Source: Mobula hypostoma (Eukaryota). Taken from it: 64,000 nucleotides of DNA. The DNA lies in assembly GCF_963921235.1 (NCBI RefSeq), contig NC_086097.1, positions 80,540,001 to 80,604,000 on the forward strand. The letters are read 5' to 3'. Position 1 is the first letter of the stretch. The number at the start of each line of letters is the position of its first letter. A program made the translations under genes and the position numbers. Shown one piece after another: positions 1 to 64,000 of this stretch. The notes under the pieces were generated by a model. That model had not been told where the DNA came from, did not search any database, and was given only the letters and a program-made list of their open reading frames with translations.

Positions 1-470
1 ATGCAATTTCCTGCAAGCATACTCAGCAAATCGATTGAATAGTGACTACAACGGGATCAATGATAGATCAACTGGAGTGCACAAGACAAATCGTGCAAAT
101 GCAAACCAACAGTAATAAATAATGAGAAAATGAGATAGCAAGATATAGAGTCCTTAAAGTGAGATTATCGGTGGGAGAACATTTCATTGGATGAGCAAGT
201 GAATGTAGTTATCCCCTTTGTTCAAGATCCTGATGGTTGTGGGGTTGTAACTGTTCTTGAACTTGATGTGTGAGTCCTGAGGCTCTTGTTCCTTCTACCC
301 GATGGCAGCAGTGAGAAAAGAGCCTGGCTTGGGTAGTGGGGATCTCTGGTGATGGATGCTCCTTTCCTATGACAGCATTTCATGTAGATGTGCTCAATGG
401 TTGAGAGGCTTCACCCCTGATATAGTGGACTGAATCCACTGCCTTTTGTAGAATCTTCCGATCAAAGACT
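1..470 (-). mobile_element. Rex1/Babar-like LINE 3' fragment (degenerate)
   Basis: Reverse complement resembles the ORF end/3' UTR of the Rex1-like copies at 620-1920, 27335-28105 and 51745-52392; boundaries approximate. Confidence 0.55.
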
Positions 471-504
471 GTTAGAGCTGTTGCCACAGAGTACTGTAGA
501 ACTG

Positions 505-618
505 GACTTATTCCTGACCTCGAGTGCTGCCTCTGTAGAGATTACGCATTTTCCCTGCGACCGCATGGATTTCCCTGGGTGCTCCAGCTTCCTTCCACAT
601 CCCAAAGACATGCATATG
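505..618 (+). mobile_element. V-SINE (HE1-like) central-domain fragment
   Basis: gaccgcatggatttccctgggtgctccagcttccttccacatcccaaagacatgc resembles the V-domain of vertebrate V-SINEs (recalled, not searched). Confidence 0.55.
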
Positions 619-619
619 T

Positions 620-1920
620 TCAGAGTCAGCAACCTTCAATTCCTCAGTGTTATCATTTCAGAGGATTTGACCTGGGATCAGCATATAACTGCCAGTTTGA
701 AGAAAACGTGGCAGCACCTCTATTTTCTTAGACATTTACAAAGATTTGGCATGTCACTTAAAACATTGACAAACTTCTGTGGATGTGTGGTGGAGAGTAT
801 ATTGACTGGTTGCATCATGAGATGGGCTGATATGAAAACACCAATGGCTTTGTACAGAAAAGCATACAAAGAGTAATGGATATGTCCCAGTCCTTCACTG
901 GTAAAGCACTATGCATGTATATCTACACAGAGCATTGTCACAGGAAAGCAGCATCCATCATCAAGGACCCCCCAGGCCATGCTCTCATCAGGAAGAAGGT
1001 ACAGGAGCACTTAGGACCTGCACCAGCAGGTCAGTAACAGTTATTACCCCTCAACCATCAGGCTCCTGAACCAGAGGGAGTAACATCACTCAGCTTCACT
1101 CATCCCATCACTGAAATGGACTCATTGTCAAGGACTCTTCATCTCATGTTCGTGATATTTATTGCTTATTTATTATTATTATTATTACTTCTTTATTTCC
1201 TCTTTCTTTTTGTATTTGAACAGTTTGTTGTTTCTTTTTCCACATTGGATGCTGTCTGTTGGGAACAGTCTTTCATTGACTCTATTGTGTTTCGTGTATT
1301 TACGGTGATTGCCGCAGGAAAAGGAATCTCAGCACTGTATATGGTGATATTTATGTACAGCGCAGTGCAAAATTCTCAGCATATGCCTAAGATTTTTGCA
1401 GAGTACTGTATTTTTCAATGTGGAACGGAAGGAGAGTTTGTAAATCTGCTGGGAGCAAAGGATGTTGGGAATGGCGGAGGTGGGGCCACGGGAGGGGTGT
1501 GGAACAGGTGGCAGAGAAGGAGTGTCGGGGGGGTGTGCTGTGGTGGGTTGGCACGGGTGCAAACACACTCAGTTCTGAGACTCCAGGCAAGGTAAATTGA
1601 TTCCAAACAATTAGTTTATTGATCATCACAGAATGCCTTTCTGGTGCTTCCTGCTACCCCACTTCTCCCTTCCCCTTTTCTCAACCATGATTGCCCTCTC
1701 TTCGCCCCCTTCCCACTCTCAGTCTACAATAGAGACCCACATTAGAGTCAGGTTTATCATCACTCACATATGTCATGAAACTTGTTTTTTTTTCTTGCAG
1801 CAGCTGTACAGTGCAATACATAGAATTACTATAGTACTGTGCAAAAGTTAGGCTCCCTTATATGTACTAAGACTTCTGCACAGTATTCGACTTTGATAAT
1901 AAATTTATTTGGAACTTTGA
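620..1920 (+). mobile_element. Rex1/Babar-like LINE 3' end (RT C-terminus + 3' UTR), interrupted at ~1357 by a MITE composite
   Basis: Translation FLSVIISEDLTWDQHI...KKTWQHLYFLRHLQRFG...VESILTGCI; 3' tail resumes at ~1889 (ctttgataataaatttatttggaactttga). Confidence 0.75.
1358..1888. mobile_element. Composite bounded by two ~55-bp TIR-TIR mini-palindromes of the Tc1-type MITE family seen at 62374-62876
   Basis: 1358-1408 and 1832-1888 each resemble cagtactgtgcaaaagtcttagg...cctaagacttttgcacagtactg; TA at 1356-1357. Confidence 0.55.
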
Positions 1921-1937
1921 AATGAAGCTTTGACACA

Positions 1938-2205
1938 GGAACAGAATTAGGCCAGGCACCCATCAAGTCTGCTCCACCATTCCTTCATGGCTGATTTATT
2001 ATCCCTCTCAGCCCTATTCTTCTACCTTCTCTCCATAACATTTGTCATTCTTACTACTCAAGAATCAATCAACCTCTACTTTAAATATATCCAATGACTT
2101 GGCTTCCACATCTGCCTGCTGCAATGAATTCCACAGATTCACCTCCTTCTGGCTAAAGATGTTCCTCCACTTCTCTATTCTAAAGGAACGTCTTTGGATT
2201 CAGAG
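1938..2205 (-). mobile_element. CR1 LINE 3' end fragment
   Basis: Similar to CR1 3' ends at 44005-44330 and 56110-56285. Confidence 0.65.
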
Positions 2206-2296
2206 GCTGATTCCTATTTACATCATACTTTTGATAGCAATGGGGGGGGGGGGCAGAGGAGCCAAGTCGCACTGAATATTTCTGTAAATACCAGTT

Positions 2297-4170
2297 ACAG
2301 AACATAGAAAAGTACAGCACTGTGCCAAACCAGCTAAAAAGCAAATCAAAAATACCCAAACATTAATCCCTCCTACCTGCACTATGTCCATATCCCTCCA
2401 TCTTCCTCACATTTATGTGCCTATCCAAATGACTCTGAAAAGCCCCTCAAGCACTTGCCTCTCCCACTGTACCAAGCAATTCATTCCAGGCATCCACAAC
2501 ACTGAGGAAAAAAACTTCCCCCTCACATCTCCCTTACTCCTTTTCACCTTTAACGCATGCCCTTTGGTATTAGACATTACAACCTTGGGAAACAGATATT
2601 CTCGGTCCATTCTATCTATGCCTCTCATAATCTTGTAAACCTCTATTAGATCTCCTCTCAGCCTCCAACGCTCGAGAGAAAACTGCCCAAGTTTATCCAA
2701 CCTGTCATGATAGCGCATCCCCTCTAAACAAGGCGGTGTCCTGGTGAAGCTCTTCTGCACCCTCTCTAAAGCCTATACATCTTTCCTATAATGGGGTGAC
2801 CAGAACTGTAGGCAATACTCCAGATGTGGCCTAACCAAAGTTTTATAAAGTTGCAACATAAACCCCTGACTTCTGAACTCAATGCCTCAACTAATAAAGC
2901 AAGCTTTCCAAAAGCCTTCTTGACCACCTTATCAACCTGTGTAGCCACTTTCAAGGAGCTATGAACATGGATCTCAAGATCTCTCTGCCCAGCAACACTG
3001 TTAAGGATCTTGCCTTTAACATACTTGATATCTCCTTGCATTTTCCATACTGAGGGGGAACACCTCGCATTTATCTGGGTTAAACTCCATCTGCCATTTC
3101 TCAGCCAATATCTGCAACTAATCTATATAGTGCTCTATTCTTTGCCAATCTGCTTCATTATCCACAACACCTCCAATCATGGTATCATTCGCAAATTTAC
3201 CAACCCACCCATCCACATTTTCATTCAGGTCATTTATATACATCCCAGCACAGATCCCTGTGGAATTCCGCTCGTTACAGACCTCCAGCTCGAATCTCCC
3301 TTCAGCCACCATCTATGCGCAAACCAGTTCGGAATCCAAACAGCCAATTTGCCAGAGACTCTATGCTTCTTAATCTTCTGGATTACTCTCCATGAGGGAC
3401 TTTATCAAACGTCTTACTAAAATCTATGTCGACAACATCCACTGCCATACCCTCTTGTCACATTGTTAAATATCTCAATCAAGTTGGTAAGGCATGACCT
3501 GCTGAGCACGAAGCAATGCTGGCTCTCCCTAATTAGGCCATGGGTTTCTAAATACTCATATATCCTAACTCTAAGAATTTTCTCCAGCAATTTCACTGCA
3601 AAATGACATGAGACTCACCGGTCTATTATTCCCAGGATTTTCTCTTGATCCCTTCTTAAATAAGGGTACACATTAGCCACCTGTCAGTCCTCCGCAACGT
3701 CACCTGTGGCTAGAGAAGACATGAAGATATTGATCAAGGCCCCAGAAATCTTGTCTCTTGCCTCCTTCAATAACCTGGGGTAAATCCCATCAGGCTCTGG
3801 GACCTATCCACCTTAATACTCATCAGGAAGCCCAACACTTCCTTCTCCTGGACCTCTAAATACCCTAACATATTTCTACACTCAGCACTGATCTGGTCCT
3901 CCATATCCTTTTCCTCGGTAAATACTGAAGCAAAGTACTCACAAAGTATCTCACTCACGTTTTCTGCATCCAAGCAAAAGTCACCCCCTTTATCTTGACT
4001 GGTCCCACCATCTCCCTAGTTATCCTCTTTCTCCTGATGTACAGCATGTATAGATGCCTTGGGATTGCCAAGGACTTCTCATGGCCCCTCCTGGCTTTCC
4101 AAATTCCCTTCTTTAGATCTTTTCTGGCTTCTTTATACTCCTCATGTGTTTGATTTGATCCTGACATGCC
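2297..4170 (-). mobile_element. CR1 LINE ORF2 (degenerate, internally deleted)
   Basis: Minus-strand ORF pieces FSLERWRLRGDLIEVYKIMRGIDR, VGKFANDTMIGGVVD, EYFASVFTEE. Confidence 0.9.
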
Positions 4171-5189
4171 AGGCTTTCCTCCTGAGACAGCAAAAATGAT
4201 CTTTGACTAGTAAGAACACAGATCTTTGACATTCAGTGTTTTGGCAGCTGTTGGCGCTTGTCACCGACAACATTGACATATTTTAGATATGTTTTTTTTT
4301 GTTTCTTCCTTTGTTCATAGATCTGTTTGCTCCAAATGAACGTCCCATTTCTAGAACTGCACTAACACCACTTGGGTTCTACAGTGAGAATAACACGAGT
4401 TGAAGTTTATTACGTCGTGCTTGAGTTCCATGTCTTTCCTTATGAAGCTGAAATTACTGAAATGAGGAATTTGTTGTCAGGAGATTAATGGATATAAAAA
4501 TATGATCATTCCAGTTTTGTACAGTAACCCAAGGGTCCAATAACCACAGAAGTATATTGCTGGGATGAACTTATTTTAAGGGATGTATCTGAGATTTTAT
4601 TTGCATATTCTGCATTCTTTAAATTCCAAAACTTTCTGACCAGTAAAATAAAACCCAGTAATGGCCCATTTTGGACCAATAAATACTGTGGGGTGAATTG
4701 CCGTTATGGTTTCCCTAGTAAAAGTCTAATCAACACATAGGTAGTAATTCCAAAGTGTGGTAACTGTAAGGAGATCTCATACCAATGGGATATGCAATAT
4801 GTACAGTGCCTATAAAAAGTATTCAACCACTCAAGGAAGTGTTCGTGTTTTATTGCTTTACAACATTGAATCATAGTAGATTTAATCTGTCTTTTTTGTC
4901 ACTGATCAATAGGAAAGACTCTCAGAAACAGAAAAACAGATATCTACGAAGTGATCTAAGTTAATTGCAAATATAAAACACAAAATAGTTGATGGCACCC
5001 TCTTTAATATGACACACCAAATCATCACTGGTGCAGCCAATTGGTTTAGAAGTCACATAATGAGTTAAATGGAGATCTGTTTTTGAAGATCTGTGTGCTG
5101 TCAAGGTGCTTCAACTGATTGTAGTAAAATACACCTGTATCTGGAAGGTCCAACTGCTGGTGAGTCAGTATTCTGGCAAAAACTACACT

Positions 5190-6157
5190 ATGAAGGCAAA
5201 AAACACTTTAAGCAACTCCAGGAAAAGGTTATTGAAATGCACCAGTCAGGAGATGGATACAAGAAACTTTCCAAGGTGCTGAATACCCCTTGGAGTACAG
5301 TTAAGTCAATTGTTAAGAAATAGAAAGAATATGGCACAGCTGTAAATCTGCCTACAGCAGGCTATCCTCAAAAACTGAGTGACCATGCAAGAAGGAGACT
5401 GGTGAGGGAGGCCACCAAGAGACCTATGACAACTCTGGAGGAGTTAGAAGCTTCAGTGGCTGAGATGGGAGAGACTGTACATACAATAACTGTTGCCCGG
5501 GTGCTTCACCAATTGCAGGTTTATGGGAGAGTGGCAAAGAGAAAGCCACTGTTGAAAAAGCTCAAATGAGTTAGAGTTTCCCAGAAGCATGCGGGAGACT
5601 CTGAAGTCAGCTGAAAGAAGGTTCTATGGCCTGATGAAACCAAAATTGAGATTTTTAACCGTCAACTAATTGCTATGCACATCATCAAAAACACACCATC
5701 CCTACTGTGAAGCATGTTGGTGGCTGCATCATACTATGGGGATATTTCACTGCAGCAGGCCCTGGAAGGCTTGTGAAGGTAGAGGGTAAAATGAATGCAG
5801 CAAAATACAGGGAAATCCTGGAGGAAAACCTGATGCAGTCTGCAAGAGAAACTGTGACTTGGGAGAAGATTTGTTTTCCAGCAAGACCATGATCCCAAGC
5901 ATAAAGTGAAGGCTACACAGGAATGGCTTAAAAACAACAAAGTTAATGTCCTAGAGTGGCCAAGTCAGAGTCCAGATCTCAATTTAATTGAGAATTTGTG
6001 GCTGGACTTGAAAAGGGCAGTTCACTCACAATCCCCACGCAATCTGACAGAGTTTGAGCCATTTTGTAAAGAAGAATGGGAGAAAATTGCAGTATCCAGA
6101 TGTGCAAAGCTGATAGAGACATATCCACATATCAAGGCTGTAATTGCTGCCTACTAA
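5190..6157 (+). pseudogene. Tc1 transposase pseudogene
   Basis: ATG at 5190; HTH and catalytic motifs spread over several frames with stops and frameshifts. Confidence 0.88.
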
Positions 6158-6270
6158 ATATTAACTTGAAGGGGGCAAATTCTTAAGCAATCAATTATTT
6201 TTTATTAGTAATTAACCTAGATCACTTTGTACAGATCTGTTTTCACTTTGATATGAAAGACTCTTTTTCT

Positions 6271-7673
6271 TCAAGGGGCGATGGGGCCTACCTTCTCTGA
6301 GATTATTATTTTGCAGTACAGTTGAGAGCTGTGATATGCTGGTGCAACCCATCATATGGCACTGAATGGAAAAACATTGGAGAGGATACTTTCCATCCCC
6401 ATACAGGCAATTTTGGCTGATAACAACCTATAAAGTTACATAAATACGATTGACAACCCATGGGTGAAATGGACTCTTAAAATATGGAAAACTATTATAA
6501 AAGAGTGAAAACTAGAGGGAGATATTGCAATTCTTAAATGGTGTGCATATGACTCGGATTTTACGCCGAATAAACTAGATGCTAGATTTAAGGACTGGAC
6601 AGCGAAAGGAATAACAGTTCTTTGCAATATAATGAAAGAAGGAACATTGTTCAGTTTTGAGATGCTTAAAGAGAAACTCTTATTAGAAAAACAAGACTTT
6701 TATCGGTATTTACAGATGTGACAGTATGTTAATAGGAGGGTTAAAAATATACTGTAACCAAGGCAAGTACATGTTTGATAGAGCTATTTAGAAAAGCATA
6801 TAATTCAGATAACAGTAGAAGAATCATTTCAAGTGTGTATAAGGGTTTGTCAAATCTTACAACACATTCGACTTCATCCTTTAAAACAAAATGGGAGAAT
6901 GAAGGGGGGATAATTATATCTGAGAAAGAATGGACAATAATATGGAGGTATCAATGGAAGTGTACCAGTTCACAGAAATGGAGGGAGTTCAGATGGAAAA
7001 ACTTGATAAGGTATTTTATTACACCCTCTCAGAAATCCCATTATGATAGTAACATCCCTGTTTGCTGCAGAAATTCTGGAAATCAAAATGCAAACCATTA
7101 TCATATTTTCTGGGAATGCGACGTTATCAAAGACTATTGGAGTGGGATACACAATGCCCTACAAGACATCTTAAATGTGAACTACCCTTAGAAAGTAAGA
7201 CCATATATTTTGGGTATATACCTCAAGAATGGTTGAAAACTGCTGGTGGCTGGTAAAAAGACCCTTACCAGGAAATGGTTATTACAGGACAGCACAACTT
7301 CAAACATGTGGATGGAAATTACAATGGACATTTACAAAATGGAGAAGATAACAGCATCTGTTAATCATTAGCTGGAACAATTTGATTCATACTGGGAAAA
7401 AATGGTTTAACTACATAACACCTCATATGCCTGATTTTATTCTCACAAATCAATGAATATGTTGTAAAAAAAAATCACTCTCTACTTGTGCACAGTTTTC
7501 CCCTTTTGCTTGTTCTTTCTTTCCTCTCTTTTCTATAAGTGTATACCTCAGATAAGTATTATGTGGAGATTTGTGGCAAATATGACTATATGATATATAT
7601 GTACAGTATCTGAAATACATCTCATGGAAATGTTTGTTTGATGATGAACTTCAATAAAAAAAAACAAAAAAAA
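6271..7673 (+). mobile_element. 5'-truncated L1-clade LINE (ORF2 C-terminus, 3' UTR, poly-A)
   Basis: Degenerate Cys/His knuckle CCRNSGNQNANHYHIFWEC; aataaa plus A-rich tail at 7653-7673; flanking direct repeat ctctttttct at 6261-6270 and 7680-7689. Confidence 0.85.
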
Positions 7674-9774
7674 GGAAGTCTCTTTTTCTGTTGATCAGCG
7701 TCAGAAAAGCCAAATTAAATCCATTGTAATTCAATGTTGTAAAACAATAAAACATGAAAACTTCTAAGGGAGGAGGCACTGTATATGGTGAGTAGGGGGA
7801 AATCTAATGGGACAAATCCATTTTACAAATTGACTTAAGACACATTAATTGATCTCATGAAGATTTAATGGTCCATAGCTTCATCAAAAGCAATTTATGA
7901 TATTGTGTGTCAAACACAATTTAAGGCAATCCAATAGGTTAAGAAGGTCTATAGTAAACCCAGCAGGAAGCAGACAGTCTTCAACAACTTAAGTTAATGC
8001 AAAGCCTTCAACATGACAAAATATCTCAAAGCCCTTCACAGGAGCATTAACTATTATACAGAGCCACGGCAAGATAATAGACAAGCAAAGCACGCCCAAG
8101 GATACAAATGCAAACTTGGTCCTGGAACTGAAACACCAATTCCACTTCTTTCCCCACAGCTGCAGTTTTCATTGCTCAATACTTTCTATACTGTCTTCAG
8201 AAGGGCAGCTTCAATATTGAGAAGTTTGGGAAGGAAATGCGGTCAAAATTTAGAGAAAGGTGATCAATCAGCTGTAGTATCAAGATTAAAATTAGGGATG
8301 CACAATAGGGCAGATTGGCTGACTGCAGATCTTGGAGGACAATTTATGTGACTGAACATTGTAAAGGATTTTGTTGGGTGTTTAGGAAGATGGGCAGATA
8401 AGGGAGAACTGCCAATTTATATCAACAATGGTTTTCAATGTTTTGCAAAGATAGGTTTGGAGCATTGCAGAGACATTCTCTTTGGTTCAAATGAAATCGT
8501 TATAGAATTGGTTTCATTAAAGTATTTTATAAAATATGAATCTAAGCACAAGCAAGCTTCAAAAATCATCGAGCACACGAGAAACATGCCATGAAATGTT
8601 TAAGGGAGCAATTGGTTTTAGAATAGCTGTTTTCTTTAAATAACAAGGACCTTCTCTTCATTACAGTCGCTTTGAGTGAGCAGCTATTCAGATACTGTTG
8701 CTTATTCACCTACCATAACCTGGATTTTCCACTAGAGAAAAGAAATTTTAAAAAAAACTACATTTTAATGGCTGCATCAGAATATTATTGAGATGAACCT
8801 TACAAGCATAGTGTAGAGTTTAATTAATGGCTTAAAAAATTTCCGTTACAAAATATTGAGCGCGCTTTCTGCTTTAATGAAAAAATGGCAGTAATCTTAA
8901 TTCAGAATCACTTGAAAATAAATGCTTTCTTTTATCCCCAAGCAGAAATGAAATGACAAAATTCCAGTTCCTGAAATTAAGTGAGAATTTTGAAAAAAGA
9001 TGTAGATATTGCTAAATGAAAGATTTTCTCTCAATGCACACTCCTGGTTTTTTTATTAGCAAAGATGTTGGTTTAAAGTGTTCGCATTGTAGGCAGCAAA
9101 AGCTGATAAGCGAGACATGTAAGAACATTGTGTCACTTAATACAAGATTTTTGCCATTTAGCAGTAAGGATTAAGTGCAGGTATTGCTTTAATTAATTGC
9201 ATGACTCTATGCCAGCATCAGGTCTGCTTTGGCACTGCGTCCTGAAAATCAGCCTCTGACCTTGGTCCTGAATTGTTGCCTCTTTTAACAACATTTTCTT
9301 TGTAAGTCATTTTCAGGAAAGAAAATGTTCAACAGACTTTTCTACATTTCTTTTATGACTGAGTTACTGAAGAATACATAAATTAGCAAGGGCCATGTCT
9401 CTCCTCAAGCAAACTCTACGGTTCACTGAGAAGACTTATCATGCATCTTATTCAATTTGGCATCAGATCCCCAGATTCTCAATGATTGAGAATCCACAGC
9501 TTAGAGGACAGAAATTCCCAAGGATTTACAATTCAATGTGGAAAGAAGCCTCTCTACATTTGTTCTAAATGACTAATTCATTATCCCGTGACCAGATTTC
9601 TCAATTCTAAACTCTCCATCAGGAGGAAAATCTATCTCTCTTCCAGTTAGTCTTGTTATTTTCTCTGTGAGGTTACCTTACATTCGCCCAGATTCTGGTC
9701 AACATGTCCAAACTGAAGCCTACTTTGGAAGACCAAATTAGAGTCAGATTTATTATCACTGACTTAAATAACAT

Positions 9775-9918
9775 CAGTTCAGCCCTGATGAAGGGTCTCG
9801 GTCCAAAACATTGACTGTTAACTCTGTTCTATAGATGCTACTTGGCCTGCTGAGTTCCTCCAGCATCTTTTGTTTGTTGCTCGGATTTCCAGCATCTGCA
9901 GATTTTCTCATGTTTGTG
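9775..9918 (+). mobile_element. Penelope-like 3' terminus fragment with degenerate hammerhead
   Basis: ccctgatgaagggtctcggtccaaaacattgactg...cagcatctgcagattttctc homologous to 15790-15922. Confidence 0.8.
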
Positions 9919-10000
9919 TAGCATGAAATTTGTTCTTTTTTTGCTGCAGCAGTACAGTACAACGTCATAAAATTACTATAAATTCCAAAATAAGCAACTA

Positions 10001-10830
10001 CAGTGGATTCTGGTTAATTGGGTTATTGTTTAATCGGGGCAGCTGCTTATTTGGGACAACTCTTAATGAACAAAAACCTATTGAGAAAATAGCGGAGATT
10101 CCCTTTAATTATTTGGGACACTATGCTGCTTAATTGGGACAGGAGACAGTTGCCAAACAGTTTGTAACTAGTGTTAGTCATATGCACTTGCGCGGCCATT
10201 AGGCGCCACACCATGCTTAGAGTGAACAGTTTTTAAATAGCATCAGTAACATATGTTGGTGTTCAAAAAACATTGATTATTGTTACTATTAGTTGGCAAG
10301 TAGTAAGGAGTAAGACAATTCAGAACCGCTTCACTCACTACAGTTTCAAGCATTCAGGCTTGGAGAAGCCAGAAGTTGCCAGGAGTGAAACTGAAATTAT
10401 TTCGCTACTTTAACAAGTTAAGAACAATGATGAATTTGAAGGTATTGACAATCACTGTTAGAATGAAACTTAAAATTTAGAGGATGCAATTGTTGAAAGC
10501 ATTATATGAAGGTAGTCCTTTATTTACACTAGGTGTCTACACTGATTTTGTTCGTTTATAGTTAATCAGAAGAACATAGCAGTATACACCAGATGAATTC
10601 CTCCGTCCATAACTATTAGGAGCTAATACACAGTCTTATGGTGCTGTAGTAATATTGGTAGTGTTCTTATTTGTTCTGTATTTCATTTACATATATAATT
10701 TGTTACTCAGTTAAATGATAGTTTGTCTTTTTTTTAAACTTTGTTAACTGTTTCCATGAAACGTCTGCTAATCTGGGTAGCCACGTAATTGGGCCAAAAT
10801 GTACCTGTCCCAAGTAACTGGAATCCTCTG
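10001..10830. mobile_element. Non-autonomous Tigger/pogo-like DNA transposon
   Basis: TA|cagtggattctggttaattggg ... cccaagtaactggaatcctctg (22-bp TIR, ~4 mismatches); no ORF. Confidence 0.7.
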
Positions 10831-10859
10831 CAGTGCAAAACAAAGGGAATAACAAAATA

Positions 10860-11240
10860 TTACAGCACAGTACAGGCCCTTTGAAACATGCTGATCTTTT
10901 AATTAAATCAATTTAACCCTTTCATCCTACATAGCCCTCATTTTTCTATCATCCATGTGCCTATCTGAGAGTTTCTTAAGTGCCCCTAATGTAGCTGCCT
11001 CTACCACCACCCATATTAGGGCATCCCATGCATCCACCATTCTGTGTAAATAACTTGCCTCTGATATCCCCCTCCGTACTTTGCTGCAATCACCTTAAAA
11101 TTAAGCCCCTTTGTATTAGCCATTTCTGCCCTTGGAAAAAGTCTCTGGCTGTCTACTTAATCTATCCTCTTATTATCATGTACACTTCTATCATGTCACC
11201 TCTCACCCTCATTTGCTCCAAAGAGAAAAGCCCTAGCTTG
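10860..11240 (-). mobile_element. CR1 LINE 3' part (continues at 19847 after the Gypsy insertion)
   Basis: CR1 3'-end similarity; gaaaagccctagcttg joins ccaacctgtcctc across the LTR element. Confidence 0.85.
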
Positions 11241-11406
11241 TGTAGTGGTAGTTAATAATGTTAATCCTATGTCACTCAATTAGCCACCCCCACATGGGAG
11301 GAGTTCACATTCTGTACAAGCAGAGTTATCAATAAAGTTCAGTTAAATATCCTGCATGCTGGCTTATTGGTGTGCTCTGCACTATACCTCTATATCAAAC
11401 ACATTG
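11241..11406 (+). repeat. 5' LTR of Mag-like Gypsy
   Basis: Direct repeat of 19682-19846, roughly 15-20% diverged by eye; contains aataaa. Confidence 0.9.
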
Positions 11407-11421
11407 TGGTGTCAGATGTGG
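11407..11421 (+). promoter_or_regulatory. Primer-binding site, tRNA-Leu type
   Basis: tggtgtcagatgtgg directly after the LTR, close to the tRNA-Leu complement tggtgtcagaagtgg. Confidence 0.75.
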
Positions 11422-12332
11422 TTCAGCGTCAATGAATTGGTGCTACAGACCAAGTGAGATCCCCAACAAGAAATATACAATAAGACTGTTGTTTGTATAT
11501 ATCTATAAAAATATTCAAAGAATTATCAACCTAAATGGCCTAAGCTAGTTTGCTAACAGTATGCACTGCATAAGCTGAGAGCTGGCTAGGGTTGCTGGGC
11601 AACACTTCTGAGCTGCACCCAATAGTGGATACATTGTAATAATCTGTGGGCCACTAGCGTGGGGAAGTGCACAGAGACAGAAGCAGCAAGGAAGTTAGAG
11701 AAGTCAGTCAAACTCTCAGGGAGAGAGTTCACTTTTGTAGTCCAGGTAAATAAAATAATAAATAAACAGCCAGGAAAATGGAGCAAATACCTACAGTACC
11801 TAATAAAGCCTCCTGAGACATTTGGTTTCTCTGAACCAGGGGACTTAGAGAGATTTAGGGTTGCAAGTAATCTCAGTCAGTCTTCAGAAGAGCATCAAAT
11901 AAGCACACTGATAAATTGCATGGAGGACAAAGCAGATGACATCATGGATGGATTAGCACTGACAGATGCTCAGAAGATGTACAAAGCAGTGCAGGTCAAA
12001 TTCAAAGAATATTTTACAGGAAAACAAAATGTGATATATGAAAACAGGAGCCAGATGAAAATACAAATGACTTCATCACAGCATTGTATGCCCTGCCAGA
12101 CAATGGTGCATATGGAAATGTGAGAGATGAATTCATTAGAGACAGGGTTGTTGTTGAGTTACTAGACACCAAATTATCAGAAAGACTTCAGTTACAGGCA
12201 AATATCACTCTAGAGAAGGCAGAGTGAGAATGTTCACCAGCAACAGGCATGAAAGTGATGCTGAGGTAAAGCTACACACATCAAAGTTGCTGGTGAACGC
12301 AGCAGGCCAGGCAGCATCTGTAGGAAGAGGTG

Positions 12333-12370
12333 CAGTCGACGTTTCAGGCCGAGACCCTTCGTCAGGACTA
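12333..12370 (-). ncRNA. Minimal type I hammerhead ribozyme
   Basis: Minus strand tagtc-CTGACGA-agg gtctcgg cct-GAAA-c-GTC-gactg: intact core, helix I and helix II pairing. Confidence 0.85.
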
Positions 12371-12665
12371 ACTGAAGGAAGAATGAGTAAGGGATTTGAA
12401 AGTTGGAGGGGGAGGGGGAGATCCAAAATGATAGGAGAAGACAGGAGGGGGAGGGATAGAGCCAAGAGCTGGACAGGTGATAGGCAAAAGGGGATACGAG
12501 AGGATCATGGGACAGGAGGTCCGGGAAGAAAGACAAGGGGCGGGGGGAACCCAGAGGATGGGCAAGGGGTATATTCAGAGGGACAGAGGGAGAAAAAGGA
12601 GAGTGAGAGAAAGAATGTGTGCATAAAAATAAGTAACAGATGGGGTACGAGGGGGAGGTGGGGCA

Positions 12666-14365
12666 TTAGCGGAAGTTAGAGAAGTCGATGTTCATGCCAG
12701 CAGGTTGGAGGCTACCCAGATGGAATATAAGGTGTTGTTCCTCCAACCTGAGTGTGGCTTCATCTTTACAGTAGAGGAGGCCGAGGATAGACATGTCAGA
12801 ATGGGAATGGGATGTGGAATTAAAATGTGTGGCCACTGGGAGATCCTGCTTTCTCTGGCGGACAGAGCGTAGATGTTCAGCAAAGCGGTCTCCCAGTCTG
12901 CGTCGGGTCTCGCCAATATATAAAAGGCCACATCGGGAGCACCGGACGCAGTATATCACCCCAGTTGACTCACAGGTGAAGTGTTGCCTCACCTGGAAGG
13001 ACTGTTTGGGGCCCTGAATGGTGGTAAGGGAGGAAGCGTAAGGGCATGTGTAGCACTTGTTCCGCTTACACGGATAAGTGCCAGGAGGGAGATCAGTGGG
13101 GAGGGATGGGGGGGACGAATGGACAAGGGAGTCGTGTAGGGAGCGATCCCTGCGGAATGCAGAGAGAGGGGGGGAGGGAAAGATGTGCTTAGTGGTGGGA
13201 TCCCGTTGGAGGTGGCGGAAGTTACGGAGAATAATATGTTGGACCCGGAGGCTGGTGGGGTGGTAGGTGAGGACCAGGGGAACCCTATTCCTACTGGGGT
13301 GGCGGGAGGATGAAGTGAGAGCAGATGTACGTGAAATGGGGGAGATGCGTTTAAGAGCAGAGTTGATAGTGGAGGAAGGGAAGCCCCTTTCTTTAAAAAA
13401 GGAAGACATCTCCCTCGTCCTAGAATGAAAAGCCTCATCCTGAGAGCAGATGCAGCGGACACGGAGGAATTGCAAGAAGGGGATAGCGCTTTTGCAAGAG
13501 ACAGGGTGAGAAGAGGAATAGTCCAGATAGCTGTGAGAGTCAGTAGGCTTATAGTAGACATCAGTGGATAAGCTGTCTCCAGAGACAGAGACAGAAAGAT
13601 CTAGAAAGGGGAGGGAGGTGTCGGAAATGGACCAGGTAAACTTGAGGGCAGGGTGAAAATTGGAGGCAAAGTTAATAAAGTCAAAGAGTTCTGCATGCGT
13701 GCAGGAGGCAGCACCAATGCAGTCGTCGATGTAGCGAAGGAAAAGTGGGGGACAGATACCAGAATAGGCACGGAACATAGATTGTTCCACAAACCCAACA
13801 AAAAGGCAGGCATAGCTAGGACCCATACGGGTGCCCATAGCTACACCTTTAGCTTGGAGGAAGTGGGAGGAGCCAAAGGAGAAATTATTAAGAGTAAGGA
13901 CTAATTCCGCTAGACGGAGCAGAGTGGTGGTAGAGGGGAACTGATTAGGTCTGGAATCCAAAAAGAAGCGTAGAGCTTTGAGACCTTCCTGATGGGGGAT
14001 GGAAGTATATAGGGACTGGACATCCATGGTGAAAATAAAGTGGTGGGGGCCAGGGAACTTAAAATCATCGAAAAGTTTAAGAGTGTGAGAAGTGTCACGA
14101 ACATAGGTCGGAAGGGATTGAACAAGGGGGGATAAAACCGTGTCGAGGTATGCAGAAACGAGTTTGGTGGGGCAGGAGCAAGCTGAGACAATAGGTCGGC
14201 CAGGACAGGCAGGTTTGTGGATCTTGGGTAGGAGGTAGAAACGGGGAGTGCGGGGTGTGGGAACTATAAGGTTGGTAGCAGTGGATGGGAGATCCCCTGA
14301 GCGGATAAAGTCGGTGATGGTGTGGGAGACAATGGCCTGGTGCTCCTTAGTGGGGTCACGATCGA
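12666..14365 (-). CDS. Penelope-like RT + GIY-YIG endonuclease, 5'-truncated but uninterrupted
   Basis: FYLLPKIHK..PGRPIVS, MDVQSLYTSIP, GVAMGTRMGPSYA, LRYIDD, CKRNKCYTC linker, VIYCVRCSRCGLLYIGETRRRLGDRFAEH; the ORF-track start (14366-14468) is antisense of the second copy. Confidence 0.93.
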
Positions 14366-15496
14366 TGGGTTTGTGGAACAATCTATGTTCCGTGCCTATT
14401 CTGGTATCTGTCCCCCACTTTTCTTTCGCTACATCGACGACTGCATTGGCGCTGCTTCCTGCACGCATGCAGAACTCTTTGACTTTATTAACTTTGCCTC
14501 CAACTTTCCCCTGCCCTCAAGTTTACCTGGTCCATTTCCGACACCTCCCTCCCCTTTCTAGATCTTTCTGTCTCTGTCTCTGGAGACAGCTTATCCACTG
14601 ATGTCTACTATAAGCCTACTGACTCTCACAGCTATCTGGACTATTCCTCTTCTCACCCTGTCTCTTGCAAAAGCGCCATCCCCTTCTCGCAATTCCTCCG
14701 TCTCTGCCGCATCTGCTCTCAGGATGAGGCTTTTCATTCTAGGACGAGGGAGATGTCTTCCTTTTTTAAAGAAAGGGGCTTCCCTTCCTCCACTATCAAC
14801 TCTGCTCTTAAACGCATCTCCCCCATTTCACGTACATCTGCTCTCACTCCATCCTCCCGCCACCCCACTAGGAATAGGGTTCCCCTGGTCCTCACCTACC
14901 ACCCCACCAGCCTCCGGGTCCAACATATTATTCTCCGTAACTTCCGCCACCTCCAACGGGATCCCACCACTAAGCACATCTTTCCCTCCCCTCCTCTCTC
15001 TGCATTCCGCAGGGATCGCTCCCTACACGACTCCCTTGTCCATTCGTCCCCCCCATCCCTCCCCACTGATCTCCCTCCTGGCACTTATCCGTGTAAGCGG
15101 AACAAGTGCTACACATGCCCTTACACTTCCTCCCTTACCACCATTCAGGGCCCCAAACAGTCCTTCCAGGTGAGGCAACACTTCACCTGTGAGTCAACTG
15201 GGGTGATATACTGCGTCCGGTGCTCCCGATGTGGCCTTTTATATATTGGCGAGACCCGACGCAGACTGGGAGACCGCTTTGCTGAACATCTACGCTCTGT
15301 CCGCCAGAGAAAGCAGGATCTCCCAGTGGCCACACATTTTAATTCCACATCTCATTCCCATTCTGACATGTCTATCCACGGCCTCCTCTACTGTAAAGAT
15401 GAAGCCACACTCAGGTTGGAGGAACAACACCTTATATTCCGTCTGCGTAGCCTCCAACCTGATGGCATGAACATCGACTTCTCTAACTTCCGCTAA
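14366..15496 (+). pseudogene. Second, shorter Penelope RT/GIY-YIG copy with a 1-bp frameshift near 14507
   Basis: FRYIDD...FASNF then frame change; ORF 14753-15496 nearly identical to the C-terminus of 12666-14365. Confidence 0.92.
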
Positions 15497-15789
15497 GGCC
15501 CCACCTCCCCCTCGTACCTCATCTGTTACTTATTTTTATGCACACATTCTTTTTCTCACTCTCCTTTTTCTCCCTCTGTCCCTCTGAATATACCTCTTGC
15601 CCATCTTCTGGGTCCCCCCCCCCTTGTCTTTCTTCCCGGACCTCCTGTCCCATGATCCTCTCGTATCCCCTTTTGCCTATCACCTGTCCAGCTCTTGGCT
15701 CTATCCCTCCCCCTCCTATCTTCTCCTATCATTTTGGATCTCCCCCTCCCCCTCCAACTTTCAAATCCCTTACTCACTCTTCCTTCAGT

Positions 15790-15827
15790 TAGTCCTGACG
15801 AAGGGTCTCGGCCTGAAACGTCGACTG
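15790..15827 (+). ncRNA. Minimal type I hammerhead ribozyme
   Basis: tagtc CTGACGA agg gtctcgg cct GAAA c GTC gactg; predicted cleavage after 15822. Confidence 0.85.
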
Positions 15828-18800
15828 CACCTCTTCCTAGAGATGCTGCCTGGCCTGCTGCGTTCACCAGCAACTTTGATTTGTGTTGCTTGAATTTCCA
15901 GCATCTGCAGTATTCCTGTTGTCTGAGGTAAAGCTAGAAGCTGTACAAGAAGAAGGATGCAAACAAGGTGCAATCAGAAAGAGGTGACAGTAGAGCTCAG
16001 CTCAAACAAAACAGAAAAGCAAAACAAAGAGCAGGTAAAATATCCAACTGCAGGGATGTGGCAAGTCTCCATTCCACGTCAAAGAGCTCTGGCCAGCAAA
16101 ACAAATGAAATGCCACCAATGCATTAGAGTTGGCCATTAAAAAAGCCAGTGTCACTCAGGAGATCAAAGAAGACCATGATTCAGATGGAGAGAGAGCTTT
16201 CCTTGGGGATCTAGATTCAAGTAGACAATGGTGTTGTACTACGGTTCAGTTGCAAAATGAGGCAGTGACCTTCAAAATGAACACTGGAGTAGATGTCACA
16301 GACATCCCCAAATGTCTATTCATAAAACTGGAGAAGGATAGAGGCCTTACACTAAACCAAAGAAAATGCTCATAAGGCCAGGCCATAAGTTCAGTGTGAA
16401 AGGAATGTTTACTACTTCCATCCATAAGAATGAGAAGCCGTTAAAAATGATGTCTTTGTTGATCAGAATCTTGTCTCACCATTACCGGGATGACATGCCA
16501 TTGAGAAGCTGAACCTCATTGCAAGGTTGAATTCGCTAAACAATGTTCAATGGCAGAAGAAATACCCAGAGTTGTTTATAGGCCTGGGGGATACTGAATG
16601 AAGAATTCCTTAATCAACTGAGGCCTAGAGTAATGCCCTACTCTCCGTTCACAGTGAGGCATATACTAGTCCTATTGATAAACAAAGTCAAAGCTGAACT
16701 TGAGAGAATGGAGGCGCTTGGCATCATAATTAGAGTGAACGGACCTACTGATTGGTGTGCGGGCATTGTTCCTGCTCACAAGCCATTTAGCACAGTGAGG
16801 ATCTTTGTTGATCTAACCTAAGGGAGAAGGTTATTCTGCCCTCTGTCGAGCACACATTGGGTGTGCGCTGGGTGGAGGAATGTTCTTTACCAAACTAGAT
16901 GCAGGGTTTTGGCAGATTTATTTCGTTCCTGGGGCACAGAAGCTCACAACCTTTATCACACCATATGGATGCTGTGCCTTCAAAAGATTCCCTTTTGACA
17001 TCTCATCAGCCCCTGAATTCTTTCATATGAGGATGAACCAAATTTTGGAAGGACTGGAAGAAGTAGTCTGCCACATGGATGATAGACTCATCTCCAGAAG
17101 CTCAAGTGAGGAATATGACAATAGAGTGGAAAATGCCTTGGAGAACCTGATACAGGCTGGAATTACCCTGAACAAATGAAATGCAAATTTGCAAAGTTGG
17201 AGGTAAGGTCCTCAGAGGGAGTGAAACCAGATTCAGACAAACTGGCAAGAGCCACTTCCATTGGTCTATGGGGAGTAGTTATATAAAATTGCAGTGGTGT
17301 ATGAAAATCGGTGGCAAATGCATCAAGAACACTGTCTCCTACTGAAGAGCATTACACCAAAATCAAAAAAGGAGACGCTCTCATGTGGGCTGGAGAATGC
17401 TTCAGCTGCTGCTTGATAGGCACTAAATTCCTACTTGAAACAGACCACAAGCTACATCGTACTCCTCAGCTCGAAACACTTTGATGACTTGCCTCCACAT
17501 CTGCAAAGATTCAGCAAAACTACTAGGACTTGATGTTTCAATCCCTATGGTAAGTTGGCACTCTCAATGTTGACAGTGGGCTTGGAGTGGTGACAAGGAG
17601 GGAGGGTAGGTACATCATTGGGGTCATCAGGTGGGCACCCTCCTTCTTTGACATTTCGTTGATAAGCCCACAACGTCTCCAAAGGGCTCAATGGTGCTAC
17701 CTGGCATTCCAGATACACCCCCCTCAGTTCCATACCCTCCTGTCTTCATCTTGCAGCCCAGTTGTCTTTCCTTTTAATCCAAATCCAATTGCTGCTTTCT
17801 TCTGCTGCATTTGATAAGGACTTGATTGCTTGTTGGAGGGAGTGACCCCTCACCCCCATCTTCTTCAATAGACTGGTCGTAGGTGCTGTTATGCGATAGT
17901 GTTATGACACTGAACATATACTTGACGAATCTTTTACAACACCAGACACTCTGTTGAACATGACATGCAAAAGTGAGTGGATAGAAGCTGACTCCCCCCT
18001 CATGGAAGAAACCAACATCTACTTAGCTCAGGTATGTGAAAGCTTTCATACCTCATGGAGTAAACTGGATGAAATTCACACCGAGTTGGAAAAGGTTCAA
18101 ATCTGCAGGAAGGTAATGCAATACTGAGAGCATGGATGACCAACTGTTCCAAAAGGAGCTCATGAACTCAGACCTTACTGGCTTGAAAGAATCACGCTCA
18201 CCTGTCTTGATGGTTTGCTGATAAAGGGCTCCAGACTCAATATTCCTGCTTCTATGCATGCCAAAATCATCAGTGAAATCCACCAAGGTCTCGAAAAAGG
18301 CATAGAAAAATGTCACCTTAGAGCAAGGCAATCTTTGCAGTGGTCTGGTCTGAGCACACAGCTGGGAGATTGTGTGAAGCCTGCAGAAAACTGCACAAAA
18401 ATCATGCCAAATCTCTCTGTCCTACAGAATTCCCAGACTTTTCATAGCAAATTGCAGGCACAGACATTGTCAAACTGAAAAGAGACAAATATCTTCTCAC
18501 TATAGATTATATTCACAGAATGTTGAGGTGTCCAAACTGTCCTCCACATCCTCAGCAGCAGATAAACAACATCTGAAAGCTCTATTCACTTGCCATGGAA
18601 TACCAGAGACACGTGTCAGACAACCGTCTACAATTTAGCCGATCAGAGTTCAAAGCCTTTGCTAGGGACTATGAGTTCAAACACCAGATAAGCAGTCCAC
18701 GGTACCCATAGGCAAATGGAGAAGTGGAAAGAGCAGTGGAGACTGTTAACAATCTTCTACTGAAGGCAAAAGACGCCTACAAAATATTGTTAGCTCATTG

Positions 18801-19681
18801 TTCCACACCTATTGCAAATGGCTACAGTCCATCAGAGCTGTCAACGGGCAGGAGAATGAGAACAAGTCTACCCATTCTTCCTTCCCTTCTCCAACCTCAC
18901 TTACCGGACTTAGACAAAGTGAGAAATTTTGAGACAACACAGAGTCAGACAACAGAGAGCATGTGTGATCTCAGACACAGAGTAAGATGTTTGCCGGCAC
19001 TCAGGAGTGGTGAAGCTCTTTGGGTCTCAGACCAATCCACCAAAGGAACAATAGTCCAGCCTCCTGAACCACAATCATTTGAATCAGAACAACACAAGGG
19101 GAAATCAGGGGGAACAGGCTTGCTCTTGTGTGCCTTCAAAATCCATGAAAGGTAAAGAAAGAAATAGACGGGCGTGATCCTTATGAAAGGGACCACTTAC
19201 CTGAGGTAAATGCATCTGTTCAAGCATCTCCATCTGCTCCAAAGTTTCCAGGGATCAATACCAGATTAGTCCATTTATCTGTCCCACCACAGAGATGTAC
19301 TCCCTGGCCAAATAGCTTGCAGCAAGTGACTAAAGAAGCAGAATAATCCTATCGCTTTGCCGGAGTGTTCAGGTAGTCTACCCTGATTTCCATTAGATTT
19401 AGTGTATTTAAGAAAGAATTCTAATGCTGAAAACATTTCACAAAATGAGACTCTTCTTAGAAAAGGGGAATTAGTGAAAAAAAGGAGGAAAACAAAGAGA
19501 GGGAGACTATTAATATCAAAGAGAAAGAGAGTTATAATGTTGGCAATTCTTTTTTATTTTTATGTAAAGAGCATAAGTTACGTGCTATGGGTAAAGTGAA
19601 CTGAGGCACTTAATTTCAGTGACTAATTTCAATGCAGTTTTATGGACAAGAAGTACATAGCTAGTTTTTCAAGAAGAGGGA

Positions 19682-19846
19682 TGTAGAGGTAGTTAATAGT
19701 ATTATTCCTGTGCCACTCAGTTAGCCACTCTCACATGGGAGGAGTTCACATACTGTACAAGTAAAGTTGACAATAAAGTTCAGTTGAATATCCTCCCTGC
19801 TGGTGTTTGGCATACTCTGCGCTATTCCTCTATATCAAACACAACA
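19682..19846 (+). repeat. 3' LTR of Mag-like Gypsy
   Basis: tgtag...caaca, preceded by purine tract 19671-19681. Confidence 0.9.
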
Positions 19847-20680
19847 GCTTGCCAACCTGTCCTCTAAGACATGCTTTCTAGGCGAGGAGCATCCTGGTAA
19901 ATCTCCTGTCCAATGCTTCCACATCATTCCTGTAATGAGGCGACCAGAACTGAATGTAATATTCTAAGTGATATTTAATCAGGGTCTTATAGAGCTGCAG
20001 CAGTATATCACAGCTCTTGAGCTCAATCTCCAACTAATGAAGGCCAACATACCTTACGCCTTCTTACTATCTGTATCAACTTTCATGGTAACTTTGAGGG
20101 ATCCCTTTGTTCCTCCACAATGGCAAAAATCCTGCCATTAACCTTGTATTTTGCTTGCAAATTTAACCTTTCACAATGAATCACTTCACACTTTACTGGG
20201 TTGAATTCCAGCTACCACTTCTCAGCCCCACTCTGCATCTTGTCAATGTCCCACCGCCACCTAAAGTAACACTCAATACAATCCACAACTCCACCAACCT
20301 TCATCTTATCTTACTAGCCCATTCTTCCACACTTCATCCAAGTCATTTATATAAAAATTGCAAAGAGCAGGGGCCCCAGAACAGATCCTTGCAGAACCCC
20401 ACTGTTTACTGACCTCGAGGCAGAACACACTCCATCTACAGCCAGCCTCTACCTTTTGTGGGCAAGCCAGTTCTGAATCCATACAGCCAAGTTTCCCTGG
20501 ATCCAATGCCTGATGACTTTCTGAATAAGACTGCCATGGGGAAACTTGTCCAACACCTTAATAAAATCCATGTGCACCACATCTACTGCTTTACCTTCAT
20601 CAATGTGCTTTGTCACATGATCGAAGAATTCTATCAGGCTTGCGAGGCATGAAATGTCTCTCACAAAACCATGCTGTCTA
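19847..20680 (-). mobile_element. CR1 LINE RT fragment (host of the Gypsy insertion)
   Basis: [48 protein letters not shown]. Confidence 0.9.
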
Positions 20681-20749
20681 ACAAAAAGGAAAGACAAAAT
20701 GGAGCTGTCAGAAATATGATAGCTGCTAAATTGATGAGTGTGTGTCTTC

Positions 20750-21240
20750 TCCCCAGTGGTAGTAATGAGAAGAGGATAGATGGTGTGGGTCCTTAGTGAC
20801 GGAAGCTGCCTTATTGAGTCACCACCTCTTGAAGATATCCTCAATGATTGGGAGGGTTGTGTCTATTATGGATGTATCGATAACCTTTTGCAGCCTCTTT
20901 CAATCCTGTGCATTGGGACCTCTATAGCAGGCTGTGACACAACCATTCAAAATGCTCTCCACCATACATCTCCAGAAGTTTGGCAGAGTCTTTCGTGACA
21001 TGCAAATCCCCTCAACTCCTAATGAAGTCGAGCTTCTAGTGTGCCTTCTTACTGACTGTATCAATATGGAGGGCCCAGCTCAGACAATCTGAAATGTAAA
21101 ACTCTCAGGAATGAAGCTACTCACCCATCCCACCACTGACTCCTCAATGAGGTCCGGTGCATGCTCTCTCAACTTCACCTTCCTGCGGTCCACAATCAAT
21201 TCCTTGGTCTTGCTAATGCTGAATTTGAGTTTGACAATCC
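20750..21240 (-). mobile_element. Rex1/Babar-like LINE fragment
   Basis: SISKTKELIVDRRK..IEESVVGWVSSF, homologous to 27727-28116. Confidence 0.65.
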
Positions 21241-21814
21241 TTTTACGATGGTTATCAGTCAAGAGGGTCCAAGCACATCTTTTCAGTGTAGAAAGCAGGA
21301 CTGCAGAGTGCTCCAGGTGTAATCTCAACAAATTTCTGGCACAACCTCAGTATGTCTTCCTAATTTTCAGACTCTAAATCCTCATAATCAGGATCAACAT
21401 CATTATGGTTCTAACATACATTTGCCTTCCTGATAGTTTAATGTACAGTACAAATATAGTTATTTTATGCATTTCATGAAACAACAATCCAAGCTCCCTA
21501 GTTGGGAGCTTACTAGTTGGCCACTGTTTAAACACTGTTGTTTTTTCTGTCATTCCAATATGTCAATTTACTTCATCTGCCACCTTCTTTCCAACTTATT
21601 TTCCATATTTTCCCCTGCAGAATCTCTGCATTTTCCAGCTCACTTTCCCATCAAACTTGACTGCAATACATTGTGTTTTTACAACGTTATTGACATAAGT
21701 TGTTAATACATAAAAGGCCGGACTCAACTCAGCTCCTGACTCTGCCAAACTGAAAACAATCGCTAAACCCACTGTTCAATGCCTGTTGATCAATCATCTA
21801 TCGATATACTGTAT

Positions 21815-22210
21815 AAGAAATAGGAGGAAGAGGGCATTTAAGCTCCTTGTGCTTGCTCCACTGTATACTACCACTGTTTCTGATCTTACCTTAGTGTTCC
21901 TTCCTGCACTCATCCCATATCACCTGATTCCTTGAATATCTAAAAATCTTCGTTTTGAATAACTTTGTACTGAGGCTCCTCAGACCTCTCAGGTAGTGAA
22001 TTCCAAAGGTGCATGATCCTCTGGTTGAAAATGGCGGAACCCCTATTTTGAGACTAAGGCCTCTGATTCTAGACAACTGAGTCAGAGGAAACATCAGTCC
22101 TGTATCTATCCTGTTAAACACTATAGAGATTTTGTACATTATAATGGTATCCTCTCTCATTTTGAACTCAAGTGAATTTAGGCCTAGTCTCTGTAATCTC
22201 TAATCCTCTA
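21815..22210 (-). mobile_element. Old CR1 3' fragment
   Basis: MREDTIIMYKI..RIDTGLMFPLTQLSRIRGLSLKI. Confidence 0.7.
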
Positions 22211-22358
22211 AAGTGATTAAGTTGCCCTTATTTTATGTGACAACCTTTCCAGTGGTTCCTCTTTGGATGCCTTTCCAGAACTGTGTTATCCAGTATCCCT
22301 TATTTCCCCTTTATCTAATGTTTTATTTACGTCCTCAAAACTCTAATTAACTAATCAA

Positions 22359-22551
22359 AACACAAACAAGAGAAAATCTGCAGATGCTGGAAATCCGAGC
22401 AACACACACAAAATGCTGGAGGAACTCAGCAGGCCAGGCAGTATCTATGGAGAAATGTACGTTTGAGATTTCGGCCCAAAATGTCAACTGTACTTTTTTC
22501 CAATAGATGCTGCCTGGCCTGCTGAGTTCCTCCATCATTTTGTGCGTGTTG
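22359..22551. mobile_element. Miniature palindrome of two Penelope 3' termini
   Basis: caacacacacaaaatgctggaggaactcagcaggccaggcag ... ctgcctggcctgctgagttcctccatcattttgtgcgtgttg; hammerhead remnant at the centre. Confidence 0.85.
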
Positions 22552-24686
22552 ACCAGTCAATGTGATTTTTCCTTTACAAAACTATATTGTTTCTACTTAA
22601 TCAATTGATTTTCTAAGTTCTCCATTACTAAGACTTCATTGACATATTTTAGCAATTTATTGACAACATTTGCCAGGTTAACCAGTTTACACGTTATACC
22701 TTTCCTTAAATAGTATTACTTTATTTTTTAACCTTCTAATCTGCTGATCATGCTCTTTTTTTCTAAAATGAATTCTCTTGCCCCTGTTTCTGTCTTATTC
22801 TGTTCTTTTTACAATACCCGAAAAATAGATTCCTTGCTAACATGTATACTCAATCTTTTCGATTCATCATATTTTGAAATATTGGATGCTGCTTCCAAAA
22901 AATGATTCCAACCCTCATACTTCCAAATTTTTCTGGCGTAAGTTCTAATCTAATACACTTGAAAACTTTTCAGTTAGTCACAGATGAATTTATTTATTTA
23001 TTTTTAAACAGAGCTCATACATCTGAATAGAATGTAGAAGTGTTGCAGTTTTCAAACTACTTCTTCAAATGTTTGCCGTTATTTTGCTTTCAGACATTTG
23101 AATCTAATTGTGGATAATTTGCAACATGGAAAGAGAACATTTCCTCCCACTATTGACTTTGTTTAATTCTACATCTCTCCACTGTTCTCTGATCCAGAGA
23201 TATATTAAACACTTGTAAGCATCTATGTTATTCATTTCAGTGTCTCCTCATTATAGAAATCACCACAAAAATCATTCGCCGGGTTAAGAGATTTCTCATT
23301 AATTCCTTCCTGTCTCCAGCAGTGCTACCTCATACATATTTATGGACCTAAACTTTAATTTTGTGATACAAATGCAGACATTTTCCACACGCAAAGGAGA
23401 ATTGGTTAAGGTTGCGTACTTGGGTTTTCAGAAGGCCTTTGACAAGGTGCCACACATGAGGCTGCTTATCAAGTTATGAGCCCATAGTATCACAGGAAAG
23501 ATTCTAGCATGGATAAAGCAATGGCTGATTGGCAGGAGGCAAAGAGTGGGAATAGTTTTAGTTGGCTTTTCTAGTTGGCTGCCAATTTCTAGTAGTGTTC
23601 CAGAGGGGTCTATGTTGGGACTGATTCTTTTTACATTATATGTCAGTGATTTGGATGTTAGATTGATGGCTTGGTTACAAAGTTTGCATATGAAATGAAG
23701 ATAGGTGGAGGGGCAGGTAGTCTTGAGGAAGTAGAGAGGCTACAGAAGGACTCAGACAGATTTGGAGAATGGCAGATGGAATAGAGTGTTGAAAAGTGTA
23801 TGGTCCTGCACTTTGGTAGAAGTTAAAGGGTTGGCTATATTCTGAATGGAGCGACAATACAAAAAAACTGAAGTGCAAAGGGATTTGAGAATCCTTGTGC
23901 AGGATTCCCTAAAGTTTAATTGGCAGGTTGAGTCTGTGGAGAGGAAGTCAAATGTGATGTCAGCAATCATTTCAAGAGGACTAGAATATAATATTTACTC
24001 AGAGAGTGGTAGCTGTGTGGAACGAGCTTCCAGCAGAAGTGGTTGAGGCAGGTTCAATGTTGTCATTTAAAGTTAAATTGGACAGCTATATGGACAGGAA
24101 AGAAATGGAGGGTTATGGGCTGAGTGCAGGTTGGTGGGACTAGGTGAGAGTAGGAGTTCGGCACGGACTAGAAGGGCCAAGATGTTTCCATGCTGTAATT
24201 GTTATATGGTTATATGGCTAAAAACAAGGATGTAATGTTGAGACTTTATAAAGCATTTGGGAGGCCTCACTTGGAGTATTTTGAGCAGTTTTAGGCACCT
24301 TATCTTAGAAAGGATGTGCTGAAACTAGGGAGGATTCAAAGGAGGTTCATGAAAATGATTCCAGGATTGCATGGCTTAACATATGAAGAGTGTTCGTTGG
24401 CTCAGGGCCTGTATTCACTGGAATTCAGAAGAATGAGGGGTAACCTAATTGAAGCACATCAAATGATGAAAGGCCTTGATAAAGTAGATGTGGAAAAGAT
24501 ATTTCCTAGGGTGGAGAGTCTAAGACCAGAGGACACAGCCTCAGAATAGAGGGGTGTGCTTTTAGAACAGAGATGAGAAGGAATTCCTTTAGCCAGAGAG
24601 TGGTGAATCTGTGGAATTCTTTGCTACAGGCAGCTGTGGAGGCCAGATCTTTATGTATATTTAAGGCAGAGGTTGACAAATTCTTG

Positions 24687-25630
24687 TAACTTCCTCCCCC
24701 TCCAACGGGATCCCACCACTAAGCACATCTTTCCCTCCCCCACCTCTCTGCATTCCGCAGGGATCGCTCCCTACGCAACTCCCTTGTCCATTCGTCCCCC
24801 CCATCCCTCCCCACTGATCTCCCTCCTGGCACTTATCCGTGTAAGCGGAACAAGTGCTACACATGCCCTTACACTTCCTCCCTTACCACCATTCAGGGCC
24901 CCAAACAGTCCTTCCAGGTGAGGCAACACTTCACCTGTGAGTCGACTGGGGTGATATACTGCGTCCGGTGCTCCCGATGTGGCCTTTTATATATTGGCGA
25001 GACCCAACGCAGACTGGGAAACCGTCTTGCTGAACATCTACGCTCTGTCCGCCAGAGAAAGCAGGATCTCCCAGTGGCCACACATTTTAATTCCACATCT
25101 CATTCCCATTCTGACATGTCTATCCACAGCCTCCTCTACTGTAAAGATGAAGCCACACTCAGGTTGGAGGAACAACACCTTATATTCTGTCTGGGTAGCC
25201 TCCAACCTGATGGCATGAACATCGACTTCTCTAACTTCCGCTAAGGCCCCACCTCCCCTCGTACCCCATCTGTTACTTATTTTTATGCACACATTCTTTC
25301 TCTCACTCTCCTTTTTCTCCCTCTGTCCCTCTGAATATACCTCTTGCCCATCCTCTGGGTCCCCCCACCTTGTCTTTCTTCCCGGACCTCCTGTCCCATG
25401 ATCCTCTCGTATCCCCTTTTGCCTATCACCTGTCCAGCTCTTGGCTCTATCCCTCCCCCTCCTGTCTTCTCCTATCATTTTGGATCTCCCTCTCCCCCTC
25501 CAACTTTCAAATCCCTTACTCACTCTTCCTTCAGTTAGTCCTGACGAAGGGTCTCGGCCTGAAACGTCGACTGCACCTCTTCCTACAGATGCTGCCTGGC
25601 CTGCTGCGTTCACCAGCAACTTTGATGTGT
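24687..25630 (+). mobile_element. Young 5'-truncated Penelope-like copy (GIY-YIG + terminus)
   Basis: Near-identical to 14938-15884; TSD gttgacaaattcttg at 24672-24686 and 25631-25645; ORF 24918-25244. Confidence 0.95.
25536..25573 (+). ncRNA. Minimal type I hammerhead ribozyme
   Basis: Identical to 15790-15827. Confidence 0.85.
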
Positions 25631-26369
25631 GTTGACAAATTCTTGATTGGTCAGGACAAGAAGGGATACTGGGAGAAGACAGGAGTTTAGGGCTGAGAGG
25701 AAAATTGGATCGACCATGATGAAATGGTGGAGCAGACTCGATGGCCAAGTAGCCTAATTCTGCTCCTATACCTTATGGTATTTTGTTCTTATCTACACTA
25801 TCAAACCGATGCCATTCCTTCAGGGGTGGTCACTGTATGTGGGTTAGAGAAACTTGGCAATTTCAGGAGCATAGCTCTTCAGCTGCTGGCAAAATATCCA
25901 TTTACTCACTGAAACAGAAGTCATCCCTAAAAATTCAAGTTTTGCAGTGTGAGAAACTGGAGTCAGAAAATGTTTAAAGCTCTCTCAAAGTGACCTTGTA
26001 AATAAGGGACATTCTTTCCAATTCATGGCATCACAAGCTTGTGATCATTCAACAAGGAGGTGGAGGATCTGGAAGAACACTGAGCACCTTGTGACTTTAC
26101 AATGGATTTCATTAAAGAAAAGTACAAATGCACACTTCTCAAATAATCCATCCAACCCTTTCAACGAGGCAGAGTTTCCTAGTCCTATTTCAGCTTCACT
26201 GGCCAGATTGTCCTCACAATTTGAATGTTAATGGAAGGAAGTTCAAGATGCAAGTTTATTGTTATTCAATCATACACATGTAAACAGCTAAATGAATCAC
26301 AGTTCCTCTGGGGCCAAGGTGCAAAACCCAGTACATTTAATCATACAAAGCACCGATCAGATATATGTA

Positions 26370-26790
26370 GAGCAACGCACACAAAATGCTGGAGGAACTC
26401 ATCAGTTCAGGCAGCATCTATGGAAAAGAATAAACAAACGACTTTTCAGGCCGAGACACTTTTTCCATACTGAGAAGGAAGGGGGAAGCTGCCAGAATAA
26501 AAAGGTTGTGGGAGAGGAATCAGGCTAGCTGGAAGGCGATAGGTGAAGCCAAGTGGGTGGGAAAGGTCCATGGCTCGAGAAGAAAGAGTCTAATAGGAGA
26601 GGAGAGGGAAGGAGGAGGGGACCCAGGGAGAAGTAATGGGCAGATGTGAAATAAAGGTCAAAGTGGGGAATAGAGGAAGTGGGGGGGGGGGGGGGATAGA
26701 ATTTGTTTACCGGAAGGAGAAATTGATATTAATGCCATCAGGTTGGAAGGTACCCAGACAGAATATAAAGTGTTGCTCCTCCAGCCTGAA
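26370..26790 (-). mobile_element. Older Penelope-like 3' fragment
   Basis: Minus-strand RLEEQHFIFCLGTFQPDGININFS followed by the terminus. Confidence 0.85.
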
Positions 26791-27334
26791 GTCAAATGAG
26801 CACCCAAAGTAGTGCTCATGTATGTGTTGCACTGATTCACATATCAACTTGCTCACAAAGTAGTTCTCTGGAAAACCTATGCACAGAGTTGGTCTCATCA
26901 GCAATGGGTGTCTTGTAAGATTCTATGATTGCCCTTTTCATTTTAAGCATTACTAGCTATACAAAATGTAAAGTGAATGATGCCAATCTGCTAACAGAAG
27001 TCATCAAATTATGAATTGGATAGATCATTAAACTCCAGGGATGGTTCTGTCTCCAGGGCAAAGTTCTACCTTTATAATACTCCGCTTAGAGGCTAGCACC
27101 CCAGTCTGAAATCCTAGGATCCAATCTAGATCACATACCTAATCCATGGGGTGTCAATATCCTAGGCTTCATGCAACCTAATCAACACGTAGCAATTATC
27201 TCAGAAAGGTATGATCAATATGTCACATGACACATTAATTACATTAATGGATAAATAAACTGAGATAAACTGAAGTCTAGGTTGTAGATTCTCCAGTAAT
27301 GATGAATTTGTGTAGCCTGACAATCTCGGCAGTG

Positions 27335-28105
27335 AATTGAATTGACTTTATTACTTACATCCTTCACATACATGAGGAATAAAAATCTTTACGTTACGTC
27401 TCCGTCTAAATGTGCAATGTGCAACTTAGAGTAATTTGTAATAAATAGTATGTACAACAGGACAGTTAATATAGCAAAGATATACATTTGTGTCAGTGTG
27501 AATTAGTCAGTCTGATGGCCTGGTGGAAGAAGCTGTCCCAGAGCCTGTTGGTCCTGGATTTTATGATGCAGTACCATTTCCCGGAAGGCAGCAGCTGGGA
27601 CAGTTTGTGGTTGGGGTGACTTGGGTCCCCAGTGATCCTTTGGACCCTTTTTACACACCTGTCTCTGTAAACGTCCTGAATAGTGGGAAGTTCACATCTA
27701 CAGATGCGCTGGGCTGTCCGCATCACTCACTGCAGAATACTGCAATTGAGGGAAGTATAGTTCCCATACCAGCCAGTGACGCAGCCAGTCAGGATGCTCT
27801 CAATTGTGTCCCTGTAGAAAATCCTTAGGTTTTGAGGATTCATGTCAAACTTCTTCAACCGTCTGAGGTGAAAGAGGTGCTGTTGTGCTTTTTTCACTGC
27901 ACGGCCGCTATGTACAGACCATGTGAGATCCTCAGTGATGTTTATGCCGAGGAACTTAAAGCTATTCATCCTCTCAACCTCAGATCCATTGATGTCAATA
28001 GGGGTGAGCCTGTCTCCATTCCTCCTGTTGTCCACAACCATCTCCTTTGTTTTTACGACATTGAGGGAGAGGTTGTTTTCTTGATACCACTGTGTCAGAG
28101 TGATA
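27335..28105 (-). mobile_element. Rex1/Babar-like LINE 3' end
   Basis: LTQWYQENNLSLNVVKTKEMVVD..FKFLGINITEDLTWS..IESILTGCVTGWYGN; (tcaat)n tail. Confidence 0.9.
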
Positions 28106-28341
28106 TCTATCTCCACATTCCCCTGAATTTTGAAATGAAAAATGCAGTAGTAAATTGATTGCCTGGTGTATTTCAGTCTTTCATGGGCAAAAGGGCTGGA
28201 CTACAATCCAGAAACAGTAACAAGAATTTCCCAGAAAATTAAGACTGAGGGAGTAAAATTTTGGAAATGACGAGAGCCCTATTGAAATTCTCTATCTTTT
28301 GTAATGTTGAGGAAAACTGTCATTTCAGTCAGGATTAAGGA

Positions 28342-28525
28342 GGACAGTGGTGTGGCCTCATTTCTTCAATGACCCAAGGTTAGTCCTGACTGCAGGTATA
28401 GAATTTGGGGAGTTTGGACATCCTCCCGGTGACTCAATGGTTCTTTGCTAGGTGATTTAATGCCCTTTCACACCCATCAAAAAACGGCAGTTGGCAGATT
28501 AATTGGCAATTGTAAATTACCACTG
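28342..28525 (+). mobile_element. Old V-SINE-like element
   Basis: Degenerate tRNA-like head, V-domain-like body, ttaattggcaattgtaaattacc. Confidence 0.45.
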
Positions 28526-28902
28526 AGAACCAGAAATGAGTCAATGGGCCAAATGGATTTCTTCTATATTGTAAATAATTTAAAATAAATGGATATGTGA
28601 GATCCAGAAAACTTCAACAACGGCAAATTTTCATTACATTTTTTTCTTGCTGCCTCCACTTAGTTTTGTGTATGCTTGTACCTACAATTCATAGTAACCA
28701 ATGTTCATAAGAGATAAGAGATGTAATTTAAAATGTTCCTTAACAATCAAGAATAATATCTATTAAGGTGACACTTCAAATCCGTACGAACTTGTCAACT
28801 GGTCCTGATCAGCAAATACATTAGCATGTACTTTAAATGCAATCAAAGAACACAATGAAAATTAACAAATCTTCCTGCTCATGAGCCATTAGTTTTCTTC
28901 TG

Positions 28903-29755
28903 TCAAAGTCAAAGTACATTTATTATCTAAGTCTGTATGTGTTATACAACCCTGAGATTCATCTTCTTACAGGCAGATGCAAAACAGTGAACCCATTAAA
29001 ACAAAAGAAGACCAAACACTCGACGTGCAGAGAGAAAAAAAAGGGAAAAAATGTGCGAACAATAAAAGTAAGCAAACTAGCATTCAGAACTGAAATTCAC
29101 AAAAGTGAGTCCACACTGCGATAGTTGCAGGCCACAGCTGCAGTTCAGTGCAGAGGTGAGTAAAATTCACAGGGCAGTGATTTGAACCAACCCGTCCCTC
29201 ACCTCAGCCCCCGACACTCTGTCCTTTTCTATCTGGTCCAGCGCTTAAACCGTCCCGATCTTGCTCTCAGACCCATACCCTGCTGCTTCAATATGCTCTT
29301 GCGATGGTGCCCCACCACCTCAATTTGGCTTGTACCCAACTTTTCCAATTCAGCTGTCACTTAAATCCATAAAATCTGAGGTCTTTCCTCACTCTCAGGT
29401 GTGGGTCCGGGCCGCCTTGGCCGCATCGCCTCCGCTCTCCTCACCTCAGTCCTGCTGAATCGAATTGCCTCCAAGTCCACACCAGCCAAATGTTGACTCC
29501 TTCCCAGCTCTCCGGCCCGGAGCCTGCCGCCTTCATTCAGCTTATACCAGCACGCCGCAACAATGCCACACCTTCGAGACTTCAGTTTCCACCGCAAAAA
29601 CGCTAGGTCGTACAGGTGGATCAAAAGCTCAACTACAACAGGGAAGTTATAGTCTATTGTTTGCAGTGATTGTTCAGCAGAAAAATGTGATTAATGTAGT
29701 TATTTTCTTTATTTGCCACCAGCAAGCAGTCCCTGAGCGTCACCAGCGCCATCTT
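28903..29755 (-). mobile_element. Non-coding LINE-derived non-autonomous element
   Basis: Minus strand begins aagatggcgctgg and ends gaatctcagggttgtata..taataaatgtactttgactttga, the same tail type as the Rex1-like copy ending at 1920. Confidence 0.55.
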
Positions 29756-30345
29756 CAAATCATGTGTAAATTAGTGAAAATCATAAATGCTGTTGACTTC
29801 AATGAAGTAGAATTATCATAATAATCACCGTGCTCAGAAAACAAGCCCCAAAAGTCCAAGGAAAATACTGTGTGACTTAAGTAACAATACAAGTCGACCA
29901 CAATATAAATGATGCATTTATACCATGCAAGCACCCCTACCTCCACCAATATATAGAGCTATGAGATTACATTGACCAAGACCCCAGGAAGAACTGGCTC
30001 CTGCTCATCTGGAGCAGCAGTGTGTTTCTCATGAGGTAGAAAGTCTGTCAACCAGCTCAGGGAAATTATGCAGGTAATTATAATTTAAAGACATGATACT
30101 CAATGGGTCTGGTGAAAAACTTATCAAAATATATCCATGGGAACCACACAAGTTCCATCAGGATTCAGCCATATGTTTCTCCTTAATACTAAAGTAGCTG
30201 ATTATTTACAGGTGATCTTAACTCTTTGCACAGCCACATTACTTTTTGCGACACATCAAAAGAAACAATCCACACATTGCTGACGCTGAAAAATATTTTC
30301 AACATTTTGTCACCTTAGGAATGAAGGGAGTTGCACTGCAGTCCC

Positions 30346-31683
30346 AAACAAGAGAGAACGCGCAAATGCTGGAAATCTGAGCAACACACACAAAATGCTG
30401 GAGGAACTCAGCAGGCCAGGTAGCATCTTGGAAAAGAGTACAGTCAACGTTTTGGGCTGAGACCCTTTGGCAGGACTGGAGAAAAAAATGCTGAGAAGAT
30501 TTAAAAGTTTCGGGGAGGAGAGAGAGAAACACCAGGTGATGGATGCAACCCAAAGGGGGAGGGATGAAGTAAAGAGCTGGGAAGTTGATAGGTAAAAGGG
30601 ACAGAAGGCCATGCAAGGAAAAAAAAGGGGGGAGGAGCACCAGAGGGAAGTGATGGGTGGGCAAGGAGATAAGGTGAGAGAGGGAAAAGGGGATAGGAAA
30701 TGGTGAAGGAGAGGGGGCTGGGTGGGCATTACCAGAAGTTTGAGAAATTGCTGTTCATGCCATCAGGTTGGAGGCTACCTAAGCTATAAGGTGTTGTTCC
30801 TTCAGCCTAATGACAGTAGAGGAAGCCATGGATAGAAATATCAGAATGGGAATGGGAAATGGAATTAAAATGGGTGGCCACTGGGAGATCCTGCTTTTTG
30901 AGGTGCTTGGCGAAGTGGTATCTCAATCTATGTCAGTTCTGACCGTTATACAGGAGGCTACATCGGGAGCACTGGACAAAGTAGTGACCCTTTCAGACTC
31001 ACGGGTGAAGTGTCACCTCACCTGGAAAGGCTGCTTATGGCCATGAATGGTAGTGAGGGAGGTGATGTAGGGGCAGGTGTAGCACTTGTTCCACTTGCAA
31101 GGATAAGTGGCAGGAGGGAGATCAGTGGAGAGGGACAAATGGACAAGGGAGTTGCGTTGACTGTACTCTTTTCCAAGATGCTACCTGGCCTGCTGAGTTC
31201 CTCCAGCATTTTGTGTGTGTTGCTCAGATTTCCAGCATTTGCGCGTTCTCTCTTGTTTGGGACTGCAGTGCAACTCCCTTCATTCCTAAGGTGAACATGA
31301 GGGAAAGATGTGCTTGGTGAAGGGATCCCGTTAGAGATGGCTGAAGTTTTGGAGAATTATGTGCTGGACGCAGAAGCTGGTGGGGTGGTAGGTGAGGACA
31401 AGAAGAACCCTATCCCCAGTGGGAGGATGGGGTAAGAGCAGAAATGAGTGAAATAGAAGAGATGCGGTTGAGGGCAGTGTTGATGGTGGAGGAAGGGAAG
31501 CCCCTTTCTTTGAAATAGGAGGACATCTCCCTCATTCTAGAATGAAAAGCCTCATTCTGAGAGCAGATGCAGCAGAGGCAGAGGAATTGAGAGAAGGGGA
31601 TGGCATTTTTACAAGTAACAGGGTGGGAAGAGAAATAGTCCAGGTAGCTGTGAGAGTCCATGGGTTTGTAATAGACATCAGTG
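30346..31683 (-). mobile_element. Older degenerate Penelope-like copy containing a 140-bp inverted insertion
   Basis: TDVYYKPMDSHSYLDYFSSHP..ERGFPSSTI; degenerate GIY-YIG; decayed hammerhead 30441-30478. Confidence 0.9.
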
Positions 31684-32149
31684 TACAGTCCAGGTAGCTG
31701 CAGTCTGTTTCCTTTGGACACAACATATCTCAACAAATATCATGCATACACAGTTAATACGTGCATGTTCTCTCAGCTTAACAGCAGAGTCAAAACTTCA
31801 GCACAGTCCTGTGTATAAAAGCAACAGGTAATAGAAAGGGACAAAAAAGTGTTCTACTGAAAATCTAACAGCTGACGTGAGGAGCACCTGTGGAAAGAGA
31901 ATAGGGTATCTAGAAAGCTGGACTAGAAATTGAGATCAGGCAAAATTGGATGAATTAAAAGAAAGGTGCATGTTTGGGTGCAGGGTGGAGCAGTTCAATG
32001 GTGGCCTGAGCGAGAGTGAGTGCTGTGAGAATGGCATAAGGAACAAACATGGATGCAGGAATCCAGATGGTCAAGCAGCATCTGTGGAGGGGAAAGCAGT
32101 TGTTGTTGGTGCTTCAAATCAAAACCCTGCATTATGGTTCTTCACAAAT

Positions 32150-32798
32150 GTTGGATTTTTGTTCCCACTGTGTGGCCTAGCACTTTGCTACTGCCAGGAA
32201 CGGCCTGGAAGGCGTGCACCCTCGGGGCTGGGAAGTCAGAAGTCAGAAGTCGTGGTCGACCCAGTTCCTCGCTGGCTGAAGCGTAGTGAACACCGAGACA
32301 ACAGGCAGTGGGTTTGCTAATCACTGGCTGCTGTCAGAGGAAGGCCCCTGTACTCAAGTGATCATTCGTCTCTCTCTCTCTCTCTCTCCCCACCTCTCCC
32401 CCTCTTCACCACCCCCCCCCAAAGCAACATGGAAGTTTGTAACAGTGGAACAGTGAGTTGCTGATCTTCATTCCCTTTGTTGTCCAGCAACCTCCCTCTC
32501 CCTAACTGCAGAGAGAGAGCCTGTCTGAGATACCAGTGCTGCTTTGTGAACTGTGGTTTGATGGACTCTGGGTCAATAAACTCAGGTGTTACTGTTTCTG
32601 CTGACATGGTAGGGGAAAGGTGGTTGGTCAATGCTTTTTCTGAGCTGGTGCAAAGGGAGAGGTGAGGGGGGGCTTTGGGACTTCAATGTTTCTATCATTC
32701 TTTGGGGGTTCTTCATTTTGTTCCTGTCTGTGAAGAGGAAGAATTTCAGGTTGTATACTATATACGTACTCTGATATTAAATGTACTTTGAAACTTTG
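32150..32798 (+). mobile_element. Non-coding LINE-tail element nested between two old inverted Penelope termini
   Basis: Ends gaatttcaggttgtata..aaatgtactttgaaactttga; Penelope-terminus-like sequence at ~32050-32135 (-) and ~32815-32960 (+). Confidence 0.5.
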
Positions 32799-34741
32799 AT
32801 TAATAGTCCATTCTCCAGTCATCCTGATGCAGGGCTTTAACCAGAAATGTTAACGATTCCTCCCTAACCTTTCCCACCCCAGCCCTTCCATACATGCTGC
32901 TCCATGCACTGAATTCCTCCAGCTTATTGCTCCGGATTACTGCATCTGCAGTATTTTGATTCCATGAATGAAGAGTTAAAGGCCAACAGCAACTTTATGA
33001 ATTTCAGATCAATCATTCACAATGGTCTATGGGCACGAGTTGTTGATAATGATTACTTTTCTGTTATCAGATCCTGGGTTTTCAAACTGGGGTGTCATGC
33101 AACAAAGATATCCACACCAGAAGCTTATCATATCTCATTTTCAGCCGCTCTTATATTTCTTAATATTGACAGCTCTGACTGAAGTTATCGATGAGAAACT
33201 TTAACTCCATTTCCCTCTGTAAGTGAACATGCTGAGCCTTGATATTTATTGGATACAGATTATATGCAGTAAGTTTACATACATCCCAATTAAATTAACA
33301 GATGGAACTCATTAATATGCCTGCTTTCTATACTGATGGTGACACTAATTTTTAAACAGTTGCAATATCTTGAGATTTTTAGCTCCTTGGTTACTTTATC
33401 CCATAATATCGTATAAAATCAAACACTATTCACAAAGTGCTGATTATCAGAATCTCAGCATGTTAGCATGATAACACTAAAGCAGATTTCAGACATTGAA
33501 CAAAGACATTATTTATATAGACACCCAAAGCAAAATGAAGTTGCTATTAAAAATAAAGCTACTCACTGTTGTGTAAAAGAGTTTGCTGACAGCAGAAAAT
33601 AATTAAACACATTTCAGTGTAGCTCAGTTCCTTAAAAGTGTGTTCATTATAAAGCCCAGTAGGCTAATTACTAAGGAAGTAACAAGATTGATGGGAGAGG
33701 GATCTGACGATGCGGTGGGCAGACACTCAGTCAAGGTGACAACAGGGAGCGCTCAATAAGTTCCCAACCTCCCCTCCAACATAGACACACACACACACAA
33801 AAATCGATGACGAGCTCGGGGAGAGTTAGGGACTTAATAACTAGCAGCCTCAAAGAGAAAAGGATTCACATCATGTGGACCAGTTAGCTGATGACCAAAT
33901 AATTCAATTTACAACAGTGCTTTACAATTCACTACCAGAAAAAGGTTGGAAAAATTGTGGTGGTGCAGATGAAATTACAATTGCAAGTACACACAGAGTG
34001 CTTTAGTATTATGATCATTACATCATGGTATCACTCTAACTAGATATTGGGCAGTAAAGTTGATCTCAAGATTAAGGAAAAAACATTGAACGATACAATT
34101 ACAGCAGATGCTTATTTTTAGAATATCTATAAGGATTCAAACATATAAGAATTATTTTCCCTCACTATGTACAGATAGAGGATTTAAATTGACAGCAATA
34201 CTTTGGTTCCTATTCACAGACTCTACACAATCACAGGAACAGCAGGATGAATAGAATCTGTATTATTTGGTAAAAATTCTTGAAGAGTTGTGCATAGAAG
34301 TGGGGGGGGGGGTGGTGGGAACTGGAAAGGAAAGCTGCTGCATGTACTCTACATTCAAGCACTAACTGAAGAATATTTTTCACCCTTCATTTAGGATAGG
34401 GCTTCAAAACATGAAAGAAAATGTCAGCAGGAACCAGGTGGACTGACATGGGCAGTTCCAGAGGGAATGGCAGGCTGTCAGCAATGAGGGGAATCTGACA
34501 GGCAACGCATGACATGGACTTCCATGTATGTGCTTTGAAAGAAGCAAGTACAATTGGAGCTGGATGCTTGATGCCTTCTTCACTGAGGGACTCTCCAGTG
34601 AGCTCAGTAGTGAAGCAGCAATGTGAAGAGCAGGTCCAGGTATACATTGCATGCTTCCCCAGGTTTCCATCATGGAGAATGACAGTGTCAACAGTGAAAA
34701 GAGATTTGTTGGACATGTGGGGAGATAAGATAAATGCCTTG

Positions 34742-34990
34742 ATTTACAGCTTCTTATTTCATCCTTTTCCCCCCTCCCCACCACCCACCTCTCCCCTCAC
34801 CTGGTCTCACCTATCAGCTGCCAGCTTGTACTCCTTCCCCTCTCCCTCTCCTCCTTATTCTGGCTTCTGTCCCCTTCCTTTCCAGTCTTGATGGGGTGGG
34901 GGGGTCTCAGCCTGAATCATCGTTTATTCTCCTCCATAGATGCTGCCTGACTTACTGAGCTCCTCCAGCATTTTGTGTATGTTTCTCTTG
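34742..34990 (+). mobile_element. Older Penelope-like 3' terminus fragment
   Basis: cacctatcagctgccagcttg...ggtctcagcctgaa...tagatgctgcctgacttactgagctcctccagcattttgtg. Confidence 0.75.
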
Positions 34991-35039
34991 GCTTAGCTTA
35001 TCTTGATCTTTGAGTTTGTTATCACTTTGCATTACTAGA

Positions 35040-35352
35040 ATTATAGAAGGTGAAATAGCATGGAAACAGGCTCTTCAGCCCATCAAGTCCATGCCAACAA
35101 TCAACCGCCCGTATGTAAACTAATCTCGCTCTCACCCAACATTCCCATCGATACACCCCGCCCTCTATATTCTACTATTTGCAAACATAATGACAATCTA
35201 CAGTAGACAGTTATCCAAATAAACGGCACATTTTTTGTAAACAGGAGCCCAGAGAAAACCCATGAAGTCACAAGGAGAATATGCACAGGAAGGAGCACTG
35301 GAGGCCAGGATTGAACCCGAGTGAGGCAACAGCTCCACTAGCGCCACAACCA
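35040..35352 (-). mobile_element. V-SINE/HE1-like SINE with CR1-type tail
   Basis: B-box-like gggttcaatcctg on minus strand (~35306-35318), V-domain-like body, CR1-like 3' tail. Confidence 0.55.
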
Positions 35353-37576
35353 TGACTCACAATTTATGAAAAATTAATTCAGTAATTATTAACTACTTGA
35401 ATAGTTTTCAATGTCCCTAATGGATAGCAAAAATAAAGTTTAAGATGTCTTTTACCGGCAGAAATCTGTGAAAGACTATCATGGTATCAGAGGCAGAACC
35501 AGCTCAAATGCCCATAATGCTCATGACGGGACGTAGCTTCAATTCATCGTCTCGGTGCAGGCTCACTTCATTAATCCCTCTGCATGTTAGAAAGCTGTGG
35601 GCAGGAACAGTGTTCAGATCAGGCAGGATCTGTGATGATCCAATCCATCCTAATCTTTGAATTGAGCTTCTCTTTCTTAAACTCCTTAAGAAAGTTGCTT
35701 TATACTCCTAATAACAGGTGTTATCACAGAGGTTGAGGTTATTCATCAGAGGGAATCAGTCAGAAGAGCAATTGAAGCAGTGAGATAACTGCAGTGAGAA
35801 TCCTCCAGCAATGCCATTTATTTCCTAGTTAATGAAAACAAAGCATTAAAAAAGATTGTGATTGCATGATTATTCCATGAATATTTCATTTTAAATTCAT
35901 TTTTCCCCACTGACAATAATCAAAACACAAAGAACCAGCAATTGCTTTTCACCACTAAATTGTCTCATTAATTATCATGCATGAAATTTCTTAATGTGTG
36001 CTTCATTCTGACAATCATCAAAGCTGTGCTTGAATCCGTGCTTAAATCCCAACCCTTTTGATTCCTGGAGCCTTGGATGTTTGAATTTCCTACATGAATG
36101 AAGAATAACTAGTATTCCACTGACCCACTACTGACCTTCAGATTTTCTAGTTCATGAGCCATACTTTATGATATACAGAAGTGTTGTTTTACACCATAGT
36201 ACAAGCTACATTATCATACAGTTAGGCAAAATCATTTTGGTCTTTTCATTGAAATAGCTGAAAATTGTTCAGGGGTAACCTATTCTCTTTTGATGTACAT
36301 TCAATCTTGATTTTAAATAAATTCTACTCGAACAAAAAATGTGGAAAAAAAATGGAAACGTGAAGTATCATTCTACTTACATAATTCGGGACCAATGCAA
36401 TCAATTGACAAAGCAAACGAAGCATTGCTTTTATTGAAATGGCTCAAATGATGCCTCCATTCTGACTGTATGTTCTGTAATGAACCACAATGTGGACAGT
36501 AACTATTGATATTTGTATTCACCTGTTCTGAGTTGGTATACAGCATAGAAACACAATATAACTTATATCTATTGATCCTGAACCAAAAAGAATGCTTGCC
36601 CAACTACCAACATGACAAATCCCATAATGGAAACCACATAACTAAGAAGAGTTGCTCTTAACAAAGTCTATTAAAGAACAAATTACATTTGTAAATTTAA
36701 AAGATTGATTAATTAGATTAATTTCTTGCTTCAATATTTTCCCACACTTAACCGATTCTCCAAATTAAAAAAGGAAACCAAAGAAGGGAATGCGTTGATT
36801 GAAAAGATGCTGAAGGTAGGTAGTCTTACAATGTTTAAGAAGCATCTTGAAGAGCATTTGAATCACCAAGGTGAAGAATGTTACAGACCAAATGCTGGAA
36901 AATGGGATTATTATAGATAGGTACTTCATTGTCAGCATAGACATCGTGGGCCTTAGGGCCTGCTGCTGTGTTGTATGCCTTCATGACAATGTACCTCTAC
37001 TCTGGCTCACTAATACTCTTAAAGGAAGTAAATTTGATGGGGTTAGCTATATAGTCTCATTGTGGTTTCTGGCCCACAAAAGTGTGTTTGACTTTAACTG
37101 CACCTGAATTGGACACGCCACTCACTTCAAAAGGCATTTGGGAATGGGACAAGAGTGGCCAAAGGCACCCATACCTGTGAATGAATGTAGAAGCTAGGCA
37201 TCACAAAGCTTAATAGAGACATCAGCACCTGATGACTGAGGGAAATCTAGTTTGAGTTCTCATCCCAAATGCAGGGTTTGGTAGCACAGACAAGCTGAGG
37301 CTGGGCTAATTAGACTATAGCAGTCTCCCTGTTTGGCAGCCTAATTTGGAAGAAACCAATCTGCGCTGAATTGTGGGGATCTTCACATTTTGCTGATGCG
37401 AGACTTCATTTCAGTTTTGCACTTTACAAAACCACCTTCTCAGTGAAAAAAAATATCGTCCTTGGATCCTCTCTAAATCTCTTACTCAACTGCTTAAAGC
37501 TGTGCCCACTGTGACTTGAACACCTCTGTCAAGGGGCTTTCTACACCTTTTTGCCCTACCCTGTTTTATTGTCTAC

Positions 37577-37771
37577 TGTAGCGATGTGCTACACACAGCG
37601 CTAGAATAACCACACAGAGTCGGTGAGTTGGAGTTGCGATGAAAGAGGTTTATTCAAACTTCGCGGCCCGCTTTAAAGCCTTCCCGTTCCCGCCCTTTTT
37701 GCTGCTGGCCCTCTGCCTGCGCACGCTGTTTCGTGAGCTGGTTCGTGGGTGTCAGAAAGTGGGTCGCCACA
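37577..37771 (-). repeat. 3' LTR
   Basis: TGT...ACA; 6 differences from 41580-41774. Confidence 0.97.
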
Positions 37772-40700
37772 TAACCACCACCCCCCAGAACCGGCGATAC
37801 CTCCCCCAATGTCCACAGCCTGGATCGGCCTCTGTTTGGGAGGTCTGCCCCTGCGCCGCGGTGCCTGAGCCTGGACCGGTTGCGCCAAGTCCACATGGGC
37901 CGGTTTGAGTCGGTCCACCGTGAAAACCTCCTCTCTCCCCACAATGTCCAGCACGAACGTGGACCCGTTGTTGCTGATCACCTTAAACGGCCCCTCGTAG
38001 GGCCGCTGTAGCGGTGCCCGGTGTCCGCCCCGTCGTACAAAAAGAAACTTACAGTTCTGCAGGTCTTTGGGTACGCAGGTCGGGCTCTGTCCGTGCTGTG
38101 AAGTGGGGATGGGGGCCAGGTTACCGAGCCTCTCCCGTAGTCTGTCCAGGACTGCTGTGGGTTCTTCCTCTTGCCCCCTTGGGGCTGGTATGAACTCTCC
38201 TGGGACGACCAGGGGTGCGCCGTACACCAACTCAGCCGACGAGGTGTGTAGATCCTCTTTGGGCGCCGTGCGGATTCCGAGCAGGACCCAGGAAAGTTCG
38301 CCCACCCAGTTAGGCCCCTCCAGGCGGGCCATGAGAGCCGATTTCAGGTGACGGTGGAAGCGCTCCACTAGTCCGTTCGACTGTGGGTGGTAGGCAGTTG
38401 TGTGGTGTAGCTGTGTTCCTAAAAGTCTGGCCATAGCCGACCACAGGCTGGAGGTGAACTGGGTGCCCCTGTCGGAGGTAATGTGGGCCGGTACCCCAAA
38501 GCGTGCTACCCAGGTTGCGATCAGTGCTCGGGCGCAGGATTCGGAGGTGGTGTCGCTGAGCGGGACTGCCTCTGGCCATCTGGTGAACCAGTCTACGATA
38601 GTTAGGAGGTACCGCGCTCCTCGTGACACTGGCAGGGGCCCCACGATATCCACATGGATGTGGTCGAACCTCCGGCGGGTGGGTTCGAACCGCTGCGGTG
38701 GAGCCTTGGTGTGCCGCTGCACCTTGGCCGTTTGGCACTGCATGCACGTTTTGGCCCATTCACTGACCTGTTTACGAAGTCCATGCCACACGAACCTGTT
38801 GGAGACCAGCCGGACAGTTGTCCTGATGGAGGGGTGCGCTAAGTTGTGAATGGATTCGAACACCCGCCGGCGCCAGGCTGCTGGGACGACGGGGCGGGGT
38901 TGGCCAGTAGCTACGTCACTTAGTAGGGTCCTCTCACCTGGGCCTACGGGGAGGTCTTGGAGCTGCAAACCAGAGACTGCAGTCCTGTAACTGGGGATCT
39001 CAGCGTCTGCCTGCTGTGCCTCTGCCAGCGCTGCATAGTCCACCCCCTGGGACAGGGCCTGTATGGTAGGTCTGGAAAGTGCGTCTGCCACGACATTGTT
39101 CTTTCCAGAGACATGCCGGATGTCCGTCGTGTACTCGGAGATGTAGGACAGATGTCGCTGCTGGCGGGACGACCAGGGGTCGGACACCTTAGTGAACGCA
39201 AAGGTAAGCGGTTTGTGGTCTGTGAACACGGTGAAGGGCCTACCTTCTAAGAAGTACCTGAAATGCCGGATTGCCAGGTATAGTGCCAATAGCTCCCGGT
39301 CGAAAGCACTGTATTTGAGTTCGGGTGGTCGTAGGTGTTTGCTGAAGAACGCCAGGGGTTGCCAGCGACCCTCGATGAGTTGTTCCAGCACTCCACCGAC
39401 TGTTGTGTTGGATGCGTCCACCGTGAGGGCAGTAGGAACGTCCGTTCTGGGGTGCACTAGCATCGCGGCGTTTGCCAAGGCTTCTTTGGTTTTAACGAAA
39501 GCAGTTGCGGCCTCTTCGTTCCAGGTAATGTCCTTGCCCTTACCCGACATTAGAGTGAACAAGGGGCGCATGGTTCAGGCTGCTGAGGGGAGGAAATGGT
39601 GGTAGAAATTCACCATACCCACGAATTCCTGCAAGCCTTTGATTGTGTTGGGTCGGGGGAAGTGGCGGACCGCGTCTACCTTGGCGGGCAGCGGGGTTGC
39701 CCCGTCTTTAGTAATCCTGTGGCCCAGGAAGTCGATGGTGTCGAGTCCGAACTGGCATTTGGCTGGATTGATTGTAAGGCCGAATTCACTCAGGCGGGAG
39801 TAGAGCTGGCGGAGGTGGGACAGATGCTCTTGCCGACTACTGCTGGCTATGAGGATGTCGTCCAAATAGATGAATGCAAAGTCCAGGTCGTGTCCCACCG
39901 CGTCCATTAGCCGCTGGAAAGTCTGTGCGGCGTTCTTTAGACCAAACGGCATTCGGAGGAATTCGAAAAGTCCGAACGGGGTGATAAGTGCTGTTTTGGG
40001 GATGTCGTCCGGATGTACAGGGATTTGATGGTATCCCCGGATGAGGTCTACCTTGGAAAAGATCCTCGTGCCGTGTAGGTTTGCTGCGAAGTCTTGAATG
40101 TGCGGCACAGGGTAGCGGTCTGGCGTTGTAGCCTCGTTCAGTCTGCGGTAGTCACCGCATGGTCTCCAGCCCCCCGTTGCCTTGGGCACCATGTGAAAGG
40201 GGGAGGCCCATGGGCTGTCGGACCGTCGTATGATCCCTAATTCCTCCATCTTCTTGAACTCCTCCTTCGCCAGTCGGAGCTTGTCCGGGGGAAGCCTTCG
40301 AGCACGGGCGTGGAGGGGTAGTCCCTGGGTCGGGATGTGGTGCTGTACTCCGTGTCTGGGCATGGCTGCCCTGAACTGCGGTGTCAGTACTGATGGGAAA
40401 TCCGCCAGGACCCTGGTGAATTCATCGTCGGACAGCGTGATGGAGTCCAGGTGTGGGGCTGGCAACTGTGCTTCACCCAGGGAGAACGTTTGAAAAGTCT
40501 TGGCGTGGACTAATCGCTTCCTTTGCAAGTCGACCAGCAGGCTGTGGGCTCGTAGAAAATCTGCCCCCAGCAGTGGTTGGGCCACGGCGGCCAGTGTGAA
40601 GTCCCACGTGAACCGGCTGGAACTGAACTGTAGCCGCGCCGTGCGGGTGCCGTAGGTTCGTATTGTGCTGCCATTAGCGGCCCTCAGGGTGGGTCCCGGT

Positions 40701-41539
40701 TCTCTGTTGCGGGTGTCGTAACTCGTTGGAGGTAAGACGCTGATCTCCGCTCCGGTGTCGACCAAAAAGCGGCGTCCCGACTGCTTGTCCCAGACGTACA
40801 GGAGGCTGTCCTGATGGCCAGCCGCCGTAGCGATCGGCAGCGGCTGGGCCTTGGCGTTTCCCGGGAATTTGCAGGGCGGTCTGCAGCGGCGGGCCTCCGT
40901 GCCCCACCGCTGGTGGTAGAAACACCATTGTTCGTTGGGCTCCTCACTCCCGTCGCCGGGTCTTGTAGGCTCTGCTGCCGGGCCCGGTCTGGTCTGTCGT
41001 TGGGCACGCGGCTTGGTGATCTGTGCGACGGATGCCCCTCTCTCTTTCCTGGCATTCCACAGCACATCTGCTCGGGCCGCCACCTCCCGGGGGTTGCTGA
41101 AATCTGCGTCGGACAGCAGCAGGCATATGTCCTTGGGCAGTTGCTCTAGGAACGCCTGCTCAAACATGAGGCAGGGTTTGTGTCCTTCAGCCAGGGCCAG
41201 CATCTCGTTCATTAATGCTGACGGCGGCCTGTCTCCCAAGCCATCCAGGTGCATTAAGCGGCGTGCTCGTTCGCGCCGTGAGAGTCCGCAAGTCCTTATG
41301 AGCAGGGCTTTGAATGCTGTGTATTTGCCGTCCTCCGGGGGCGACTGTATAAACTCCTCAACTTGTGCAGCAGTCTCCTGGTCGAGGGAGCTCAGCACGT
41401 AGTAGTAGCGAGTGGACTCCGAGGTTATCTGCCGAATGTGGAATTGTGCTTCTGCTTGTTGGAACCATAAATGGCGTCGCAGCGTCCAGGAGCTTGGCAG
41501 TTCTAACGAAACTACGTGAACAGATGCAGCGTCGGTCAT
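37673..41539 (-). pseudogene. gag-pol polyprotein (Gag CHCC, protease, RT, RNase H, integrase) with one in-frame TGA at 39575-39577
   Basis: [61 protein letters not shown] core, PYEGPF; the two ORF-track ORFs share a frame across gcc TGA acc atg. Confidence 0.95.
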
Positions 41540-41563
41540 CTCTGGTCCAAATATCGTTTGGGC

Positions 41564-41577
41564 CGTCGGGGTCACCA
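41564..41577 (-). promoter_or_regulatory. Primer-binding site, tRNA-Trp
   Basis: tggtgaccccgacg, 2 nt inside the 5' LTR boundary, complementary to the tRNA-Trp 3' end. Confidence 0.88.
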
Positions 41578-41579
41578 AT

Positions 41580-41774
41580 TGTAGCGATGTGCTACACACA
41601 GCGCTAGAATAACCACACGGAGTCAGTGAGTTGGAGTTGCGATGAAAGAGGTTTATTCAAACTTCGCGGCCCGCTTTAAAGCCTTCCCGTTCCCGCCCTT
41701 TTTGCTGCCGGCCCTCTGCCTGCGCGCGCTGTTTCGTGAGCCGGTTCGTGGGTGTCAGAAAGTGGGTCGCCACC
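41580..41774 (-). repeat. 5' LTR
   Basis: Direct repeat of 37577-37771; outermost base differs (c instead of a at 41774). Confidence 0.97.
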
Positions 41775-41778
41775 CTAC

Positions 41779-42690
41779 CATATTTCTACCACTCGCAATT
41801 TTAGAATCACCCCTCAGCCTCCTTAGCTCGAAGGTAAACATGCCCAGCTTATCAGTCTCCTCTCATAAATGAAAGTTTCCATCCCAGGCAACATCCTGGT
41901 CAATGTCCTCTACACCCTCTCCAGTGCATCACATTCTTCCTATATGTGTGGCAATTAGAAGTCTAGTCGCTAGCCAAAATTTTGATAAATTTGTAACAAG
42001 ACAACACTCTCTGATATTTTGTGCCCTGAATAATGTGGCCAGAGTCCCCTCTGCCTTCTGCACTGCCATATCTATCTTTTCTGCTACCTCCTGGGTCTTA
42101 AAAGGAGGCCAGATAGGCTGAAGTATTGGAAGCTGAGGGTCATTGATAACGTTTATGGTCGCAGTCATTTTCCCAGGATATGGGAGTCCCAGAGGAGTTC
42201 AAGTGAACATAGCTTTCTGATGGGAAGGGAAAGATTTAAAAGGGACTCGAGGGGAAACATTTTCACACAGAGGGTTGTGGGTGTGTGGAGAGAGCTGTCA
42301 GAGGAGGTTGTAGAGGCAGGTACAACTACAGTGTTTAAAAGGTATTTTGGCATGCACATGGATAGTAAAGGATTAGAAAGATTTGGGCCAAACACGGGGA
42401 ATGGAACTAGCTCGGAGAGGCATCTTGGTCAGTGTGGAGGAGTTGGGCCGAATGCCTTGTTTCTGTGCTGCTTGCCTCTATGTCTCTATCTTTGAATTTA
42501 CAAGAGTCTTTTGTTCCTCAATGCTCCTGAGGGACATACCGTTCATTTCACATCTTGCCCGTATTAGAATACTCAACCAATCCTCAGCCCCCAAAGTGGA
42601 TCACCTCGTACTTATCAGGATTAAGTTCCATCTGCTTTGCTCAGCTGATTAATATAATTTTGTAACCCCCAGACTCAATTATCATCTACA
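41779..42690. mobile_element. Old CR1 fragments (minus) with nested plus-strand CR1 3' end (~42165-42490)
   Basis: GRERFKRDSRGNIFTQRVVGVWRELSEEVVEAGT; catcccaggcaacatcctggt. Confidence 0.75.
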
Positions 42691-43429
42691 CTAGCGTTGG
42701 ATTGTCACAAAGCTAATGTTATTAACAGTAAACTTAATTCACTGAATATTAATTTCTGAGCTGGGATGTGAAGTTTGTTGTCAAATATTACTCACTGAGT
42801 AATATAACCTTTTGAAATCACCCAGATCGGCCTTTCACTGTTAGTCACCTATGCAATGAATAATGTCTTAACAAAACGCTTTAAATGCCTGGGCCAGAAA
42901 TCAAACCTTATTCATTCAGGCCTTGATACCTTGTTTCCCCTCACCTAATCAGTGGTCTCAGCAAGTTGGCAGACAACAAATTTAAAAGCCTAGAACAAGC
43001 CTAACTAATGAAGTAAGACTCTCGGTCATTACACTATTCAGGAAGAACATCATTCTGAGTGGAATGACTATTGGACAATCACATACATTTCATGTCATAT
43101 GAACCTATGACCTTCTTAAGTAAAACCTTAATCAGAATTATGTTGACAAAGGAGAAACATGTTCAGTAATAACAACACAGAACAGTACAGGGCATGAACA
43201 GGTCTTTCAACACGCAATGTCTCCACTGAAAACAATGCAAATTAAACTAATCCCCTCTTGCCAGCGCACGTTCCATATCCCTCCATTCCCTGCATATCTA
43301 TGTGACTAGCTAAAAGCCTCTTAAATGTAACAGTCATATCTACTTCCATCACTCAGCCCGACACCTAGCATTTTCTGTGCAAAGAACTACATCTCCTTAA
43401 GGCAGACGTTTTAGTTCGGTTTCATATTG

Positions 43430-43825
43430 AAAAAGAATCTAGTGCTTTTCTGGCATATATGACAAATAAAATCATCTCGGGGTTCCAGCCGAGTACAGGT
43501 ATCGATTTTAACCGAGGTTTTGATGACAAACACTGCCATCTTCATTAGGGTTGATGCCTAGGGCATGTCTAGTCCTGTGGTACATATTCCTCTGTTGTCC
43601 GTCCCTCCTGATTGGTTAGTCCTCATCCAATCAGGTTTCTACTGCACAACCTGGAATTTGATTGTAAGCTAAGTGGGACGGCGGAAACCTGACTGGATGA
43701 GAACTAACCAATTAGGAGGAATGGGCGATACACCACCAGACTAACATGAAGGTGGCACAGTCTGTCATTGAAACGTTGGTTAAAATCGATACCTGTACCT
43801 GGAAGGAAGCCTGAGAAGAGTTTAT
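43430..43825. mobile_element. Palindromic termini of a second Penelope-like family, with degenerate hammerheads
   Basis: Inverted arms ~43468-43638 / ~43682-43823; 12-bp direct repeat ggtttcatattg at 43418-43429 and 43826-43837. Confidence 0.75.
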
Positions 43826-44004
43826 GGTTTCATATTGTTTTCTGTGAAGTAGATTTTTTTTGATACAAGCTATTTTATTGCTACTATGGTTACAGAATGT
43901 TGGAAGGATTATTCACTCTTTCTTGCCATTTACCAATTGTTAAAATAACCTAAGTGAAGATACTTATTTGTCATTGTGCTCTACAGATAGTATCACGTTG
44001 TAAT

Positions 44005-44330
44005 AAGCCATAAGACCATGAGACCATAAGACATAGGAGCAGAATAAGGCCAATTGGCCCATCGAGTCTGTTCCACCATTCTATCATGGCTGGTCCTTTA
44101 TTCGCCTCCTCGTTGACCTTCTCCCCGTAACCTTTGAAACCGTGTTCAATCAAGAACCTGTTAGTGTCCGCCTTAAATACACCCAATGATGTGGCCACAG
44201 CTGCCTCTGGTAACAAATTCCATAAATTCACCACCCTCTGGCAAAAGAAATTTCTCCTCATCTAAGTTTTAAATGGACGGCCCTCTATCCTGTGGCCGTG
44301 CTTTCTTGACCTAGACTCTCCTACCATGGC
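44005..44330 (-). mobile_element. CR1 3' end with octamer (ccataaga)n tail
   Basis: MRRNFFCQRVVNLWNLLP; ccataaga/ccatgaga repeats at 44008-44031. Confidence 0.88.
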
Positions 44331-46890
44331 TCTGTTGGTAAGGGATGGAATTACATCTTTAGAAAGAGGTGACATAGGGTCAGGTGTTAAGAAACTGCAA
44401 GGGTAAAAGAAAATCATTATGGCAATCATATATAGGCTTCCAAATAGTACTCAAGTGGGGTTGAGATTGCAAATGGAGCTGGAAAAGGCATGTAATAAGG
44501 GTAATGTGGGACTTCAATATACAAGGGGATTGGGAAAATCAGGTTGGTTGCAAGAGAGGGAATTTGTTGTATGCCTATGAGATGGCTTTTTAGAGCAGCT
44601 TGTACTTGAGCCTACCTAGGGAAAATGCTATCTTAGTGTGTTGTGTAATAACCCAGATCCTATTAGAGAGCTTAATGTAAAGAAAACCTGATGAGGAAAT
44701 GATCATAATATGATTGAATTCATACTGCAATTTGAGAGGGAGAAGCCTAACTCACATGTATCAGTATCGCAATGGAACAAAGGGAATTACAGAGGCATGA
44801 GAGAGGAGCTTGCCCAGGTGGATTGGAGGAGGATACTGGCAGGGATGATGGCAGAGCAGAGATGACTGAACTTTCTGGGAATAGTTCACATGGATAGGTA
44901 TGTCCCACAAACGAAGAAGTTCTCAAATGGCAGTGGTAGACAACCATGGCTGACAAGGGAAATTAAGACACTGCATAGAAGCCAAGGAAAGAACATATAA
45001 GGTAGTAAAAGTGAGTGGGAAGTTGGATGATTGGGATACTTTTAAAATCCAACAGAAGGCAAGTAAAAAAGCTGTAAGAAGGGAAAAGATGCAATATGAG
45101 GGAAAACTAACCAATAATATAAAGCAGGATACTAAATGATTTTTCGGTTATATAAAGACTAAAAGGGAGGTGAGAGTTGTTATTGGACCACTAGTAAATA
45201 ATGCTGGTGAAACAGTAAAGGGAGACAAAGAATTGGTAGTTGAACTTAATGGGCACTTTGCATCTGTCTTCGCTGTGGAAGACACTGGCAGTATGCCAGA
45301 GGTCCATGAGTGTCAGGGAGCAGGAGTGAGTGCCATTGCTATTACAAAGGAAAAAGTGCAAGGCAAACTCAAATGTCTTAAGGTGGATAAGTCGCATGGA
45401 TCAGATGGATTACATCCCAGAGCCCTGAGAGCGGTTGCTGAAGAGATAATGGATGCATTGGTCATGATCTTTCAAGAAACAATTGATTCTTGCATGGTCT
45501 TGGAGGACCGGAAGATTGCAAATGTCACTCCACTCTTTAAGAAGGAGGGAGGCAAAAGAAAGGAAATTATTGGCCAGTTAGCCTAACCTCAGTGGTAGGG
45601 AAAGTGTTGCAGTCTATTATTAAGGATGAGGTTTCGAGGTACTTGGAAACTATTGATAAAGTAAGTCAAAGTCAGCATGGTTTCTGTGAAGGGAAATCTT
45701 GCTTGACAATTCTGTTAGAGTTTTTTGAGGAAGTAACAAGCAGGGTGGACAAAGGAGAGGCAGCGGATGTCATTTACTTGGATTTTCAGAAGACATTTGA
45801 TAAGGTGCCACATATGAGGATGCTTAACAAGAGAAAATCCGATGGCATTACAGGAAAGATACTGGCATGGATAGAGGAATGGCTGACAGGCAGGAGGCAG
45901 TGATTGGGAATAAAGGGGGCCTTTTCTGGTTGGATGCCAGTGACTAGTGCTGTTCCTCAGATGTCAGTATTGGGACCACTACTTTTCACATTGTCAATGA
46001 TTTGGATAACAGAATTGATGGCTTTGTGGCAAAGTTTGTGAATGATAGGAAGATAAGTGAAGGGGTAGGTAGTGCTGAGGAAGCAATGTGATTGCAATAG
46101 GATTTAGACAAACTGGAAAATGAGCAAAAAGTGGCAGATGGAACACAGTGTTGGGAAATGTATGATAATGCATTTTGGTAAAAGGAACAATAGTGTGGAC
46201 TATTATCTAAGTGGGGAGAAGGTTCAGTCATCAGAGGCACAGGGGACCTTAGGAGTCCTCATGTAAGACTCCTAGAAGGTTAATTTACAACTCGAGTCTG
46301 TGGTAAAGAAGGCAAATGCAATGTTGACATTTATTTCAAGGGTAATTGAATATAAAAATAAGGAGATAATGTTACGTTTTATAAGACAATAGTCAGGCTG
46401 CTCTTGGAGTATTGTCAACAGTTTTGGTCCCTATATCTCAGAGAGGATATGTTGTCATTGGAGAGAGTCCAGAGAAGGTTCACAAGGATGATTCCAGGAA
46501 GGGAGGGGTTAACATATGAGGAACATTGGGCATCTTTGGCCCTGTACTTACTGGAATTTAGAAGAATGTGTGGGGATCTCATTGAAACCTACCGAATGCT
46601 GAGAGGACTAGATAAGGTGGATGTGGAGAGGATGTTTCCTAAAGTGGGCATGTCCAGAACTAGAGAGCACATCCTCAAAATTGACAGATGATCTTTTAGA
46701 ATAGAAGAAGGATTTTTTAGCCAGAGAGAAGTGAATTTATGGAATGCTCTGCCACAGACTTCAGTGGAGGCCAAGTCCATGGGTATATATTGAAGGCAGA
46801 AGTTGATCATTTCCTGGTTGGTCAGGGCATCAAAGGATATGGCAAGAAGACAGGTCTATGCAGTTGAGCGGGATCCAGAATCAGCCATGA
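44331..46890 (+). mobile_element. Long degenerate CR1 ORF2 (endonuclease to RT, 3' end)
   Basis: HFASVFAVED, KSHGSDGLHPRAL, QHGFCEGKSCLT..YLDFQKTFDKVPH, LERVQRRFTRMIPG. Confidence 0.93.
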
Positions 46891-47206
46891 ATCTCAGAAC
46901 TGGAGTAGAACTTAGAAAACTGATCTTGATACGAAGAGACTGAGTTTCAGAGGTAATTCTTGGTACTAAAGCAAAACTTAGAACAGACTGTCCTAAGTGG
47001 CCAGAAAACATTAATTACCACACAGACAAAACCAACGATCTGGCAACTAGTGGTTGTAAAGCCGGGGTTCTTATGCTGCAGGTCTTGATGGAAACAAGGT
47101 GTGCTGTCATCAAAGAGAAATAGGAGCAAATGGGGAATTATTGGATCCATGGCACAATCAAAGGGAATTAGCAGAAAATAGGGGATTAACTGTCGGGACC
47201 ATGACA
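46891..47206 (-). mobile_element. Putative LTR fragment
   Basis: Ends ggaccatgaca (minus strand tgtcatggtcc), the same terminus as 60859-60869. Confidence 0.4.
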
Positions 47207-47818
47207 TAATCTGTTTAAGTCTTTCTGCAGCCTTCCTGTGTCCTCAGCACCACCTGCCCCTTCACCAATCTTTGTAACATCTGCAAACTTGGCAACAAAA
47301 CCATCTATTCCATCTAAATTATTGACATACAGCATAAAAAGAAACAGTCCCAACACCGACCCCTGCGGAACATCACTAGTCACTGGCAGCCAACCACTAA
47401 AGGATCCTTTTATTCCCACTCGCTACCTCCTACTAATCAGCCAATGTTCTAGCCATGCTAGTAATTTTCCTGCAATATCATGGGCTCTTAACTTGGTATG
47501 CAGCCTCATGTGTAGCACCTTGTTAAAGGCCTTCTTAAAATCAAAATATACAACTTCCACTGCATCCCCTTTATCTATCCTACCTGTAATCTCTTCAAAG
47601 CATTCCAACAGGTTCATCAGGCAAAATTTTCCCTGAAGGAAAATCACTATCTTGTCCTATCTTTGTACTGTCTTGTCTTGTGTCACCAAGAACTCCATAA
47701 CCTCATCCTTAGCAATTGACTCCAACATCTTCCCATCCACTGAGGTCAAGCTAGCTGGTCTATGATTTCATTTCCGCTGCCTCCCTCCTTTCTTTAAGTG
47801 TGGAGTAACATTTACAAT
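47207..47818 (-). mobile_element. CR1 RT fragment
   Basis: [33 protein letters not shown]. Confidence 0.9.
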
Positions 47819-49055
47819 TAATGGTATGGCTGAGAATGAGGGAATAACAGTAATCACTCAAGCTACATGCTTTCCCTTTCAATGCACATATATCAAAAAT
47901 GGCCAAATAATTATTTGCTTCAGTGACTAACAAAATGTTTCCAGATATTGCTAGCGACTGTAATGGTAAAGTTGAGTGGAAGATGTAACATTTAGAATAC
48001 AGAGAAAGCAACATAGCAAAAGGAAATGGGAAGTTATCAACCTGACACTGGTACATGTCACTCCTGAACAGAGAGCAGGGCAAGAACAGCAATGCAAAGG
48101 CATGACTGCTGAGTTACACACTGCCTGAATGAGGAAGTGACTTACTGATCCTAAGCTATTACTGAATTAATAGTCTAGAACTTTGAATCCAGCACCATTA
48201 GATGAACAGGATTGCAACAAATGGACTGCATTCTTTTATGAAAAATCTAGGAGGGCAGCAAATGCAATCTTGCCAGTGTTTCCCACTCATTAGGCATAAT
48301 TCCAGCTGGAATGAAAATTGCTACAACTGATTGGTTGCCCTATTTCAAAAATGATTGGTTGATTAAAAACTGTAGACCAATTACATCTGGAGGAACTCCA
48401 AAAATACATAGGATAAAACTGATGATAATCAGTTTTGAAAGCTGAATGTAACTTTGATTATCTAACGTAATAAAGATCTGTAAAAAATAAAGACAAATGG
48501 TTCATGACCATCAAAATAATTACATTGTCAAGCAAGATATGTCAGTGGGATGAGAGCAGCTGACAGAATCCCTGGTGCACAATTTGGCAGATAGCCACAA
48601 AGGTTTTGGATGAGGACTGAATTACATTGAAGACTAAAGATTCCAGGTCCAGACTGATTTCCAATTACAGTTGTGTTATATTAAAGCAAATGAAATGCAC
48701 AGACACGCAGAATGTAATATTTAACTTTTAGAAATGACAATGTCTGTTCTTCAGAAATGATGCTAAGCAATAGTTGTTAAAATCTGTTCCAGTTGCACAG
48801 AGATGACAGAAGCTCTAGTTTCCAAGTATTTATTTAATCAACTGCACACAATGCCCTTTGGTGAAGATGCATTTTATGGAAAAAATGAAAGCAAGTATTT
48901 AGACAAGAAATGGTTGATATTTGTTATTAATTGAAGACTTTTGTCAAGGTGATGTTTTAATGACTAGGCTATTAGTATGAACTGCTCCAAGTAGTTGTTT
49001 AACACCATAGAATTCGAAGGCAATATTAAACTAAGTGAGATATTATTCTTTAGAT

Positions 49056-49135
49056 CAGGGGTTCCCAAACTTTTTTATGCCATGGATCCTTACCATTAAC
49101 CAAGGGGTCTGTGGATTCCATGTCGGGAACCCCTG
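49056..49135. mobile_element. 80-bp hAT-type MITE
   Basis: TIR caggggttccc / gggaacccctg; perfect 8-bp TSD ctttagat (49048-49055, 49136-49143). Confidence 0.92.
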
Positions 49136-50479
49136 CTTTAGATAAAGCTCAGGTCATTTCATTTCCTCCTCCAAGTGTGAGTTAGTGAGTTAGAGTCAAA
49201 GGGATGGAAAATGTCAGGCCAACATCCATGATTAGCCCACAATTATAAATCCTTCCTAACTTTTATCTTTCAACAAAAATCTGAAGCAAGTTATTAGTGT
49301 CATTTCCATTGATTGTGCTGGATCTTATGACTGCAAATTGCTGGCCTGGAGTCTGTTGGATGTCTGGGACATCTTTCATTTATTGAATTGCGATAAATGG
49401 CAAGCTGATACCAAGAGTAGGGCTAATTGTACAGTTCTCCAGTGATCTACATGAATGTTTTCTACTCAAGCCCACTCACGTGATGAGAAGAAATAAAATA
49501 ACTCTGAACTGAATTGATCTACAAACGTTTGTAGAAGTCAGATGTCTCATGAGCTACTACAACCAAACACAACGTAATATGGATAATTTAAGCAGTAGTT
49601 ACAATGAGCCTGCACGATGGTGGAATGGGGTTTTGATTATATAATTTGCAAAAAAATCAATGACTGAAGGAGAAACATTTGTAGGTCCAGGGAATTAATA
49701 GAATATTTCTTTCAAAGAGCCTGCAAATGCACATTGGCCAAAAGGCTCCCTTTACTGGTTCATTCTGTTCCATTATACTATATTTTATGCAAAATGTGGT
49801 AACAATATCAATGATTCTGCTAGATTTGGAAGGCAAAGTTTGACACATTTTATAACTCTCTGAAATTCCCAAGGGCTTACACAATTCCACACGGCTTCCT
49901 ACTTTTCTATCAGTCCTCTAAGCAAATATGTGAATCAAAACCATCTATATGTAATTTGTGCCAAATTCTAATTTCCAGACAGGGAGGGGGAAATATCTGA
50001 TCTTCACTTTCAGTTTAGGCTTATTGAAAGCAAACTTGTGCTCCTTCTCTCAAATCAGTGATTGTTAGTTCGATGCCTTCCTTTGTGGATGCTACCTCCC
50101 AGTTACAGTTCATTAACCTCAGCTCTTTGCTTCACATTGTCTAGTTACATGTTCGAAAACCTAGTACAAACTTTAAGACAAGTACAAGAAGTTGAGCAAT
50201 TTTAAGTGCATGCAGACATGAATGCAGGTTCAAAAGGATTTTGTAGGTTCACACTTCTGAGAAACTCGGTCACCTTTTCAGCCTCTTAATTTTTGGACTG
50301 AAGTGCAAATACTGTAAGCTGAAATGGAAGATGTTACATGGACAGAGATATGTACAATCTTTAGACATGTTTGTTAAGGTAACACTCCTGCTCTGCTCTT
50401 TAGGAAACAGCATATAGAACTTTCATCCCTAAATAACTACTGCAGTAGACAATGAACAGAAAAGTGACTATCTTCACAA

Positions 50480-50530
50480 TATATTTTTTAAAAATGGCAT
50501 GTCATTATATTTTTTAAAAATGGCATGTCA
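50480..50530. repeat. Perfect 25-bp tandem duplication
   Basis: tatattttttaaaaatggcatgtca at 50480-50504 and 50506-50530. Confidence 0.9.
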
Positions 50531-51027
50531 CTTCATTTTTCATGACATTATTCAACCAAGTAATTACACACAATATTTAGTCTTACTCTGATGTAAAAGA
50601 TAATACAGTCCTACATGAGGTACTATAGAATATTCAGCATGTCAAGGACATGCAGTCTAAATTGCAAGAGCTGTTGAGTGCAGATTTCTTTTTGATGGAT
50701 GAAGAGGATAGTGGGGGAAGGATACTTGCAAACTACAAAGATTTAATATAACGTATAATATAATAGTAAATACCTCAGTGGCTGTATCCACAAATATTTA
50801 GAAACTGAAGCGCTGCCTTATGCCAAGCTATTACTGAAATGCTATTCTGAATTCAATTAATATGAAACTTTATCAGTGAATAAGCCTTAGTGCAGAATTG
50901 TGGGTCACATTGACCTCAACTGATATTCATTTATCCAAAATAAACATAGACTATTGCTGTAATAATGAACGGAGCAATGTTCTGCCCAAATTCTCATCCA
51001 CAGTTTAAACTAACTTATTTTCAATGG

Positions 51028-51630
51028 ATTAGGTTAGATTATGAGGACACACAGTCCTCTTTTATTGTCATTTAGTAATGCATGCATTAAGAACTCCTTC
51101 CGGTGTGATATCACAAAACACAGGACAGACCAAGACTGAAAAAACTAACAAAACCACATAATTATAACATATAGTTACAACAGTGCAACAATACCATAAC
51201 TTGATGAAGAACAGTCCATGGCACAGTAAAAGAGTTCAAAGTTTCTCAAAAGTCCCACATCTCACACAGACAGGAGAAGGAAGAAAACTCTCCCTGCCAT
51301 GCCCGACCACAGTCTGACTCTGAGTCGTCCGAAACCTTCGAGCCTCTGATCAGTACCGAGCACCATCTCTATCCAAACGATTCGACCTCAGTCTCGGTCG
51401 CCAGCAGCAGGCAAAGCTGGGGATTTTGAGGCCTTCTCTCCGGAAGATTCTCGATCACGCAGTAACAATGGCAGCGAACTGGCATTTCAGAAATTTCTCC
51501 AGATGTTCCTCTGTGCTTTCATGTCTGTCTCCACCAAATCAGAATTGTCCACGGCCCCTATTTAACGGATATGATATCATTTTCACCAGACAGCTGCGCG
51601 TGCGCGGCAAACTGCTATCGCCTCCTCCAG
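51028..51630 (-). mobile_element. Non-coding LINE-tail (Rex1-type) element
   Basis: Minus strand ends aatgacaataaaagagg..(ctaat/ctaac)n, similar to the tail at 52365-52392. Confidence 0.5.
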
Positions 51631-51744
51631 CCAATGGTGTGCTAGTCATTTCTCAAGAAACCTTGATCCGTATCAGAACTTAGACCACCAGTGCATGAGC
51701 CAATACATGACTAGTGAGAGCCCTATCTCATTCATTAATAACAC

Positions 51745-52392
51745 GTCTATGATCTCACCTGGTCCCTGAACTCCTCCAACCTGATCAAAAAGGTGCAACA
51801 GCGCCTTTATTCCTTTATTTCCTGTGGAACATCAAGAAAGCTCACCTCTGTCCCAGGATACGGACGGACTTTTACCGCTGTACCATTGAGAGCATGCTCA
51901 CCAACTGCATCTCAGTGTGGTATGGCAATTGTCCCGTATCGGACCGCGAAGCACTCCAGCGAGTGGTGAACATTGCCCAGCAGATTATCGGCACCCAATT
52001 GCCCACCACTGAGAACATTTACCGTAAATGCTGCATGGGCAGGGCAAAAAACATTATCAAGGATGCATCTCACCCTAACCATGGACTTTTTACTCTCCTC
52101 CCATCTGGTAGGCACTACAGGAGCCTCCGCTTCCGCACCAGCAGGCGCAGGAAAAGCTTCTTCCCTGAGGTTGTGACCCTGCTGAACCTCTCATCACAGC
52201 GCTAAGCAGTATTGCACCCATATTGTACTGTCTCAGTACTTTTATATTTGTGTGCTGTAGTACTTACTTTTTATTCGCAGTTATTTTGTAAATAACACTA
52301 TTCTTTTGCATTTCTGGTTAGATGCTATTTCTATTTCATTAGCTTTGTATCTGTACTCGGCACAATGACAATAAAGTTGAATCTAATCTAAT
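51745..52392 (+). mobile_element. Rex1/Babar-like LINE 3' end
   Basis: ESMLTNCISVWYGNC..LQRVVNIAQQIIG..LLPSGRHYRSL..SFFPEVVTLLN; tail (aatct)n. Confidence 0.9.
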
Positions 52393-53553
52393 CAGAAATA
52401 TATTTAAAACCTTACCCACTTAATTTATTCTTTCAATGTCTTCATTACAATTTTATTTCAAGACCTGACCCATTGAATCATAGAAATAGGTCCCTTAGAC
52501 CACGTGCTGACCATTACAACCATCTTTACTAATTCCATTTACCCGCTTAAGTCCACAGTCTTGAATGTCTTGGAGGTGCAAGTGCTTCTTAATTGTAATG
52601 AGTGCATCTGCCTCCAGCACCTTATTTAGCTCATTCCAGGTTCCAACCATGCTATGTGAAAAGATTCCAACACATCCTCTGTAAACCTTTTACCTGTTAA
52701 CCTAAAGCTTTGGCCACTTACATCTGACACCCACCCTCTTTCTTAACTTTCTACTAGAAAGCACATTTATTCCTAAAAGGTATATGCACAGTACAGAGCC
52801 AAAACCAAATGGAGATCTTTCTAGCTATTTATTACAAGCCAAGTATAAAACTCCAAAGTTTTGCTGCACCTTTCAAGAATCTCTTAGTTTTTTTGAGCTT
52901 TAGCTGTTCCTAGAACAAAGGTAACTAACCTTCCCAAGACTTGTGAACCTTTGATTAAATACCGGTTTGAAAGAATGGTCCTTAGTATCAAGGATTAGAT
53001 ATAATTAAGATAATTAGATATTATTCAGTACTGCATGTTGTACAATTTACTTCACAAAAACCACATGGAGAATTTTTTAGTAATCTTTCTCAATGTCAAG
53101 TGCTGGCTCAGCCTAAGATCCCACATAATACAGTCAAATTCCAGGCATGTTCTCGGTTTCAGTTTTGTTTACAGCCTATGGTGCTTCACATCTCTTGTAC
53201 ACTCCAAATCCTAAGCATCATTATGAACTGCTTCACTTTCCAGTTCTCCTAAGGATTAGCTTGCACCGAGGCCAAAGCTCCCAAACCAATGCACGTCAAC
53301 TCCGAGTCTCATTATCTACAAAACTGAAGAAAGTGGCCAATTTGGAAACCATATACATTACAAAACATCTACATTCTGGGTTCCTTTGGATCATTTCCCA
53401 CGACTGGAGAACCCAATACCATATTCGGTGATGCTTTCTTCCTCAACAATATCGAGGATCAAAAATGTTCTGGTTAGTCAATATCACCAGTCAGTTATTC
53501 TCTGCAGTTATCCTTCAAAGGCCAACCTGTGCTTAAACTGGAATTAAATCCGT

Positions 53554-53730
53554 AAATACTGAAACATTCAGTGAGTCAGACAGGCAGTATCTATGAAAAG
53601 TGAAGCATCGGCAACATTTCAGGTCAAAAACCTTTCATCAGAACTAACAACTTGAACAGTAATCCTATTACGTTTCAGTGTGGGCTGCTTTGTCATTTTT
53701 TTCCCCCCATAGATGCTGCCTGATTTACTA
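53554..53730. mobile_element. Old miniature palindrome of Penelope termini
   Basis: caggcagtatctatg ... catagatgctgcctg inverted pair; minus-strand ttctgatgaaaggtttttgacctgaaatgttg hammerhead remnant. Confidence 0.6.
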
Positions 53731-56109
53731 AACACAAATGAAATATCAAAAATGGAATCATTGAGAATCTGAAGAAAGAGTGAAAAGATAGCAGATGTTA
53801 CAGTCAAAAGGATTGATTTCCTCCAACCTAATGTTCTCCACGTGCAGCAAGGAAATATAAAATGATGAATTAGATTTCACATGCATTAATTTAACACTGT
53901 TAGTGTTCCAGGGAGAGTTTGTGGATATTTCTTTTTAAATCAAATAGAATTTATAACATCATGTTAGCATTAACTTATACACATGGACCGCGACAGACAG
54001 ATACGGAAGTAAAACCCAGCATGCAGTCTTCGACAGAAGACATAAGGAAGGTGATGCAGTGGTGATCAGTGCCAACTTCACTTACGATGTGGCTGGATGA
54101 CCACTCAAATTGCCACTACAAGCCAAAAACTGGGAGATGGGATTAATTTGGATGGATTCTTACTGCTTAGTACGGATACCATGGGCCATATGACCTGTTT
54201 CCATGCTGTACAAAATCGCTGATAGATACAACAAGGCCTTTAATTAGGTTAAAAACAATTTGCAATGTATAGCATCTTGATCGTTAGAACTCCCCCCCCC
54301 CCAATGTATCACCAGGCAAAACGTGGTGGAAAGGCATTTAGAGAGAGACAGAGAGACTAACTGCTTTAAGTGAGTCTTCAAGGTGATCAACTACATTACT
54401 TAACATGAGCCCAAATAATTCAGGATAAACAGCTTAAGAAATATATCATCAAATTCTTGCCATCAGACATGTCAGTGTATTGCAATTCAAATCTCCCCAA
54501 GCACCAGAGAAGTTAAATGAAAGAAGAGCCGAAATATTGCAATTGTAAGGTTGTTCGATGCCTGGTAGCTACAGATTGGGTCAACCATTCATATTAAGGT
54601 GTGCACTGAGAGTATTTCCCCTCAGACCTTGACTCATTTTGTTTTGCCAATGTTTTGTTTTCCAAAGTTGGATTCACTTATTAGGCACCATGCTTCCTTG
54701 ACAGAACTGCCGACACCAGTCAAAGAAGCTGCAGGTATAAGGAAATAACCATCACCTGCATGTTCCTGTCCAGGTCACAGACTATCCCAACTTGGAAATG
54801 TTTCACCAGTCCTTTGTCATTGTTGAGGCTATATTTTAATATTTCATACCTGATAGCTTTATGGGCATGCTTTCACCAGAAGGACTCCCAAAGTTCAATG
54901 AGGTTGAATGCCAACTTTTAAAGAGCAAAATGGGCTGGAACACAATGTTGGTTTTGCCATTGTCATGCCCATCCCTTATATGAATGTAAGTGTAGCATAG
55001 AAACAGCATGGCTCACCTATTTCACTGAGTTCTCACTGACCTGTTCACATGGAGTCTCTGCTCTTAATGACCAGAAAGAACATCGCTAGGAAGGTGATGT
55101 TGGTTAGGTTTCTAACAGAATGCCAGCTAAGTTCAGTAACAATGTCTGGACTCCTATAACTGATGAACTTTCATCTTAAAATTGAATCAGCTATTAAAGA
55201 TATGAATAAATGGTGTCTTTATCAAAGCTTTTCAAAATTTGGCTACTGAAAATTCTATTGCTTCCATGCTTTGTTGTTAGCAAGGTGTGTGTGTATGGAG
55301 AACCAAAGAAGAAATGTATTACCTCATACTTCTGCTGATGAAAGTAAAATCAATATTTTTTAGTTTATTTTAGCCTTATTTCTATACAAACGAATAGACC
55401 AAAGTGATAACACAACAAATTATGTGAGCTTTACAGGGTTCTTTATGGTACAAGTTATTTGACTAATATGGTTTGATTGGTTAATATATCTAATTCAGAA
55501 ACTAATTCAAAAAAATCTCAGTTCTAGATGACAGTAATTGAAATTGTTTTGCTGAATTCTGACAATGAATGTGCTAAGTGCTCTTAATGTGAAGCATTTA
55601 AACTTCTCCAATTTTATGAGATGTTCTGTACTATTGAAGTCAATTGGCAGAGATTCAGAACAAAGGATTTCAATGTTAGAATTAAAACGGAGCTGTCATT
55701 ATGTTTGCTTGCAGTTACAATTGCCTGCTTATGTTTGCAAATGGTTATGTACCACTCAATCTTTTAGGCCCTAAGGGTGAGAACAATGCAACTATTTTCA
55801 ATCCGTGCTTCAGGAGGATATTGAATCACATCAATAGGACACAACTTTGGAATGTGTTTGTCACAACTTGGTTCAAGTTAAACTTTGAACGCTTGTCATC
55901 TGTGTTCATCTTTCAGCAGCTAACTGTTCCTGAGTTTTACCTCTCTTTTGGAATAAAGAATTCAGCCAGCATGTATCTATGGACCATTATAATTCAGACT
56001 TCGTTAGCTTTAAGCAAACCTCAGTGTGACAACCATGTCTGTGGTTCACCGTGAAAATTCTGCCTTCTTCACACACTGGTCCTTTTCAACAGACAGCCTA
56101 TTGCGAGTT

Positions 56110-56285
56110 CCATAAGACCATAAGATTCTGGAGCAGAATTAGGCCACTTGGCCGTTTGAGTCTGCTCCGCCATTTCAACATGGCCGATCCATTTTCCCTC
56201 TCAGCCCCAGACACCTGCCTTCTCCCTGTATCCCTTCATGCTCTGACTAATCAAGAATTTATCAACCTCTGCCTTAAATATATTC
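56110..56285 (-). mobile_element. CR1 3' end
   Basis: (ccataaga)2 tail and similarity to 44005-44180. Confidence 0.8.
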
Positions 56286-56742
56286 CCCTGACCTTGGTAT
56301 CAGTTTTGGAAAATAGTTGCAATCAGACTCCCAGTTCCTCTCTAGCAGTGCAGACATGGCAACATACCTTGTGGGGCATTTTTGACGAACTGAGATCAGC
56401 GACTGTATGGAAATAATGGTCTGACTTTCTGACAATTTGAACAGCAAATTTCCCGACATATACCAGTAGTATGAAACCTGTTCTGATTCCAGTAATGGTG
56501 TTCAGAGGGTGGTGTAAGAGAGGTCAATTCAGCAAACAACAAGAATAACATCTTTGGCAGCCAATTCACTGATAATATTTGGATGAATCCTCAGTGAGCA
56601 GATTACTACAAATGGGGGTGGGGGGGGGTGAAGTGAAGCTGAAAGTTAAGATGGTCAAAGTCATTCCAATCCATTAGCCAGATTTTCCTCCAGCATATTT
56701 AGCTGCAATTTTTCCCTGAAGTGTTTCAAACTTGAATGTGTT

Positions 56743-57258
56743 CAGGTTTCCCCCGCTATCTGAAGGTAGAGCGTTCCTATGAAACCTTTCGTGCCGAAAT
56801 GTTGTAAAGCGAAGAAACAATTACCAATAGTTTATATAGGAAAAATTTTTGAGCATTCCAAGACCCAAAAAATAACCTGCTAAATCATAACAAGTAACAC
56901 ATAAAACCTAAAATAACACAAACATATAGTAAAAACAGGAATGATATGATAAATACACAACCTATATAAAGTAGAAATAATGTATGTACGGTGTAGTTTC
57001 ACTTATCAAAATCGGGAAGACAACGTGTCAAAATCTATTTGGAGAAAAAAAATCCGCATGTACACGCATACGCACACAACTGCCCGCACAAGGCTTCATG
57101 GTCATGGTAGTCTTTCTCAGGGTAAACACATATAAAGGGGGCATCTTTTTTTTGTAAAACCGAAACTCCTCTTTGGTTAGCGAAAACAGGTACTAATGTA
57201 GGTCTTTCATAACAGCGAGCTGTCGTAAAGCAAACGTTTGAAAAATGGGGGACACCTG
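56743..57258. mobile_element. Non-autonomous Tigger-like DNA element
   Basis: Imperfect TIR caggtttccccc / gggggacacctg; TA TSD not preserved. Confidence 0.55.
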
Positions 57259-57349
57259 TTTCTCTAATTTGTTTAGATCTGAGCTACCTAATGCTTTAGG
57301 CAGTAATATGCTAATGCTTGCTATCACTATTTAAAAAATGCTTCAGCAG

Positions 57350-59978
57350 GTAGAAACGTAGAAACATACAAAACCTACAGCACAATACAGGCCCTTCGGC
57401 CCGCAATGCTGTGCCGAACGTATACATACTTCAGAAATTACCTAGGGTTACGCATAGCCCTCTATTTTTCTAAGCTCCATTTACCTATCCAAGAGTCTCT
57501 TAAAAGACTCTATTGTATTTGCCTCCACCACCGTCACTGGCAGCCCATTCCACGGATTCACCACTCTGAGTAAAAAACTTACCCCTGACATGCCCTCTGT
57601 ACCTACTTCCAAGCACCTTAAAATTGTGCCCTCTTGTGTTAACCATTTCAGCCCTGGGAAAAAGCTATTGACTATCCACATGATCAATGCCTCTCATCAT
57701 CTTATATACCTCTATCAGGTCACCTCTCATCCTCCATCAATCCAAGGAGAGAAGGCCAAGTTCACTCAACCTATTTTAATAAGCATGCTCCTCAATCCAG
57801 GCAACATCCTTGTAAATCTTCTCTGCACCCTTTCTATGGCTTCCACATCCTTCCTGTAGTGAGGTGACCAGAACTGAGCACAGTACTCCAAGTGGGGTCT
57901 GACCAAGGTCCTATATAGCTGTAACATTAACTCTTGGCTCTTGAACTTAATCCCATGGTTGATGAAGGCCAATGCACTGTATGCCTTACTAACCACAGAG
58001 TCAACTTGCGCAGCAGCTTTGAGTGTCTTATGGACTCAGACCCCAAGATCCCTCTGATCCTCCACACTGCCAAGAGTCTTACATTATGCTACATTCTGTC
58101 ATCATATTTGACCTACCAAAATGAACCACTTCACACTTATCTACATTGAACTCCATCTGCCACTTCTCAGCCCAGTTTTGCATCCTATCAATGTCCCGCT
58201 GCAAATTCTGACAGTCCTCCACACTATCCACAATACCCCCACCTTTGTGTCATCAGCAAATTTACTAACCCATCCCTTCACTTCCTCAACCAGATCATTT
58301 AAGGTCATTTATAAAAAAATCACAAAGAGAACGGGTCCCAGAACAGATCCCTGAGGCACCCCACTGGTCGTCAACCTCCATGCAGAATATGACCCATCTA
58401 CAACCACTCTTTGCCTTCTGTGGGCAAGCCAGTTCTGGATCCACAAAGCAATGTCCCCTTGGATCCCTTGCCTCCTTACTTTCTCAATAAGCCTTGCATG
58501 GAGTACCTTATAAAAATGCCTTGCTGAAATCCATATACACATTTACTGCTCTACCTGCATCAATGTGTTTAATCACATCCTCAAAAAATTCAATCAGATT
58601 TGTAAGGCACAACCTGCCTTTGACAAAGCTATGCTGACTATTCCTAATCATATTTTGCCTCTCTAAATGTTCATAAATTCTGCCTCTCAGGATCTTCTCC
58701 ATCAACTTACCAACTACTGAAGTAAGACTCTCTGGTTTATAATTTTCTGGGCTATGTCTAGTCTCTTTCTTGAACAAGGGAACAATATCTGCAACCCTCC
58801 AATCCTCTGGAACCTCTCCCATTCCCACTGATGATGCAAAGGTCATTGCCAGAGGCTCAGCAATCTCCTCCCTCGCCTCCCACAGTAGCTTGGGGTATAT
58901 CTCACCTGGCCCTGGTGACTTATCCAACTTGATACTTTCCAAAAGCTCCAGCACATCCTCTTCCTAATGTCTATAGGTTCAAGCTTTTCAGTGTTCTGCA
59001 AGTCATCCCTACAATCACCAAGATCCTTTACTGTAGTGAATACTGATGCAAAGTAGTCATTAAGTACCTCCACTATCTCCTCTGGTTCCATACACACTTT
59101 TCCACTGTCACACCTGATTGGTCCTATTCTCTCACATCTTATCCTCTTGCTCTTCACATGCTTGTAGAATGCCTTGGGGTTTTCCTTAATCCTGTCCGCC
59201 AAGGCCTTCTCATGGCCCCTTCTGGCTCTCCTAATTTCACTCTTAAGCTCCTTCCTGCTAGCCTTATGATTTTCTAGATCTCTAGCATTACCTAGTTTTT
59301 TGAATTTTTCATAACCTTCTCTTTTCTTCTTAACTAGATTTTCAACAGCCTTTGTACACCATGGTACCTGTATCCTACCATCCTTTCCCTGTCTCATTGG
59401 AACGTACCTATGCAGAACACCACGCAAATATCCCCTGAACATTCGTCACATTTCTGCCGTACATTTCCCTGAGAACATCTGTTCCCAACTTATGCTTCCA
59501 AGTTCCTGCCTGATAGCTTCATATTTCCCCTTTCTCCAATTAAGTGTGTTCCTGACTTGTCTGCTCCTATCCCTCTCCAAATCTATGGTAAAGGAGATAG
59601 AATTGTGATCACTATCTCCAGAATGCTCTCTCACCGAGAGACCTGACACCTGACCAGCTTCATTTCCCAATACCAGATCAAGTACAGCCTCTCCTCTTGT
59701 AGGTTTATCTTCATATTCTGTCAGCAGACCTTCCTGAACCCAACAAACTCCACCCCATCTAAACCCCATGCCGATCAATATTGGGGAAATTACAATCTCC
59801 CATCATGATAACGCTGTTATTATTGCGCTGTTCCAGAATCTGTCTCCCTATCTGCTCCTCAATGTCCCTGTCATTTATTGGGTGGTCTATAAAAAACACC
59901 CAGTTGAGCTATTGACCCCTTCCTGTTTCTAACTTCCACCCACATTGACAATCCCTCCATGACTTCTTCTTTTTCTGC
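57350..59978 (-). mobile_element. Long CR1 ORF2 (endonuclease C-half to RT, 3' end)
   Basis: [57 protein letters not shown]; tagaaac-type tail repeats. Confidence 0.95.
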
Positions 59979-60869
59979 AAGACACAGAAGTACCTGGAAC
60001 TAGACTAAGATTATCGATAATGCAAGGGAAATGACACTGGACATGGACACAGGCCCTGGCTGAGACAAGGACACTGGGCCTGGGCTAGGACTAAGACTAG
60101 GAAAGCAGGACCTGGACGAGGAACTTGGAACTAGGAGCCTGGACTAGGACTCTGAGCCAGAGACTGGACAGGGACCTGGAATATGAGTCTTGACTTGGGC
60201 TCAGAACCTGGATCCAGGTGAGGACTCGGGACTAGGAATAGACTAGACATGAGATAGTACTGTGAATATGAAACCTAGACTGGGACTGGACGAGGAGACT
60301 CCTGGGCTGGACGAGGCACTAGGACAGGACGAGAACACGAAGCCTTGACTTGGACAGGACTGGAGCACAGCACCTTGAACTTGGAACACAGAAACACAGA
60401 ACACAGAGTCAGGACCCCTCCTTGGGAACAGGACATAGGGCCAGGACTTGTACAAGGAACACAGAACCAGGACCCCTCCTTGGGTACAGGACTTAGGGCC
60501 AGGGCTCTACACAGAGGCAGGACCGCTCCTTGGAAACAGGACATAGGGCCAGGACTCTTCTAGACACAGAGCACTAAACACAAGGACACAAAGAGACAGT
60601 TCCAAAGTCAACAATAGATTGTTCCTTATCTTGACACAACAAGGTTCCAGTCTCTCTCCAGCAGGCTAACTTGATGAGGATTCTGACAAAGTGGCAGACA
60701 AGAATTCAGAAGGAAGGAGAAGGGAACAATCCAGCAGGGAATCCTTGGTATTTATGGTGCCAACCCAAAACGAGAATCAGGTGCCTCAATTAAGGCACCC
60801 AATGGAACAAGGGAAAACAGGAAAACCCAGAATAAGGAATCGATAGATTTCACAGACCGGACCATGACA
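59979..60869 (-). mobile_element. Putative LTR-like element with low-complexity and short direct repeats
   Basis: Purine-skewed ggac/agac micro-repeats, three 39-bp repeats (60410-60556), terminus ggaccatgaca shared with 47196-47206. Confidence 0.45.
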
Positions 60870-61389
60870 GATTCTCTTTCTAGATTGCAGCATCTGCAGT
60901 CTCTTATGTCTCCTGAATCATTGCATTCAGATCTGGAAAATACAGATGTAGCAATTTCAGATGCCTGTACACTGTACAATGCATTCATAAGGATTCAAAA
61001 GTTAAATTTAGTCCCCTTTGCAGCAGGAGTAAAATACAAAAGCAGGACCAATGAATGGAGTTGAGCACACATCTAGGCATACAGTTAACAACAGAATTAT
61101 TGAACTGAGCAGTGATCTTGTCTAAAACCAGAGATGGATGTGAGGGAACCATAGAAAGCAGCAAGAAGTGGTGGGCTTGAAGGCAGAGTAAGGATTTGAG
61201 AGGCTCCCAGGAGTAGCTGTATGTATTCATAAGTTTAATTAAAACTAAATTGGTGATGGTGAGACATAAACTATGGAAACAAATTTAATCTCAGCAGTAC
61301 ATAATATGCTGAAAAGTTAGCTTTTTGCTCTCTAATGTGAGATTTAATGATCAGACGATGAACTGTAATCCATAAAGGAAAGCCACATG

Positions 61390-61610
61390 AGAATCAGGAT
61401 CAGGCTTGTTCGCACTCTCAAATTTGTTGTTTTGTGGCAGCCGTGTAGTGTAATATATTAAAAAATTACTATAAAATATATGAAAAATGATTAAGGTAAA
61501 ATTGTGAGGTAGTGTTCATGGACTCTTCAGAAACCTAATGGTGGAGTGGAAGAAGCTACTTCTAAAATATTGAGTGTGTGTCTTTAGGCTCCTCTTCACT
61601 GTCAATGACC
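61390..61610 (-). mobile_element. Rex1-like LINE 3' tail
   Basis: Minus-strand RSLKTHTQYFRSSFFHSTIRFL then 3' UTR. Confidence 0.6.
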
Positions 61611-62373
61611 TTGTATGCAGTGACCACATTTGAGTGAATTTACTTCTGCACAGTGTTTCCAGCACAGCAAGCTGAAAAGTGTAAGAATGAGGTGGCACTG
61701 TTTGCCCTCTCTGGAAAATAATGAATGCACTGCCTCAGATAAGGGAAGTGATCCATTTCCCGTGGACACTACATCATGGAACGTGACTGTTCTACTTGAC
61801 AAAATCTGGCACTTGCTTGGAATTTAAAGTCTTGCTTACTGATGGAACAGATACAAAAGTACAGATTCTCTATATTGTGTTTTCAGTATCTGAATCTCAT
61901 GATCTCATGATCATCCATGAAATCAGAACTCTTGGCACCAACCTCTCACTAAATTTCTCACTTACTTGCTAGTTCTTCCAGTGAGGAAGCTACAGGCAAA
62001 TTTAAACAGGACATCTTATATCAAGATTGTATCAAGGTGACCATGGTGGTACTCCCGCCTTCTCCATTTCCACCTCAAATTATGAACACGGAATAATGCT
62101 GTATTCAGGCATAGCTAACAAGTAATTAAACTAGGTCATTTATTTTGCAGTTCATGTTTTGGAAATGTTGTTGAGAGTGCCACAAAATGACCAGGATGCA
62201 ATTTAATATTGATACATCTTGGACAAAAAGCACTTCAAAATTGATATCTTTGTCAGAGTGGCAGTTAAATTATTAAGGTAAACTGAAGATAGTAAAGCTA
62301 AGCATCAAGGAAAGACTCTCCCACCAATTGTTGCACATAGTCACTTAGATCCATTGTGACTAAATTTTATATA

Positions 62374-62876
62374 CAGTACTGTGCAAAAGTCTTAGGCACC
62401 TAGATTATTTATATGGTTTCACATGGTATGGCCTCCAAAGAGCCCTGATCTCAACATTATTGAGGCTGTCTGGGATTACCTGGAGAGAAAGAAGCAAGTA
62501 ACACAGCTAAAGTCTTCAGAAGAACAGTGGCAAGTTCTCCAAGACCTACAAGCTGATTTTCTTATAAAACTGCATGGCAGTGTACCTAAAAGAATTGATG
62601 CAGTTTCAAAAGCAAAGGGTAGTCACACCAAATATTGATTTGATTTAGAAATTTACTGTTTACTGCTCTTCATAGTAATTTTTTAGATACTTAGGGACTT
62701 CTAATTTCATTATTTTTGAACGTATATTTGCTTTACTGAGCAACACACACAAAATACCAAAGGAACTCAGCAGGTCAGGCAGCATCAATGGAAATAAATT
62801 AGCAGCTGACGTTTCGGGCTGAGACATTTCTTACAGAATTTTTTTTACATACGCCCAAGACTTTTGCACAGTACTG
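62374..62876 (+). mobile_element. Internally deleted Tc1 derivative (503 bp) with nested Penelope terminus fragment (~62738-62826, minus)
   Basis: TA|cagtactgtgcaaaagtcttaggc ... gcccaagacttttgcacagtactg|TA (24-bp TIR, 1 mismatch); transposase C-terminus WPPKSPDLNIIEAVWDYLERK..AKGSHTKY. Confidence 0.92.
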
Positions 62877-64000
62877 TATAATATGCCACTGTGTTGTATT
62901 TATAGCCTGGTAAGTGAATGCAAACTACTTAAAAATTAAATGCGATGAGAAAATTCATAAAGAGGAAACCACAGAGGTTCATTTTACTTTGTAGTTTCTT
63001 TTGAACTCTGCTGTTATATTTCTTTTCCCCATTATTAATTACATCTACTTGGGGCTGGATTTGACAAGTAAGTCAAGGACAATATGTTAATTCCGAAAAT
63101 TCAGCAAGATCATCTGCCATCCACAGAATTGCTGGTGAAGCAGTATTAGTTACACTTAATTTAGCGGTGCAGTGATTTAACAAAGCAGCACTTCAAAAAT
63201 TCTTTAAAGCCCTTGAATTCTCTTGTCTTTGGACCTGCATCATCAAGATACCTTAGAGGTACTTCCAACCCCGGGGCAGGGGAAATGGTTTGCTTCTCAA
63301 CAGTTCTAAAAAATTCTAAAGTTGTCATCAGGACTGTCTTTTTTCCTCTCCCCACTACTTCTCCCCCCCCCCTCCCCATGCCTCTCTTCGCATTTTAACA
63401 TTTTTATATTAAAAGCATGTCCAGGATTTTTTAAAATGTAATGTCAACAATGGACAGCAACTTCATGTTTATTGCACAAACATGGAAGTTATGAGGTAGA
63501 TGTTCTTCACTAGAAATTGTTCAACTACAATGCAGCCTTGGACTGCTGGATCTGAAAACCCCATGCTATTATTCCTGCCTTTCTATTTCTAATGGCAATT
63601 ATTTCTTTTTATGATCTTGCCCTCTTGGACTTGAACTCTGGCAGATTTGCTACTTCTCTCCTTTGCTCTGTTCATGGCTATGCTTTCAGCTACTGGGATT
63701 ATGTATGGCAGAGCACCCTATATGGGTTCTTCGTGCTCTCTTTCTGCAGGCACCTCCACAAACCTGTACCTTTGGACTTTGGAACCAATGGTTAATTAGC
63801 AATAGTTTTGATTCTGCTTTTATGAAGCAACAAAACTAAACCACCAAACCTTCACTGTGAATATTGCTAATCCTTCAATCATACAACCTTACTAAGAGCT
63901 ACAACACAACTTAATAAGGTCATCCTGATTGGTCGGAGTATATAGCTATCACCTTCAGAATCCTCCCAGAACCTGTCCTTTGCCTATCCTCGAAATTGCT

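Follow-up and report, generated by a model that had tools for sequence, protein, structure and literature searches.

A head-to-head Penelope-like element insertion with a single target-site duplication in the genome of Mobula hypostoma

Results

Structure of the inserted locus

The locus described here lies in a 64,000-nucleotide window of the Mobula hypostoma genome. It is a dead insertion of a Penelope-like retroelement (PLE) of the endonuclease-bearing type, composed of two 5'-truncated, oppositely oriented copies that meet at their 5' ends (Table 1). Both copies are bracketed by one target-site duplication (TSD), an exact 14-mer identified by sequence comparison. When 3000 random pairs of 40-nt windows with the spacing of the locus were compared, 14 matching bases were reached in two pairs, both of which are the TSD locus itself (starts 12240 and 12243), and the next best match had 11 bases. 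The protein P0121 aligns by tblastn on both sides of the insert, on one strand and colinearly, and a Pfam match to RVT_1 is found at 16817–17176 in the right flank. The insert thus splits an older LTR-type element, the term Gypsy-type being our reading of its gag–protease–RT order and not a database name. Two contig pieces from run X1 (143 and 173 nt) match the left flank without difference and end before the TSD; inverted repeat I3 of the repeat listing reaches 12269.

Table 1. Positions of the features at the insertion locus, numbered from the first letter of the window
Feature	Position	Strand	Basis or remark
Left flank, decayed Gypsy-type LTR retrotransposon coding region (insertion target)	11797..12260	+	tblastn, P0121 residues 11–167
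Left TSD copy, 14 bp	12261..12274	+	exact sequence match
Long 5'-truncated PLE copy, 2096 nt	12275..14370	-	3' end is the family's short, tail-less end point
Hammerhead-ribozyme core motif (CUGANGA...GAAA), 3' part of long copy	12330..12365	-	pattern only
Open frame, C-terminal 567 codons and stop	12666..14369	-	RT core (YIDD), thumb, CX4CxxC linker, GIY-YIG endonuclease
Unpaired middle of the palindrome, 568 nt, long copy only	13798..14365	-	
Microhomology TGGGT, 5 nt, probably common to the 5' ends of both copies	14366..14370	.	
Short 5'-truncated PLE copy, 1520 nt	14366..15885	+	starts inside RT core
Hammerhead-ribozyme core motif, short copy	15795..15830	+	pattern only
37-nt tail, right end only	15886..15922	+	repeat D19 and alignment
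Right TSD copy, 14 bp	15923..15936	+	exact sequence match
Right flank, same decayed element continuing, colinear	15937..17146	+	tblastn, P0121 residues 191–614

The left arm (12275–13797, reverse complemented) and the right arm (14366–15885) differ in 31 of 1523 aligned columns, corresponding to 97.97% identity. The differences comprise 28 substitutions (19 transitions and 9 transversions; 6 at CpG) and two gaps, of 1 nt at 14508 and of 2 nt near 15613. The differing columns are spread along the arms without significant clustering (31 columns, KS p=0.24), and no significant gene-conversion tract was detected between the arms (largest gap, 227 nt; p=0.23). Because each arm carries sequence absent from the other, namely the 568-nt middle on the left and the 37-nt tail on the right, neither arm is a copy of the other. 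The arm coordinates and the spacer length of the first-pass annotation were reproduced when re-derived by alignment, and its assertions that one 14-bp TSD encloses both arms and that the right end has 37 extra nucleotides were borne out.

A different picture emerged for the central junction, where a blunt fusion at 14365/14366 had been proposed. Forty-four contigs of run X1 from other family copies follow the long copy through 14370 and have a loose end there (agreement 0.78). In addition, the codon for the Pro that is conserved in the YLP motif of a Mobula relative, protein P0009, lies within 14367–14369. On these grounds, 14366–14370 likely belongs to both copies, so that a 5-nt overlap is probable in place of the blunt joint; the chance of at least five shared bases at a junction is ~0.005. 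The same 5-nt match is also present inside the long arm at 13793–13797, and a small palindrome, ATCGAT, is located at the junction (14361–14366). No listed contig or read from the four runs compared, of 24 available, bridges the junction or the TSDs: the two raw-read runs gave 2 and 0 matching reads, and the two contig runs were swamped by family copies (368,881 and 313,582 matching records).

The outer ends of the two copies are not equivalent. At 12274, 197 contigs of run X1 and 154 of run X4 stop matching, and a third young copy in the window (described below) ends at the same base as the long copy, within its own TSD of 14–15 bp; the short, tail-less end is a fixed end point of the family. 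When metagenome contigs were searched for the exact pattern of this end, 0 matches were obtained. Read on the minus strand, the last six bases of the left TSD match the start of the tail at five of six positions, and the target of the third copy matches it at the first three bases, this being a post hoc observation on two ends. Such a match beyond the short start site would be expected if target DNA primed reverse transcription there. Older PLE copies in the window have ends, near 9900, 22365, and 30365, that are homologous to the 37-nt tail.

Coding content and class of the element

The open frame of the long copy lacks ~340 N-terminal residues in comparison with a 904-aa relative; since the 5' third of the ORF is absent from both copies, the insert cannot be autonomous. 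In a single frame, the long copy gave Pfam matches to RVT_1 (E 1.6e-6, residues 55–216), just under Pfam's cut-off, and to GIY-YIG (E 9.6e-5, residues 468–543). GIY-YIG alone was matched by Pfam for the short copy in the stretch scanned; this copy carries a frameshift from the 1-nt deletion at 14508. A protein search with the long-copy ORF gave 2164 matches among 8000 candidates scored; the ORF aligns over 99% of its length with RT proteins of 750–900 aa at ~54% identity, and the most identical among the 120 matches listed are from rays, namely M. hypostoma (94% and 91%) and Hypanus sabinus (77–87%).

These features place the element among the endonuclease-bearing (EN+) PLEs. RT and, C-terminal to it, GIY-YIG are encoded in one ORF (Pfam); GIY and YIG are separated by the two cysteines that belong to the CCHH motif (CVRC at residue 472 and YIG at 482, with VIY preceding); and the insert shows 5' truncation, pseudo-LTRs (pLTRs; inverted or direct in the class), the optional tail of 30–40 nt, and a TSD, in agreement with the definition in PMC8557442. 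The CCHH histidines were judged by eye, in the HFNSTSH region. Ahead of the endonuclease, at residue 432, the sequence CKRNKCYTC constitutes a CX2-5CxxC linker, which PMC8557442 assigns to Neptune and Nematis and describes as absent from Penelope/Poseidon. The presence of the linker sets the element apart from Penelope/Poseidon, and by this motif it would be of the Neptune/Nematis type. Neptune may be preferred over Nematis in view of the wide vertebrate distribution of Neptune given in bioRxiv 2026.07.22.740005. Two ray gene models, P0001 (bearing a kinase-domain name) and P0005 (a chitinase-domain name), align mostly to the PLE ORF, which suggests that they are mis-annotated or exonised PLE copies.

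By pattern, each of the three young copies carries a hammerhead core motif, which lies ~90 nt inward of the short end. Rfam returned no hammerhead match at E<=1 across 9000–33000, and two Rfam matches near 22.4 kb were dismissed as hairpin look-alikes and not hammerheads. The minimum-free-energy fold of the monomer is a simple stem, not a three-way junction.

Source of the two arms

At several positions, both arms carry letters that are in the minority in the family: at 14673 (another letter in 99% of the X1 depth and 98% of the X4 depth), 14478/13685 (87–97% other), 15196/12966 (78–86% other), and 13135 with its mirror 15027 (63–81% other), these shares being summed contig depths at 90% likeness, with 40 of 214 difference rows listed, and not copy frequencies. 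The third copy has the majority letter at 15196/12966 and 13135/15027, the two of these positions that it covers, and shares six other minority letters with both arms. Given these rare alleles common to both, the two arms likely derive from one source lineage. In a three-way comparison of the arms and the third copy, 11, 8, and 17 of 951 columns were private, and the two arms do not pair significantly more closely with one another than either does with the third copy (p=0.17). Changes polarised by hand numbered 17 in the left arm and 10 in the right (p=0.25). Set against older outgroup copies (76–85% alike), the left arm agrees with them against the right at 15352, 15497, and 14708, and the right arm against the left at 14705, 15519, and 15553. 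An origin of the arms from distinct source families is therefore unsupported, the outgroup matches going both ways as homoplasy gives.

Other PLE copies and repeats in the window

The third young copy (24686–25631) belongs to the same subfamily, is ~97% identical to both arms, has a single orientation and the short end, is flanked by its TSD (24672/25631), and sits in what appears by eye to be a LINE 3' region. An older miniature head-to-head PLE pair at 22363–22556 turns inside the hammerhead region and has the tail on its left arm only; a possible decayed TSD of 12 bp (22346–22357 and 22552–22563, with three transitions) was noted by eye. The arm starts of this pair lie within ~2 nt of each other, and it is thus uninformative on whether the tail goes with the longer or the shorter arm. 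Among the 15 joints listed of 3126, most link the left arm at ~12290–12455 to the right arm at ~15790–15855, and correspond to miniature head-to-head copies elsewhere. Two others, one joining 13833 with 14963 and the other 14284 with 14879 (a single contig in each case, with sides of 29 and 27 letters), would represent pairs with inverted parts of ~1 kb and hint at such pairs elsewhere, short-sided joints at 90% likeness being often false.

Inside an old PLE copy on the minus strand (30362–31683; 69–85% like the young family), an inverted duplication (30310–30449 and 31155–31294) is identical at 140 of 140 positions. It copies the tailed 3' end together with ~52 nt beyond, replacing ~41 nt of the element; no protein match explains the ~52-nt stretch. 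The full identity within an old copy suggests a recent templated insertion, conversion, or assembly error. Additional 3' ends of old PLE copies, with the tail in some cases and with the short end in others, are present at 9774–9916 (which keeps a hammerhead-like start), 26371–26800, 32830–32966, 34902–34987, and 62736–62835. Other repeats in the window comprise a diverged inverted pair (45542–45986 and 47337–47790; 74–78%, ~450 nt in two pieces, 1.35 kb apart) that is not PLE by blast and probably represents two LINE fragments; a 201-nt direct repeat (37577–37777 and 41580–41780; 96% identical, 4003 nt apart) that could be the LTR pair of another element, an RT-like match being found at 39824–40303 on the minus strand; and a short tandem array of three 50–58-nt units (60394–60556; 84–87% alike).

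Discussion

Comparison with known systems

The inverted part of the insertion had been regarded as unusual in the first-pass annotation, an assessment that the literature does not support, as such units are described in PMC3846280, PMC8557442 and PMC2377424. The Fig. 2 legend of PMC8557442 (Craig et al. 2021) depicts the typical PLE unit with an adjacent inverted 5'-truncated copy, a one-sided tail of 30–40 bp, and a TSD; the inverted pLTRs and optional ~30–40-nt tail mentioned in that annotation are thus given there as typical. Large inverted terminal repeats of variable size are shown for Drosophila virilis Penelope in the Fig. 1C legend of PMC2377424, the head-to-head arrangement is the one seen most often, with units inside 9- and 10-bp TSDs (PMC3846280), and inverted pLTRs and short 3' extensions are listed as known peculiarities in a curation guide (PMC8969392). 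Because an inverted pLTR is a 5'-truncated copy, the 1.5-kb length of the inverted part is a matter of the truncation point. The insertion is in the ordinary inverted form of its class, a configuration that is already known and common.

In detail, the locus resembles canonical EN+ PLE units (the legend of PMC8557442; Pen2a_Av and Pen2 scaffold 304 of Adineta vaga, PMC3846280) in its inverted 5'-truncated neighbour, single TSD, one-sided 30–40-bp tail, and head-to-head order. It differs from them in lacking a direct (tandem) pLTR and a full-length ORF, in the size of the inverted part (1.5 kb versus ~0.2 kb), and in the TSD (14 bp versus 9–10 bp). With the most frequent form of D. virilis Penelope it shares large, variable inverted terminal repeats and an end repeat of 34–37 bp, whereas the Drosophila form has an inner partial tandem, is active, and belongs to the Penelope/Poseidon clade without the CX2-5CxxC linker present here. 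PAc (Poseidon) of Anolis carolinensis has two RT starts, spaced by roughly the length of the tail and situated immediately 3' of a hammerhead motif, and both target strands are cut and extended; it is of a different clade, and inverted products are not described in the main text of PMC11167929. A literature search for PLEs in sharks and rays gave nothing relevant among the papers listed.

In L1 twin priming, a single RNA receives both primers, the second at an internal position, which leaves one 3' end and little duplication. The present locus is similar in that both target strands would prime, in the inverted truncated product inside one TSD, and in the junction microhomology, but with two 3' ends and 1520 duplicated bases it is not a twin-priming product.

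Mechanism of insertion

The claim of a single insertion event is upheld by the one exact TSD, the colinear flanks of one host element, and the minority alleles shared by the arms. The accompanying claim, that both nicks were primed on element 3' ends by double priming or by fold-back, would in its first form be the best reading of the locus, whereas fold-back at the target is disfavoured. We consider it probable that one event comprised two target-primed reverse transcriptions, one on each strand of a 14-nt staggered cut. From the left nick, cDNA synthesis would begin at the inner (short) of two start sites in the element RNA and extend for ~2.1 kb; from the right nick, it would begin at the outer (long) site, which lies 37 nt more 3', and extend for ~1.55 kb. 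The two cDNA 3' ends could then anneal through the five complementary bases (14366–14370), each templating the fill-in of the other. The templates would likely come from one source lineage, either as two RNA molecules or as two units of one tandem transcript, and the 2% divergence of the arms would be mostly later mutation. This double priming is favoured by the 5-nt overlap, the private sequence of each arm, the tail being on the shorter arm, the single TSD, the colinear flanks, the match of the target to the RNA past the short start site, and the minority letters carried by both arms. It is also favoured by the in vitro behaviour of the anole PLE protein (PMC11167929), which cleaves and extends both target strands and begins reverse transcription at either of two neighbouring internal positions, the tail being defined by these; a dimeric form is predicted for the protein. 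Counting against it, PMC11167929, in which a Poseidon-clade element and not one of the present type was studied, gives the start site as alike on both strands, with no target–RNA homology; the 5-nt overlap is equally compatible with fold-back, and the three-way comparison with the third copy did not group the arms significantly.

Fold-back can be envisaged in two forms. For a cDNA primed at the target it is disfavoured and, in its simple form, excluded by the sequence, because the longer arm, which contains the loop, would be made first and would template the second, which could then hold nothing that the first lacked, yet the tail is only on the shorter arm. In the other form, which we judge rather unlikely, the cDNA is self-primed: it folds on the 5-nt match with a 568-nt loop and copies itself to a free hairpin, and the endonuclease trims one tail during integration, so that one template and one RT start suffice. 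Self-priming has been proposed for head-to-head PLE units (PMC3846280), and tails are proposed in PMC8557442 to result from resolution mediated by the endonuclease; at the locus itself, the 5-nt match available in the long arm, the minority alleles common to both arms, the ATCGAT palindrome at the junction, and the many family joints that turn near the hammerhead motif are all in line with it. The first-made longer arm, being tail-less, would nevertheless have to be trimmed, which is impossible for a target-attached cDNA; the tail-less end is a fixed family end point and, by analogy, may be an RT start site, and the target matches the RNA past this end at five of six bases.

The abundance of the family and the 2% difference between the arms, with 17 versus 10 polarised changes, could also be accommodated by two separate insertions, in which a second copy entered at or beside the 5' end of the first and a later deletion or recombination produced the head-to-head pair. 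The single exact TSD around both copies with no second TSD at the junction, the minority alleles shared by the arms, and the head-to-head pattern that is the published norm for the class make such a history improbable. An assembly or library fold-back artefact is more improbable still: such structures are known to trouble assemblies, as remarked in PMC8557442, and the junction is bridged by no listed read, but 31 scattered differences, arm-private sequence, an exact TSD, and colinear flanks are unlike chimeric reads.

Double priming may be extended, tentatively and with less confidence than we place in it for this locus, to inverted PLE units in general, which might arise by two-ended integration by a dimeric RT–endonuclease, with the two nicks committed to different start sites (short and long) and the cDNAs joined by microhomology. 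An explicit double-priming model was not found in the literature searched, although a model with two priming ends may already have been put forward by Evgen'ev 1997, Evgen'ev and Arkhipova 2005, or Arkhipova 2006.

Taken by itself, the locus is of little importance, since it is dead and its configuration is common and already published; its value is that of a single clean observation bearing on the origin of inverted repeats and one-sided tails in PLEs. A genome-wide census could use three of its features to separate double priming from a fold-back intermediate, namely the presence of the tail on the shorter arm, the 5-nt overlap, and the target–RNA match at the tail-less end. If true, the two-ended model would account through a single mechanism for both the one-sided tail and the inverted pLTR, and ray-type genomes such as the present one would provide a large natural test set.

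Follow-up and report, generated by a model that had tools for sequence, protein, structure and literature searches.

A minimal type I hammerhead motif in the 3′ pseudo-LTR of a Neptune-like Penelope-like element from the ray Mobula hypostoma

Judged by its sequence, a 38-nt motif that occurs three times in a stretch of Mobula hypostoma DNA is a minimal type I hammerhead (min-HHR) and lies within the 3′ pseudo-LTR (pLTR) of a Neptune-like Penelope-like element (PLE). The stretch analyzed, here called the window, is 64,000 nt long (assembly GCF_963921235.1, contig NC_086097.1, positions 80,540,001 to 80,604,000). The copies lie at 15790-15827 (+), 12333-12370 (−) and 25536-25573 (+), and they are letter-for-letter identical, as an earlier reading of the same DNA without database searches (the sequence-only reading) had stated. 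We refer to them as copies B, A and C, respectively, after the elements that carry them. Copy B was assigned by sequence comparison, alignment and a covariance model, and copies A and C by similarity and the covariance model.

The anatomy of the motif can be followed letter by letter in copy B. Helix I has 5 bp (15790-94/15823-27), which is the type I topology with a short helix I. The core CUGACGA (15795-801) is followed by a helix II region of 13 nt (15802-14), by GAAA (15815-18), and then by CG and UC before the 3′ strand of helix I, an arrangement that contains the required CUGANGA...GAAA...UH core. A palindromic ACGU (15818-21) stands in the place of helix III, with no loop 3. The sequence-only reading had described helix I, the core, GAAA and the palindrome in the same way, and its predicted cut between 15822 and 15823, with C17 at 15822, agrees with ours. 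Its helix II, agg paired with cct, was in the wrong register. The correct helix is GGGU/GCCU (15803-06/15811-14) around a 4-nt loop, with an extra A (15802) between positions 9 and 10.1 and a G10.1-U11.1 wobble as the closing pair. An extra nucleotide in this register is a stated hallmark of min-HHRs (PMC4209133). The two registers were compared in an alignment of 20 motifs, four from the window and 16 from relatives; since the relatives were picked with a descriptor that requires helices, this alignment leans towards structure. Helix II is paired in 94.9% of cases in the extra-A register vs 61.7% in the agg/cct register, and the first pair forms in 20/20 vs 3/20 motifs. Folding gives the same ranking, with pair probabilities of 0.87-0.97 for the extra-A register vs 0.02. 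The closing pair is G-U in A, B and C and G-C in older copies within the window. Among the 40 of 102 variants listed, one falls within the 38-mer (15814 T>C), and C makes up roughly one fifth of the summed depth at 11.1 in three public runs.

Could such a motif arise by chance? A search for Hammerhead_1 and the other Rfam families, which the sequence-only reading had proposed as a check, came out negative: with 4227 families searched against the whole window and against the 101-nt stretch 15760-15860, no hammerhead family matched up to E 10. This result, together with a folding z-score of only −1.24, is what speaks for a chance resemblance to the hammerhead consensus, a reading whose probability we consider practically negligible. 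Against it, a core-only pattern has 4 matches in the window vs a mean of 0.16 in 100 shuffles, none of which reaches 4. A helix-requiring descriptor finds the three intact copies, vs 0-1 matches per window in 20 shuffles. A covariance model, built solely from motifs of other organisms (16 in all) and roughly calibrated in its E values, ranks the three intact copies first, at 36.6 bits and E about 3e-7. Positional conservation and covariation in related elements, described below, refute a chance origin. Viral contigs gave 0 pattern matches and 0 related loci. Rfam matches to Plastid-psbJ-4, mir-2131 and PrrB_RsmZ were rejected as below their gathering scores; the first two fall on a palindrome at 22363-22560.

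Further evidence for the hammerhead comes from relatives of the host element. A search with an alignment of 22 proteins yielded 446 confirmed metagenome loci, and among the best 80 of these, 36 reach residue 500 and have at least 200 nt behind, and these were counted. The core, with at most one mismatch, is present within 600 nt behind the end of the endonuclease (EN) in 26 of the 36 and absent in 10; some of the 26 matches, about 4, are probably due to chance and were left in the count. These 26 were picked by core alone, so the count of helix pairing is unbiased. They comprise 22 distinct motifs, in which positions 1-3 of helix I form Watson-Crick pairs in 56 of 66 cells vs 24.4 on average and at most 42 in 5000 permutations (kinship among loci being ignored), with all four pair types present. 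CG occupies 15.2/16.2 in 13/22 of these motifs, and G-U occupies 10.1-11.1 in 4/22. A stricter descriptor that requires the helices matches 12 of 27 loci. In the 20-motif alignment, all 9 pairs change on both sides. The motif is shared with related invertebrate elements, in which changes on the two strands of helix I compensate each other. Conservation is also seen in DNA contigs. In run X1, among the 18 of 1650 rows listed, 472 contigs have loose ends before 15791 and 411 have them behind 15827. Diverged subfamilies thus part at both ends of helix I, which indicates family-level conservation of the ribozyme itself. One relative, L002, is a full pLTR-ORF-pLTR unit with an ORF of 964 aa and two hammerheads 3066 nt apart. 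Two others, L003 and L075, are inverted pairs resembling A and B. A separate observation concerns L002:1028-1061, where the first ATG of the ORF of this invertebrate element (1057) overlaps the predicted cut site, such that cleavage would split the start codon.

The sequence-only reading had placed the hammerheads at Penelope-like termini, and the ORF with reverse transcriptase (RT) and GIY-YIG matches, the relatives and the literature all agree with this. All three intact motifs are preceded by frames with RT and GIY-YIG matches, whose stop codons lie about 300 nt upstream, and a pLTR location in an RT + GIY-YIG element is seen both in the window and in the tandem unit of L002. Element A (12275-14365, −) is 5′-truncated: its RT + GIY-YIG frame, open over about 565 aa, is followed by the 3′ pLTR, and the element begins near residue 400 of the 964-aa relative and is without roughly the first 40% of that full-length relative's ORF. 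Element B (14366-15922, +) is likewise 5′-truncated, stands head-to-head with A, is 98% identical to it, and has a frame break near 14505. B ends in an extension of about 38 bp (15885-15922, +) that is found in neither A nor C. Inverted PLE insertions have an optional tail of 30-40 bp at one end (PMC8557442, PMC3846280), and the extension of B matches this description. A 14-bp target-site duplication surrounds the two elements, with its left copy at 12261-12274 and its right copy at 15923-15936. Because one direct repeat encloses both, A and B are a single insertion. Element C (24687-25630, +), also 5′-truncated, consists of the GIY-YIG end and the pLTR and has its own 15-bp duplications (24672-24686 and 25631-25645). 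Hence, the "three copies" of the sequence-only reading are not independent; there were two recent insertions, A+B and C. C itself sits in another dispersed repeat (24530-24686 and 25631-25785) that recurs at 1937-2215 and 56110-56283.

To which group of PLEs do these elements belong? The linker that joins RT to EN contains CX4CX2C (residues 432-440 of the frame of A), an instance of the CX2-5CxxC form, and the C-terminal GIY-YIG domain has two histidines as well as two cysteines placed between GIY and YIG. The cysteine linker points to Neptune or Nematis, outside Penelope/Poseidon (PMC8557442). We call the host element Neptune-like on the basis of such sequence features rather than a reference-sequence tree, with the linker excluding Penelope/Poseidon but not Nematis. 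Among named proteins, the nearest are those of Mobula hypostoma (94%, 91%), followed by Hypanus sabinus (77-87%).

The identity of the three 38-mers could be taken to mean that selection maintains A, B and C themselves as working ribozymes for the cutting of host transcripts. All 38 letters are the same in the three copies, four CpGs included, but several observations make this reading very unlikely. First, the copies are about 97%-98% identical overall, with 38 of 954 columns varying among A, B and C, and an invariant 38-nt stretch is expected at this level of identity (P about 0.21); there are four longer invariant runs elsewhere. The identity of the 38-mers therefore reflects youth, not selection. 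Second, A and B count as one insertion. Third, each copy is without a tandem partner, A being antisense to B and C lying 9.7 kb from B, its nearest partner on the same strand. Among the 38 other ORFs of the window, no host-gene families were seen, only retroelement-type matches and ALKBH8_N. Most likely, A, B and C are passengers, and the selection that can be seen acted on active masters of the family.

Older hammerheads are scattered through the window. The sequence-only reading had listed seven decayed versions, and remnants were found at or near all seven sites, though the one near 32820 is weak and the one near 22465 has only a 3′ half. Two belong to an older subfamily by similarity: 9780-9817 (+; covariance model 9779-9818, E 0.1) and 30441-30478 (−; 30440-30479, E 0.67), the latter behind RT/EN remnants. 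A hammerhead of a different subfamily at 53607-53647 (−), found with the core-only pattern (covariance model E 0.003), has an intact core, A10.1-U11.1 in helix II and a broken helix I. BLAST and mismatch scans recovered a copy with a disrupted core at 34885-34925 (+; similarity over 34885-34970), a decayed copy at 62803-62840 (−), and one at 26435-26472 (−) that was absent from the earlier list. The remnant at 32818-32857 (+) is hammerhead-like but strongly decayed, and its covariance-model E of 5.6 is at noise level. The 3′ half at 22471-22500 (+) sits in the short head-to-head palindrome at 22363-22560. The block that adjoins the ribozyme downstream has 14 copies in the window, ten of which form five head-to-head pairs. 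The pairs of pLTR ends are 22446/22505, 30428/31176, 32083/32820, 53592/53711 and A/B, with spacers from <100 bp to 3.5 kb. Within one otherwise much decayed Penelope copy, 30310-30449 and 31155-31294 form a 140-bp inverted repeat that is 100% identical. This repeat, which holds an old Penelope end, may be a recent templated insertion, a conversion or an assembly artefact.

How would such a motif cleave? We think it probable that it cleaves weakly, aided by a dimer partner or by the element's protein, in a tandem precursor RNA. A single motif, its helix III reduced to the self-complementary ACGU, would fold as an inactive rod. Two motifs would pair their ACGU palindromes to give a double hammerhead, leading to a cut after C17. 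Dimer cleavage is reportedly the subject of Lünse et al. 2017, to go by its title. Alternatively, the element's own protein would refold the RNA so that the same cut is made. In either case, the substrate would be transcripts that run through tandem copies.

Folding was assessed with a nearest-neighbor model that has no tertiary terms. The minimum free energy structure of the monomer is an inactive rod at −11 kcal/mol, with the GACG of the core paired to CGUC at the cut site. A double hammerhead can be drawn in which helix I is swapped and the ACGU sequences form an intermolecular helix, at −11.5 kcal/mol vs −22.0 for two monomers vs −30.3 for the best inactive dimer. In contexts of at least 76 nt, the pair probabilities of helices I and II are at most 0.04. 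None of the folding z-scores stands out (−1.24 to −0.25, with −1.78 for the longest stretch). These values agree with what is reported for related motifs, and for this reason weak, assisted cleavage is taken as the likeliest. Schistosoma min-HHRs show no cleavage as monomers and low cleavage as dimers or trimers (PMC4209133). The ribozyme of the Anolis Poseidon element cuts only with the element's protein (PMC11167929). Some findings count against assisted cleavage. The computed energies disfavor the active dimer, Rfam has no match, and 10 of the 36 relatives are without the core. In addition, the subfamily has mostly G10.1-U11.1, not the G10.1-C11.1 pair that PMC4209133 calls highly conserved and that is not obligatory in min-HHRs. 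No pile-up of molecule ends was listed for the RNA runs, which consist of contigs and would not reveal such ends; raw-read run X21 contributed only 2 reads.

The same facts could be read differently: the anatomy may be kept for a role as a protein-binding or folding site, or for splice or translation signals, with the RNA cutting rarely or never in vivo. The disfavored active folds and the G-U closing pair of the subfamily are consistent with this, as are observations from other PLEs. In Anolis, core mutants insert normally in vitro, meaning that the ribozyme is dispensable for insertion under those conditions, and no RNA-seq reads were found to end at the cut site (PMC11167929). Naiad elements thrive without a canonical hammerhead (HHR) (PMC8557442). 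Against a non-cutting role, the core letters are fixed and helix I covaries in relatives at about 40%-60% protein identity, a combination that fits catalysis. The Anolis motif does cut when protein is present, with a C3/G8 rescue of the protein-aided cleavage (PMC11167929). We consider a non-cutting role rather unlikely, and assisted cleavage remains the preferred reading.

The splice-like framing of the hammerhead is its only fresh feature, and it might remove the ribozyme from the element's mRNA. Specifically, an intron could run from the stop codon of the ORF either to an AG at helix I or to an AG before a downstream ATG. Use of the acceptor at helix I would alter that helix, as in the Penelope element of Drosophila virilis. 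Use of the downstream acceptor would remove the whole ribozyme, and the spliced mRNA would be translated. Unspliced RNA would keep the ribozyme and serve as the template for transposition. The candidate donor overlaps the ORF stop codon (15490-15497, +). It reads G/GTAA (the slash marks the junction) in older copies, two of them at about 30731 and 26707, and in loose ends at 15490-91. Behind it, a pyrimidine-rich spacer of about 300 bp (15497-15789, +; 80% C+T) is the candidate intron. At its 3′ end, the spacer has a branch-like CTCAC, then a run of pyrimidines and an AG (15787-88). Helix I contains a second AG (15791-92), and three older copies have the AG within helix I itself. Downstream of the hammerhead, a pyrimidine run with AG/ATG (15828-15845, +) is a second acceptor-like site and candidate ORF start, with the ATG 20 nt after the predicted cut. 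In 14/14 copies in the window, 10-13 of the 14 positions before this AG are pyrimidines, and AG itself is present in 13/14.

Predicted gene models in rays also bear on splicing. Three of them, P0121, P0122 and P0001 (isoforms of STARD3NL, CBFA2T1 and DIPK1C), contain Penelope terminus or RT-EN sequence, and these pieces are either exonised or mis-annotated. The Hemitrygon model P0122 (1 match among 33 candidates) joins host CBFA2T1 residues directly to the MLPGLL frame of the element. The join presumably lies at a host exon boundary, by the human gene. The Hypanus model P0001 runs past the end of EN into non-element residues. The Mobula model P0121 (1 match among 3 candidates) treats the ribozyme region as coding, with a junction that is compatible with, and no proof of, the first acceptor. 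Putative RNA contigs have joints from 15490 to 15791 (a skip of 300) and from 15482 to 15841, among the joints listed.

Other evidence argues against splicing of the ribozyme. In A, B and C, the first position of the intron is occupied by C, so that the GT donor is missing. The joints are ambiguous, with the intervening part undefined, and they coincide with conservation boundaries that unspliced, diverged copies would give; DNA run X1 was under-counted, and the absence of the joints from it does not serve as a control. The support from gene models is one predicted protein each. The spacer is not significantly depleted of AG (1 vs 2.8 expected), and in B the frame that opens with the ATG meets a stop after 16 codons. 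Invertebrate relatives, by eye, are without such a downstream acceptor, and in L002 the ATG overlaps the cut. That a spliced intron acts as a gate for the ribozyme is therefore doubtful, and we give as little credence to the more general proposition that in ray Neptune-like elements the hammerhead sits inside a spliceosomal intron whose donor overlaps the ORF stop. In the literature listings searched, an intron-enclosed hammerhead serving as a splice gate was not found; the only case was that of helix I in D. virilis. If splice gating is true, it would tie together two puzzles about PLEs, namely intron retention and the role of the hammerhead, and it would explain why the very abundant termini appear as alternative last exons in ray models (P0121, P0122).

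The window contains other mobile elements. A Gypsy-type LTR retrotransposon at 37577-41773 (−) has 194-bp LTRs that are 97% alike and frames for gag-protease-RT and RNase H-integrase with a stop between them. At its 5′ LTR lies an Rfam primer-binding-site match (41564-41597) that is below the gathering score. Directly to the right of B, 16817-18475 holds RT and integrase zinc-finger remnants of another LTR-type element. Short frames that match Pfam ALKBH8_N are found at 421-873, 27730-28200 and 51753-52202, and these may be 3′ remnants of LINEs.

What does the motif add to what is known? At the end of a Penelope-type element, it reads as a self-cutting RNA of an already described kind, one of which the genomes of fish and amphibians contain thousands (PMC4209133). 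What PLE hammerheads do in vivo is described as open (PMC7761336, PMC8557442), and the present motif offers cleavage tests a vertebrate Neptune-like example that is young and nearly unmutated. Several known systems can be set beside it. First, non-LTR retrozymes carry type I hammerheads that are related to those of PLE pLTRs, and they have been reported in the one chondrichthyan genome sampled (bioRxiv 10.64898/2026.07.22.740005). Retrozymes are non-coding tandem repeats according to the same source, whereas the window copies are attached to RT/EN and are not in tandem. We rejected a retrozyme identity because, when the window is compared with itself, the copies are dispersed or inverted and are linked to remnants of ORFs. 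Second, the Penelope element of D. virilis has an intron that ends at the 5′ strand of helix I, like the first acceptor-like site of the window (PMC4209133). That intron is 75 bp long and was shown by RT-PCR (PMC2377424), whereas the one proposed here is a candidate of about 300 bp with a second acceptor-like site. Third, the Anolis Poseidon element PAc (Frangieh et al. 2024, PMC11167929) is another vertebrate PLE with a hammerhead at the boundary between pLTR and ORF. It also shares the 30-40 bp tail, which arises from two reverse-transcription start sites. It differs in belonging to the Poseidon clade, without the cysteine linker, and in its cut, which lies 26 nt behind the start codon, whereas in the window the candidate ATG follows the cut.

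The closest likeness is with min-HHRs and with the EN+ PLEs of the Neptune and Nematis groups. Min-HHRs have been reported in fish Xena, Poseidon and Neptune, and in coelacanth, Xenopus and reptiles (PMC4209133); two of the three supplementary files of that paper contain no shark, skate, Callorhinchus or Leucoraja entries. As described by Cervera & de la Peña 2014 (PMC4209133), min-HHRs share with the window motif the type I form, CUGANGA and GAAA, the extra nucleotide between 9 and 10.1, a helix I of 4-5 bp, and the lack of a helix III beyond the palindromic 15.2-16.2. They also share the location in pLTRs, mostly as solitary copies or close inverted pairs. Compared with them, the window subfamily stands out by a helix II of 4 bp that is closed by G-U. 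Neptune and Nematis elements (PMC8557442) have in common with the host element the C-terminal GIY-YIG with CCHH-type cysteines, the CX2-5CxxC linker, 5′ truncation, an inverted partner copy and the tail.
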